Of a stretch of DNA of 64,000 nt, positions 1-64,000 are shown piece by piece (position 1 is the first letter of the stretch; each line of letters begins with the position of its first letter). The DNA lies in NCBI GenBank assembly GCA_951406725.2, contig OX597814.1, positions 214,458,001 through 214,522,000 on the forward strand. The letters are read 5' to 3'. This DNA is from Octopus vulgaris. Lineage: Eukaryota. The position numbers and the translations under genes are program-made. Below the pieces are notes generated by a model. That model was given only the letters and a program-made list of their open reading frames with translations. It was not told the origin of the DNA and made no database searches.

Positions 1-318
1 ATGTTTCCTACTAGGAATTGACATTTGGCAATGTATTCAGTTTACATAATCTTAATGTGTAAGAATAGACAAATAGGTGTTCATGAATAAAAAAAAAAAT
101 CATTGCTCTTAACTTACTCCGTCTCAAAGTAAACAGATTCAAATCTGATGGGAACCAGATAAAAAAGACAAAAAAGAGCCCACATTTTTGTTCTCTCATC
201 AATGAAAAGTGCCATTTGATTCTTCTTCCGTCACATCCATCTATTTCTGCATATTACACTATATTACACTTACTATGTGACAAAGAATTTTAACATCATT
301 ATATTTCAGTTGTATTAA

Positions 319-540
319 CCCTTTCGTTACCACCTCAACTGAAACCAGCTCTGGCTCCAAGTACAAATGCCTTGTTTTCATAAGTTTTGAATTAAAATCT
401 TCAACCAAAACCTTAGTCACAATTTATGTTCCTAACACTAGCTGAATGATAACTAAGTTATTTTACTAAATCCTTTGTTATATTTAAAATGAATTGAAAG
501 AAACACAGAGCATCTCAAAATAAATACAGTAACGAAAGAG
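319..540. mobile_element. piggyBac-type MITE (~220 bp)
   Basis: TTAA|CCCTTTCGTTAC ... GTAACGAAAGAG|TTTA terminal inverted repeats. The same family occurs four more times in the window. Confidence 0.8.
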
Positions 541-544
541 TTTA

Positions 545-752
545 GGCAGTAAGTTGGCAGAATTGTTAGCATGCCAGACAAAATGCTTAGTGGTATTTTG
601 GCTGTCTTTATATTCTGAGTTCAAATTCTGCTGAGGTCGACTTTGCCTGTCATCCTTTCAGGGGAAATGAAATAAAGTACTCGTGGAGCACTGGTGTTGA
701 TGTAATTGACTAACACCCTCCCCCAAATTTCAGGCCTTGTGCCTATAATAGT
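545..752 (+). mobile_element. tRNA-derived SINE family B (head GGCGAGCTGGCAGAA...GAGTTCAAATTC)
   Basis: A/B-box-like head, then TTTGCCTTTCATCCTTTCGGGGTCGAT. Further copies or fragments at ~3395-3985 (mixed orientation), 51619-52045 and 62243-62930. Confidence 0.75.
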
Positions 753-892
753 ATATTTTAGTTGCTGTGACTGTTTTAGGATTTGATAGTGAAGCAAATG
801 ATTTCTGAATGAAGATGATAAGAAGTTTAATGAGTGAGAGATTTTTACTGCTATATCAGCAGTAAATGAAGTAATTCATAAATTACAGCAAG

Positions 893-1292
893 TTTACTCT
901 TTTACTTGTTTCAGTCATTTGACTGCGGTCATGCAGGAGCACCGCCTTTAATCGAGCAACTCGACCCCGGGACTTATTCTTTTGTAAGCCCAGTACTTAT
1001 TCTATTGGTCTCTTTTTGCCGAACCGCTAAGTAACGAGGACATAAACACACCAGCATTAGTTGTCAAGCAATGCTAGGGGAACAAACACAGACACACAAA
1101 CACACACACACATATATATACATATATACGATGGGCTTCTTTCAGTTTTCATCTACCAAATCCACTCACAAGGCTTTGGTCGGCCCGAGGCTATAGTAGA
1201 AGACACTTGCCCAAGGTGCCACGCAGTGGGACTGAACCCGGAACCATGTGGTTGGTAAACAAGCTACTTACCACACAGCCACTCCTGCGCCT
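893..1292 (-). mobile_element. tRNA-derived SINE family A (~400 bp, CORE-like segment, GTAAAAGA tail)
   Basis: Head GGCGCAGGAGTGGCTGTGTGG (A box)...GGTTCAGTCCC (B box), then CCTTGGGCAAGT, an internal (TA)(TG) tract and a (GTAAAAGA)n tail. About 10 near-identical copies in the window. Confidence 0.9.
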
Positions 1293-1525
1293 ATGAAATT
1301 ATGAACTAATTATTAAAGAGATTCATGTCATACTTTGACAATCACCAAATCAATTTTCTAAGTTTGAATTGAAACCTTGGGAAAGTATCTACTTAGTGCC
1401 AAAAGGCATAACTCAATGCTCATGTTCAATATCAATAATATGAGATACCAATGTTCAGTTGCTGAATAAACAAAATCTCCACTCCAGTATATAATCTAAT
1501 ATGTCTAGATTATATAACATTAATC

Positions 1526-2154
1526 CTGATGAAAAGTTCCTGGCTTTTGGTAAGAGAAAATACAGGCGGCTCAGTTAATTATGATTTTATTCAACATATA
1601 GACGCAGGAGTGGCTGTGTGGTAAGTAGCTTGTTTACCAACCACATGGTTCTGGGTTCAGTCCCACTGCATAGCACCTTGGGCGAGTGTCTTCTACTATA
1701 GCCTTGGGCCGACCAAAGCCTTGTGAGTGAATTTGGTAGACAGAAACTGAAAGAAGCCCGTCGTATATATGTGTGTATATATATATGCATGTGTGTGTTT
1801 GTATGTCTGTGTTTGTCCCCCTAGCATTGCTTGACAACCGATGCTGGTGTGTTTATGTCCCCGTCACTTAGCGGTTTGGCAAAAGAGACCGATAGAATAA
1901 GTACTGGGCTTACAAAAGAAAAGTCCCGGGGTCGAGTTGCTCGATTAAAGGCGGTGCTGCAGCATGGCCGCAGTCAAATGACTGAAAGAAGTAAAAGAGT
2001 AAAAGAGTAAAGAGATATTCCCCTCTTAGATTCACACATTGTTGCAGTGGTCCTTCAGTTTTTCTAAGCCCTGTAAAAGAACTCAGAAGGTTGGGCCTGC
2101 AACCAGGCCTTTCATGATACTTTAAAGTCAGGAGCTTTTCAGCAGCCCCTCATA
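1526..2154. mobile_element. Mariner-type MITE interrupted by a SINE
   Basis: Left CTGATGAAAAGTTCCTGGCTTT is the inverted partner of right AAAGTCAGGAGCTTTTCAGCAGCCCCTCA|TA. Confidence 0.6.
1600..2014 (+). mobile_element. SINE family A, nested in a mariner-type MITE
   Basis: Full-length copy; its flanks are the two halves of the MITE at 1526-2154. Confidence 0.9.
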
Positions 2155-3247
2155 AATGATATTCACGAAATGTATATTAAGTTCATACATGGTGCAGACA
2201 TAGTTGTGTGGTTGAGAAACTTGCTTCCCAACCATGTGGTTTCTGGTTCAATCATACTGTGTGGCATCTTGGATGTCTTCTTCAAAAGTCCTGAGCTGAC
2301 AAATGAAAGTTTTGTAACAGGATTTAGTGGACAGAAATTCTGTGTGCTTCAATTCCCTAATCTTGATATTGCACGATAGATGTTAATGAACATTACCATT
2401 ATACAAGTAGTGTCTTTTTTTGCAGTCTTCTTTGAAAGCATGTCCTACTATTATGCTGCTCATGTTCAAAGGACAAAAAGAAATATTACCTCACTTGGAA
2501 ACTAGTGAGGGTTGGCAACAGTGAGGGCATCTTGCTTAGGAAATCTGCCTCACTGAATTCTGTTTGACCCATGCAAGCATGGAAAAGTTGGCATTAAAAC
2601 AATGATAATGCTGCTACCAGTATTTGAAATATATTTCATTTGCAACTTTTTCTGTTAATTCCCACAAGTTAGATTTAGTACTAAAAATGAGTTACTGTGA
2701 TTTTTAATGTCTTCATAAAAGAATTGAAAAAACGTATGATTTTAATATTCTTTCCTCAATAACGAGGGAAAGAAACAAGGCCGTAATGTCTGAAAGTTGA
2801 AAAAAGACACAATTAACAGCTGTCTGGTATCTATCCAAGAATTATAAATATAACATTTCTGTCTCTCTCTACCACTTCTTGTAAGTTGGCATCAATTATG
2901 AATGTACACATAAATACACTCATAAAACAGAGACGTATGTAAATATGTGTGATTTCATTTCGAAGTTTAAAGAGAGAAATTGACTGATTAGTTAACTCCG
3001 GTGTGATTATTCAGCATTGAAAAGTTTATATGATATTAAACTTGAAAAAAAAAAATTTTTTATTAGGTATCAATAAAAGCAATTTTATGTCATCAAAAAG
3101 ATGAAACCAAAAAAATAGAAACCAAAATTGTTTTTTTTTTTTTCCAAGGCAATTTCTAATAATTTAATGTATTTAATTTTTCATATTTTAGACCAAAAGA
3201 AGCATTAAAATTTCTTATTTCAGACATTCTTTAGGATTCACCAATGA

Positions 3248-3253
<6 letters not shown>

Positions 3254-3278
<25 letters not shown>

Positions 3279-3280
3279 AA

Positions 3281-3322
<42 letters not shown>

Positions 3323-3353
3323 TCATCATCATCATCATAATCATCGTCGTCAT

Positions 3354-3393
<40 letters not shown>
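3254..3393. repeat. Compound trinucleotide tract (ATC)n(GTC)n(ATC)n(AGC)n
   Basis: Directly visible. Confidence 0.95.
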
Positions 3394-3681
3394 GAGGTAG
3401 CAGAATTGTTAGCACATCAGACAAAATGCTTAGTAACATTTCTGTTGGCTTTTTTACATTCTGAGTTCAAAAATAACTGCAGTTAACTCATCCACCTCCC
3501 ACCAGACTGCTGCCCTTGTGGCAAAATTTGAAACCATTATTATTATTATTATTATTATCATTATTATTATTCTGCCACTTCGCTTCCCTTAATGGGCAAC
3601 GGACTGGCAGAATTGCCAGCATGCTGGATAAAACGCTTCATGGCATTTCGTCTGTCTGTACGTTCTTAGTTCGAATACCTA

Positions 3682-3864
3682 TTTCTTTACTACCCACAAG
3701 GGGCTAAACACAGAGAGGACAAACAAGGACAGACACACCGATTAAGTCGATTATATCGACCCCCAGTACGTAACTGGTACTTATTTAATCGACCCCGAAA
3801 GGATGAAAGGCAGAGTCGACCACGGCGGAATTTGAACTCAGAACGTAACGGCAGACGAAATACG
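3682..3864 (-). mobile_element. SINE family B, CpG-rich (young) copy within a cluster of fragments
   Basis: Reverse complement of the copy at 51619-51843. Confidence 0.75.
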
Positions 3865-3985
3865 GCTTTACCTTTCATCATTTTGGGGTCGATAAAATAA
3901 GTATCAATCAAGTACTGGGGTTGATATGATCAACTTACCCTCTTCCCATAAATGCTGGCCCTCTGCCAAAATTTGAAACCATCAC

Positions 3986-4019
<34 letters not shown>

Positions 4020-4443
4020 TGATGAAACCACTCAGCCTATTTTACTGGATATGATGAAAAGTGTCAGCTATCCCACATCCAGCAGACTAAGATAACATGT
4101 TTACTGACCATGCTTCAAGAGCTCTGATTCTTGTAGGCGTTCCATCTTTATCTGGTAACTGAGTGCTGATACTTCCAAGGATGCCTATTAATGTTGGTAT
4201 CAAATTTATCACTCAAACAAATAAAATTATTATCATTATTATTCGTTTTTGGATTTGGTTTGCAAGATTCTTTATATGAGTTCGTGTGTTGAAGCATATT
4301 CTGTTGTGTCTGAGGAGAGTAATTTTCTTTTTGGGCCTTATAATGTAAGGAAAATAAAAATAAGAAAAAAAGTGGAAATTTTACCGGTGAGTGTGTTACA
4401 CTATAAGGCACAAAAGGAAAATGACTCTCCCCAGACACAACAG

Positions 4444-4477
<34 letters not shown>

Positions 4478-4531
4478 GGAGAGTATTGTGGTTCGCTTGA
4501 AGCACTGTGTATTGTTTGTAAAGAATACATT

Positions 4532-4822
4532 TTTTGAATGGCACAACAATGCACTATAATACAAACAAGGGACTATGATAACTGTTGTAATTTAGTCATC
4601 CATAGTCTGATATGATATTTCGGAATAAAATTCCTTCTTCAGATATCCCTAGGAATTGATGGAGTCACTGGAAAACCGATTATAGCAGCGACTCCATCAA
4701 TTCCTAGGGATATCCGAAGGAGTTTTTATTCTGAAATATCATATCAGACTTTGGATGATTAAATTACAACAGTTATCATAGTCCCTTGTTTGTATTATAG
4801 TGCATTGATGTGTCATTCAAAA
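4532..4822. repeat. ~290-bp fold-back (arms ~140 bp, ~15-nt loop)
   Basis: Near-perfect inverted arms; the left arm carries minus-strand CUGAAGA-AGGAA..UUCC-GAAA-UAUCAU-AUC. Confidence 0.9.
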
Positions 4823-4836
4823 TATTATTATTATTG

Positions 4837-5294
4837 AGTGAGAGAGCAGTGCATGCCATCAAAGTGACACTGGGGTAAAATATACGAAGCCCAGTATACC
4901 CATCATGACTACCTGTCTGATAAAGGTACACCAGGCACATGCATCACAACCATATGTGCGCGACATGGTGATCTCATATCAAGATAAACAGCACATGACC
5001 TTGCAGGTGGGGCTCAGTTAGAATTTTCTTCAGGTTGAGTAGCCCATCCCGCTCAAACGGTCCCTGAATAAGGGTTGTTTAAGGATGTTGAAAGAACCAC
5101 CCATGTTTCCAGAGGTGAACTATTCAAACCCCAAAGAATCCCTCTCAACACATGGCTATGATGCTCCCCCACTACTTCTGCTTGTGATCAGAGATGCACA
5201 TATCGTCAGCCACTAAGGGACATGCTCAACTGGTTAAGGTCAAACAACTGACAAGCAAATCTGTGGTATTGAGCAGAATATTTGCTGTAGCCCA

Positions 5295-5295
<1 letters not shown>
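4837..5295 (-). mobile_element. (AAT)n-associated non-autonomous element, family E (truncated)
   Basis: Highly similar to 5850-6406 and 35639-35790; the shared end abuts an (ATT)n tract in all copies. Confidence 0.75.
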
Positions 5296-5352
<57 letters not shown>

Positions 5353-5355
<3 letters not shown>

Positions 5356-5785
5356 TAGTCTTATTTTTATCACGTGCTTTCACTGCATTACCAAACGCAG
5401 CTCTGTGTGTCTTGAGTATCTGCTGTGGTTTGTTGTGGTGCTCTTATTTTCACTGTATTGAAAGTGCTATACACAGGATGTGTGCAGTGCCTAGTAGTGC
5501 TATTTTCTGAATGTTATATACATTTGCAAGTCCTGGTGTTTTGGTTACGTATTTGTCTGAATATTTTTTAATCATACCTAATGCATCTATTGTCATAGGG
5601 ATTGTTTCTGTTTTTAGGCTCCACATTCGGGTTACCTTTATTTCAAAATCTTTGTATTTTGAGAGTTTCTCTTTTTCTTTTAGAGATACATTGTCATTGG
5701 TTGGTATTGATACATTGATTAGAGGGCATTTTTTTTTCTTGGTGATCTCTGACAGCTATATCCAGTCTATTAGCCTTGATTTCTC
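5353..5785 (-). pseudogene. 3' fragment of an R4/Dong-like non-LTR element (PD-(D/E)xK endonuclease) in (TAA)n
   Basis: Reads KANRLDIAVRDHQEKK/..SIPTNDNVSLKEKEKLSKYKDFEIKVTRMWSLKTETIP..ALGMIKK...IQKIALLGTAHIL; flanked by (ATT)n. Confidence 0.8.
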
Positions 5786-5849
<64 letters not shown>

Positions 5850-6406
5850 GAGTGAGAGAGCAGTGCATGCCATTAAAGCGACACTGGGGTAAAATATACG
5901 AAGCCCAGTATACCCATCATGACTACCCGTCTGATAAGGGTACACTAGGCTCATGCATCACAACCATATGTGCGCAACATGGTTATCTCATATCAAGATA
6001 AACAGCACATGACCTTGCAGGTGGGGCCCAGTTAGAATTTTCTTCTGGTCGAGTAACTCATCCCACTCAAAAGGTCCCTGAATAAGGATTGTTTAAGGAT
6101 GTTGAACGAAACACCCATGTTTCCAGAAGTGAATTATTCAAACCCCAAAGAATCCCTCTCAACACATGGCTATGATGCTCCCCCACTACTTCTGCTTGTG
6201 ATCAGAGATGCACACATCGTCAGCTACTAAGGGACATGCTCAACTGGTGAAGGTCAAACAACTGACAAGCAAATCTGTGGTATTGAGCAGAATATTTGCT
6301 GTAGCCTATCGTTTATACCAAGACAAAACAATGTACATGATAACACCTCCAATCAGTTAAGATCAGAAGCCATGAGAGCCAATGCCTGGTGCTGCATCAG
6401 GGCATT
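5850..6406 (-). mobile_element. Family E element (longest copy, ~555 bp)
   Basis: Bounded by (ATT)n tracts on both sides. Orientation inferred from the fixed end next to the microsatellite. Confidence 0.75.
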
Positions 6407-7048
6407 TATTATTATTATTATTATTATTGTTATTATTTAATTTTAAAAATACAAATATTGGGTGGTCTTTTACAATATTTTGTTTGTTCTTTTCTAAATA
6501 ACTTTATCATCAAATACATTATCATCATCAGTAACTCTGTCTTTCTAACTTGGTGCCATTAGTTGAGAAATCGGTAGAGAATGTATTTCTCTTGCTCTTT
6601 TTGTTCACTCTTTTCAATTGTTCTATAAAGTTTCTTAGACTAGATACAGTTACTACATTCCTCAGCTAACTGTCTGCTACTTTAGTTTCACAACACAGAT
6701 CCAAGAAATACTTTATTTTACCAGTAATAAAGATCAGGTGCCAAACCATTGTGAAATTTATCTATAGAAAAACCTGTTATCACAAGAAGAGATTATTCTT
6801 AGAAGAAAAACTCCAGTCATATCATCTGTTTGCTAACACCATTCATACCTTTACTGCAGTCAAAAGAATCTTATCTAATTTTGAATGAGAAGTCTATCCC
6901 GTTGCATAGCATGAATGGTAATTACGTAATTTCTGGCTTAAGAAGTATATGTTCCTAAAAAGTACATGTCTTCGTGTGTATTTCAAAATATAGTTAACTG
7001 GAATATTCTACTGGGAGATTATTTGAAATTAAGAATACAAGGGATGAG

Positions 7049-7082
<34 letters not shown>

Positions 7083-7086
<4 letters not shown>

Positions 7087-7208
7087 TGTCCCAAAAGTTC
7101 GTAAACATAAATGTCTTTATTTTGAGGAATAATTTTTGTTGTTTTTGTTAGTACTTGGCGAGTAAAAATTCAATTTTCGCAAGTGTTTACGAACTTTTGG
7201 GACAACCT
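7083..7208. mobile_element. Tc1/mariner-type MITE in (TA)n
   Basis: TIRs AGGTTGTCCCAAAAGTTCGTAAACA / TGTTTACGAACTTTTGGGACAACCT. Confidence 0.8.
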
Positions 7209-7664
7209 AATATATATATAATATAATATCTGGTGCTGGCGCAACATAGAAAGCCCTGGTACTGGTGCCACATTAAAAAGCATTAGTACTGGTGTCACAT
7301 TAAAAGCACTGGTGCTGGTGCCACATAAAAATCACTCGGTACACTTTGTAAAGTTGTTGGCATTAGGAAGAGCATCCAGCCACAGAAATCATGCCAGACC
7401 TGACAATGAAGCCTGGTGTGGCCTCCAGCCTTACCACCTTGTGTCAGATCATTCAACCAAATCCAGCATGGAAAATGGATGTTAAATGATGGTAATTATA
7501 TATAAATGTGTGTGTGTATGTATATATATATATGTTCAGCAAAATTTAGATTCAAATGAATATGGTACTTAATTTAGATGCACCAGAATTCTGTATGATG
7601 TTATCCATATAAATCCGTGGGGTGATTATAATCAAAATAAGCAACAAGAATAACTTTGGTAATT

Positions 7665-7750
7665 TGGTACGATCGTTTCACGCTACATTATTTTATTAAA
7701 TGTTGTAAGTATTACAACAGTTTTAAAATGTTGAGCAATCATCAGCCATT
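7665..7750 (-). ncRNA. Candidate type I hammerhead ribozyme with an intact core
   Basis: UGG-CUGAUGA-UUGCUCAACAUU...AAUGUAGCGU-GAAAC-GAUC-GUA^CCA: stem I UGG/CCA, long stem II, palindromic stem III ACGAUCGU. Confidence 0.65.
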
Positions 7751-7852
7751 AATAGAGGTTTTCCATTAATGCATAACATTATCTGAAGGTAGAAGAATTC
7801 TGTGAATTAGGTACTCCAAAGTCAGAAGGCCGGGGTCTGTGTGAGCATGCAG

Positions 7853-8394
7853 TATATAGTGAATACAAACAAAGAAGAACAAACAAGAAAAAAACAATGC
7901 GAGGACATGGTACAAGTACTGTATTATCAGATGCTCAGGAAAGGAAAGAAAGAGGATTTTATGTTTCGAGCAAAGCTCTTCTTCAGAAATAGAACAGCCA
8001 AAACCACACACACACACACACGCACACACACATGCACACACACCTATGCACATACACATGCTATTATTACATACACGTACACACACACAGAACAGCGCGC
8101 ATGCACATACCTACACATACCTCCTTATCTTGCACTCTCCTGTCTTAGAAATAACTTTTTCTTCACCCTTTCCCTTCCAGTCATTTCAAAATATAACCAT
8201 GTGTGTATTGTTGGCAATTTTCCTCCTCTGTCTTCCTTCTTTTGGACTTTCCTCTATTTCTGAAGAAGAGCATCTGCTCGAAATGTAAAACCTTCTTTCT
8301 TTCCTTTCCTGAGTGTCTGATAATACAGTACTTGTACCACAATTTCACTGTGTTTTTTTCTTGTTTGCCCTTCTTTGTTTGGATTCACTATATA
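7853..8394. mobile_element. Penelope-terminal-like element with ~140-bp inverted arms in (TA)n
   Basis: 7853-7993 is the inverse of 8254-8394. Each arm has CUGAAGA-AGAGC-loop-GCUC-GAAA. Single-arm relatives at ~32455-32670 and ~34376-34575. Confidence 0.8.
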
Positions 8395-8407
8395 TATATA
8401 TGTATAT

Positions 8408-8758
8408 ATTATATAAAAGTGGCTTAGTAAAATAAATTACTTTGCCGCATACTGAACTCATTAGAAATAGCAGCTAAAAACTTTTTTTAAAGCTATTTCT
8501 AATACTTAAAAAAATCTCTCATATATAGTGTTTGCTTAATTCAACTTCACAAGTTTGGGGGTAAGGACATAAAAAATCAAATGCTAAGGTTATGTCCTTA
8601 CCCCCAAACTTTTGTGAGTTGAATTAAGCAAACACTATATATGAGAGAGATTTTCCTTTAAGTATTAGAAATAGCTTTAAAAAAGTTTTTTAGCTGCTAT
8701 TTCTAATGAGTTCAGTATGCGGCAAAGTAATTTATTTTACTAAGCCCTTTTATATAAT
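8408..8758. repeat. ~350-bp fold-back (arms ~165 bp, ~17-nt loop); the right arm continues to ~8856
   Basis: Near-perfect inverted arms, visible directly. Confidence 0.9.
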
Positions 8759-9011
8759 GTAATAATTTGAATTCGCCTTAAATGGTCCCTTTGCATACTG
8801 AACACTTGGTGAAATTGATTAATAATTAATTAATTTTACCCTTGTTTGGATTCACTATATATATATGTATATATATATTATACATAATATATATTAAAAT
8901 ACATATATGAATATAATATGCATGTATACAAATAATATATATATACATACACATACATACATATAAATACACACACACACACACATGATATATATATATA
9001 TATATATATAT

Positions 9012-9312
9012 TACAGGGTGTGATGGATAAATTGTCATCATTTTATATTTTACATTTCATGCATGCGCATTGTTCGTTATTGATTTTGTCAACTACACAG
9101 TATAGTAGGGTCAGTTGGGCACCGACTGTGAGAAAAATAGCACCATGATGCAATTCACCCTTCCAGAAATTTGGAAATGATATGCTGTACTGCTTGGCAT
9201 TCATTTCAGAGTGTTTGGGTGTCAGTCTGAGGACAGTGCAATCTGAAGATATGTACCGAGTATGATAAAAATCAAACATCCAGTCAACATCATGGTGTTT
9301 GGAGTGATCACC
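9012..9312 (+). mobile_element. Internally deleted Tc1/mariner-superfamily transposon remnant
   Basis: TA|CAGGGTG terminus, then HTH-like ECLGVSLRTVQ and KHPVNIMVFGVIT transposase motifs. Confidence 0.6.
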
Positions 9313-9423
9313 ACACAACTGTCCGGTGAATGAGAATGTGACACTCTGAGTAGCAGTTTTTTTGCGATACTTTTCATGGTGTTTTTTGCAGCTTTAATAA
9401 TAAAGTGTGTATACTTTACTCTA

Positions 9424-9457
9424 AGTTGAAAAAGTCACAAAGGCTGAAACCGGTACT
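9424..9457 (+). ncRNA. Minimal hammerhead-like motif with a U3-A8 core variant
   Basis: AG-UUGAAAA-AGUC-ACAAA-GGCU-GAAAC-CG-GUA^CU; palindromic stem III ACCGGU. Confidence 0.45.
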
Positions 9458-9654
9458 AAAATGTTATTCATGATAAACTTATTTTAGCGTTTTCTACCTT
9501 GTCTTACTTTTCTAATACATATCAACTCATGTGTTCCTTTTCAACCTTCTATATATATATATATAATATGAGGGAATATTATCCCAAACTTACAGGGAAA
9601 AATTCAATTTAGAAATACTAAAATCAAATTTCACAAAATATAATATAATATAAT

Positions 9655-9885
<231 letters not shown>

Positions 9886-11589
9886 CAGCTAAGATATGGG
9901 GATGTAAACACACACATGTATAACAGATTTCTCTCAGTTTCTGCAAACCAAATCTACTTACAAAGCCTTGGTCAGCCTGAGGGTATAGCAGAAGACACTT
10001 GCCCAAGGTGCCACCCAGTGGAACTCAACCCAGAACCATGTGGTTGGGAGGCAAACATTTCACCATACAACCATACCTGTATATACATTCACATCCCTCT
10101 GCCCCCACCGCACACATATAAAACCCATAAAATCTGGAAGTATGAGAGGGGATATGGGTAATTTCTTCTGCCTCAAGAATTTTTAGGAGATTCATATGCC
10201 TTGCAGTCTATATAAGATGTTCTTTGAAAGGAAAATGAGATACAGTATAAAAATTCAATGCAGAATGGAACTGATACTGAAATACCTGTTAGAAATCATC
10301 ATCATCATCATCATCATTATGTTATATGTTTTTTTTTTTTTAAATTCCATTCTTGTGGTGTTAGATTTGGGCGGGTCTAGCATCCATTTATCTTTGGCAA
10401 CATGATAGCTTGCATTTAGTGAGTTACTCTCACATTCCAAATAGAGTTACTATACTTACCTGCTGCTTGAAAAATTGATTCTGCTAGACAGGTGTCAATA
10501 GCATAATCATCATTATCATTTAACATCAATCTTACATGCTAGCATGGCTTGGATCATTTGACAGGATCTGAGAATCTGGAGGATTGTGTTGAGCCACAGT
10601 GTCTGTTTTGGCATGGTTTTGTTATAGTGGGATGCTCTTCTCAATACCTTTATAGAATACACTGGGTGCTTTTTTTTAGAGGTATTCATAATAATCATCA
10701 TCATTTAACATTTATTGTCCATACGGGCATGGGTTGGACAGTATAACCAGAGCTGGCAAGCTGAGAAGCTGCACCAGACTCCAGTCTGATTTGGCATGGT
10801 TTCTACAGGTGGATGCCCTTCCTAATTTCAACCCCTATAGAGTGTTTTGGGAGCTTTTACATCATACCTCATGGGTGCTTTTATGTTGTACCACCAGGAG
10901 TGCTTTGCACCACCATAAGGATTGGTCTTAACACTTCTGTCGAAAAGTATGGGTCTTCTTGACTACGGCCAGGTATCAGGTATCTCAGTTCTTTGCCATC
11001 TCACCTGAAAGGTTCAGCTTCCTGATGTTGCTCTCCAGTACTTCATCTCATGTCTTCCTGGGTCTTTCATTTCCACATATTCTATCCACTTTAAAAGCTC
11101 AGCACTTCTTCATTAACTTGTACTGTAAATTGGTTGGCATTAGGAAAGGTATCCAACCCCAGCTGCAGAAGTCATGCCAAAACAGACATTGGTAAACGAC
11201 GTCTCTGGACTCATTGGATTCTGTCGAACTATCCAACCCATGCCAGCATGATGGATGGTCGTTAAATGATGTTGATGATGATGATGATATATAACATTGA
11301 TTATGATGTTCTAATATAAAACAATCAATATGCTTTTTACTTGACTTTTTACTAGAAAGAGATTTTGTGTTTGAGAAAATAACTTGGTGAAATACTGAGA
11401 CGAAATTTGAATAAACAAGGTTTCACAAGACAAAGGTTTTCTCTTTCTTTATTTCATTTCTTCAGTAAAAACAATGAGTTCAATTATTTAGAAAGAGATT
11501 TTGTGTTTGAGAAAATAACTTGGTGAAATACTGAGACGAAATTTGAATAAAAACAAGGTTTCACAAGACAAAGGTTTTCTCTTTCTTTT

Positions 11590-11757
11590 TTATTTGTTTC
11601 AGTCATTGGACTGCGGCCATGCTGGGGCACCAGATGTAAATAAACCAACATTGACTGTCAAGTGATGGTGAGGGGTCAAACAGACATAGACACAGACAGA
11701 CAGATAGACACACACACACACATACACATGCACTCACTCTCTCTCTCACACACACAC

Positions 11758-11810
<53 letters not shown>

Positions 11811-11997
11811 CACACATACACACACACACACACACGACTGACTTCCACACAGGCTCTGTTTACGAAATTCACTTGCAAGGCATTGGTTGGCTGGGGGCCA
11901 TAGTAGAAGGTACTTGCTCATGGTGGTGTGCAGTAGGACAGAACCCAAAACCCTGCAGTTGCAAAGTGAGATTCTTAACCAAACAGCCATAGCTGCA
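11590..11997 (-). mobile_element. Diverged SINE family A
   Basis: Tail TTGTTTCAGTCATT.GACTGCGGCCATGCTGG, expanded CA/CT tract and a diverged head. Confidence 0.75.
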
Positions 11998-12317
11998 TCT
12001 ACACAAATAAAGATGTACCTGGCATCAAAAACTTGTAGGGTACAATGGAATGTGACCATTGGTAATCAATTGGAGGCTCTTTTTTAACAGTTCAAAGACA
12101 AGTGAAAAATGTTTCATTACACAACTTGCTTCAATTCCATTTTCAGGCCATCTTAGTCAAGATAATATAATATTAAAATGAAATTTTGCAAAGAACAAGT
12201 AAAACATGATTTTCTTTTTGTAGCATTTGGAAATTTCAACAAAAAATTTAAGAAAAACACTAGGTTACTTTTTATATTAAGGATGATTTTACCATAAAGG
12301 CAAATATATATTTAGTA

Positions 12318-12575
12318 TTGATCTGGGATCACAGATTTGAGATTTCTCACCAAGTGAAGAAAGCCAGATATTTGGACTTGGTTTCTAGGCACTTGTCAAA
12401 GGATGGCACACAGCTTTATTCCCTGTTGAAGTTAACTGCTGTGGTTTTTTTAGCAAGAGTGGCACACTTATTTCCTGTAGAAAAGACTAATATGAAAAAC
12501 AAGCAATTGAAGAAAGCCATCAAGGAGACAGCCATAGTAGCTGAAACTAGTTCAAGGTGGTTGTTGTTGATGAGG
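12318..12575 (+). pseudogene. C-terminal remnant of a HERO-like (restriction-like endonuclease) non-LTR retrotransposon ORF
   Basis: With frameshifts it reads W-DHRFEISHQVKKARYLDLV / KGWHTALFPVEVNCCGF / KQLKKAIKETAIVAETSSRWLLLMR. This matches the recalled terminal motif PWEE..EAHERK..KY..L...GW.....VEVGCRGF...RAI......AE.ASRWLW. Confidence 0.7.
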
Positions 12576-15500
12576 GTCCATGCTAATGTCTGTTCTATAG
12601 GCACTTCTGTCCATGCTAATGTCTGTTCTATAGGCACTTCTGTCCATGCTAACGTCTGTTCTATAGGCACTTCTGTCCATGCTAACGTCTGTTCTATAGG
12701 CACTTCTGTCGATGCTAACGTCTGTTCTATAGGCACTTCTGTCCATGCTAACGTCTGTTCTATAGGCACTTCTGTCCATGCTAACGTCTGTTCTATAGGC
12801 ACTTCTGTCCATGCTAACGTCTGTTCTATAGGCACTTCTGTCCATGCTAACGTCTGTTCTATAGGCACTTCTGTCCATGCTAACGTCTGTTCTATAGGCA
12901 CTTCTGTTCCTTCTGTTCTATAGGCACTTCTGCTAACGTCTGTTCTATAGGCACTTCTGTCCATGCTAACGTCTGTTCTATAGGCACTTCTGTTCATGCT
13001 AACGTCTGTTCTATAGGCACTTCTGTTCACGCTAACGTCTGTTCTATAGGCACTTCTGTCCATGCTAACGTCTGTTCTATAGGCACTTCTGTTCACGCTA
13101 ACGTCTGTTCTATAGGCACTTCTGTCCATGCTAACGTCTGTTCTATAGGCACTTCTGTCCATGCTAACGTCTGTTCCCATAGGCACTTCTGTCCACGCTA
13201 ACGTCTGTTCTATAGGCACTTCTGTCCATGCTAACGTCTGTTCTATAGGCACTTCTGTTCATGTCTAACGTCTGTTCTATAGGCACTTCTGTCCATGCTA
13301 AACTGTCTGTTCTATAGGCACTTCTGTTCACGCTAACGTCTGTTCTATAGGCACTTCTGTCCATGCTAACGTCTGTTCTATAGGCACTTCTGTTCACGCT
13401 AACGTCTGTTCTATAGGCACTTCTGTTCATGCTAACGTCTGTTCTTATAGGCACTTCTGTCCAGCTTCTGTCCATGCTAACGTCTGTTCTATAGGCACTT
13501 CTGTTCATGCTAACGTCTGTTCTATAGGCACTTCTGTCCATGCTAACGTCTGTTCTATAGGCACTTCTGTCCATGCTAACGTCTGTTCTATAGGCACTTC
13601 TGTTCACGTGCTAACGTCTGTTCTATAGGCACTTCTGTCCATGCTAACGTCTGTTCTATAGGCCACTTCTTCCATGCTAACGTCTGTTCTATATAGGCAC
13701 TTCTGTCCATGCTAACGTCTGTTCTATAGGCACTTCTGTCCATGCTAACGTCTGTTCTATAACGTCTGTTCTATAGGCTAACGTCTGTTCTATAGGCACT
13801 TCTGTTCACGCTAATGTCTGTTCTATAGGCACTTCTGTTCACGCTAACGTCTGTTCTATAGGCACTTCTGTCCATGCTAATGTCTGTTCTATAGGCACTT
13901 CTGTCCATGCTAACGTCTGTTCTATAGGCACTTCTGTCCATGCTAACGTCTGTTCTATAGGCACTTCTGTTCACGCTAACGTCTGTTCTATAGGCACTTC
14001 TGTTCATGCTAACGTCTGTTCTATAGGCACTTCTGTCCATGCTAACGTCTGTTCTATAGGCACTTCTGTTCATGCTAACGTCTGTTCTATAGGCACTTCT
14101 GTTCCATGCTAACGTCTGTTCTATAGGCACTTCTGTCCATGCTAACGTCTGTTCTATAGGCACTTCTGTTCTATAGGCACTTCTTCCATGCTAACGTCTG
14201 TTCTATAGGCACTCTTTACGCTTACGTCTGTTCTATAGGCACTTCTGTCCATGCTAACGTCTGTTCTATAGGCACTTCTGTCCATGCTAACGTCAATTCT
14301 ATAGGCACTTCTGTCCATGCTAATGTCTGTTCTATAGGCACTTCTGTTCATGCTAACGTCTGTTCTATAGGCACTTCTGTACATGCTAACGTCTGTTCTA
14401 TAGGCACTTCTGTCCATGCTAACGTCTGTTCTATAGGCACTTCTGTCCATGCTAACGTCTGTTCTATAGGCACTTCTGTCCATGCTAACGTCTGTTCTAT
14501 AGGCACTTCTGTTCCATGCTAACGTCTGTTCTATAGGCACTTCTGTCCATGCTAACGTCTGTTCTATAGGCACTTCTGTTCATGCTAACGTCTGTTCTAT
14601 AGGCACTTCTGTCCATGCTAACGTCTGTTCTATAGGCACTTCTGTCATGCTAACGTCTGTTCTATAGGCACTTCTGTCCATGCTAACGTCTGTTCTATAG
14701 GCACTTCTGTCCATGCTAACGTCTGTTCTATAGGCACTTCTGTCATGCTAACGTCTGTTCTATAGGCACTTCTGTCCATGCTAACTGCTACAACGCTAAC
14801 GTCTGTTCTATAGGCACTTCTGTCCATGCTAACGTCTGTTCTATAGGCACTTCTGTTCACGCTAACGTCTGTTCTATAGGCACTTCTGTTCATGCTAATG
14901 TCTGTTCTATAGGCACTTCTGTCCATGCTAACGTCTGTTCTATAGGCACTTCTGTCCATGCTAACGTCTGTTCTATAGGCACTTCTGTCCATGCTAACGT
15001 CTGTTCTATAGGCACTTCTGTTCATGCTAACGTCTGTTCTATAGGCACTTCTGTTCATGCTAACGTCTGTTCTATAGGCACTTCTGTTCACGCTAACGTC
15101 TGTTCTATAGGCACTTCTGTTCATGCTAACGTCTGTTCTATAGGCACTTCTGTCCATGCTAACGTCTGTTCTATAGGCACTTCTGTCCATGCTAACGTCT
15201 GTTCTATAGGCACTTCTGTTCACGCTTACGTCTGTTCTATAGGCACTTCTGTCCATGCTAACGTCTGTTCTATAGGCACTTCTGTCCATGCTAACGTCTG
15301 TTCTATAGGCACTTCTGTCCATGCTAACGTCTGTTCTATAGGCACTTCTGTCCATGCTAACGTCTGTTCTATAGGCACTTCTGTCCATGCTAACGTCTGT
15401 TCTATAGGCACTTCTGTACACGCTAACGTCTGTTCTATAGGCACTTCTGTCCACGCTAACGTCTGTTCTATAGGCACTTCTGTCCATGCTAATGTCTGTT

Positions 15501-18500
15501 CTATAGGCACTTCTGTCCATGCTAATGTCTGTTCTATAGGCACTTCTGTTCATGCTAACGTCTGTTCTATAGGCACTTCTGTCCATGCTAACGTCTGTTC
15601 TATAGGCACTTCTGTCCATGCTAACGTCTGTTCTATAGGCACTTCTGTCCATGCTAACGTCTGTTCTATAGGCACTTCTGTCCATGCTAACGTCTGTTCT
15701 ATAGGCACTTCTGTCCATGCTAACGTCTGTTCTATAGGCACTTCTGTCCATGCTAACGTCTGTTCTATAGGCACTTCTGTCCATGCTAACGTCTGTTCTA
15801 TAGGCACTTCTGTTCCATGCTAACGTCTGTTCTATAGGCACTTCTGTCCATGCTAACGTCTGTTCTATAGGCACTTCTGTCCATGCTAACGTCTGTTCTA
15901 TAGGCACTTCTGTCCATGCTAACGTCTGTTCTATAGGCACTTCTGTCCATGCTAACGTCTGTTCTATAGGCACTTCTGTCCATGCTAACGTCTGTTCTAT
16001 AGGCACTTCTGTCCATGCTAACGTCTGTTCTATAGGCACTTCTGTTCACGCTAACGTCTGTTCTATAGGCACTTCTGTCCATGCTAACGTCTGTTCTATA
16101 GGCACTTCTGTTCACGCTAACGTCTGTTCTATAGGCACTTCTGTTCACGCTAACGTCTGTTCTATAGGCACTTCTGTCCATGCTAACGTCTGTTCTATAG
16201 GCACTTCTGTCNNNNNNNNNNNNNNNNNNNNNNNNNNNNNNNNNNNNNNNNNNNNNNNNNNNNNNNNNNNNNNNNNNNNNNNNNNNNNNNNNNNNNNNNN
16301 NNNNNNNNNNNAGGCACTTCTGTCCATGCTAACGTCTGTTCTATAGGCACTTCTGTTCATGCTAACGTCTGTTCTATAGGCACTTCTGTCCATGCTAATG
16401 TCTGTTCTATAGGCACTTCTGTTCACGCTAACGTCTGTTCTATAGGCACTTCTGTTCACGCTAACGTCTGTTCTATAGGCACTTCTGTTCATGCTAACGT
16501 CTGTTCTATAGGCACTTCTGTTCATGCTAACGTCTGTTCTATAGGCACTTCTGTCCATGCTAACGTCTGTTCTATAGGCACTTCTGTCCATGCTCTCTAG
16601 GCACTTCTGCTAACGTCTGTTCTATAGGCACTTCTGTCCATGCTAACGTCTGTTCTATAGGCACTTCTGTCCATGCTAACGTCTGTTCTATAGGCACTTC
16701 TGTTCACGCTAACGTCTGTTCTATAGGCACTTCTGTTCATGCTAGTCTGTTCTATAGGCACTTCTGTCCATGCTAACGTCTGTTCTATAGGCACTTCTGT
16801 CCATGCTAATGTCTGTTCTATAGGCACTTCTGTCCATGCTAACGTCTGTTCTATAGGCACTTCTGTTCACGCTAACGTCTGTTCTATAGGCACTTCTGTC
16901 CATGCTAACGTCTGTTCTATAGGCACTTCTGTCCATGCTAACGTCTGTTCTATAGGCACTTCTGTCCATGCTAACGTCTGTTCTATAGGCACTTCTGTCC
17001 ATGCTAATGTCTGTTCTATAGGCACTTCTGTTCATGCTAACGTCTGTTCTATAGGCACTTCTGTCCATGCTAACGTCTGTTCTATAGGCACTTCTGTTCA
17101 TGCTAACGTCTGTTCTATAGGCACTTCTGTTCACGCTAACGTCTGTTCTATAGGCACTTCTGTCCATGCTAACGTCTGTTCTATAGGCACTTCTGTTCAT
17201 GCTAACGTCTGTTCTATAGGCACTTCTGTTCACGCTAACGTCTGTTCTATAGGCACTTCTGTTCATGCTAACGTCTGTTCTATAGGCACTTCTGTCATGC
17301 TAACGTCTGTTCTATAGGCACTTCTGTCCATGCTAACGTTCTGTTCTATAGTTCTGTCATGCTAACGTCTGTTCTATAGGCACTTCTGTCCATGCTAACG
17401 TCTGTTCTATAGGCACTTCTGTCCACGCTAACGTCTGTTCTATAGGCACTTCTGTCCATGCTAATGTCTGTTCTATAGGCACTTCTGTCCATGCTAACGT
17501 CTGTTCTATAGGCACTTCTGTCCATGCTAACGTCTGTTCTATAGGCACTTCTGTCCATGCTAATGTCTGTTCTATAGGCACTTCTGTTCATGCTAACGTC
17601 TGTTCTATAGGCACTTCTGTTCATAAAAAGCGCGCTAACGTCTGTTCTATAGGCACTTCTGTTCACGCTAACGTCTGTTCTATAGGCACTTCTGTCCATG
17701 CTAACGTCTGTTCTATAGGCACTTCTGTCCATGCTATCGTCTGTTCTATAGGCACTTCTGTCCATGCTAATGTCTGTTCTATAGGCACTTCTGTTCACGC
17801 TAACGTCTGTTCTATAGGCACTTCTGTTCATGCTAACGTCTGTTCTATAGGCACTTCTCTCCATGCAAACGTCTGTTCTATAGGCACTTCTGTTAGCGCT
17901 AACGACTGTTCTATAGGCACTTCTCTCCATGCTAACATCTGTTCTATAGGCACTTCTGTCCATGCTAATGTCTGTTCTATAGGCACTTCTGTCCATGCTA
18001 ACGTCTGTTCTATAGGCACTTCTGTTCACGCTAACGTCTGTTCTATAGGCACTTCTGTCCATGCTAATGTCTGTTCTATAGGCACTTCAGTCCATGCTAA
18101 CGTCTGTTCTATAGGCACTTCTCTCCATGCAAACGTCTGTTCTATAGGCACTTCTGTCCATGCTAACGACTGTTCTATAGGCACTTCTCTCCATGCAAAC
18201 GTCTGTTCTCTAGGCACTTCTGTCCATGCTTATGTCTGTCCTATAGGCACTTCTGTTCACGCAAACGTCTGTTCTATAGGTACTTCTGTTCATGCTAACG
18301 TCTGTTCTATAGGCACTTCTCTCCATGCTAACGTCTGTTCTATAGTCACTTCTGTTCACGCTAACCTCTGTTCTATAGGCACTTCTGTTCATGCTAACGT
18401 CTGTTCTATAGGCAATTCTGTCCAAGCTAACGTCTGTTCTATAGGCACTTCCGTTCACGCTAACATCTGTTCTATTGGCACTTCTGTTCACGCTAACGTC

Positions 18501-21211
18501 TGTTCTATAGGCACTTCTGTTCACGCTAACGTCTGTTCTATAGGCACTTCTGTTCACGCTAACGTATGTTCTATAGGCACTTATGTCCATGCTAACGTCT
18601 GTTCTATAGGCACTTCTGTCCATGCTAACGTCTGTTCTATAGGCACTTCTTTTTACGCTTACGTCTGTTCTATAGGCACTTCTGTTCATGCTAACGTCTG
18701 TTCTATAGGCACTTCTGTCCATGCTAACGTCTTTTCTATAGGCACTTCTGTTCATGCTAATGTCTGTTCTATAGGCACTTCTGTTCACTCTAACGTCTGT
18801 TCTATAGGCACTTCTGTCCATGCTAATGTCTGTTCTATAGGCACTTCTGTCCATGCTAACGTCTGTTCTATAGGCACTTCTGTCCATGCTAATGTCTGTT
18901 CTATAGGCACTTCTGTCCATGCTAACGTCCGTTCTATAGGCACTTCTGTTCACGCTAACGTCTGTTCTATAGGCACTTCTGTTCATGCTAATGTCTGTTC
19001 TATAGGCATTTCTGTCCATGCTCACGTCTGTTCTATAGGCACTTCTGTCCATGGTAATGTCTATTTTATAGGCACTTCTGTCCATGCTAATGTCTGTCCT
19101 ATAGGCACTTCTGTCCATGCTAACGTCTGTTCTATAGGCACTTCTGTTCACACTAACGTCTTTTCTATAGGCACTTCTGTTCATGCTAACGTCTGTTCTA
19201 TAGGCATTTCTGTCCATGCTAACCTCTGTTCTATAGGCACTTCTGTCCATGCTAACGTCTGTTCTATAGGCACTTCTGTCCATGCTAACGTCTGTTCTAT
19301 AGGCACTTCTGTCCATGCTAACGTCTGTTCTATAGGCACTTCTGTCCATGCTAACGTCTGTTCTATAGGCACTTCTGTCCATGCTAATGTCTGTTCTATA
19401 GGCACTTCTGTCCATGCTAACGTATGTTCTATAGGCACTTCTGTCCATGCTAACGTCTGTTCTATAGGCACTTATGTCCATGCTAACGTCTGTTCTTTAG
19501 GCACTTCTGTCCATGCTAATGTCTGTTCTATAGGCACTTCTGTTCACGCTAACGTCTGTTCTTTAGGCACTTCTGTTCACGCTAACGTCTGTTCTATAGG
19601 CACTTCTGTTCACGCTAACGTCTGTTCTATAGGCACTTCTGTTCACGCTAACGTCTCTTCTATAGGCACTTCTGTTCACGCTAACGTCTGTTCTATAGAC
19701 ACTTCTGTTCACGCTAATGTCTGCTCTATAGGCATTTCTGTCCATGCTAACGTCTGTTCTATAGGCACTTCTGTCCATGCTAACGTCTGTTCTATAGGCA
19801 CTTCTGTCCATGCTAATGTCTGTTCTATAGGCACTTCTGTTCACGCTAACGTCTGTTCTATAGGCACTTCTGTTCATGCTAACGTCTGTTCTATAGGCAC
19901 TTCTGTCCATGCTAACGTCTGTTCTATAGGCACTTCTGTTTACGCTAACGTCTGTTCTATAGGCACTTCTGTTCATGCTAACGTCTGTTCAATAGGCACT
20001 TCTGTCCATGCTAACGTCTGTTCTATAGGCACTTCTGTCCATGCAAACGTCTGTTCTATAGGCACTTCTGTCCATGCTAATGTCTGTTCTATAGGCACTT
20101 CTGTTCACGCTAACGTCTGTTCTATAGGCACTTCTGTTCATGCTAACGTCTGTTCTATAGGCACTTCTGTCCATGCTAACGTCTGTTCTATAAGCACTTC
20201 CGTTCACGCTAACGTCTGTTCTATAGGCACTTCTGTTCACGCTAAAGTCTGTTCTATAGGCACTTCTGTCCATGCTAACGTCTGTTCTATAGGCACTTCT
20301 GTCCATGCTAACGTCTGTTCTATAGGCACTTCTGTCCATGCTAATGTCTGTTCTATAGGCACTTCTGTTCACGCTAACGTGTGTTCTATAGGCACTTCTG
20401 TTCATGCTAACGTGTGTTCTATAGGCACTTCCGTCCATGCTAACGTCTGTTCTATAGGCAATTTTGTCCATGCTAACATCTGTTCTATAGGCACTTCCGT
20501 CCATGCTAACGTCTGTTCTATAGGCACTTCTGTCCATGCTAATGTCTGTTCTATAGGCACTTCTGTTCATGCTAACGTCTGTTCTATAGGCACTTCTGTT
20601 CATGCTAACGTCTGTTCTATAGGCACTTCTGTCCATGCTAACGTCTGTTCTATAAGCACTTCCGTTCACGCTAACGTCTGTTCTATAGGCACTTTTGTTC
20701 ACGCTAACGTCTGTTCTATAGGCACTTCTGTCCATGCTAACGTCTGTTCTATAGGCACTTCTGTCCATGCTATCGTCTGTTCTATAGGCACTTCTGTCCA
20801 TGCTAATGTCTGTTCTATAGGCACTTCTGTTCCCGCTAACGTGTGTTCTATAGGCACTTCTCTTCATGCTAACGTGTGTTCTATAGGCACTTCCATCCAT
20901 GCTAACATCTGTTCTATAGGCACTTCTGTCCATGCTAACATCTGTTCTATAAGCACTTCCGTCCATGCTAACGTCTGTTCTATAGGCACTTCTGTCCATG
21001 CTAATGTCTGTTCTATAGGCACTTCTGTTCACGCTAACGTGTGTTCTATGGGCACTTCTGTTCATGCTAACGTCTGTTCTATAGGCACTTCCGTCCATGC
21101 TAACGTCTGTTCTATAGGCACTTCTGTCCATGCTAACGTCTGTTCTATAGGCACTTCCGTCCATGCTAACGTCTGTTCTATAGGCACTTCTTTCCATGCT
21201 AATGTCTGTTC
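12576..21211. repeat. 33-bp minisatellite array, consensus GTCCATGCTAACGTCTGTTCTATAGGCACTTCT, roughly 260 visible units
   Basis: Directly visible head-to-tail units with no spacers. The array contains an assembly gap, so its true length is unknown. Confidence 0.98.
16212..16311. other. Assembly gap (100 N) inside the minisatellite
   Basis: Run of 100 N. Confidence 1.
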
Positions 21212-21418
21212 ACTGCCCAACTCAGGTGAAGCATACAGACTAAGAAGCAAAATACTTGTGACACTGAGGCACTTACTTGTAAATATATAGATGGCTTTTA
21301 AACATTCCAAAAAGCTTAGTACCAGAAGAGCCTGCAATATTATAAATTAGCTCCTGCAGTTTGTGCATGGGGCAAAGCATCTCTGGTGTTTATTTCACTT
21401 TATTTCTCCTTTAATATG

Positions 21419-21600
21419 AGGCGTAGGAGTGGCTGTGTGGTAAGTAGCTTGTTTACCAACCACACGGTTCCGGGTTCAGTCCCACTGCGTGGCACCATGT
21501 GCAAGTGTCTTCTACTATAGCCTCGGGTCGACCAAAGCCTTGTGAGTGGATTTGGTACACGGAAACTGAAAGAAGCCTGTCGTATATATATGTGTGTGTG

Positions 21601-21645
<45 letters not shown>

Positions 21646-21858
21646 TTGTGTGTCTGTGTTTGTCCCCCCAACGTCATTTGACAACCGATGCTGGTGCATT
21701 TATGTCCCTGTAACTTAGCGGTTTGGCAAAAGAGCCCGTTAGAATAAGTACTAGGCTTACAAAGAATAAGTCCTGGGGTCGATTTGCTTGACTAAAGGTG
21801 GTGCTCCAGCATGGCCACAGTCAAATGACTGAAACAAGTAAAAGTGTAAAAGTGTAAA
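21419..21858 (+). mobile_element. SINE family A
   Basis: Full-length copy. Confidence 0.9.
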
Positions 21859-23845
21859 GTGTGTATAGTGTATCATTTGCATAAAGATTAGAGAGATGAA
21901 CTAAGTGATCTCAGAGGTTATTCTGGTTTGTCTTAAACATGTGAATTCATTCTATTGAGGCTAATTCTACCAATTATCCTCCTCAGATAATAAATACTGA
22001 GATCATTTAATTACATAAAAAAGATAATCTCACTTATCATCTCATGGTGCACCCTGTCTAGTTTCAGTGGACAAAGAGGAGATAACCACTCTGAAATGTC
22101 TTGGTAGGTGGTGCTGAGAGCTGATTTTGTTGTATTTACACCAATTGTCTTCAGTAAGAAATCGTTTTCATAACAAAACACTGTGAATGGCTTTCTTAAG
22201 GGTTTGAATATGCCCCGAGCATATTTGAACCAGTATTTAATCAACTATATTCTTTTTTTTAGAGTATAATCAATAAATAGTCTTATCAGCCTTTTTAAAA
22301 GAAGCTAATATGAATATAATTCCACATATGGATATAATTAATATTTTTATTGGCTGTGACTTATACAATGTAATTATATATTTGACCGAATATATAGACA
22401 CTAGGGTTAGAAAATTGTCAATTATAAGTTAAATTATTACATCATTTACACACAAAAGGGAGTAATTTATTTGATGTTTTATCAGTCAAGCTCTCTCACA
22501 ACAACTGACTGATCTTTTTTATTACCACTCATTCAATGTTTAGGCCTTTCAATATATAATGTAATTACAACATTAGCAATTATTATGTTATTAGAAATGC
22601 TGGAAAATAGAAAAAATAGAAAAATAGAAGAATAGAAAAAAGCCCCTGTAATAGCGCAAAATTCAAAGCTGAATAATCATAAATGTAACTGAATTTTAAA
22701 AATATTCATATCTCAAAGCATTTGTTTTCCAACAATAACAACAACAACAACTACATTCTGTAATTAACAACATATTTAATTGATCACAGTTTAATGGATT
22801 CTATTGAAAAACTGTCATTTTGGGCCTTTTAAAAGCACTACAAAAGAGGAAGATGCCTTCTCTAAAAATATTTCAATGAGCATAACTATAGATGCTAGTC
22901 AATATTATACATTGGTGAGCTGGCCAGAAAATTTACATAACAGTCCTTGTAATGTTTAAAAATTGTTTGAATGTGACGTATTGTAGTTTTAGATTTAAAT
23001 GAAGGGCTTCCTTTTATGACAGTAAAATTTGTGAAGTTTATCATGACAGGCATGTAATTCTCAATTAAGCAACAATAAATTCATGCAGACGAAATGTAAA
23101 TTAAAAGGGTGTAGGAAAATCCATTTGTCATCTTGTGTGCTCTTGTATAACTGTTGCTTACTTAATTTCTGCCAATTTCTGTGAACGAAATATAGTTTGA
23201 GCATTATACATTTTATTTTATACATGCTATCATATAGCATTTTGTTTTTTTTCGAAAACATTTTTCAATTTTTATAAAAAATAGTCCATTAGCAAATATT
23301 ATTTTGCTATAGTATATATTATGAGTTATAGCTACCTTACATACCTGTGTATAGATATATATATCATTCTTAATTACAGCTTTTTATATTTCAACAATAA
23401 ACTACTTAATTTGTATTCAGGTTTACGAAAATTATATAAATATTTTCTTTAAGCATTTGTGCGCTTCTATTTTTATGTACGTGTGCGTGTGTATATGCAT
23501 GTGTGTGTATGTATATATATAAATATATATGTATATATAAAAATTCAGGATTCAAGTGAATCAGGTCCTTAAATAGTAAAGCACCAAGGTTGGCCAGTCA
23601 AATTGCTATTGCGTACAAACAGTATCTGAGGAACAAATATGTACTTACCAAAGTAAACACGCATTTATATTCCAGTTGTCTGTACAATCACAAATGGCTG
23701 ACTGAATATACTGAGTCTCAAGGCTGTACATAGGTACAAACACTGCACCAATTGTACTGCACTCAAAAGACTCCAATTCCACGTGAACTGCAGGTACCAA
23801 GTAAGGTGAATAATAAACAACTAACAACAGATGGATTGTGGTTTA

Positions 23846-23935
23846 CTCACTACAACTGTTTCAAACATGCTTTTTATTCATGAATAGAATAATTATGTCA
23901 TGCAAAAAAAAAAAAATCCGTTTTCATCAGGTGAA
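23846..23935 (-). ncRNA. Candidate type I hammerhead ribozyme (left arm; sense with respect to the mRNA)
   Basis: UUCAC-CUGAUGA-AAAC...GUUU-GAAAC-AGUU-GUA^GUGAG. Confidence 0.6.
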
Positions 23936-24080
23936 TATATGTATGAATTAAACATTTCAAAACATCTTAAATTCCAAAGTAAATGCCATTTCATGATACT
24001 CTGAATAAAATTTAGACAGTCACAAAATAGCATTTGCTTTGGAATTTAAGATGCTTTGAAATGCTTAATTTATACATATA

Positions 24081-24162
24081 TTCACCTGATGAAAACGGAT
24101 TTTCTTTTGCATGATGTAATAATTCTTTTCAATAAATACATATTTGAAACAGCTGTAGTGAG
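24081..24162 (+). ncRNA. Candidate type I hammerhead ribozyme (right arm of the fold-back)
   Basis: UUCAC-CUGAUGA(24086-24092)...GAAAC(24146-24150)-AGCU-GUA^GUGAG. Confidence 0.6.
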
Positions 24163-24238
24163 TGAAACACAATCCATCTGTTATTAGTTTATATATCTAC
24201 ATCTATATCTATATCTATAGCTATCTATCTATCACTCT

Positions 24239-24321
<83 letters not shown>

Positions 24322-24356
24322 AGTAGAACAAATAAGGAATAGAACTCAATACATGA

Positions 24357-24541
24357 ATGTATATACTTATTTTATTTTTAATTGGCAGAAAATTACAAAA
24401 GTAACTCAAGGGCCAAGGGTTTCATGCATGGCACTTGGCACTTATCAAACTAGGTTTGATAAGTGCCATGCATGTAACTATCAGCCCTTCAGTCACTTTT
24501 GTAATTTTCTGATGATTAAAAGTAATGAAAGTATATATACA
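24357..24541. repeat. ~185-bp fold-back ~240 nt downstream of the stop codon
   Basis: Centre GGCACTTATCAAAC-TAG-GTTTGATAAGTGCC; outer arms CAGAAAATTACAAAAGT / ACTTTTGTAATTTTCTG. Confidence 0.85.
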
Positions 24542-24782
24542 CATACATATATTTATATATATACACACAAACACACACATATATATGCATGCAAATTCTC
24601 GTGCTTATCTAGTCATTTATTTCTACATTTAAAAAATACAAAGAATCAACTAAACTAACAAGCTTCCACTTTCCTCCTTTTTGTTACTTAAATAGTTAAA
24701 AAAAACTCCCAAAACTATTCACAACCTGCTGCAAAAGAACTTTCCTATCCCTTAATTGTTATCCTTAAAAAGAGGATTAGGA

Positions 24783-27700
24783 TTAGTCAAATCTTTTGTT
24801 GCCTTTATTTATACTATCACGTAAGTCTGGTTCTGAATGAAAAGTATGCATTTTACCATTTTCTTCCTCAGCTGCTTCTTCCGAAGCGGATTTTTGTAAT
24901 TGCTTCAGTTTGTCAATACGCTTTCGATCTGGTTCAAAAGAAGCAAAAAGTTCATGAAAACTATGACATCTTTCAGCATGATCATTGACTTCGTTTTCAG
25001 CAACTTTTTCAAATGATATAGGACTGTCATTAGCATTGACAAATTCCCTTGCGGATGATATACTCCAGCGACTTCTACTTTTATTTGATGAAGCTGGCGA
25101 TGACTTTTCTCTTTGCTTTTCATTATTAGAAGATTCATTTGGAGTTTCTCTACCTTGTTCATCTCTCACGTTATCATCAGACGAAGAGGGGCACTTCTCA
25201 GAGCTTTGTGACCGTTGTCTAGGTATGGGTAAAGGAGGTTTTGAAGCAGTGGAACTATCTTCTGTAGCTAAATTTTCATCAGAGAGTAATGGCTGAGGGC
25301 TCTCGTTTTCTTGCATCATCATTTGTTGAGCTATTACGATTTTTTGCCTTGCTTTTGCTTCATGTCGTTGTTTTACATTTCGTGGAGTCATAACCTTAGA
25401 AGATGATTGACTTTTTGGAGAAGATTTTGAGCTCTGTGAATCATCAGAAAACTTATTTCCTTGTTCTTCACTAATTTCACTGATTGGTCGTCTCTCATGT
25501 CTCGACCTGGTCCTAACTTTTCGATGACGATCTTCATCACTTGAGCTGAAAAGATCCAACATTTTGGCTATACTCTTTGAAACTGGTCGTTTTTTCTGTT
25601 GTACCATTTCAGCTGAACTGTCACTTGAACATGATTGTTCTTGCCGTAATTGTTGCTGGAAGTTCTGTTTTGAAATATTTCCATTTTCCAGAATTTCTTT
25701 GTTTCCATTACTGCTCTGGGATTGGCTACTAGAAGTTGTGTGTTTTACATCAAAATCAGGTGGTGTTGACTTTCTGTGATTCCTGTCGTCATCTCGTCCT
25801 GATTTTCGATGTAGACTAGAAGATCGTGGCGGAGGCTTGGGTCGAGGAGTACCATTAATCTGTCTTGAACTACCATCTGAAGTGTCAGATCGTGCGGAAG
25901 ATTTTGACCGTGATCCTTTTTCTACTGTTATTGAGGACAAATATACTCTTGGACCATCATTACCTTCTTTTCCACTATTTCTACTCTGGTGGAATTTCTT
26001 ACTTTCATGGTTCATTTCATTTGCTAGTGACCTCCTTTGGCGTCTTGTTCTTGCACGCCGTGTAGGGACATCAGAAGTAGACAATACTGAATCTCCTGAT
26101 GCATCTTCAGTTTTGATTAAAGGTGATTCAGTAACTGAAGGAGAATTTGATGTCTGAGATTCAGTTTTAACTGGGTATTTGCTACCAATATCTTTCACTG
26201 GAACTTGCATTAATTCTCGGTATCTTTGACTAGTGGTTAATCCATGGTCGGATGCTGACAAGTAGCGCATGTCAGAATGAAATGAGTCTGAACTGACGTG
26301 TCCAGCTGTGTTATCATACAGCTGGGAAAATGAAGAAGATAATCTAAAACAATGGCTTTCTTGGCTTGAATACGGAGAAGAAAAATTGCTTGGTTTGTTG
26401 CAGTCCAATAAGGTTTCATTGCCGACATTAAGTTGGGTGTAAATTTTTTCCAATTCATTAAGCGCTTCACTAAGTTTAGCTTTCCTATTTACAAAATGTT
26501 CTGTACCAGGTTTTTTGCTGCTTGAAGATTTAACATCAGCTGAAAGCATTGCACTCGTTGCAGGAGAGAACTTCTTGAGAGTGTTGAGAATTCTGTCAAG
26601 ATTTGACTCATCTGCTTTGAGTATCTTTGATTTAATTTCTGAAAGCTTATCTTCGACTTGACTCGCAAGAACTTTAAGTTCCTCTATATTTTCTTCTGGT
26701 TGAGCAGGTGTGTAGGTAGTTGGCTTTTCATTGTCTCTAAAAGCAAACATAACATTATTATTTCCTTCCTGGATATTCTTAATTAGAATGGCTAAATCAT
26801 CACCAGATGGGGAACGTTCCACCAGACCAGTGTTGATGAGTTTCTCTTTCAGCACGGAGGGATCTAGTTGATAGTTACCATTGACAACATTCTCATACTG
26901 TTTCTCTCCCAGTTTAGTCATAGACTGGTACATCACATTTCCATGGTTGCCTTCTTGAAGTTGTAAAAGATTTTGTTGGGAAGAAAACTCAGGACGTTCT
27001 GCAGAGGGACCGCTACTACAAGCAGCCTTTAACATTTGAGAATGAACTTCTAATTGATCTCCATGGTAAGACCCTGAATGATAAGACAGGGGCCTTTTTG
27101 GTGAACTTGCTTTGTGAGACATGTCCACGTGGCTGCCAAATATTTTTCTTTGACTATTTGACATTCTGTTACCAAGGACTGGCTGTAGATCCAAAAGAAC
27201 TTCATCTAATGCATTCATGTTAGCAATCTTGTTTGAAGATTTGAGACTTGAAGTTGAATATGGTTTGGATTGAGGTTTATTATCAGCATTAGATGCTGGA
27301 AAAGAAGGTAAGGAAAAAGGTTTTATATGCTGAGTAGATGCTGCATCCATTTGACAAGAAGTAAACGCTTTTGTAGAATCAATTTCAGTTGAGTTCTTTC
27401 TTTCTGAAGGAATTTCTTTCATAAGATGATCAAAGTTTGTTAATTCCTCAATTTCTTTCCAAAAAGGGTCTTCAGAAAAGGGGATTGTTTCTAGAGTTCT
27501 GGCTGTAACTCGTTCAATACTAACTGGTCCTTGATGACTGTCCATTTGAGGTGACCATATCTCTGAATCTTTGAGTTTTTCTTGCATTCCACCAATCAAA
27601 TTTTTCCAGTTACCATGTTCTGCATTTCTTCTGTTTGATATCATTTGACTAATGCTATGGTCAGATGATATATCACTTTTCCTTCTGAGGAAATTTCCAG

Positions 27701-30700
27701 CTGGTATGTTGGTATTGTTTATATCATGAGGATACAGTACAGTTTTCTTCTCATTTGCTTTCAATTCCAAAGTAGTAGATCCACTATTTGGTGCAGAAGC
27801 AGCGGTATGATGCTTCGGAATAAAAAACTGATAATCTTTGTTTGTCAGTGGGCTGGAGGCTGGTATAGCTGTATCACCTGTGTTATTACTTGAAAAATTT
27901 TTTACTGGAAGGAAAAGGGGGCTGTCTATTGTCGGTGATTTATTTATTCCTTCATGATAGCTATGGCTGAGACCATTTGCAGTTGTGTTATTTACATCTG
28001 GTGATATTTGGAGAAGACTTTTGTTTATATCGACCATAATTTTTGAATGGGTTTTACCTTTAAATAAGTCACCATCAGATATAGACCCGGTTTGTGAAAG
28101 ACTTCTGGTCATATTGCTTTTACTCATATTTTTATTTACATTAACTGGTTTGGTAGGTACATCTGAAGAATAAGGCTTTGTTGCTACAGTATCTTCATCG
28201 ATAACAGCTAAATATTTTGACCATTCACTCGCCATATGTTTTACTGTTGTTGGCAAATGGTTCTCCCCAATGTCAGGAATTTCTCCTGTTTTAATGTCGA
28301 CTGGTAGATTTTTGTGTGACGTTTTCAGTTTAGTTTCCCACTTTTTCACTCTTTCAGCTACTTCAATGTCATATTCTACATCAGAAAACATTCCAGTATC
28401 TTTTATTGGTAAGGTTAACTCATTTTCTTTCATACTAGCGTTAGTTGCGCTTACTATTGAGGGTGCAGAACAGCTTAAAGATTTTTTAATTACCTCCGGA
28501 GAGTTTTTTATTTTGTTAGATTCTGACACCAAAATACTTTCTGAAATAGTTATAAGTGGTTTATACTGGGCCATGTTTTCAGCATTTTCCAATGGCTTTG
28601 ATGGCTGATTATCTCTCTGGTTTTGGTTGGCTGCTTGTTGGGCATTATCATGAGATTTTAGCCAAGACATACAAGATTGGAATGCACTGCTCTCACAGAC
28701 AGGGGATTGTGTAATTAAAACTGGCTCTGAAATTCTAATTGGGGTTGGGCGATGAATTGGTTTTCTATCTTCAGTATAAATTTGTGAAGATGTAATGGGT
28801 TGTTTGTTTCTAGGAGTAACGGGAATTAGATTTGAACCTGTACATTGCTGTGACATTAAGACTGGTTCAGAGGACATTTTTAGTAGAACAGGTTTTGAAG
28901 TAGTGACTAATTCTGGAATTTTAGGCATAACTGGTTGTAACATCGGAATTGGTTCTGAGACCTTTGGTAAACCGGATGTTTCTGGTGCTGATATAGGTTT
29001 CTCATTTTGTGAGTTTGAATGCTGTGTTAATTGAAGAGTATTAGTGACACTCGTTGGTTCTATGTATTGTTTATTTGATTCTAACAGCTCATCAAGTGAA
29101 TCTCCATCACTGTAACATTTTGATGAATAATTCGTTGTCTGTTTTATATTCGATTCTTTGGAAATTGAATCTATGCCTGTCTTAGATCTACGATTTTTTT
29201 GTTTTTGCTCGGATTTGGATTTTTCCTTTTTTTGTTCTTGGAAAGGATGTTGATCCACTTTGGCAGGTAATTGAGGTGATTCTGGTTGTGTCGGAACATA
29301 TGGCTGAAAACTCAATGGGCGAGTGTTCAATTGAGGATTATGCCCATTCGATAAGAGAAAAGCATTTTGCAAGGAACTATTTGTTTCAAAGTTTCTGTTT
29401 TGATTAATGAAATTTTCAGGTTGTTGTTGCTGAAATGTTTGTTGCTGAAATTGTTGTTGTTGTTGTTGCTGCTGCAGCTGAGGAGGAGGAGGAGGAGGAG
29501 GACTGATACATTGGATATTGTTCCCAAAAGCAAAGGCTGTGGAATTTCTATTTGGATTGCTTGCAGCTGCCTTCCTGTTTTCACACTGAAAATTTGTATT
29601 TATTATTTGAGAATCTGTTCCATTTTTATTTTCTTTCTGTAAAGAATTGTTGAAATTATTTGCTAAACCAATATTTTGGTTATTTTTGCGAGGATATTCA
29701 ACAACAACCATTCTTGGTTTTGGTTTTTCCGGTTGGCTTGGAGGTTTGTTATCTCTTTTGAATGTGAGAGGTGGAGACAAGCTTCCACTTGCAGGAAATC
29801 CTAGAGACATAGGTCGGTAGCAAGGAAAAGAAGCTGTCATTTGAGCTGGCTTTGAAACTTCTGTCTTCAGTTTTGGTTCTAGAACAATTTGATCACCTGA
29901 AATATTAAGATAATTTGTGTACTCTTGACCAGATCTAGCGGTTACACCTTCATATTCCCCTATGGAGGCTTTTCTACCTCTTCCACGGCCTGCTTGAACT
30001 TGGGAAAGTCTCTGACGAATTTGGTTTGAAATTTCAGAGTGTGGGTTGGTTTCTTCATCAGATGTGGGATAATTTTCCATTCTCTGTTGTCTTATTTCTT
30101 CTAACCGCTGAAACTTAGCTTTTTGAGGAATGGCTGCATTAACTCTGTTAGGATTACTCCATGTATTTTGATGGTCCTGCTTGTTTCCACTTGAAGGCGA
30201 TGGAATACCTGAATGTGGCCGATTGATTGAATTTGGCATGGTTTGGCTTTTGTTTTCTTGTGGTGGTGGAGGTGGTGGTGGAGTGATTAGTTTCCATTCT
30301 GTTGCTTTGGTTTTATCATGCCGTTTTTTCTTTTTTATCAAAAGTGGGTTCCGTGTCCATCGCTTTGGTCCACTATCTCCCGAATCAGTGTCGCTGTCCG
30401 ACAGATTAATGTTAACGATATCATCATCGGAGAACTGGCGCAAACATAATGGACGAGGACTTTTGCGTGGTTCATGACTGATAGCCCATTGTGGTCCAGA
30501 TGTATCTTGTCTACTAGGGCTCAGGTGTCGTCGAGGACCTTCACTTCTTGAACGATGTCGTGCTTTGGCTTGACTGTCACTAGGTACAGCAACTCTTCTT
30601 CCTTGTCTTTCATGTCTTTCCGTCAAAGGGTCTTCCGTTGCTTGACTGGGTGTTCTTGACCCTTGACCTCTAGACAGACTTTTCAGTTTCTCATCTGCAC

Positions 30701-30701
30701 T
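24783..30701 (-). CDS. Giant terminal coding exon (~1,972 codons + TAA) of an unidentified gene. The product is S/Q/N/P/K-rich and mostly disordered, with poly-P/poly-Q tracts and a short helical or coiled-coil-like block (IEELKVLASQVEDKLSEIKSKI...KLSEALNELEKIYTQL).
   Basis: A 1947-aa stop-free ORF of non-repetitive sequence in AT-rich DNA. The frame continues upstream of the tracked TTG start (SADEKLKSLSRGQGSRTPSQATEDPL) to a polypyrimidine + TTTCAG acceptor (AG at 30703-30702). 30701-30626 = 75 nt, so the acceptor is in frame (phase 0). The stop is TAA at 24785-24783. No upstream exon was recognised in the window. Confidence 0.9.
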   Translation of the reverse strand, partial: SADEKLKSLSRGQGSRTPSQATEDPLTERHERQGRRVAVPSDSQAKARHRSRSEGPRRHLSPSRQDTSGPQWAISHEPRKSPRPLCLRQFSDDDIVNINLSDSDTDSGDSGPKRWTRNPLLIKKKKRHDKTKATEWKLITPPPPPPPQENKSQTMPNSINRPHSGIPSPSSGNKQDHQNTWSNPNRVNAAIPQKAKFQRLEEIRQQRMENYPTSDEETNPHSEISNQIRQRLSQVQAGRGRGRKASIGEYEGVTARSGQEYTNYLNISGDQIVLEPKLKTEVSKPAQMTASFPCYRPMSLGFPASGSLSPPLTFKRDNKPPSQPEKPKPRMVVVEYPRKNNQNIGLANNFNNSLQKENKNGTDSQIINTNFQCENRKAAASNPNRNSTAFAFGNNIQCISPPPPPPPQLQQQQQQQQFQQQTFQQQQPENFINQNRNFETNSSLQNAFLLSNGHNPQLNTRPLSFQPYVPTQPESPQLPAKVDQHPFQEQKKEKSKSEQKQKNRRSKTGIDSISKESNIKQTTNYSSKCYSDGDSLDELLESNKQYIEPTSVTNTLQLTQHSNSQNEKPISAPETSGLPKVSEPIPMLQPVMPKIPELVTTSKPVLLKMSSEPVLMSQQCTGSNLIPVTPRNKQPITSSQIYTEDRKPIHRPTPIRISEPVLITQSPVCESSAFQSCMSWLKSHDNAQQAANQNQRDNQPSKPLENAENMAQYKPLITISESILVSESNKIKNSPEVIKKSLSCSAPSIVSATNASMKENELTLPIKDTGMFSDVEYDIEVAERVKKWETKLKTSHKNLPVDIKTGEIPDIGENHLPTTVKHMASEWSKYLAVIDEDTVATKPYSSDVPTKPVNVNKNMSKSNMTRSLSQTGSISDGDLFKGKTHSKIMVDINKSLLQISPDVNNTTANGLSHSYHEGINKSPTIDSPLFLPVKNFSSNNTGDTAIPASSPLTNKDYQFFIPKHHTAASAPNSGSTTLELKANEKKTVLYPHDINNTNIPAGNFLRRKSDISSDHSISQMISNRRNAEHGNWKNLIGGMQEKLKDSEIWSPQMDSHQGPVSIERVTARTLETIPFSEDPFWKEIEELTNFDHLMKEIPSERKNSTEIDSTKAFTSCQMDAASTQHIKPFSLPSFPASNADNKPQSKPYSTSSLKSSNKIANMNALDEVLLDLQPVLGNRMSNSQRKIFGSHVDMSHKASSPKRPLSYHSGSYHGDQLEVHSQMLKAACSSGPSAERPEFSSQQNLLQLQEGNHGNVMYQSMTKLGEKQYENVVNGNYQLDPSVLKEKLINTGLVERSPSGDDLAILIKNIQEGNNNVMFAFRDNEKPTTYTPAQPEENIEELKVLASQVEDKLSEIKSKILKADESNLDRILNTLKKFSPATSAMLSADVKSSSSKKPGTEHFVNRKAKLSEALNELEKIYTQLNVGNETLLDCNKPSNFSSPYSSQESHCFRLSSSFSQLYDNTAGHVSSDSFHSDMRYLSASDHGLTTSQRYRELMQVPVKDIGSKYPVKTESQTSNSPSVTESPLIKTEDASGDSVLSTSDVPTRRARTRRQRRSLANEMNHESKKFHQSRNSGKEGNDGPRVYLSSITVEKGSRSKSSARSDTSDGSSRQINGTPRPKPPPRSSSLHRKSGRDDDRNHRKSTPPDFDVKHTTSSSQSQSSNGNKEILENGNISKQNFQQQLRQEQSCSSDSSAEMVQQKKRPVSKSIAKMLDLFSSSDEDRHRKVRTRSRHERRPISEISEEQGNKFSDDSQSSKSSPKSQSSSKVMTPRNVKQRHEAKARQKIVIAQQMMMQENESPQPLLSDENLATEDSSTASKPPLPIPRQRSQSSEKCPSSSDDNVRDEQGRETPNESSNNEKQREKSSPASSNKSRSRWSISSAREFVNANDSPISFEKVAENEVNDHAERCHSFHELFASFEPDRKRIDKLKQLQKSASEEAAEEENGKMHTFHSEPDLRDSINKGNKRFD

Positions 30702-30720
30702 CTGAAATTATATAAAAAAA
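30702..30720 (-). promoter_or_regulatory. 3' splice acceptor of the giant exon
   Basis: The minus strand reads TTTTTTTATATAATTTCAG|AGT GCA GAT, in frame with the long ORF. Confidence 0.75.
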
Positions 30721-30804
30721 GTAATGCTTAGAGAAAATGACTAAAAGTGAAACAAATCATATCATATATCTTTCAATTAAAAAAGAATTACAAAAATATA
30801 ACAT

Positions 30805-31228
30805 AGGCGCAGGAGTGGCTGTGTGGTAAGTATCTTGCTTACCAACCACATGGTTCCGGGTTCAGTCCCACTGCGTGGCATCTTGAGCAAGTGTCTTCTG
30901 CTATAGCCCCGGGCCGACCAATGCCTTGTGAGTGGATTTGGTAGACGGAAACTGAAAGAAGCCTGTTGTATATATGTATATAAATATATGTGTGTGTGGG
31001 TGTGGGGGGGTGTCTGTGTTTGTCCCCCTAGCATTGCTTGACAACCGATGCTGGTGTGTTTACATCCCCGTCACTTAGCGGTTCGGCAAAAGAGACCGAT
31101 AGAATAAGTACTGGGCTTACAAAGAATAAGGGACAAAGAATAAGTTCCGGGGTCGATTTGCTTGACTAAAGGCAGTGCTCCAGCATGGCCACAGTCAAAT
31201 GACTGAAACAAGTAAAAGAGAGAAAGAG
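30805..31228 (+). mobile_element. SINE family A with a 41-bp target-site duplication
   Basis: Full-length copy; 30764-30804 is repeated at 31229-31269 with one mismatch. Confidence 0.9.
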
Positions 31229-31597
31229 ATATATCTTTTAATTAAAAAAGAATTACAAAAATATAACATTTGAAAACATAATTCTTGAAAGTATTTTAAG
31301 TCGCATGCAATCTTGAGATCATGGCTGTTGGAAAATGATTAATGTGGTGTATCTAAAATCATTACTTCTGATCAAATTATAAAGAATTAAACTGTATATT
31401 TCCTGTTGTAGTATTTGCACAGGATATGCAACATTACTTCTTTCTAACAAATTAAACATGTCTGTGTGATTAAGAAATTTCTCTATTACAGCCCTGGGTT
31501 GATCAGTGCCTTGTGGATGAATCTGGTAGATGGAAAGTGTTGTATGTTATTGTCGTTGTCGTTGTTATTGTTGTTGTTGGTGCTGTTGATGCTGCTG

Positions 31598-31957
31598 TTG
31601 AGCGTAGCGGTCTTCGTCCAGTGGTAGAAGTCCGAAACGTGGTCCTTTGCTATTCGTAAGACCTGCAGAAGAGAAAGCAGGCCAACCCCCCCGACACCGA
31701 GAGCATCGACGGATGGATGAATGCGCATCCAGGCTCAGCAGTTGCGTAGGAAGTCGGAGACAAGGAACAGGAAGAAAGAGTGAGAGAAAGTTGGAGCGAA
31801 AGAGTACAACAGGGGTCGCCACCACCCCCTGCTGGAGCCTCGTGGAGCTTTAGGTGTTTTCGCTCAATAAACACACTCAATGCCTGGTCTGGGAATCGAA
31901 ACCGTGATCCTCCAACCGTGAGTCTGCTGCCCTAACCATTGGGCCATTGCACCTCCA
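31598..31957 (-). mobile_element. tRNA-derived SINE family D2 (same head as D1, different 3' half)
   Basis: The first ~190 nt match 40759-40950; the remainder is unrelated and ends in (CAA/CAG)n. Confidence 0.75.
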
Positions 31958-32411
31958 CTGTTGTTGATGCTGCTGTGCAACCATTGCCATCGTTGTTGTC
32001 ATCCTCATTGCTGTCATCTTCTTGTCCTCATTGTTCTTGTCATTGTCCTTATACTGACAGTCAGTTTTGGAAATTTCTGTTGTCTCGTCAGTAAGGACTG
32101 GCTCAACTTTGGCAGATTGTGGACTTAATTCTCTCTCAGTATATATGTTTTTATCATAGAAGTGTATGGATGATTTAGCAAATTGCTAATGTGTATACAT
32201 TAATGTAGACATCGGTTTGCAATGTTTCACCAAAATGGAAAACTATAATCGTCACTAAATGTGACTAGGGTGTTAGAAACACCTACATTGCTAGAAATAG
32301 GAGCCAAAATGCTCTAATGCATTTTAGCAATTTTTATGTGTTTTGACTACAGCATTAGAGCATTTTAGCCCTTATTTCTTGCAATGTATGTGTTTCTAGC
32401 ACCCTATTCAC

Positions 32412-32454
<43 letters not shown>

Positions 32455-32855
32455 TATAAAGTAAATCCAAACATGAAAACACAAGCAGAAAACACAACAA
32501 CGCAAAGACGTGGAACAAGTATAGTGTTATTGGACGGTCAGGAAAGGTAAGAAAGAAAGAGGATTTAACGTTTCGAGTGAAGCTCTTCGCCAGAAACATA
32601 GGAAAAGGAAAGATCGAAGGAAGGGAAGACGAAGGAAAAAAAATCGCCAAAGATACACATGCGGTCACATTTTGAAATATATATATATATATATATTTAT
32701 TATTATATTAAGGGCATTACTACATGTCAATGCCTCACACATATACACACACAAAAAAACAAGAAGAAAGTGCTGAAAATGTGCTAAATTCTTATACATA
32801 TGTTTGTTTGAGTAAAACAAGTTTTATTTTTTAACATAGGAGATAAATATTTTTA

Positions 32856-32889
<34 letters not shown>

Positions 32890-33446
32890 CAAGTAAAAAT
32901 GCAAAAACTGCAAAGATATGTTTTCACATAGCAAAAGTTTTCATATACCAGTTTTACAGTATAAATATACACTAGTGTATATTTTCAGAATCTGAGTTTT
33001 ACATACACAACATGAAAAAAGAGAGAGAGTAAAAAAAAAAAAGAAATCACATATTGCAGAAAAGTTTTTGGCGAACAGAAGTTTTACTGAATAAATTTTA
33101 GTGCATGTTGTCACCCAGAGGCATTTTGCAGAGGAAGAAAATCCTATTGTACTAAGAAAAGTCATATATCACTGACTGGGGTTGTTTTTACTGTTGTTCA
33201 GCTTTGATCCTAAAATGCATTGACAAAACATACTTTGAACTTTGATAAGCTGAATGACAGAGAACAAAAAAATTTACAAACAAACCAGAAGCATTATAAT
33301 CACTGGTTCACGTTCATCAGGAACTTTAAAACAAACCATACATGTTGTGTAATATTGTGGAAATAATAGAAAGAGCTATATTGTTTTGGATAAGCAATGA
33401 AAACCAATAACACAACAGCATATATATACATTTCAATAAACATTCG

Positions 33447-34165
33447 TATGATGTTTGTGTTGTGGAGGCACGTGGCTTAGTGGTTAGGGTGTCAGCACCA
33501 TGATCGTAAGATTGTGGTTTTGATTCCTGGACCGGGTGACGCGTTGTGTTCTTGAGCAAAACACTTCATTTCACGTTGCTCCAGTTCACTCAGCTGGCAA
33601 AATGAGTAACGCTGCGATGGACTGGCGTCCCATCCAGCTGGGGAACACATATGCTATAGAAACCGGGAAACCGGGCCCATGAGCCTGGCTAGGCTTTAAA
33701 AAAAAGGGCGCAAGAAGAAGATGATGTTTGTGTGTTAGAACTGCAATACTGCATGATAGTGAGATATGTGCCTTGAATATAGAGGACTTAAAATGACTGG
33801 AAAGGAATGAAGCAAGCATGTTCAACAGGATGTGCAATGTAAGTGTGCATGAATGACAGTATAAGTTGGCTGAGAGAAAAACTGGGCATAAGAGGAATCC
33901 TATGAAGTGTACAAGGGAAAGATTGCTTTGGTATGAACTTGTTATGCCTATGAATGAGGACAGCTGTATAAAGAAGTGCCAGTCATTTAATGTGGTTGGA
34001 GCTCACATAAAAGTGTTCCAAAACAATCTGGGATGAAATGGTGAAGGCTGATCTCAGGACCTTGAACCTCACAGTGATGTTGACAAAGGACCACAATGGG
34101 TGATGATGGACAAAGGACTGGGAAGGCTGGTGATATGCTGTTTTTGAGAAGATCTGCCCATCTTG
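33447..34165 (+). pseudogene. RTE-clade LINE 3' remnant (interrupted by SINE C)
   Basis: DVCVRTAILHDSEICAL..EDLK*LERNEASM..RMCNVSVH...LREKLGIRGI...RLLWY..VM.MNEDSCIKKC...WDEMVKADL. Other RTE scraps lie on the minus strand at ~10960-11110 and ~52720-52880. Confidence 0.75.
33464..33715 (+). mobile_element. tRNA-derived SINE family C (Meta/V-SINE-like central motif), inserted into an RTE remnant
   Basis: A box TGGCTTAGTGG, B box GGTTTTGATTCC, motif GCGATGGACTGGCGTCCCATCCAG, and TSD ATGATGTTTGTGT on both sides. Confidence 0.8.
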
Positions 34166-34304
34166 GAAGCAATGTGTGTGTGTGTGTATATATCACTGTG
34201 ACCGACCAGGCTATCAGATGTTGCTACACATCGCTGGTCACAATGTGCTTTGCATTGTTTTAGCCCTCAAATGATGCCACCCTGCTGGTTAAGTGAGCAG
34301 GCCA

Positions 34305-34378
<74 letters not shown>

Positions 34379-35274
34379 GTTAATCCAAACAAGAAAACAC
34401 CAAAAAAACACAACAACGCGAAGACATGGAACAAGTATAGTATTATTGGACGCTCAGGAAAGAAGGAAAGAAGGATGGTTTAACGTTTCGAGCGGAGCTC
34501 TTTGTCGGAAACATAGGAGAAGGAAAGATCCAGAGAAGGGAAGACAGAGTAAAAAATATCGCCAACGGTACACACAAGGTCTATATATATATATATATAT
34601 GCACAAATGGGTACCTCCTTCAATATCTTCCTTGAATACCCCACTCTGCTAATCATCTCTCTCTTGATACCACTTTATTTTTCTTGCTTCCTGGAACCAT
34701 TTTATTTGTTAGTTATTCTTCATGCATTAATATTGCTCTTTCTGTTCTCATGTTAAATTGGTCAACCCACCCCCCACCACTGAGCCACAAAATTAATCCT
34801 CCTCATGCACTATGGTTCTCTCTCTCTCTACTTCTCCAGACTAACCAACCACGTGTCATCTCTCTCTCTCTCTCTACTTCCTCTTGTCAGCTATATCATC
34901 ACTGCTATCCTGTTGCTCTCCCCACTACTCTCTTCTCTATCCTTCTACCTCCTCCAACTCATGCATCACTGGTCATCTCCACCCTTTATTCTCTACTCCC
35001 TACATCTACTCTTCAACCCCACCTAATCTTTACAGTTTTGTCTACCTCCCCTCACCTCTCCCATTCCTCCATCTTTTGCTCCCTCATACACTCTTGCAAA
35101 CCCCCACCCCTACTCCAAGCTCCTCTATCTGCAATCACTTCTATTCACCTTGTACCTTGAGGGGTCACATACACACCTCATCACAACTATTTATTTCTTT
35201 GTAGCTCCTACTCATCTGTCCAGCCCTTTCTTCTAAATATTTTTCGATGTTATTATTATCATTATTATTATTAT

Positions 35275-35562
35275 TCAGTAGTTTTATTTTTATAGCGTGC
35301 TTTCACTTCACTACCGAGCGCAGCTCTGTGTGCCTTGGGTATGTGCTGTGATTTGTTGTGATGCTCTGATGGTTATTGTATGGAAAGTGTTCTGCGCAGG
35401 ATGTGTGCAATGCCTAGCAGTGCAATTTTCTGTATGTTATATGTGTTTGTAAGTCCTGGTGTTTTTGTTATGTATTTGTCTGAATATTTTTTTATCATGC
35501 CTAATGCACCTACTATGATAGGAATTGTTTCTGTTTTCAGGTTCCACATTCTAGTTACCTTT
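35275..35562 (-). pseudogene. Shorter 3' fragment of the same R4/Dong-like element in (TAA)n
   Basis: VTRMWNLKTETIPIIVGALGMIKK...IQKIALLGIAHILRRTLSIQ*, with the same 3' UTR as 5353-5785. Confidence 0.8.
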
Positions 35563-35569
35563 ATTATTA

Positions 35570-35638
<69 letters not shown>

Positions 35639-35639
<1 letters not shown>

Positions 35640-35790
35640 GTGAGAGAGCAGTGCATGCCATCAAAGTGACACTGGGGTAAAATATACAAAGCCCAGTATA
35701 CCCATCATAACTACCCGTCTGATAAAGGTACACCAGGCACATGCATCACAACCATATGTGTGCAACATGGTGATCTCATATTAAGATAAA
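35639..35790 (-). mobile_element. Family E fragment
   Basis: Matches 5850-6000. Confidence 0.7.
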
Positions 35791-36122
35791 CCCAATTTTC
35801 AGCTTATTTTGTTCAAGAAGCCAAGTATATGGTCAAATAAGGTTCAGGAGGTCAGAGTTCAAAGGGTTAATAATATCAATATAATTACTGAATCTGACCA
35901 GTTATGTAAGAATGAGTAAAAAGATTAGAAAGAGTAAAGAACTCGAATCATCCTATAGTTGGATGCCCTTCATATTGCCAGCTCTCACCTGTTTCCAAGT
36001 AAGGTAATACTTGCTCCCCATGACCAGACATGTTTTTCACAGAAGAATGAAAATGAAGGACACTGCTGGCATGATGGTGACATTTGTTTACGGTATCACA
36101 TGCAGTCTAAGTAAAGAGACAT

Positions 36123-36193
<71 letters not shown>

Positions 36194-36551
36194 CATTCAT
36201 GTATGTAAGTATGTGTGTGCAAGGCTTTGGTCATCCCTGGTCTATAGTAGAAGACACTTGCCCAAGGTACCTTGCTGTGGGACTGAACCCAAGGTCATGT
36301 GGTTGGGAAGCAAGCTTCTTACCACACAGTCATGCATTTGCCCAGTAATTACATGTAGTATTATAAAATAGTGTAAAGTGATAGTGTAGAATGAGGTAAC
36401 CATATAATAATACAACTATATAGACGAGGAAATAATAACTTTCAAGATAGGAAAGTGATATGATTATAAGTATAAAGAGGTTATGACATAAATATCGTTA
36501 CAATATGGATGAAGTAAAAATAACTTTTTTTTTACTAGATGTTAATTCAAA

Positions 36552-36948
36552 TCTTTATATATAAAAGTAAGGTTGGGCGCTGTCTGTCTCCTACGATTTA
36601 GATTCCTAACTACTCCCATATTTCACGGTGCAGTTTAACCAAAATCGGGTATCTTATAGTCGTGATTCATATCGAGCCCTTCTGGGTATTAGCGCGCGTC
36701 TACGATGAGTCTACGATTTAAAAAAAAATTTACCATAATTTTTTTCCCATTTTTAATGCATTTTTGGCATATATAAGGGAAGTAACTCTCTAAAAAATTA
36801 TTATTAAATCTCAGAACGTAAAAAGCTACAGTAACCCCCCCCCTTTGTGGTTAGCCATATTGAGATGGCTATTATACTTTACATCTCTAAAAATGCTTAT
36901 ATACTTATTTCCCTTACAAATCCGAGCAATGCCGGGCGATACTGCTAG
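36552..36948 (+). mobile_element. Non-autonomous Helitron-like element
   Basis: Starts A|TC-TTTATATATAAAAG. Ends with hairpin CCGAGCAATGCCGG, then GCGATACTG-CTAG|T. Confidence 0.75.
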
Positions 36949-38102
36949 TTATAAGTATAAAGAGATTATGATATAAATATCATTACAATATGGATGAAGT
37001 AAAAATAATTTTTTTTTTTACTAGATGTTAATTCAAATGACAGTATAAAGTGTTAATATAGTATGAAATGACAAAACAATGTAAAATGATTTAAAATTTT
37101 AAAGTAAAATAAAAGAATATGTGATGTGGTGTTATGGGTACTACCCTGATAAAATAGAGATATATATAAAAAAAGTAAAAATACTATAAAAAGTAAAAGA
37201 TATATAGGTTAAGAGTAGGAGAGAAATATATGAGAAGGAAAATACTAAACAGAATGATTCCAGGTGGAAGGTTCCACTCTACCATATGTTGGTTTATTGT
37301 TACTTTGGTTCTAAGAAGCGTGTGTTGTTCATGTACAACATATATGTTTCATTTCAGTTTGTGATAACCATCTGGATATTATTAGAAACGGTGTGTTCAT
37401 GAAGAAGATATGAGTTGTGTCTTTGGTATATACATTGCACTGTGTTCTATTGCCTTAGACAAGATCTTCCACTACATGCTGTATCCTTCAAATACCAAAA
37501 ATAAGTTATGTTTCTCATAGAAGGGTATCTGAATGAATGGGGATGTTAATTATATTTGAACTTGAAATCATTTGCAGTGAGATCAATATATACTTTCGAG
37601 AAAGAGTTGGTCATAACATTGCATTAATAAATAACACTTCTTATCGGTAATTTTATTTAATAGTCTGGGAAAAGTACAATTACAACCTGATCCATGTCCT
37701 GTTTACATTACTGATATTGTTTCTAGGTCTATCAGTTCTCTCTCCTTGTTTCTTTTCTGTGTATCTTTCTGTCGAAGAGTGTAGGCTCGAAACGTAAAAG
37801 ACTTGTTTTATTTCTATTCCTGAGCGCCATACTAATACATTATTTGTTTGTACTCCATCTGCCTTCGTCTTTTGTCTATTTTCACAAACCTTCCCGTTCT
37901 ATATCTATTTAACTTAGGTAAATTAGAAGAAACAATACTTCGAGAAGTGCAGTTATCTATGTTGCAGTTGACTTTTGGAGAGTGGGTTTATTCTAAAAAA
38001 CAACAGCTCATGTTTTGCATTAATAGTTATATTTTGAGTTGATTCATTGAATCTATCAGTATAGAACTTGTGTTTAAAATACTAGAAAATAATAACTATT
38101 AT

Positions 38103-38510
38103 AGGCGCAGGAGTGGCTGTGTGGTAAGTAGCTTGCTAACCAACCACATGGTTCCGGGTTCAGTCTTGGGCAAGTGTCTTCGGCTATAGCCCCGGGCTGA
38201 CCAATGCCTTGTGAGTGGATTTGGTAGATGGAAACTGAAAGAAGCCTGTCGTATATATGTATATATATATGTATGTGTGTGTGTGTTTGTGTGTCTGTGT
38301 TTGTCCCTCTAGCATTGCTTGACAACCGATGCTGGTATGTTTACGTCCCCGTCACCTAGCAGTTCGGCAAAAGAGACCGATGGAATAAGTACTGAGCTCA
38401 CAAAGAATAAGTCCCGGGGTCGATTTGCTCGACTAAAGGCAGTGCTCTAGCATGGCCACAGTCAAATGACTGAAACAAGTAAAAGAGTAAAAGAGTAAAA
38501 GAGTAAAGAG
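38103..38510 (+). mobile_element. SINE family A (small deletion after the B box)
   Basis: Sequence identity to the other copies. Confidence 0.9.
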
Positions 38511-38539
38511 TAATTATGAAAAACCTTGACAACTATAAA

Positions 38540-38990
38540 CACGCAGAAGTAATAAGGAATCTGACCTTTATTGAATAAATACTGAAAATGTTTGACACTG
38601 AAAGAATTTCAGATGCAACAGCAGTAAATTCTATGAGCTGCCCAAAATACACAACAATGAAACTATAAGTGATGATTGTAAAAAATCTAAATACAAACAT
38701 ATCAAAGTACCATCTGAAGACAATTTGATACTCAGAGGGATCATAGCACCCCCTGCATATGAAACACAGACTAAGAAACTGGACATCTTACTAAAACCTT
38801 TCTTAAAGCACATACAAAGCTTTTTTCAAGATGATCTGGATTTACCTGATCACTTATCAAACATAGTGAATCAAAATACAATTATTATTTCTTTTTACAT
38901 CATTAATCTAAATACCAATATTCCCCATGACTATAGAATAAATGCTATAAAATACTGGTTAGAAAGCAAGTTAAAAAGGTTTCACACATC
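38540..38990 (+). pseudogene. Penelope-like element reverse transcriptase remnant (N-terminal RT motifs)
   Basis: FYELPKIHN...LILRGIIAPPAYET...LDILLKPFLKHIQSFFQDDLD...IISFYIINLNTNIPH is a decayed FYGLPKIHK...LRPII...SFDV.NLYTNIPH. Confidence 0.8.
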
Positions 38991-39134
38991 AAAATGAAAT
39001 GTTACAATTTCTTTTTGTCTCTTAATATTTCGAAAAAGATTACAAGAATTCTTTTAATGTTATTGTGAATTTTCATTCATTTTTTGCTTTTATATACATC
39101 TTGTATGGAAACCACTATTCATTATGTATATATA

Positions 39135-39665
39135 TCATCATCATCGTTTAACGTCCGCTTTCCATGCTAGCATGGGTTGAATGATTTGACTGAGGTCTGG
39201 CGAACCAGATGGCTGCACCAGACTCCAATCTGATCTGGCAGAGTTTCTAAAGCTGGATGCCCTTCCTAATGCCAACCACTCTGAGAGTGTAGTGGGTGCT
39301 TTTACATGACACAGACACGAGGACCAGTCAGGTAGTACTGGCAGCAGCCACACTCAAATTGTACTTTTTATGTGCCACCTGCACCGGAGCCAGTCCAACG
39401 GCACTGGCAATGACCTTGCTCAAATGTTTTTTCATGTGCCACCAGCACAAGTGCCAGTAAGGCGACACAGGTAACAATCACGCTTGAATGGTGCTTTTAT
39501 GTGCCATCAGAATGGAAGCCAGTTTGCTGCACTGGCAACGATCACGCTCGGATGGTGCTCTTAGTGCTCCGCTAGCACGGATGTCAATCATTGAATTTGA
39601 TTTCGATTTCACTTGCCTCAACAGGTCTTTGCAAGCAGAGTTTAGTGTCCAATGAAGGAAAGGTA
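39135..39665 (-). mobile_element. Element with an RTE-like 3' end and (GAT)n tail (family F), with internal GGCACGTAAAAAGCACC sub-repeats
   Basis: Shared end GGCGTTAGGAAGGGCATCCAGC...CCCATGCTAGCATGGAAAGCGGACGTTAAACGATGATG. Other copies at ~7230-7490, 10505-10915, 11120-11287, 49020-49150 and 52575-52710. Confidence 0.7.
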
Positions 39666-40204
39666 CACACATATGTATGTATAAATGTATATATATTTGT
39701 ATATATGCATTCATGAAGAGCTATAACTCTATACAGGACCAAGCTGGACAAAAGTGTTTGCTGATAAGACAAATTATCTTATATAGAATTCTTCAGTATA
39801 ACTTGACTATAGAACCTATATTTCTAACAAAATATAGCACAGAAGACATTGCCTCGTTCCTCAGATCCCATACTTTTTTCTGGAACTGTTATCTTCTGAA
39901 GATCCTTTTCTAAATCTTCATATTCTTGCAGTTATAGACTTAGAGAAATGTTTATTATCTCAATCTCACTAGTTGAACAAAAAAACAGAACATACACGCA
40001 TGCATGAGTAAATGGTTTAGGAATTAAATTATACTCGAGAAATGTAAGAATTGAGAAATGTGTTTTCACTCTTTGTCTCCAAGATCATAATAAGTGATAA
40101 CGAATACGATCAAAAGAAAGGTATGTTGCTTCAACTAATGAGATTAAATTCTCTATGAACAGAAGCAGAAGAGTAATTTTTGAGATTAGCTATCATTACA
40201 ATGT

Positions 40205-40245
<41 letters not shown>

Positions 40246-40758
40246 CCACGCATGTCTACATGCATGTGTATGTGGGTTTGTATCTGCATGTTTTCATATG
40301 TACACTGCTTTGACAATGGTGATACTTGTTTATGTTTACCGTAAACAATATGTCATGTAGCTTGGCAATTTGTTGTGTGATTTCCACTCAAAGTACAATT
40401 TTTGTTTGACTACTATATTGTTGTATATATCAAAGGTACTCATTATCCTAAACCCAGGTAAATATAGTATACACAAAGGTGTGATTATGTTGCCCATATT
40501 CTTCCTTCTCACATTAATTATCTATTCACAATTATTTTTAACCGTGGTAAAATGACAAAACAACATGATCTCTATGGTAAAATGACAAAACAGCACGAAG
40601 AAAATTTATGCATATACATCCCTCAGCTTTATGGCACTAGACTCTGCCTACACATGAATGATACAAGATCAAAATCTTTGAAATGACTACAAAGCCAACC
40701 TTTACACTCACTGAAGATCTGTTGTGATGATATAACATTATGATATATATAATATTAT

Positions 40759-41132
40759 GGAGGCGCAATGGCCCAGTGGTTAGGGCAGCGGACTCGCGGT
40801 CATAGGATCGCGGTTTCGATTCCCAGACCGGGCGTTGTGAGTGTTTATTGAGCGAAAACACCTAAAAGTTCCACAAGGCTCCGGCAGGGGATGGTGGTGA
40901 TCCCTGCTGTACTCTTTCACCACAACTTTCTCTCACTCTTACTTCCTGTTTCTGTTGTACCTGTATTTCAAGGGGCCAGCCTTGTCACTCTCTGTGTCAC
41001 GCTGAATATCCCCGAGAACTACGTTAAGGGTACACATGTCTCAGCCACTTACACGTTAATTTCACGAGCAGGCTGTTCTGTTGATCGGATCAACCGGAAC
41101 CCTCGTCGTCGTAACCGACGGAGTGCTTCCAC
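40759..41132 (+). mobile_element. tRNA-derived SINE family D1
   Basis: Head GGAGGCGCAATGGCCCAGTGGTTAGGGCAGCGGACTC...GGTTTCGATTCCC; CpG-rich body. Confidence 0.8.
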
Positions 41133-41489
41133 ATAATATTATGATATCTGCATCCAAAAGACTGCATTTGCTTTTCAGTGAGAGAAAATATTGAGATCTC
41201 TAATAAGTTCCTGACTATCTACAAATCACAAATGCAATCCATATTGGAATAATGTTCGCATGTATGGAGTGTTGCAACTGCCATATTCCTAAGTAACTTA
41301 AATTACTTGTAAATATAAAGATATTTGTTTATTTGTCAAAGATTCCATTACCAATGCCCTACACCTATCTCTTTCAAAAATGTACAGTTTTTCTCCTTTG
41401 CATCTTTTATCATTGTTACATGGGGTGCTATGAGTCAATGTCAAAACATCTACATGGTCAACTGACCTGATAGAATTATAATAATATAA

Positions 41490-41835
41490 TAATAATAATG
41501 AAATTATTGTATACAGTGCTCAGGTGCACCACAACTTGTCAGAGTATATGCAGTAATGTACAAATGTCTGGGAAGTGAACAGTGTATGAGTCAGATACAT
41601 GCTTGTGTGTGTATGGAGGGGAGAAAATCAGGTGTAGTGTTGGCGAATCTCAGAAAGCATGGAAGTTTTGAAGGATGCAGTGCTCCGACAACTAACAACT
41701 GATGCCGGGAGTTTGTTCCATACTTCAGCAACTCTTAGCACGAAAAAATGTTTCTGAAAGTCATGGGAGCTGTGCTGTTTTCTGACTTTGTAAATATGTC
41801 CACGGGTGTTTGATGGGTGGAGTTTGAAAACAGCC
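41490..41835 (-). pseudogene. CR1-clade LINE 3' end
   Basis: SNTRGHIYKVRKQHSSHDFQKHFFVLRVAEVWNKLPASVVSC..TASFK, followed by a 3' UTR and an (ATT)n tail. Confidence 0.8.
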
Positions 41836-42817
41836 AAATCATCTTTAAAAATCACACTATATTGTCTTTAACATAAATCACAATGGAAAAATGCTGCCTT
41901 GGATACGTTGAATCAGAAAAGATGACAGGATGACCACAACTAGAAAATTAGTCAAACAACGAAAACTCAACTAAAAAAAAATACAAATCAACATGAATAT
42001 CAATAGCAAATATAACAAAATTCAGAGGTGTAACTATGCAAAACAGGCAAAAAGAAAGTTGAAGAGGTACGGAGACTTTAAGCAGTAAGTTTAGCATGGA
42101 GGCCCTTGTTCTAGACATCAATAAAAGTTTTATGATGTCAAGGGAAATCACATATGTTTAGTTAGCCAAATATTAGGAAATTCAGCTATTAAAGCTGAAC
42201 AAGTTGGTTGTATGAATCTACAAGCACAGTTCTAAGTTACTAATCATGATACATGTGCTACCATATTCTTTCCATTATTTCCTCTTGTTATTTTGCCAAA
42301 AGAATTCTTCAGTCATGAATCAGAAAGTAATGCACACCAAGATAGTATTCTTTCTTGCATGTGAACTGAAAGTATAAGTAATTGTTTTGGCTGTTTTTTT
42401 TTTCCTTTCGCTACCTTATTCCATCATAACATGGAAAATTTAAAAGAAAAGCATTTTTCTAGGTTTAAACCTAAATAAATTTGAATTAAGCATTCCTTCT
42501 CCTAGTCTACAAGAATGTTCATAACACACAAAAAAAAAATGCTTATATCTACAGTGGCAGCTGCTTCTTATGCTCACTTTGGGATGGAGTCTTTTATATA
42601 ACAATAAGCAGCTGATAATATTAGGCTGCAGATATAACATTACCTGAGCTTTGATTCTAATAAAGGGATACTTTTAAATTTATTTTAAATAATGTCTAAA
42701 GTCTACTAATTTTGATAACAATAACTGTTTAGTAGTAGTAGTCATGATAATGGATCATGGATAATGTTATCAAACATACAAAATAAGTAGCTCTCATGGA
42801 ACAGTACAATATATATA

Positions 42818-43050
42818 TATAATCAAAATAAGCAACAAGTATATCCGAGGTAATGTGGTACGATTGTTTCATGTGGTACGAGGTAATGTGGTACGATCGT
42901 ACCACATTACCTTAGATATACTTGTTGCTTATTTTGATTATAATCACCCCATGGATTTATATGGATAATACCATACAAAATTCTTGTGCATTTGACTTAA
43001 GTACCATATTCACCTGAATCTAAATTTTGCTGAACTTACATATATATATA
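42818..43050 (+). mobile_element. Copy of the ~7530-7750 element with a snap-back inverted 5' end
   Basis: 42897-43050 is the reverse complement of ~7533-7672; 42818-42863 is the inverse of 42897-42942. Confidence 0.8.
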
Positions 43051-43577
43051 TATGTATATATAATTTTATTGATATTTAGCAGAATCAACAGGGTGATTCC
43101 AGGTCCAAGAGTTTTGTGCACTGGCACTTATCAAACTGTTTGTACCAACATACCTGTATATATGTATATATATATATATAAATTTTCTATCATATATTAT
43201 GCAAACCTGAAATGCATGTATTAAATAATTTCAAAATATCACTAATTGGTTTGACTTCATTATTACAACTAATATGACTCAATACCAGCACAAACTAGCC
43301 AATCTTGACTCCACTCATGTGGATACTCTAACAAATATTTGGTAGTTTGTTAAATTTCATTTGAGCTGAAAATTCTGGTACTGTGCACCACTTTTTCATG
43401 AAATAGCTACACATACACACACACGCACACATGCACGCATGTGCACGTGCACACACACACAAAGATACATATATATATACATAAACAGATACAAACATAC
43501 ATGCATACATGCATGCATACATGCATGCATGCATACATGCTAACATATATACAAACATACATACATACATACATACA

Positions 43578-43609
<32 letters not shown>

Positions 43610-43744
43610 CCTACCTACATGCATGCATGCATACATACATACATACATACATACATACATACATACATACATACATACATACATACATACATACATACAC
43701 ACATACATACATGCATGCATAAATACATACATGCATGCATATGT

Positions 43745-44267
43745 CCTGAAATAAACTTAGAAAATCCCTCTGTTGTGGAATATATTCATAAACATCAACT
43801 TAAAGAATACTGGTGGAATATTCCCATAAAAACTTCTGTCAAATATAAACATAACAGGCCAGAATATTGTTGTTTGAGACAGAGGGACAAATGTATGTAC
43901 CATCATAGAGGTGAGTTGCTCTCCAGATATAAATATCTCTTTGAAAATCAAAGAAAAAGTGGATTCTATGGACAACTGCTTCAAAACCTCCAGTTTCTAT
44001 ATCCAGACTATGAATTCATATTCATACCAATAATAATTGGAGCACTAGGTTTCGTTAGTAAATGCTTAAAGGAGAATCTGGATAAACTGGAATTTTCAGA
44101 AAGAGTAATCAACTGGCTAATTTGTACATTACAAGTGCAACCTATGAGTGGAACAGTAAAAGTATGCAAGAATTTTCTCAAGTTCCAAATGTGAATTTGT
44201 CTGTGTTAACTACATCCCAAAGACGGAGCCTTGGATCTCTGTTGGAAACCAGCTCCGATAGAAGAGA
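43745..44267 (+). pseudogene. 3' fragment of a second RLE-type (R4-like) non-LTR element embedded in (TACA)n
   Basis: EYWWNIPIKTSVKYKHNRP(D)...YGQLLQNLQFLYPDYEFIFIPIIIGALGFV...GTVKVCKNFLKFQM*, a short 3' UTR, and (CATA)n on both sides. Confidence 0.75.
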
Positions 44268-44357
44268 CATACATACATGCATATATACATGCATGCAAGC
44301 ATACATACATACATACATACATACATACATACATACATACATGCATGCATGCATGCA

Positions 44358-44391
<34 letters not shown>

Positions 44392-44402
44392 CATACATGC
44401 AT

Positions 44403-44649
44403 ACATAAAAAGTAAACATGGATGGCATTTTAAGTTTATGACAGCTGTTTTTGGTAGAATTTTATTTATTTAATGCAGTCATAAAAGACCACATGATAAT
44501 ATATAATCCGCCATCATCAGGTAAACTTTTACCTGATGATGGCAAATTATATATTATCATGTAGTCTTTTACGAATGCATTACATAAATAAAATTCTACC
44601 AAAACAGCTGTCATACATTTTAAATGCCACTTGTATATACTTTTTATGT
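44403..44649. repeat. ~245-bp fold-back (3-4-nt loop)
   Basis: Centre CCATCATCAGGTAAA-CTT-TTACCTGATGATGG; each arm has CUGAUGA...aAAACAGCUGUC. Confidence 0.9.
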
Positions 44650-44898
44650 CTATGCTACACCAAAGCCCACCCCTGAGTTAGCTCTATGGGTTAAATTGGA
44701 TTTGGTACTTGCATATCTATGGGGTCTCCTATCAGCACTTGATGCAGTCAATGCTTATTTCAATGTGAGGTCTATGTTATTGTACATAGCAAATTTTGGC
44801 ATTCTACAAGTTAATGTGCTTTGATTCTTATGAAGTCATATAATATGTGTGTGTGTGTGTATGTGCATGTGTGTGTGTGTATGTGTATGTGTGTGTGT

Positions 44899-44934
<36 letters not shown>

Positions 44935-44956
44935 GTTGTATATATATATATATATC

Positions 44957-45167
44957 AGTACTGCCAGTCTGGCCCTCATGCCAGTGGCACGTAAAAGCAC
45001 CCACTACACTCTCGGAGTGGTTGGCGTTAGGAAGGGCATCCAACTGTAGAAACCCTGCCAGATCAGATTTGAGCCTGGCGCAGCCATCTGGTTCGCCAAT
45101 CCTCAGTCAAATCGTCCAACCCATGCTAGCATGGAAAGCGGACGTTAAATGATGATGATGATGATGA
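44957..45167 (+). mobile_element. Family F 3' copy
   Basis: Same terminal sequence and (GAT)n tail. Confidence 0.7.
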
Positions 45168-45189
45168 TATATAATCCGAAATGCACAGT

Positions 45190-46085
45190 ATTATATATCC
45201 ATCATGGCTGATCTTACCAATCAGTTTGATGCAAGGAGTGTTAGGTAACAATCCGATTATATAACCTTACACTCATCAGAGTTAGCTGATATGGAAGGGA
45301 ATATAGCGACTGCTCTTTATTATCAGAAGTGAATTGACAACACCCTGTTTGTGTCTGATGTGAAAAAGGTGGTAAACGAAAAAGGGCAGGGAATTAGGTT
45401 AGGACTTATGTCCCTTGGTTGGATTCTCTGTAAGCCAGCAAGAGTTATCTTGAGGTGTTTGTGGGAAATGTGTACATTATTAAGTATGGTGCTCCTGTGG
45501 GCATGGGCTGTGTGACATGTGTAGTGGTGTCATATGTATAATTTTTCCAGGGGTGTAGGTATGTATAATTGTGTACGTCAGTCTATTTTCTTTCTGTATT
45601 GGTTAAGATCATCGGGAGGGGGGTTATGTTAGCGTGCAGTGAGTAATGTATATGTTGGGGTCTATATATGTGTGGGGGTACAAAGTGTGTGCAGAAGTAT
45701 ATGTTGGGGGTGGTGGGAAACAGTCTGTCTGGTGGGTGTCTGCCTTGTTTGCATATGCGTAGGTGTACATGGGTACATTGTTGCATACTCTGGTCAAACT
45801 CTTTGCTGGGCTCAAGGGTATTGGTAGAAGGCTGAGGTTGGGGACCTGTGGTTGTAGTCATGGTAGGGCATGCAGGTACGATTGAATGTACTTCCTTTCA
45901 TGTAGGCAAGGGTTAAACACTTCACTCCTACTATTCAGGGAAATATCCGGGCATTGGGTATCCTTTAAAATCCCTCTCTTAGTCAGGCACAACCTGCACT
46001 TCCTGCTGCTATTGAAGTATGGTTGACATTTCTCCAGGATCTTCCGATTCATGTGGTACTCTATGGTGCTTTCTTCAAAGAACAA
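45190..46085 (-). pseudogene. 3' end of a Penelope-like element: GIY-YIG-region C-terminus, 3' UTR and a decayed hammerhead-like terminal segment
   Basis: KILEKCQPYFNSSRKCRLCLTK..I......LNSRSEVFNPCLHERKY* (CxxC...LN.R.E...C.H.). Downstream on the same strand: CTGATGA(45279-45273)-GTGTAAGG...CCTTGCAT-cAAAC. Confidence 0.65.
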
Positions 46086-47342
46086 ATGTGCTTGGCAAGG
46101 GTTGGAGTGTTGTGTCTCTTTGGGATATTGAAAGCGGACTTATGTTTTTTAATATATGTATATATATATATATATATATAGGGAGAGTTTATGAAAAAAA
46201 CGAAAGACGAAGACAGATGGTGTACAAAACAAACAAATGAGTATAATGCTCAGGAATAGAAAAAGTCTTTTACGTTTCGAGCCTACGCTCGTCTACAGAA
46301 AGGTACACAGAAAAAACAAGGAGAGACAAAAAGGAGAGAAAAAAAAGGAGAGAAACAAGGAGAGAAAAAAAGGAGAGAAAAAAGAGAGAAACAAACAAGG
46401 AGAGAAAAAATGTGTGTAGTGGCTAACGATCTATCATGGCGACTATATATATATCATCATCATCATCATCATCGTTTAGCATATATATATATATATAAAA
46501 TACAAAATGGGACAAGAACGCAAAACATCCAAACAGTTAGGTGATACAAAAAAGGGACAGCAAAACATCCAGACAGGCGACACAAAGAAAACAAGGACGG
46601 GTCATTTGAAGCTTTCTTTCCTCAGTTGAGTACCAGATTATCTTCACAATTTCGGCTGATTATGCTCAAGATTACTCCAAACTGGCCAGCCCCAAGGAAA
46701 ACCTAAGCTAAGAGCATTAGATTCCTTGGAAGAAAGCAGTGAATGTATACAAAAACAAGGACGGGAAAAAACGGATGTTACACAAATACAATAAAAATAA
46801 TAACAGGACATAACAACAGGTGTCTTTTGACTAAGGATGAATTAAATTAAGCTGGCGTGTGTGGAAATGAAGCCTTACGGCAGGGATACGAGATTTCACC
46901 GGCACAGGGAGGAATATCGATGTTGCATGGACAACGGCCAGACCAAGAAAGAAAGGTCAGCCTTGGTTGAATGCCGGTGGTCAATTGGGAAGAGAAGAGA
47001 GAGAGGTAGAAGCAGAGGGACAGAAGAATAAAGGAGGGGTGAGAAAAAATGACAGGGACACAGTATATTCTATTTTCACAGAGAATTAAAAGTAAATCAT
47101 ATGAAATATTTCTTTAGTTCGACTTTTTGGTATATTGTGTGTCAGATGATTTAGCTTGAGGCTTATTCTGTTTATTTTTCATTGTTATTTTTGAAGTTTA
47201 GTTTTCACTCTTTTGGTTATATTAGTTATTGATTTCTTACATGGACACAAGGCTGGGGATCTGGGTGGAAGGAACTGTGAATTAGATTGCCTCAAGGACT
47301 TGAATGATACTTTATGTTATCAACTTCAAATGAAAGGGTTAT

Positions 47343-47720
47343 GAGTGGCTGTGTGGTTAGTAGCTTGTTTACCAACCACATGGCTCCGGGTTCAGTCCCA
47401 CTGCGTGGCACCTTGGGCATGTGTCTTCTACTATAGCCTCGGGCCGACCAATGCCTTGTGAGTGGATTTGGTAGATGGAAACTGAAAGAAACCCGTCGTA
47501 TATATGTATGTGTGAGTGTGTTTGTCCCCCTAGCATTGCTTGACAACCGATGCTGGTGTGTTTATGTCCCCGTTACTTAGCGGTTCGGCAAAAGGGACCG
47601 ATAGAATAAGTACTGGGCTTACAAAAGAATAAGTCCCGGGGTCGATTTGCTCGATTAAAGGCGGTGCTCCAGCATGGCCACAGTCAAATGACTGAAACAA
47701 GTAAAAGAGTAAAAGAGAGT
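47343..47720 (+). mobile_element. SINE family A
   Basis: Sequence identity to the other copies. Confidence 0.9.
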
Positions 47721-48505
47721 AACTTCAGAAGGATGAAAAGCAAAGTTGACCTTGGTGGGGTTTGAACCCAAAATGTAAAGGGCCATACCTAAATGCTAGA
47801 AGGCATTTTTGTCTGATAATTGTTAAAGTAGCTTTCCTGCCTTGTTTCATCCTGTTTCCAGAATTTTACAAAATATCTGAGTATATCTATAGAATCAAAA
47901 GATGAATGAGTTCCCATCTTAAGCTTAATAAATAAAAATAAAAACAAAAACAAAGCAAAAAAATATCATAACAGATATCCTATTTTCCATATCAATGGTA
48001 AACAAATTTAATCTAATAAATATCTTGTAGTTAGTTTAAATTGAAAAACATCTGGTTATCCATTTCGACTCTATTGAATTTCAATGAATAACAAAGCTAA
48101 TATTTGATGCAGTTACTCTATTTAACGGAAGGATAAGAGGCACTCATAGATTCTTGAAATCAGATGTCAACAAGATCTAGTCTGGTATCAGTGTTCTAAG
48201 TTTATTTATTTCATATAAATGTTTCATTTGTGGCCACACTTATTATTTAGTTGTGCGAAGAAGAACTTTTAAGGAATTTGGCTTTGATTGATTCCAGAAT
48301 AGTTATGTAGACATTTTTTTTTACATAGTAAGTCAAATATCAAATAAGTAAGTATTTAGAATGTTGTACTTAATTTTAAATTTGCCATGTTTAGTAATGA
48401 AAATACACATATTTTGACCTGTGTTGGTAGTGGTTTCAAATTTTGGCACAAGGCCAGCCATTTTGGGGGACAGGTTAAGTTGATTACATTGACTCCAGTA
48501 TTTAA

Positions 48506-48726
48506 CCCTTTTGTTACCAACCCGGCTGAAACCGGCTCTGGCCCTGTAGTACAAATGACTTATTTTCATAAGTTTTGAATTAAAATCTTCCACCAAACCT
48601 TAGTCACAATTTATGTTCCTAACACTAGCTGAATGGTAACTTGGTTATTTTACTAAATTCTTTGTTATATTGAAAGTAATTGAAAGAAACACAGAGCATC
48701 TCAAAATAAATGCAGTAACGAAAGAG
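48506..48726. mobile_element. piggyBac-type MITE; a 3' half-copy follows at 48861-48968
   Basis: TTAA target site on both sides, CCCTTT/AAAGAG ends; same family as 319-540. Confidence 0.8.
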
Positions 48727-49358
48727 TTAAGTCATATTATATTACTAATACCTTGAGAAAAAATTACGACACCTCACATTCTCTTTCTTTGAAATTCAAA
48801 AATTCAAGTAATTTATGTGATAAATTATGATTCAAATTTTATTTGAATGATCTACATTATCTAACACTAGCTGAATGATAACTAAGTTATTTTACTAAAT
48901 TCTTTGTTATATTGAAAGTAATTGAAAGAAACACAGAGTATCTCCAAATAAATACAGTAACTAAAGGGTTAAATAATACTTATTTTATCAACTTCAAAAG
49001 ATTGAGAGGTAAAGTTAACTTTAGCATTAGGAAGGGCACCAAACTGTAGAAACCATACTACAACAGACAGATGGAGTCTGGCCAGCTCCGTGTCAGACCG
49101 TCCAGCTCATGGGAAGCAGGGAAAGCAGACGTTAAATGATGATGATGATGATGGCGATGAATGTAAAGACAGATGAAATGCTGTTGAGCATCTTACTCAG
49201 TGTTTTAACAACTCTGCCAGCTCACCATCTTTTAATATCTCTGTTTGATACTGACTTGAGGATATCACCTATTAGACATTTAGTCGTGTATAAACATTTT
49301 AGTAGTTTTGAATCTTTTGGTATTCTTAACCTCTTTCATACTGATTTCTTTTGATTAA

Positions 49359-49579
49359 CCCTTTCATTACCAACCTGGCTGAAACCACTTCTGGCCCTGT
49401 AGTACAAATGTCTTGTTTTCATAAGTTTTGAATTAAAATCTTCCACCAAACTTTAGTCACAATTTATGTTCCTAACACTAACTGAATGATAACTAAGTTA
49501 TTTTACTAAATTCTTTGTTATATTTAAAGTAATTGAAAGAAACACAGAGCATCTCAACAGAAATATGGTAACAAAAGGC
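49359..49579. mobile_element. piggyBac-type MITE
   Basis: TTAA flanks; same family as 319-540. Confidence 0.8.
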
Positions 49580-50945
49580 TTAAGCATGATGACAAATGTA
49601 TGTGTGTTTATGTGTGTGTGACTGTTTGCTTCTCCCCATGTCTTCATGACACTATTTAAGCAATGCTGTGATTGTTTATGTCTACCGTAAAGGAATATAT
49701 CTTTTTGGTATCGTGGGAAGACGAATGGAATAAAAATATCCTACTTGAAAAAAAAAAAAGTAGTGGCTGGTAACATGATGGGCATCTGGTTGTAGAATTC
49801 CACCTCAAGAGATCTCATTCAACTCAAACCCAATGGAAAAAGCTCACACAAAAGTTATGAAAAAGACGATTATGATGCTGTATTCTGTTCTATTTTTCAA
49901 ATATAATTTAACATTTTATTTTACAGCATTTTTTTATTCTAAAGAAAGAAGCAAATATTTTGTCAAATAGATAAGTTATTACAATCTTTACCATTATTTT
50001 TACAAGTACTGAGATGTATATTATCATACAGATGCCTGAAGCCTTCTTACTTGAAACTCAAATAATATAAGATAATACTTATATTTAGCTATTTCTAAAT
50101 ATAAGAAGGCAAGAACACTGAATTTAGTAGGAGTGACCAGATACTTCACCAAAAATACAACATTCTGTGATATTTTTGTAAATAGATTAATGAACAGGGT
50201 ATACTGTATTGCTATGTTGCTATCATGATTATATTTTTAGAAAATATATAAAGATTTCATGCTAGGAAGTGCCTCCTAAAAAACAAATACTATTGTGTAA
50301 TTTAAGTAGATTATCAGGTTTTATTCATCTTCATTAAATCCATTTAGTACAATTGCTCCTTAGATTAGTATAATTTATAATTGAATGGAAAAATGCTGTT
50401 TTCCATTTTAATTAAAATAATTATATCCTGCTTTAAACAATTCTGTTATTTAATATCACTCTTTTAAATTGTTTCCATTTCCATCACCCTCTGCCATCAA
50501 TTTACTGAAAAGCAAATTATTTTTTTATAAGAAGACTTTTCTGTTTCTTCCTTCTTTTACAAATTCCCTTTCATTCGTCTATTTTTTTTTATGAACTTAT
50601 ATTTTTCTTCTTGAAAATATATTTCGAAAATGTAAATTTTATCATAAAAAATGTTCCTTTGAAAGCTTTCCTTGCAACATATAACTTGCCTTCCATAAAA
50701 AAAAACCCCCAAAAAACCAAAAAAAAAAAACCAAAACAAAACACCCCCCCCCCCAAATATGTCCATGTTTTCTTTGTCAAAAACAGAGTAATAATTTAAA
50801 CTTCCTTCTCCCATGTTGCAATACTAAGTCTATTATAATTTGATATTCTAAAACTAAGAAAATGTTTTATTATCATATTTTTGTTGAAATACTCTGCCTT
50901 TGTTTCAACGAAATTTTGAAAATGAGGAAGAATTCAGTAAAATAA

Positions 50946-51352
50946 CTCTCTTTTTTCTCTTTTACTTGTTTCTGTCATTTGACTGCGGCCATGCTGGAGC
51001 ACCGCCTTTAATCGAGCAAATCGACACCAGGACTTATTCTTTGTAAGCCCAGTACTTATTCTATCGGTCTCTTTTTGCCGAACCGCTAAGTGACGGGGAC
51101 GTAAACACACCAGCATCGGTTGTCAAGCAATGCTAGGGGGACAAACGCAGACACATAAACACACATATATATATATATATACATATATACGACAGGCTTC
51201 TCTCAGTTTCTGTCTACCAAATCCACTCACAAGGCATTGGTCGGTCCGAGGCTATAGCAGAAGACACTTGGTTAAGATGCCACGCAGTGGGACTGAACCT
51301 GGAACCATGTGGTTGGTGAGCAAGCTACTTACCACACAGCCACTCCAGCGCT
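50946..51352 (-). mobile_element. SINE family A
   Basis: Reverse-complement copy. Confidence 0.9.
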
Positions 51353-51618
51353 CAGTCATTATTATGCTGGTATTTGGAACATAGCATGAAAATTTGATGG
51401 AAGTTTTTAATTTAAATTACTTTAAGACAGGAATTTTGTTTGTATCACAGAACAAAATGCAATCTCAGGTGGGTTAGCATCAAATAGGTTAGTGACAGAG
51501 CTTACTTATTCCACCATGAATCATACATGCAGTATATGAGTCACCAGTTCTTGACTTCATATTGTAAATTAATTCAGTTCCATTGTATCATTATATTGTA
51601 ATATCATTTTGTACATGA

Positions 51619-52045
51619 AGGTGGCGAGCTGGCAGAAACGCTTAGCACACGGTATTTCATCTGTCTGCCATTACATTCTGAGTTCAAATTCCACAGAGGT
51701 CTTACTTTGCCTTTTCATCCATTTTCAGGGTTGATAAATTAAGTACCAGTTATGCACTGGGGTCGATGTAATCGACTTAATCCCTTTGTCTGTCCTTGTT
51801 TGTCCCCTCTACGTTTAGCCCCTTGTGGGCAATAAAGAAATAATAATCATTAGTAGACTGGGCAAAATGCTTTCTGGCATTTCATCTGTCTTTATGTTCT
51901 GAGTTCAAACATCACCGAGGTCAACTTTGCTTTTCATCCTTTCAGGGCCAATAAAATAAATACCAGTTAAATACTAAGGTCTATGCAATCAGCTTATCTC
52001 CACCACTGAAATTGCTGGCCTTGTGCCAAAATTTGAAACCAATAT
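51619..52045 (+). mobile_element. Two tandem SINE family B copies
   Basis: Two successive TTCTGAGTTCAAA...TTTCATCC units. Confidence 0.75.
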
Positions 52046-53124
52046 TATTTTGTACATGGATGCAGTTTAGTTAAGCTTGAAGACATACAATTAAGCTTGA
52101 AATTCTTGAATTTATTGCTGAAAATAACAATTACTTCATTCCTTTGTCATAAGCTGAAGAATTACTCATCTATAATTAACTACTAATCAGATCCAGATAA
52201 ATACCTTTTCTATGTCAACAAATTTATAGATATGTAATTTTGCAAAATCGCCCTCTTGCAATTATATCACCAGAAAGATGATGTCTGTACTCCAATTCCA
52301 GATACAAGGCTTTACTAAATCAACTATGTCTTCTTTTTACTATAACCTACATTACCCTCATAGACTTAGCACCCCAAAGAAGTTAGTATGATTACTTTGA
52401 AAACATATAATTAATTTCTCTAGCTGACCCTTTTTATACAGCTGCAGTTGTGCTGCCAACAACACCACCACCACCACCACCACCACCACCACTGCCACCG
52501 CCACCGCTGCTACCACCACCACCACCACCACCACCACCACCACCGCCGCCACCGCTGCTACCACCACCATCGTCATCTGTTAATGTCTAGCATAAGTTGG
52601 ATGATGGCTTGATAGAATTTGATGGGCCTGAGGACTGTGTCATTATCAAATGTCTGTTTCCACATAGTTTCCATAGTTTGATGCCCTTCTTAATACCACC
52701 CACTTTCCAGGGTGATTGACTGCTAATGAGGTTGTGATGCAGCTTGTAAGACTAAGGTCCTTATCAGCATTTCTTTTCCCAGCTGTCCTCGTCTATATGC
52801 ATCATATGACCCTCTTTCTTGCAACACATTTGTTCATACTCTGTTCAATCACATTCTGCAATGACATTCCCATACTTCGTTTTGAAATACTTCTTTATTA
52901 TAATTTCAGTCTTCTCCCAACGATATTCTAATTTTTCAACAACTACTGATAACTTTTAAATATAATTTCTTCTTATGATATATTTTTCAAGCCTGACTAA
53001 ATTTTTCTTGCTCAAAATTATTCATAAATTGATTAGAATTAACCTTTTGAAAGTAATTTAAATTTAAGTTATGCTGTATGTTATACATAACTACTTTTTA
53101 AAGCTCAGAGTTTCAGACAATAAT

Positions 53125-53392
53125 GGCTTGGCTGGCTTCCGTGCCGCTGGCACGTTAAAAGCTCCAACCGATCGTGGCCGATGCCGGACCCCCCCTGGCA
53201 CCCGTGCAGGTGGCACGTAAAAAGCACCCACTACACTCGCGGAGTGGTTGGCGTTAGGAAGGGCATCCAGCCGTAGAAACTCTGCCAGATCAGGCTGGAG
53301 CCTGGAGCAGCCCCTGGCTTCCCAGACCCCGGTCGAACCGTCCAACCTGTGCTAGCGCGGAAAACGGACGTTAAACGATGATGATGATGATG
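53125..53392 (+). mobile_element. Family F copy, CpG-rich (young)
   Basis: Same terminal sequence and (GAT)n tail. Confidence 0.7.
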
Positions 53393-55615
53393 AATGAGGG
53401 GATGTAAGGAAATATAACAATTGTACTTTTTTTTTTAGGAGGTATTAATAAGGCCTGAAAAATGGTTGCAACAATTTGGTTTGTCAAGAATTTACTGCAA
53501 TATTATTGTGCTTACTAAAAATTTTTTTATTGGATCATTATCTTAGGAAAATGGTTTCTTTTGATAAATGATTTGAAGTTAAAAATAACATCAGATAGAG
53601 GCTAAAAAGAATAGCATTAGATAGAGGCTAAAAAGAATATGATTTGAGAAAACAAAAGAAATCATTTTTTTCTATCGTATAATTGTTGATACCCGACTAC
53701 CTCTACTAACGAGTTACAATAATCTTTTATTGACAAAATTAGATAAAAACAAAGTCTGTAAACGTAAAATGCACTGTTTATAAATAACTATAACTATGTT
53801 TATCTCTGTTTTCTCAAGTTAAAGAAAACAAGTATTAAGAACAGTAAGAACTGAAGCAAACAGATGGTTAGGTAGGCTCTTGAAAGCTGTACATCAACAA
53901 ATATGTAGGGAGAAATTAATTTCTCTATAAAACATTTCATGAAGTAAACTTAAATATTGACATACACTTGGGATATCATGAAATGCAAAAAAAAAAAATT
54001 AAATAAAGACAAAATTTTCTAAACATACAAAAGTATTTACTTGATCTGATCTCAGTGGATTACGAAATAAAAGGAAGTCAGAATACTGGAAAAGTTACAA
54101 ATATACAAATAATGAGCCAAAAGGTTTTAAAAAAAAAACGTAATGTATGTTTCCAACATTACTTTTTGAATCATAAGCATAAAATTTAACTCTTTCTTCA
54201 TATTCACACACACACACAAAAAAAAAATAATAAGTATGTAAATAACATACTGAACAAAAATTTGGATTGACACTCTAAATATTTATGCAACTTGAAATAC
54301 AAATATATGCAAAAAGTAATTTATATATTAATACCAGTATCTTTTGTATGGTTCCTAATCATCCTAGCACATCAAAGTTAAAAGTTTGTTGGCATTAAAA
54401 AAAAAGTTTATCCCATAATAATCTAAATTCAAGACCAGTCCAAATTGCAAGGATTAAAAGAATCATCTAAATTAGAGACATAGAATGTCTACAAAAGATG
54501 CAATCTATATCTGCCTTTGATTAATTTTTAGAAATTTGTGTAATACTCTAACAAGAAGTCAACTAAAATGGAAATATTGATAGAGATATATCTAAATTAA
54601 TAGGGGAATGTAGAACTACTGGACAAGAAAGTGTGTGAAGTTAATGTGATTAATCTTTAAGTTTAATTAATAAAAAATATATGTTGACAAAAGAAGTTTA
54701 AAGAAGGAATTTGAAGACTGTCTAAACTTATGTAAAGTTTTGAGGACTGTTCAACGGTCTAGCAATAAGAATGAGTTTAAGAAGTGAGGGAAAAAGAAGT
54801 GTGAGCTGTGGGATAAAATGGTAAAGTTCAGAAAAGGAATAGATGTTATAGAATGTGTAGAAACAGAAGGAGCTTGATGCTCTGATAATTGAAAGATTTT
54901 TGTGATAGTAGGTTTGTGATATATTTTTGTAACCAGAGTTGAGTGTGTAGCTTTCCTAAGTTGGTGGTTGCATTACCTGGTACATATCTATCCCTTTATC
55001 AAGTAGTACTGCTTTGGTAATGTTGGCTCATATGAGTGTGTAAAAACTGTTCAAGAATTATAGCATCTGGCAATTGCTGCCAGATAATTTATGTATATTT
55101 TGGGTCAGAATAACAGTCTTGTGCAGGCTTAAGCACATACCTAATTCAGAGCAACCAGAGGTAAAAAAATTGCTTAATTCTTAAAGTGTCCTTCTGTATT
55201 GTACTATTAATACTTTAGCATCAGCAGAATGAAACAGTTCATAAAGAACACTTGAGTCTTTTTTTTTATTTTAGTGTATGAAGAAAAGAGCCTAAATATT
55301 GCTGCAAGTTTGAAGCACAATTATCTGATGGGTTTCACAAAGCAAGGATTTGCAAAGCTAAAAATAATATGCCAAAAAAAAATGGAAGGGCTTAGTTTAT
55401 AGCCTAGTTTAATAACAACAGCTACTACGAAGGCTTCTGACTTAAAATGTGCTGTGAGTTACATGTTAGCAAATATATTTCAGAAAATACATACAAAATT
55501 ATCAATCCTACATGAGTATATTGGATATATTTGTAAAACTATGTTAGAGAAATTTCTAGATTAATGCATTTAATAAATAACAATTTTCACAACTCATTTT
55601 ACTTCTTTTGTAGTC

Positions 55616-55785
55616 TGGGTATTAGCGCACGTCTATGATGAGTCTACGATTTAAAAAAAATTTACCATAATTTTTCCCCATTTTTAATGCAATTTTTTGC
55701 TATTATATAAGGGAAGTAACTCTCTAAAAATGCTTATATAGTTTTTTCCCTTACAAACCCGAGCAACGCCGGGCGATACTGCTAG
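55616..55785 (+). mobile_element. 5'-truncated copy of the Helitron-like element
   Basis: Same body and CCCGAGCAACGCCGGGCGATACTGCTAG|T end. Confidence 0.75.
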
Positions 55786-56523
55786 TTGAATATATTTGTA
55801 AAACTGTGTCAGAGAAATTTCTAGATTAATGCATTTAATAAATAACAATTATCACAACTCATTTTACTTCTTTTGTAGTCAATGGTTGACTCAATCTCTT
55901 TTCCATTTATTTATTTAGATTTATTTACTTTTATGTGTTAGGTTTGAAGGAAGGGACAGTGTCCTTGTCCTTTGCAGGCCATCCTAAATCATTAAAATTC
56001 AAGCCACGATGATGATGATGATCAATACCCCTTGAGGAAGAGAGTGTTTGCGTTAGTGATAAAGGCTATTGAGGAATTTGTGAGATACCCTATTTTCTCC
56101 TAGGTAACCATTTTCTTTTTTTAGGACTATTTGTTTTTACATTTTAATTTTGCTTTAACAGTTTTTCATTTTAATACAAATATGGCTTGTTTTATTCTCT
56201 CTAAAACTCCCACAATTTTTTCAACCTACTTTTGTAAAAGCCTCTATTTTATGGCCTTGTGGAAAATAAAAAAAAAACAACAGATTATCAATATTACAGC
56301 TAATTTTCCATCTTGCCCAAATTGAGTTTCATAGCTATGCTGTATTAGAAAGGTATTAATCTAGAGGTAAGCATGATCTTCCAAGGTTTGTATGACAGGT
56401 CAGTAGTCACAGGTATGAGCAGCAGTGGAGATGGTAGTAATTTTAGACTAATTCCACTTGAATCATTGTAAAGTCAACACTTGTCAGAAAGACATGAGCA
56501 GAGAGATAATTCCAGAGGGTTAA

Positions 56524-56743
56524 CCCTTTCGTTACCAACCCGGCTGAAACCGACTCTGGCTCTGTAGTACAAATGTCTTGTTTTCATAAGTTCTGAATTA
56601 AAATCTTCCACCAAACTGTAGTCACAATTTATGTTCCTAACACTAGCTGAATGATAACTAAGTTATTTTACTAAATTTTTTGTTCTATTAAAGTAATTGA
56701 AAGAAACACAGAGCATCTCAAAATAAACACAGTAATGAAAGGG
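56524..56743. mobile_element. piggyBac-type MITE
   Basis: TTAA|CCCTTTCGTTAC...GTAATGAAAGGG|TTGA; same family. Confidence 0.8.
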
Positions 56744-57081
56744 TTGAAGTTCTGGGGAGAAAGAACTGGCCATAGTGATAAGTGCAGGACACGGAGTGTT
56801 GAAAGCAACAAGGATAATGAGAGGAAGAGAGATTAGTGAACTGGGAAGGCATGAGTGGAGGTTGCATGAGCCCAGTTAGCTGAGAGGAGCAGAGGTATTT
56901 TAATAGCATGGATTTAAGAGTATGCCCTTACATAAATTTATTATTATTTTGCAGCGTGGAAGGTGTTTTCGTTTCAGCACACGATCTCAGATCAAATCAC
57001 TTGCTATGCAAGTACATCTCAGTAATGTTATTATTTTCATTTCTGGATATATGAATTTGAAATGCTTTTGTGCCTTAATAT

Positions 57082-57498
57082 ACTCTTTTACTCTTTTACT
57101 TGTTTCAGTCATTTGACTGCGGCCATGCTGGAGCACCACCTTTAGTCGAGCAAATCGACCCCGGGACTTATTCTTTGTAAACCCAGTACTTATTCTATCG
57201 GTCTCTTTTGCCGAACCGCTAAGAGACGGGGACGTAAACACACCAGCATCGGTTGTCAAGCAATGCTAGGGGGACAAACACAGACACACAAACACACACA
57301 TGCATATATATATATATATATGTATACACATATACGACAGGCTTCTTTCAGTTTCCGTCTACCAAATTCACTCACAAGGCATTAGTTGACCCGGGGCTAT
57401 AGCAGAAGACACTTGCCCAAGATGCCACGCAGTGGGACTGAACCCGGAACCATGTGGTTGGTTAGCAAGCTACTTACCACACAGCCACTCCTGCGCCT
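57082..57498 (-). mobile_element. SINE family A
   Basis: Reverse-complement full-length copy. Confidence 0.9.
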
Positions 57499-58051
57499 AT
57501 ATGATATGAAAGAAAATATATATGAAAGAAAATATATAAAGGAAATTTCTCATGTAAGAAACACATAATGAAATTGCTCAGTGGGCTGAGAAATTGGTCA
57601 GTATTAAAGGCATCAGCTAATTTGTAGAAGTGTAAAGACATGTGTTGTAAAAACTATGGCACCAGTAGTGTTTTAAGGGTTAGAATCAATTGTTAAATGT
57701 AACATATTCTAAATGAATATAAAAACATAATCAAAATTGTTTTTAATGATCTTATTAGAAATAACATTGCTTGTCCTTTCAACCGATGAAGAAAAGAAAA
57801 AAAGGCAATTACAACATCAGTTTGAAAAGTTTTGTTTTATATAAAACTATTTATCAGATTACTAACATATGCTGGTGTTGCTGTCTAAGCTATTCAGTCA
57901 CAAGAATTTATTGCTACAGTTATAAATAACTCTTAGCTATATTTAATATGAATAAAATGAGCATTTTAAGATTTATTCCGGAGCATATACCCTGTGTGTT
58001 CTACTAATATATTCCTATAGTTTCTAGCTATTTTATACTTTTATTTAAATA

Positions 58052-58947
58052 CTAGCAGTATCGCCCGGCGTTGCTCGGGTTTGTAAGGGAAATAACTATA
58101 TAAGCATTTTTAGAGAGTTATAGCAAAAAAATGCACTAAAAATGGAAAAAAAAATGATGGTAAATTTTTTTTTAAATCGTTGACTCATCGTAGACATTTT
58201 TAGAGAGTTACTTCCCTTATATAATAGCAAAAAAATGCATTAAAATGGAAAAAAATGATGGTAAATTTTTTTTAAAATCGTAGACTCATCGTAGACGCGT
58301 GCTAATACCCAGAAGGGCTCGATATGAATCACAACTATAAGATACCCGGTTTTGGTTAAACTGCACCGCAAAATGTGGGAGTAGTTAGGAATCTAAATCG
58401 TAGGAGACAGACACACAACCTTACTTTTATATATAAAGATTTGTGCAACAACTAAAACATTCGGTTGTGCAAATTGTTTGCACAGGAAACCTGCCCTGTG
58501 TGGCGGTAATTGCCGTTTTTGTGGATCTGTTTCAGCTTTTTTAGCGATTTCTGTTTTGGCAACTTCAAGCCATGAAGTCGTTGTTCTAAAAGAACGCTGG
58601 TCTCCTTGACAATGCATTACGACGTTGATTTCCTTACACTCCCTTCCCCACAGCTTCACGAGGGAGGGAAGAAGGGGGAGAAGCAACACAGGTGCAGGTG
58701 TGAGCGTGGACGCCAACTCCGCCACCATCGACACACGAAAAAATATGCATTAAAATGGAATAAAAAAATGATGTTAAATTATTTTTTAAATCATAGACTC
58801 ATTGTAGACGCGCGCTAATACCCAGACAGGCTCGATATGAATCACGACTATAAGATACCCGAATTTGGTTAAACTACTGTGGGAGTAATTAGGAATCTAA
58901 ATCGGAGGAGACAGACACTCACACAACTTCACCTTTATATATAAAGA
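58052..58947 (-). mobile_element. Composite Helitron-like element (one 3' end, two 5' ends)
   Basis: CTAG end at 58052; TC-TTTATATATAAA 5' termini at 58439 and 58947; GC-rich unique segment ~58440-58740. Confidence 0.75.
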
Positions 58948-59504
58948 TATGAGAGGTATTTGATAATGTTCAAGTTTAACACATTGTAAAGATCAGTAAA
59001 TGTTGCTTTTAAATAATCATCCATGTGAACCAATAGGCAATTCAATAAAAACTTATGAAACAGACATTTTGTTGAGAGGTAGTTAACATACTTTTCATAA
59101 ATGCACTTATTAATTAAATTAACAAGATTTTTACATCAAGTGGGGAGAAGAAATTCAATTTCAGACGGTTTTAAATCAATTTAACATGTGATATAGAATT
59201 TTAATTGCAAAACCACTCCATTCAAAATATTCAGAGATGTACTCATTCATACGTATACAATTATTATACAAATGCAGATTTGCATGCTTACATAAAGTGA
59301 ATATTTTTCAGTTTAAAAAATATATAGCTATCAAAAGTGAATTATGGAGGCATGGCTATGTAGTTAAAAAGTTTGATGCGGAGCCAAATGGTTTCAGGTT
59401 CAAAACAACCATACAATACCTTGGGCGAGTATTTTCTACTTATAGCTCCAGGCTGACTTAAGCCTTGTAAATAGATTTGGTACATGGAAATTGAAAGAGG
59501 CTCA

Positions 59505-59513
59505 TCATATATG

Positions 59514-59577
<64 letters not shown>

Positions 59578-59669
59578 TGTGTGTGTTTGCATGTATGTAT
59601 GTATGTGTGTGTGTGTGTGTTTGTATGTATGTATCTGTGTGTGTGTGTGTGTTTGCATGTATGTATGTA

Positions 59670-59728
<59 letters not shown>

Positions 59729-59873
59729 ATGTGTTTGCATGTATGTATGTATGTATGTATCTGTGTGTGTGTGTTTGCATGTATGTATGTATCTGTGTGT
59801 GTGTGTGTTTGCATGTATGTATGTATCTGTGTGTGTGTATGTGTGTGAGTATGTGTGTATGTGTGTGTGTGTG
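59505..59873. repeat. Compound (TG)n/(TATG)n microsatellite with a recurring TTTGCATG motif
   Basis: Directly visible. Confidence 0.95.
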
Positions 59874-60104
59874 AACGTTGCTTTGTTTTGACATTGTGTG
59901 CTAATGTCTCCATTATGCAAGCGTTGTTGTTTACTTGCAATCTTCCATGAAAACATGTCTGGTAATTGCATTGACCCCATTTGAAAAACTAAGAGGAACA
60001 GATGCAGCCTGTTAACAAAAAGAGCATCCAGCTGTAGAAAAACTTGTCCTGATCAATTTTGTTTGACCCATGTAGGCATAGAAAACAATGATGATGATGA
60101 TGAT

Positions 60105-60665
60105 CATCATCATTGTTTAACGTCCGTTCTCCATGCTAGCATGGGTTGGACGGTTCGACTGGGGTCTGGGAAGCCAGAAGGCTGCACCAGGCTCCGGTCT
60201 GATCTGGCAGTGTTTCTACAGCTGGATGCCTTTCCTAACACCAACCACTCCTTGAGTGTAGTGAGTGCTTTTTACGTACCACCTGCACAGGTGCCAGGCG
60301 AGGCTGGCAATGGCCACAATCGGATTGGTGCATTTTACGTGCCACCGGCACGGAAGCAAGTGGAGGCGGCACTGGCAATCGGCCATGATTTGGATGGTGC
60401 TTTTTATGTGCCACTGGCACGGAAGCCAGTCAAGGCGGCGCTGGCATCGGCCACGTTCAGATGGTGCTTTTTACGTGCCACCGGCTCAGGGATCACAACT
60501 GTAGTTTCCATTGATTTTGATGTCGGTGTACTTGACTCAATGGATCTCCTCAAGCACAGGATCGAAATGGTGTTTCTTCACTTGCCACCTGCACAGGAGT
60601 CAGTCCAGCGGTCCTGGCAACTGCCGGGTGCCAGTCATAGGATTGGTTCAATTTCGATTCCGATT
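60105..60665 (-). mobile_element. Family F copy with ~5 internal ~55-60-bp sub-repeats
   Basis: Repeated GGTGCTTTTACGTGCCACCGGCAC units upstream of the shared tail. Confidence 0.7.
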
Positions 60666-61440
60666 TCGAAGGGAATGTTTGCATTAGTGAGAAAGGCTAT
60701 TGAGGAATTTGTGAGGTACCCTATTTTCTCCTAGGTAACCATTCTCTTTTTTTTAAGACTATTTGTTTTTACATTTTAATTTTGCTTTCATACTTTTTCA
60801 TTTTAATACAAATATGGCTTGTTTTATTCTCTCTAAATCTTCTACAATTTTTTCAACCTACTTTTGTAATTGTCTCTATTTTATGGCCTTGTGGCAAATA
60901 AAAAAAAAACTGATTATCCATAAATATTACAGCTACTTTTTTTATCTTGCCCAAATTGAGCTTTATTGCTATACTCTATTAGAAAGGTATTAATTTAGAG
61001 GTAAGCATGATCTTTCTAGATTCGTATGACAGGTCAGTAGCCCTAGGTATGAGCAGCAGTGGAGATGGTAGTAATTTTAGACTAATATCCAGTTATGTTT
61101 TGACAGGCTCTGGAAGAATGAATTTCTTCAGATATCAAGGATTCTTAGGAACATCTGGATTAGTTAAAGCGGGTGACTGAAATGGCATCTTAGATATACA
61201 TAGAGATTGTGTGGAAGTGTGGAAGAGATTGTGTGGATGGCTGAAGGCTGGCTGCAGATTGGAAGAGGCTCAGGATTTTTGTGAGTTGGTAAGCTGTGGT
61301 TGTGTGCTGGCTAGCTACAAATTACTCTGTATAATTGTTCTCCTTTCTGAGGCACCTTTCTCATTATTTTGTTGTTCTGTACTATTTGTTTATTAATTTA
61401 TTGATGTCATTACTTTGTTCATCTCCTTCTTTTATTCTAT

Positions 61441-61836
61441 GTGGCTGTGTGGTAAGTAGCTTGTTTACCAACCACATGGTTCCGGGTTCAGTCCCACTGC
61501 GTGGCACCTCAGGCAAGTGTCTTCTACTATAGCCTTGGGCTGACCAAAGCCTTGTGAGTGGATTTGGTAGACAGAAACTGAAAGAAGCCCGTCGTATATA
61601 TGTATATATATATATATATATACGTGTGTGTGTTTGTGTGTCTGTGTTTTCCCCCTAGCATTGCTTGACAACCGATGCTGGTGTGTTTATGTCCCCGTTA
61701 CTTAGCGGTTCGGCAAAAGAGACTGATAGAATAAGTACTGGGCTTACAAAAGAATAAGTCCCGGGGTCGATTTGCTCGATTAAAAGGCGGTGCTCCAGCA
61801 TGGCCGCAGTCAAATGACTGAAACAAGTAAAAGAGT
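61441..61836 (+). mobile_element. SINE family A
   Basis: Sequence identity to the other copies. Confidence 0.9.
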
Positions 61837-61948
61837 ATATTTAAGCTCCTTCTGGTTCTTATTTGTTGTTTACTTTTGTATTGTCATCAACATCTTACAC
61901 TCGTGATCCCAATAAAAGAAATTATTATTATCATTATTACTATCACTG

Positions 61949-62195
61949 TGGAGGCGCGTGGCTTAGTGGTTTGGGTGTCAGCATCATGATCGTAAGATTG
62001 TGGTTTCGATTCCTGGACCGGGCGATGCGTTGTGTTTTGAGCAAAACACTTCATTTCACATTGCTCCAGTCCACTCAGCTGGCAAAAATGAGTAACGCTG
62101 CGATAGACTGGCGTCCAATCCAGCTGGGGAACACATACGCCATAGAAACCGGGAAACCGGGCCCATGAGCCTGGCTAGGCTTTAAAAGAGCGCAA
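61949..62195 (+). mobile_element. SINE family C
   Basis: Near-identical to 33464-33715. Confidence 0.8.
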
Positions 62196-62242
62196 AGAAA
62201 AAGAAAGGAAAGATTACTATCACCATCATTACTATTATTATT

Positions 62243-62930
62243 GAGGTAGTGAGCTACCAGAACCATTTGTGCAGTGAACGAAATGCTTAGCCAGATTTCT
62301 TTTGGCTCTATATGTTCTGAATTTAAATTCCTAAAGTCAACCATTCCATGGTTGACTTTAGGGTAAATAAAAGAAGGCAAGTTCTGAGGTTGATAGAATT
62401 GACTTCGTTACTTGACCTAAAATTTCAAACTTTGTGCTTTATAGTAAGAAAGAATTATTTGTGCTTATAGTAGAAAGAGTTATTATTATTATTAAGAAGA
62501 TGGCAAGCTGGCAGAATAATTAGTGCATTGGACAAAGTGTTTAGTGGTATTTCTTCTAGCTCTTTGTGTTCTGAGCCCAAATTCCACCATGGGTAAATTA
62601 CCACCTTTTAGGGTAAATTACATCAATGCCAGTCATGTACTGGCATTAATGTAATTGACTAGCCCCCTTCCCTAAAAAAAATTTTAAGCTTTGTGTCTAA
62701 AGTACTAACGATTATTTTATTATTAAGGAAGGTGGCAAGCTAGCAGAATCATTAGCATGCCAGACAAAATGCTTTCTGGCATTTCATTTGTCTTTACATT
62801 CTGAGTTCAAATGTCACCAAAGTTGACCTTGCCTTTCATCCTTTGGGGATTGATAAAATAAGAACCAGTTGAGTACTGGGGTTGATGTAATTGACTTGTT
62901 GGCCTCATGCTAAAATTTTAAACCGTTATT
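62243..62930 (+). mobile_element. Three tandem decayed SINE family B copies, each inserted after an (ATT)n tract
   Basis: Heads at ~62245, ~62500 and ~62730, followed by a long (ATT)n tract to ~63048. Confidence 0.7.
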
Positions 62931-62947
62931 ATTATTATTATTATTAC

Positions 62948-62992
<45 letters not shown>

Positions 62993-63010
62993 TATTATTA
63001 TTATTATTAC

Positions 63011-63049
<39 letters not shown>

Positions 63050-64000
63050 GATTATATTTCAATTTCATAGTGTAAGGTATCACTTTTGCTTTTCTTTATG
63101 AAACACAATCTACCATGAAATTTCCTTTGGAGTACTTGCAAAAAGATCTATAATTGCCCAAAGAAAGCTTGCCCTCAATACCCAGAGATAGACAACAACA
63201 ACAACAAAAAATGAGGTTTCAAATTTTTTAAAATTGTATTTATGCACATTATGTTTCCACATCCCAAATGGTTACCACACATTCTTACACAATAAGACTA
63301 AGCACTACAATTGCAAGAAAACAATAAAAAACAGAAACAAAAAAACACAAAATCAAATCAAGACACACAACTGAATGTGCACGAGGAAGGAGAATCTGAA
63401 CAGTTTAGTGAACAAATAATAGAAGAAAATGTACTAAACACTCAAATAAGTAGTTTTAAAGATTGCGGAAATAGTAACAATAACAACAACAGCAGTAGCA
63501 ATGACTGCATGGAGTTAAATGCTATGGTTTGTTCATATAGAATTTGTGTTAAAGTAAACCTTCTCTGAATACAAACTGAGCAAATGGAAATTTTAGACCT
63601 ATCACAGTTGCAAGTAAGAAAAATATTACGAATGTAGGTGGGAAGATTTCATAAACCAGAATAGCATTTCTTTGCTGCAGGAGCTTAATCCAGGAGAGAG
63701 TAAAGAGAAAGACTATATACCTCTGTTTATGGAAGGACAGAAGTGAACTAAATCTTCCCACACATCTTGAAGTACAACTGGCTCTCCAAGTTATATTGAA
63801 AGAAGTTCTCTCAATTGAAAAAGGTTAAAACGTATGGCATTATCTACTGTACCTTAAAAACTGAAAACTCAGTCAAAATACAAGCTAAAATTGTCAGACA
63901 TATCTCTGACTATATATTTATGTCCCAGTATGTGGATCAAAAAAAGACAAGAGTGAGAATAAGAGACATTAAACATGATGTACATCCGTAGCTATAGTCA

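What the first reader, a model, noticed from the sequence alone, without database searches (positions are those of the whole stretch)
36464..37037. Helitron-like insertion flanked by an 88-bp direct duplication
Seen: the element has 5'-TC, a subterminal hairpin and a CTAG-3' end at an A|T site, yet 36464-36551 is repeated right after the CTAG at 36949-37037 (about 4 substitutions and 1 indel). Known: canonical Helitrons insert between A and T with no target-site duplication. Inference: a non-canonical integration or repair route, such as strand invasion with re-replication of ~90 bp of target, or mobilisation by a target-primed machinery with widely staggered nicks.
Basis: partly seen in the sequence, partly recalled or inferred. 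Interest (0 to 1): 0.7.

Follow-up and report, generated by a model that had tools for sequence, protein, structure and literature searches.

The report
Helitron insertions with rare long duplications
A small rolling-circle transposon sits between two copies of an 88-base piece of host DNA that a related species carries only once, a footprint also seen at one other surveyed copy and likely made when the element's two ends were joined at two different AT sites during insertion.

Summary
A 397-bp non-autonomous Helitron-type element (36552-36948, TC...CTAG) lies between two copies of a single-locus 88/89-bp segment. An outgroup species, in two studies, has one copy of the segment and no element, so the duplication is real and lineage-specific.

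The family is otherwise canonical: 90 of 96 unconstrained copies sit at A|T, with no target-site duplication. One of 348 other intact copies (L302) shows the same form, with 69 bp. In both cases the outer ends of the duplication are also A|T. Every candidate target fits the family's extended target motif poorly, and there is no microhomology at the element's 3' end.

Best reading (0.4, inferred): a rare aberrant insertion in which the 5' and 3' strand transfers use two AT sites 70-90 bp apart. Insertion at the junction of an older tandem duplication, a homologue-assisted route, unequal crossover and repair remain possible. Target-primed mobilisation is rejected.

No function is apparent; interest is modest and mechanistic.

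The parts
36463..36464 (+). Upstream outer junction of the duplication, an A|T dinucleotide (site 1; TGA|TTAT)
   Evidence: Sequence. Outgroup contigs run through it with no listed difference at these bases. Scores below all 166 real targets.
36464..36551 (+). Left copy D of the 88-bp host segment; carries derived G at 36480 and 36497; contains an unused CTAG at 36535-36538
   Evidence: Outgroup X12 has A at both places.
36552..36948 (+). Non-autonomous Helitron-type element, 397 bp, 5'-TC to CTAG-3'; 95-96% identical to the 39 best other copies; 14 substitutions in 396 bases (3.5%) from the majority of 29 close copies
36921..36936 (+). Subterminal GC-rich hairpin ending 12 bases before the 3' end, weakened in this copy
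36945..36948 (+). 3' terminal CTAG, joined to T
36949..37037 (+). Right copy D' of the host segment (89 bp); derived T at 36972, where organism B has C
37037..37038 (+). Downstream outer junction of the duplication, an A|T dinucleotide (site 2; CAAA|TGAC)
   Evidence: Sequence. In outgroup X12 the single segment continues directly into GACAGTAT. 4 of 166 real targets score as low.

Best explanation
This is an ordinary non-autonomous Helitron-type copy whose insertion likely went wrong in a specific way: the transposase would have joined the element's 3' CTAG to the T of one AT site and its 5' TC to the A of a second AT site 88 bases downstream, so that the target between the two sites was copied. 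SHOWN: one copy of the segment and no element in the outgroup; precise element ends; A|T at both inner and both outer junctions; the same anatomy at a second locus (69 bp); poor fit of the outer sites to the family's target motif. INFERRED: the extra copy came either from strand-displacement synthesis started at the target nick before the 5' transfer was completed (single molecule), or from the sister chromatid; and a poor target provokes the split. The locus is non-coding and no function is proposed.
For: (1) The empty site has one copy, in two studies of organism C. (2) The two copies look equal at origin: changes fall on both (36480 and 36497 left; 36972 right), and 4 substitutions in 88 bases fits the element's 3.5% divergence doubled. 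(3) L302 repeats the anatomy: 69 bp, 67 of 69 identical, anchored at both junctions, outer ends AAAA|TCGT and AATA|TCCG. (4) The free outer letters are A and T at both loci: chance about 0.10 per locus and 0.01 for two if neither site was a target. (5) In both loci the half-sites touching the element fit the target motif passably (D end 141 and 27, D start 4 and 9 of 166 real targets score as low), while the right half of site 2 does not (1 and 0 of 166). This is what joining each end at a different site predicts. (6) Helraiser work shows DNA synthesis starting at transposase nicks and about 50% aberrant circle junctions before enrichment (PMC5876387); that work concerns the donor, not the target.
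Against: Only two cases, one of them the ascertained locus. If one site was a normal target, the other outer letter has about a 0.32 chance per locus (0.10 for two), so point 4 is weak against one-site models. At L302 the upstream site scores about the same as the inner junction (6 versus 5 of 166), so the half-site argument holds in only 3 of 4 comparisons. A 2-3 base A|T microhomology is also typical of ordinary tandem duplications here (10 of 31 have AT at the junction). No intermediate was seen, and nothing in the passages I read shows this product experimentally.
Confidence: 0.4

Rival explanations
1. An ordinary tandem duplication with an AT microhomology arose first, after the split from organism C, and a canonical insertion then hit its junction by chance.
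For: Short two-copy tandem duplications are common here: 31 in 1.98 Mb, 10 with AT at the junction. L185 and L195 show elements inserted inside one copy of an older local duplication. The D|D junction is the best-scoring candidate target at this locus. The outgroup cannot exclude an intermediate state.
Against: Expected junction hits among 348 insertions are 0.017 (0.05 if all 31 junctions count), and 1 was seen. Both junctions would be unusually poor targets (8 and 5 of 166 score as low).
Confidence: 0.17
2. A resident element at one site acted again locally. It either made a read-through circle of element plus segment that recombined into the empty homologue, or transferred only one end onto the nearby AT site of the empty homologue.
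For: 3' bypass with flank transduction and circles are shown for Helraiser (PMC4778049 passages; PMC5876387). This family forms head-to-tail and element-plus-spacer arrays (L054, L116, L122, L142, L395). New insertions are heterozygous, so an empty homologue is available (inference).
Against: It needs a first canonical insertion at site 1 or site 2, and these score 0 and 4 of 166 here and 6 and 0 of 166 at L302. The segments end in CAAA and AATA, not CTRR, and an internal CTAG at 36535 was not used.
Confidence: 0.15
3. Two independent insertions of the family, 88 bp apart on different alleles, recombined within the element (unequal crossover), leaving one hybrid element between two copies of the segment.
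For: It explains all four A|T junctions at once and uses a well-known process (repeat-mediated recombination; general knowledge, and PMC2211543 seen as a search listing only). The family is abundant: 3,733 exact 5'-motif matches from four non-overlapping patterns.
Against: All four sites would be normal targets, yet 0, 4, 6 and 0 of 166 real targets score as low. Both duplications are under 100 bp although flanks of about 1.5 kb (median) were searched. No sign of chimerism in this element, though that test is weak because the family is naturally mosaic.
Confidence: 0.12
4. A canonical insertion at one site was followed by host repair (strand invasion or template switching while the single-strand loop was filled in), which copied the segment. 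This is closest to the first reader's first suggestion.
For: There are 2-3 bases of microhomology (AT here, ATC at L302) at the 5' junction. It needs only one free outer letter per locus (about 0.10 for two loci).
Against: There is no microhomology at the element's 3' end at either locus. The single canonical target it needs scores poorly at both possible sites in this locus. The switch must land exactly on the element end.
Confidence: 0.12
5. The element was inserted by a target-primed retrotransposon machinery with widely staggered nicks, or the duplication is an assembly artefact.
For: Only that long direct repeats flank the element.
Against: There is no tail, both ends are fixed, and short duplications do not exceed a swapped-flank control. 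The left junction is present in run X2, and the right junction in X2, X4, X5 and X18. The two copies differ at 5 places.
Confidence: 0.04

Closest known systems
Canonical Helitrons, e.g. Helraiser/Helibat (PMC4778049 passages; PMC5876387 passages and first part of Discussion; PMC4224331 passages) and wheat Xuan-Feng (PMC13286980 passages)
   Same: 5'-TC, CTAG-3', subterminal hairpin, insertion between A and T, AT-rich preference on the 3' side of the target, no target-site duplication at nearly all copies.
   Different: Two of 349 intact copies have 69-88 bp of unique target copied exactly to both ends, with A|T also at the outer ends. No autonomous partner was tied to this family here.
Helitron head-to-tail arrays and 3' read-through (PMC4067079, PMC12001565, PMC5876387; passages)
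   Same: Host or spacer DNA is repeated together with the element; such arrays occur in this family (L054, L116, L122, L142, L395).
   Different: Arrays repeat the element as well. Here one element lies between two copies of local, single-locus DNA that the outgroup has once.
'Insertion with long target duplication' of bacterial restriction-modification units (PMC2853133; search listing and start of abstract only)
   Same: An insert flanked by a target duplication far longer than classical ones.
   Different: Bacterial, and not a rolling-circle transposon. I did not read its mechanism section.
Repeat-mediated unequal crossover (e.g. Alu-Alu duplications, recalled; PMC2211543 as listing only)
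   Same: End product of one repeat copy at the junction of a direct duplication.
   Different: It needs two normal insertion sites, and here the sites fit the family's target motif poorly.

Membership tests
Canonical Helitron (non-autonomous) | 5'-TC terminus | tested here: met
   36552-36553; 28 of the 29 closest copies also start TC
Canonical Helitron (non-autonomous) | CTRR-3' terminus | tested here: met
   CTAG at 36945-36948; 28 of the 29 closest copies end CTAG
Canonical Helitron (non-autonomous) | Short hairpin 10-15 bases from the 3' end | tested here: met
   Five-pair GC stem in L004 (-5.4 kcal/mol); weakened to -2.9 in this copy
Canonical Helitron (non-autonomous) | Insertion between A and T | tested here: met
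   90 of 96 copies whose two flanking bases were not fixed by my search pattern; this copy has A|TC and CTAG|T
Canonical Helitron (non-autonomous) | No target-site duplication (family level) | tested here: met
   Exact short repeats in 263 copies match a swapped-flank control; 347 of 349 intact copies lack a junction-exact long duplication
Canonical Helitron (non-autonomous) | No target-site duplication (this insertion) | tested here: not met
   88/89-bp duplication, single copy in the outgroup. This insertion is therefore filed as a variant footprint, not a canonical one.
Canonical Helitron (non-autonomous) | Many copies with the same ends at unrelated sites, and an empty site | tested here: met
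   orthologous empty site
Canonical Helitron (non-autonomous) | An autonomous RepHel element sharing the termini | tested here: inconclusive
   A scan of 393 loci and the window with recalled Rep/Pif1 motifs found one short Rep-like fragment (L195), not shown to share the ends. No genome-wide protein search was run.
Helentron / DINE-1 type | Ends flanked by a variable number of Ts, T-rich insertion preference (PMC4067079 passages) | tested here: not met
   Fixed A|TC and CTAG|T junctions
Helentron / DINE-1 type | Subterminal inverted repeats | not tested
   No dedicated test was run
Target-primed (non-LTR) retroelement | Short target-site duplications at most copies (recalled) | tested here: not met
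   197 of 263 copies have none; the rest match the control
Target-primed (non-LTR) retroelement | Poly(A) or simple-repeat 3' tail and variable 5' truncation (recalled) | tested here: not met
   Fixed CTAG end and fixed TC start in the 29 closest copies

The most novel reading that the evidence does not exclude
Helitron integration is two separable strand transfers. The 5' end reads the left half of a target and the 3' end reads the right half, and on poor targets the two can land on AT sites 70-90 bp apart, giving rolling-circle transposons a previously undescribed class of long target duplications. At about 0.3% of insertions, that is at least ten loci in this genome, and a fossil record of the unsolved target step.
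Probability: 0.4. Interest if true: 0.62.

Novelty: new variant of a known kind. Interest (0 to 1): 0.4.

Why it matters
How a Helitron joins its two ends to the target is the least understood step of its cycle; the part of the Helraiser Discussion I read covers donor and circle steps and gives no detail on the target step. If these duplications are insertion products, they show that the two strand transfers can be uncoupled and that target DNA can be re-replicated at the nick. That can be tested in existing Helraiser or wheat insertion data sets by pairing left and right junctions. It would also be a small source of local duplications and a caution for tools that reject Helitrons with flanking repeats. 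For this locus no effect on a gene is evident: no reading frame of 90 codons or more overlaps it, and no Rfam family matches.

Tried and rejected
- Duplicated segment as part of another repeat: only two matches genome-wide.
- Segment start as a cryptic element 5' end: 11 of 115 other right flanks resemble the 5' end as well as D' does; rejected.
- Chimerism of the element: nearest neighbours for the 5' and 3' parts of this copy include the same 397-bp type, and the family mixes end variants naturally, so the test is uninformative.
- My first preferred model, two allelic insertions recombined (40%), was lowered after the target-motif scoring.
- The motif and A|T counts were partly fixed by my search patterns, so I recomputed them on unconstrained positions; the result held.
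- Runs X4, X5 and X18 (organisms B, D) hold the element's 3' end, D' and the right flank, but no contig covers the left flank or left copy; X19 (76% read) covers neither. Missing cover proves nothing, so whether organism B has one copy or two is open.
- X20 (organism E) has two low-depth contigs, neither touching the element; inconclusive.
- One search gave 26 flank-similarity hits: 19 were low-complexity, mostly TA microsatellite, and 5 were element arrays or composites.
- One search gave 48 rows anchored at only one junction. I inspected about 15 of those loci and found arrays, composites, or insertions inside older duplications; the rest were short or weak matches that I did not inspect.
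- The swapped-flank control gave 2 complex hits in 786 pairs, which I did not inspect.
- Duplications longer than the flank held (median 1.5 kb, 5th percentile 0.76 kb) would be missed.
- Eight literature searches listed no paper whose title or abstract start describes long duplications flanking Helitrons. The library lacks most subscription papers, and I opened no supplements, where such insertion junctions could be tabulated.

Full report
Observation. The window holds X-D-H-D'-Y. D is 36464-36551, H is a 397-bp element from TC (36552) to CTAG (36948), and D' is 36949-37037. D and D' differ by 4 substitutions and 1 indel. D matches nowhere else in the 2.8-Gb genome. No frame of 90 codons or more and no Rfam family overlaps the site. 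Earlier scan notes call the genome an octopus; I did not test this.

The family. A DNA search gave 3,742 candidates, of which 40 were scored; the 39 best other copies are 95-96% identical over the full length. Four non-overlapping 5' patterns match 1,468, 1,261, 157 and 847 places. Among copies whose flanking bases were not fixed by my patterns, 90 of 96 lie at A|T. Exact short repeats around 263 copies follow a swapped-flank control. A hairpin lies 12 bases from the end. The family thus works like a canonical non-autonomous Helitron as described in PMC4778049, PMC5876387, PMC4224331 and PMC13286980 (passages). I did not identify an autonomous partner.

The empty site. In run X9 (organism C) one 1,103-bp contig covers 36335-36524 and continues without a gap at 37011-37383, so it has one D and no element. 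Only 22 records of X9 were laid, against 9,097-17,360 in the other three runs, so the family is nearly absent from C at 85% likeness. Run X12 (organism C, another study) has one contig from 36335 through D straight into Y. Run X2 (organism A) has contigs across the left junction (1 difference) and the right junction (3 differences). X4, X5 and X18 (organisms B, D) carry element end, D' and Y. So the insertion predates the A/B split and an artefact is unlikely, though the left junction rests on one outside run. Changes fall on both copies: D has derived G at 36480 and 36497, and D' has derived T at 36972. Four substitutions in 88 bases is compatible with the element's 3.5% distance from its family majority if both copies date from the insertion.

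How common. I examined 393 loci (1.98 Mb, mostly contigs C1-C3, chosen by exact patterns, so not a random sample). They gave 494 3' ends, 387 paired with a 5' end, 374 unique with at least 150 bases of flank, and 349 with both termini intact. Two have a complex duplication anchored at both junctions: this locus and L302 (69 bp, 67 of 69 identical). Leaving out the ascertained locus, the rate is 1 of 348 (95% interval 0.007-1.6%). Other similarities that I inspected were TA microsatellites, element arrays and composites, or insertions inside one copy of an older duplication. Background DNA in the same loci has 31 two-copy tandem duplications, 10 with AT at the junction, among 208,056 AT sites, which predicts 0.017 junction hits in 348 insertions.

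Junction anatomy. At both loci the outer ends are also A|T: TGA|TTAT and CAAA|TGAC here, AAAA|TCGT and AATA|TCCG at L302. That has a chance of about 0.01 for two loci if neither site was a target, and about 0.10 if one was (base frequencies). There is no microhomology between the element's 3' end and the DNA upstream of D at either locus; the 5' junction has AT and ATC. The family prefers W at -3, no G at -2, and AT at +6/+7 (166 sites). With leave-one-out scoring, the numbers of real targets scoring as low are, for this locus, 0 (upstream site), 4 (downstream site) and 8 (D|D junction), and for L302, 6, 0 and 5. By halves, the D ends are normal (141 and 27), the D starts low (4 and 9), the Y starts very low (1 and 0), and the X ends 0 and 36. 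So no candidate is a typical target, and the halves touching the element fit better than the outer halves in 3 of 4 comparisons.

Mechanism. These points favour an aberrant single insertion (0.40). The transposase would nick the target at the upstream A|T. The freed 3' end would prime displacement synthesis, as host polymerases are proposed to do at Helraiser donor nicks (PMC5876387). The element's CTAG would be joined to the displaced T, and its TC to the A at a second A|T 70-90 bases on. Using the sister chromatid for the second join gives the same product. All of this is inference from two loci. The rivals are a chance hit at the junction of an older duplication (0.17), a second local action of a resident element onto the empty homologue (0.15), unequal crossover between two allelic insertions (0.12), repair after a canonical insertion (0.12), and target-primed insertion or artefact (0.04). 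The crossover model was my first choice and lost ground on the motif scores and the short lengths. An earlier scan note favours unequal crossover for a Helitron-bounded array elsewhere in this genome (e1-9520962); I did not test it.

Comparison with what is known. The passages I read state that Helitrons make no target-site duplication, and they describe arrays and 3' read-through. Eight searches listed no report of long junction-exact duplications around Helitrons; the library is incomplete and I read no supplements. The scan's own index had no finding with all my words. It does hold unchecked notes of long, variable duplications at bacterial REP-type elements, which those notes link to HUH enzymes.

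Verdict. The feature is real, lineage-specific and recurrent at a low rate. It is a new variant footprint of a known kind of element, with no evident function. Its value is as a testable clue to the Helitron target step. Interest 0.40; 0.62 if the split-target reading is confirmed genome-wide.

Noticed in passing
flanks of 166 family copies in L002-L304: The family has an extended target motif beyond A|T: A or T at -3 (161 of 166), never G at -2, and a second AT downstream (A at +6 in 135 and T at +7 in 132 of 166, counting the target T as 0; no G at either). I did not check whether this motif is described.
   Followed up: partly
L302:2545-3084 (from G000:C2:203503770-203509769): Second element with a junction-exact 69-bp duplication and A|T at both outer ends; two more family copies lie within 2.4 kb.
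   Followed up: yes
L054, L116, L058, L120, L139, L395, L050, L057, L329: Composite elements and head-to-tail arrays in which this element forms the 3' part of a larger repeated unit with shared junctions.
   Followed up: partly
L185:2250-3160 (minus) and L195:2725-3700: Elements inserted inside one copy of a 85-175 bp local duplication that itself brackets another short repeat; the second copy is a paralogous empty site. Long duplications around other insertions may be common in this genome.
   Followed up: partly
L319:1456-2671: Two elements of different subtypes, each preceded by the same 47 bases but followed by different DNA; unexplained.
   Followed up: partly
L195:2540-2700: A short Helitron Rep-like coding fragment (PDLFITFT motif) just upstream of a family copy.
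   Followed up: no
window 58052-58438, 58741-58946, 55614-55785: Three more full or partial copies of the family in the window; the full one has a plain A|T junction.
   Followed up: partly
window 12576-21211: An 8.6-kb satellite with a 33-bp unit.
   Followed up: no
window 24783-30707 (minus): A 1,974-codon open frame rich in Ser, Pro and Gln, likely a giant exon of a host gene, 5.8 kb from the finding.
   Followed up: no
window 36220-36332: A 113-bp short repeat with at least nine other copies in the window, 130 bp left of the duplication.
   Followed up: no
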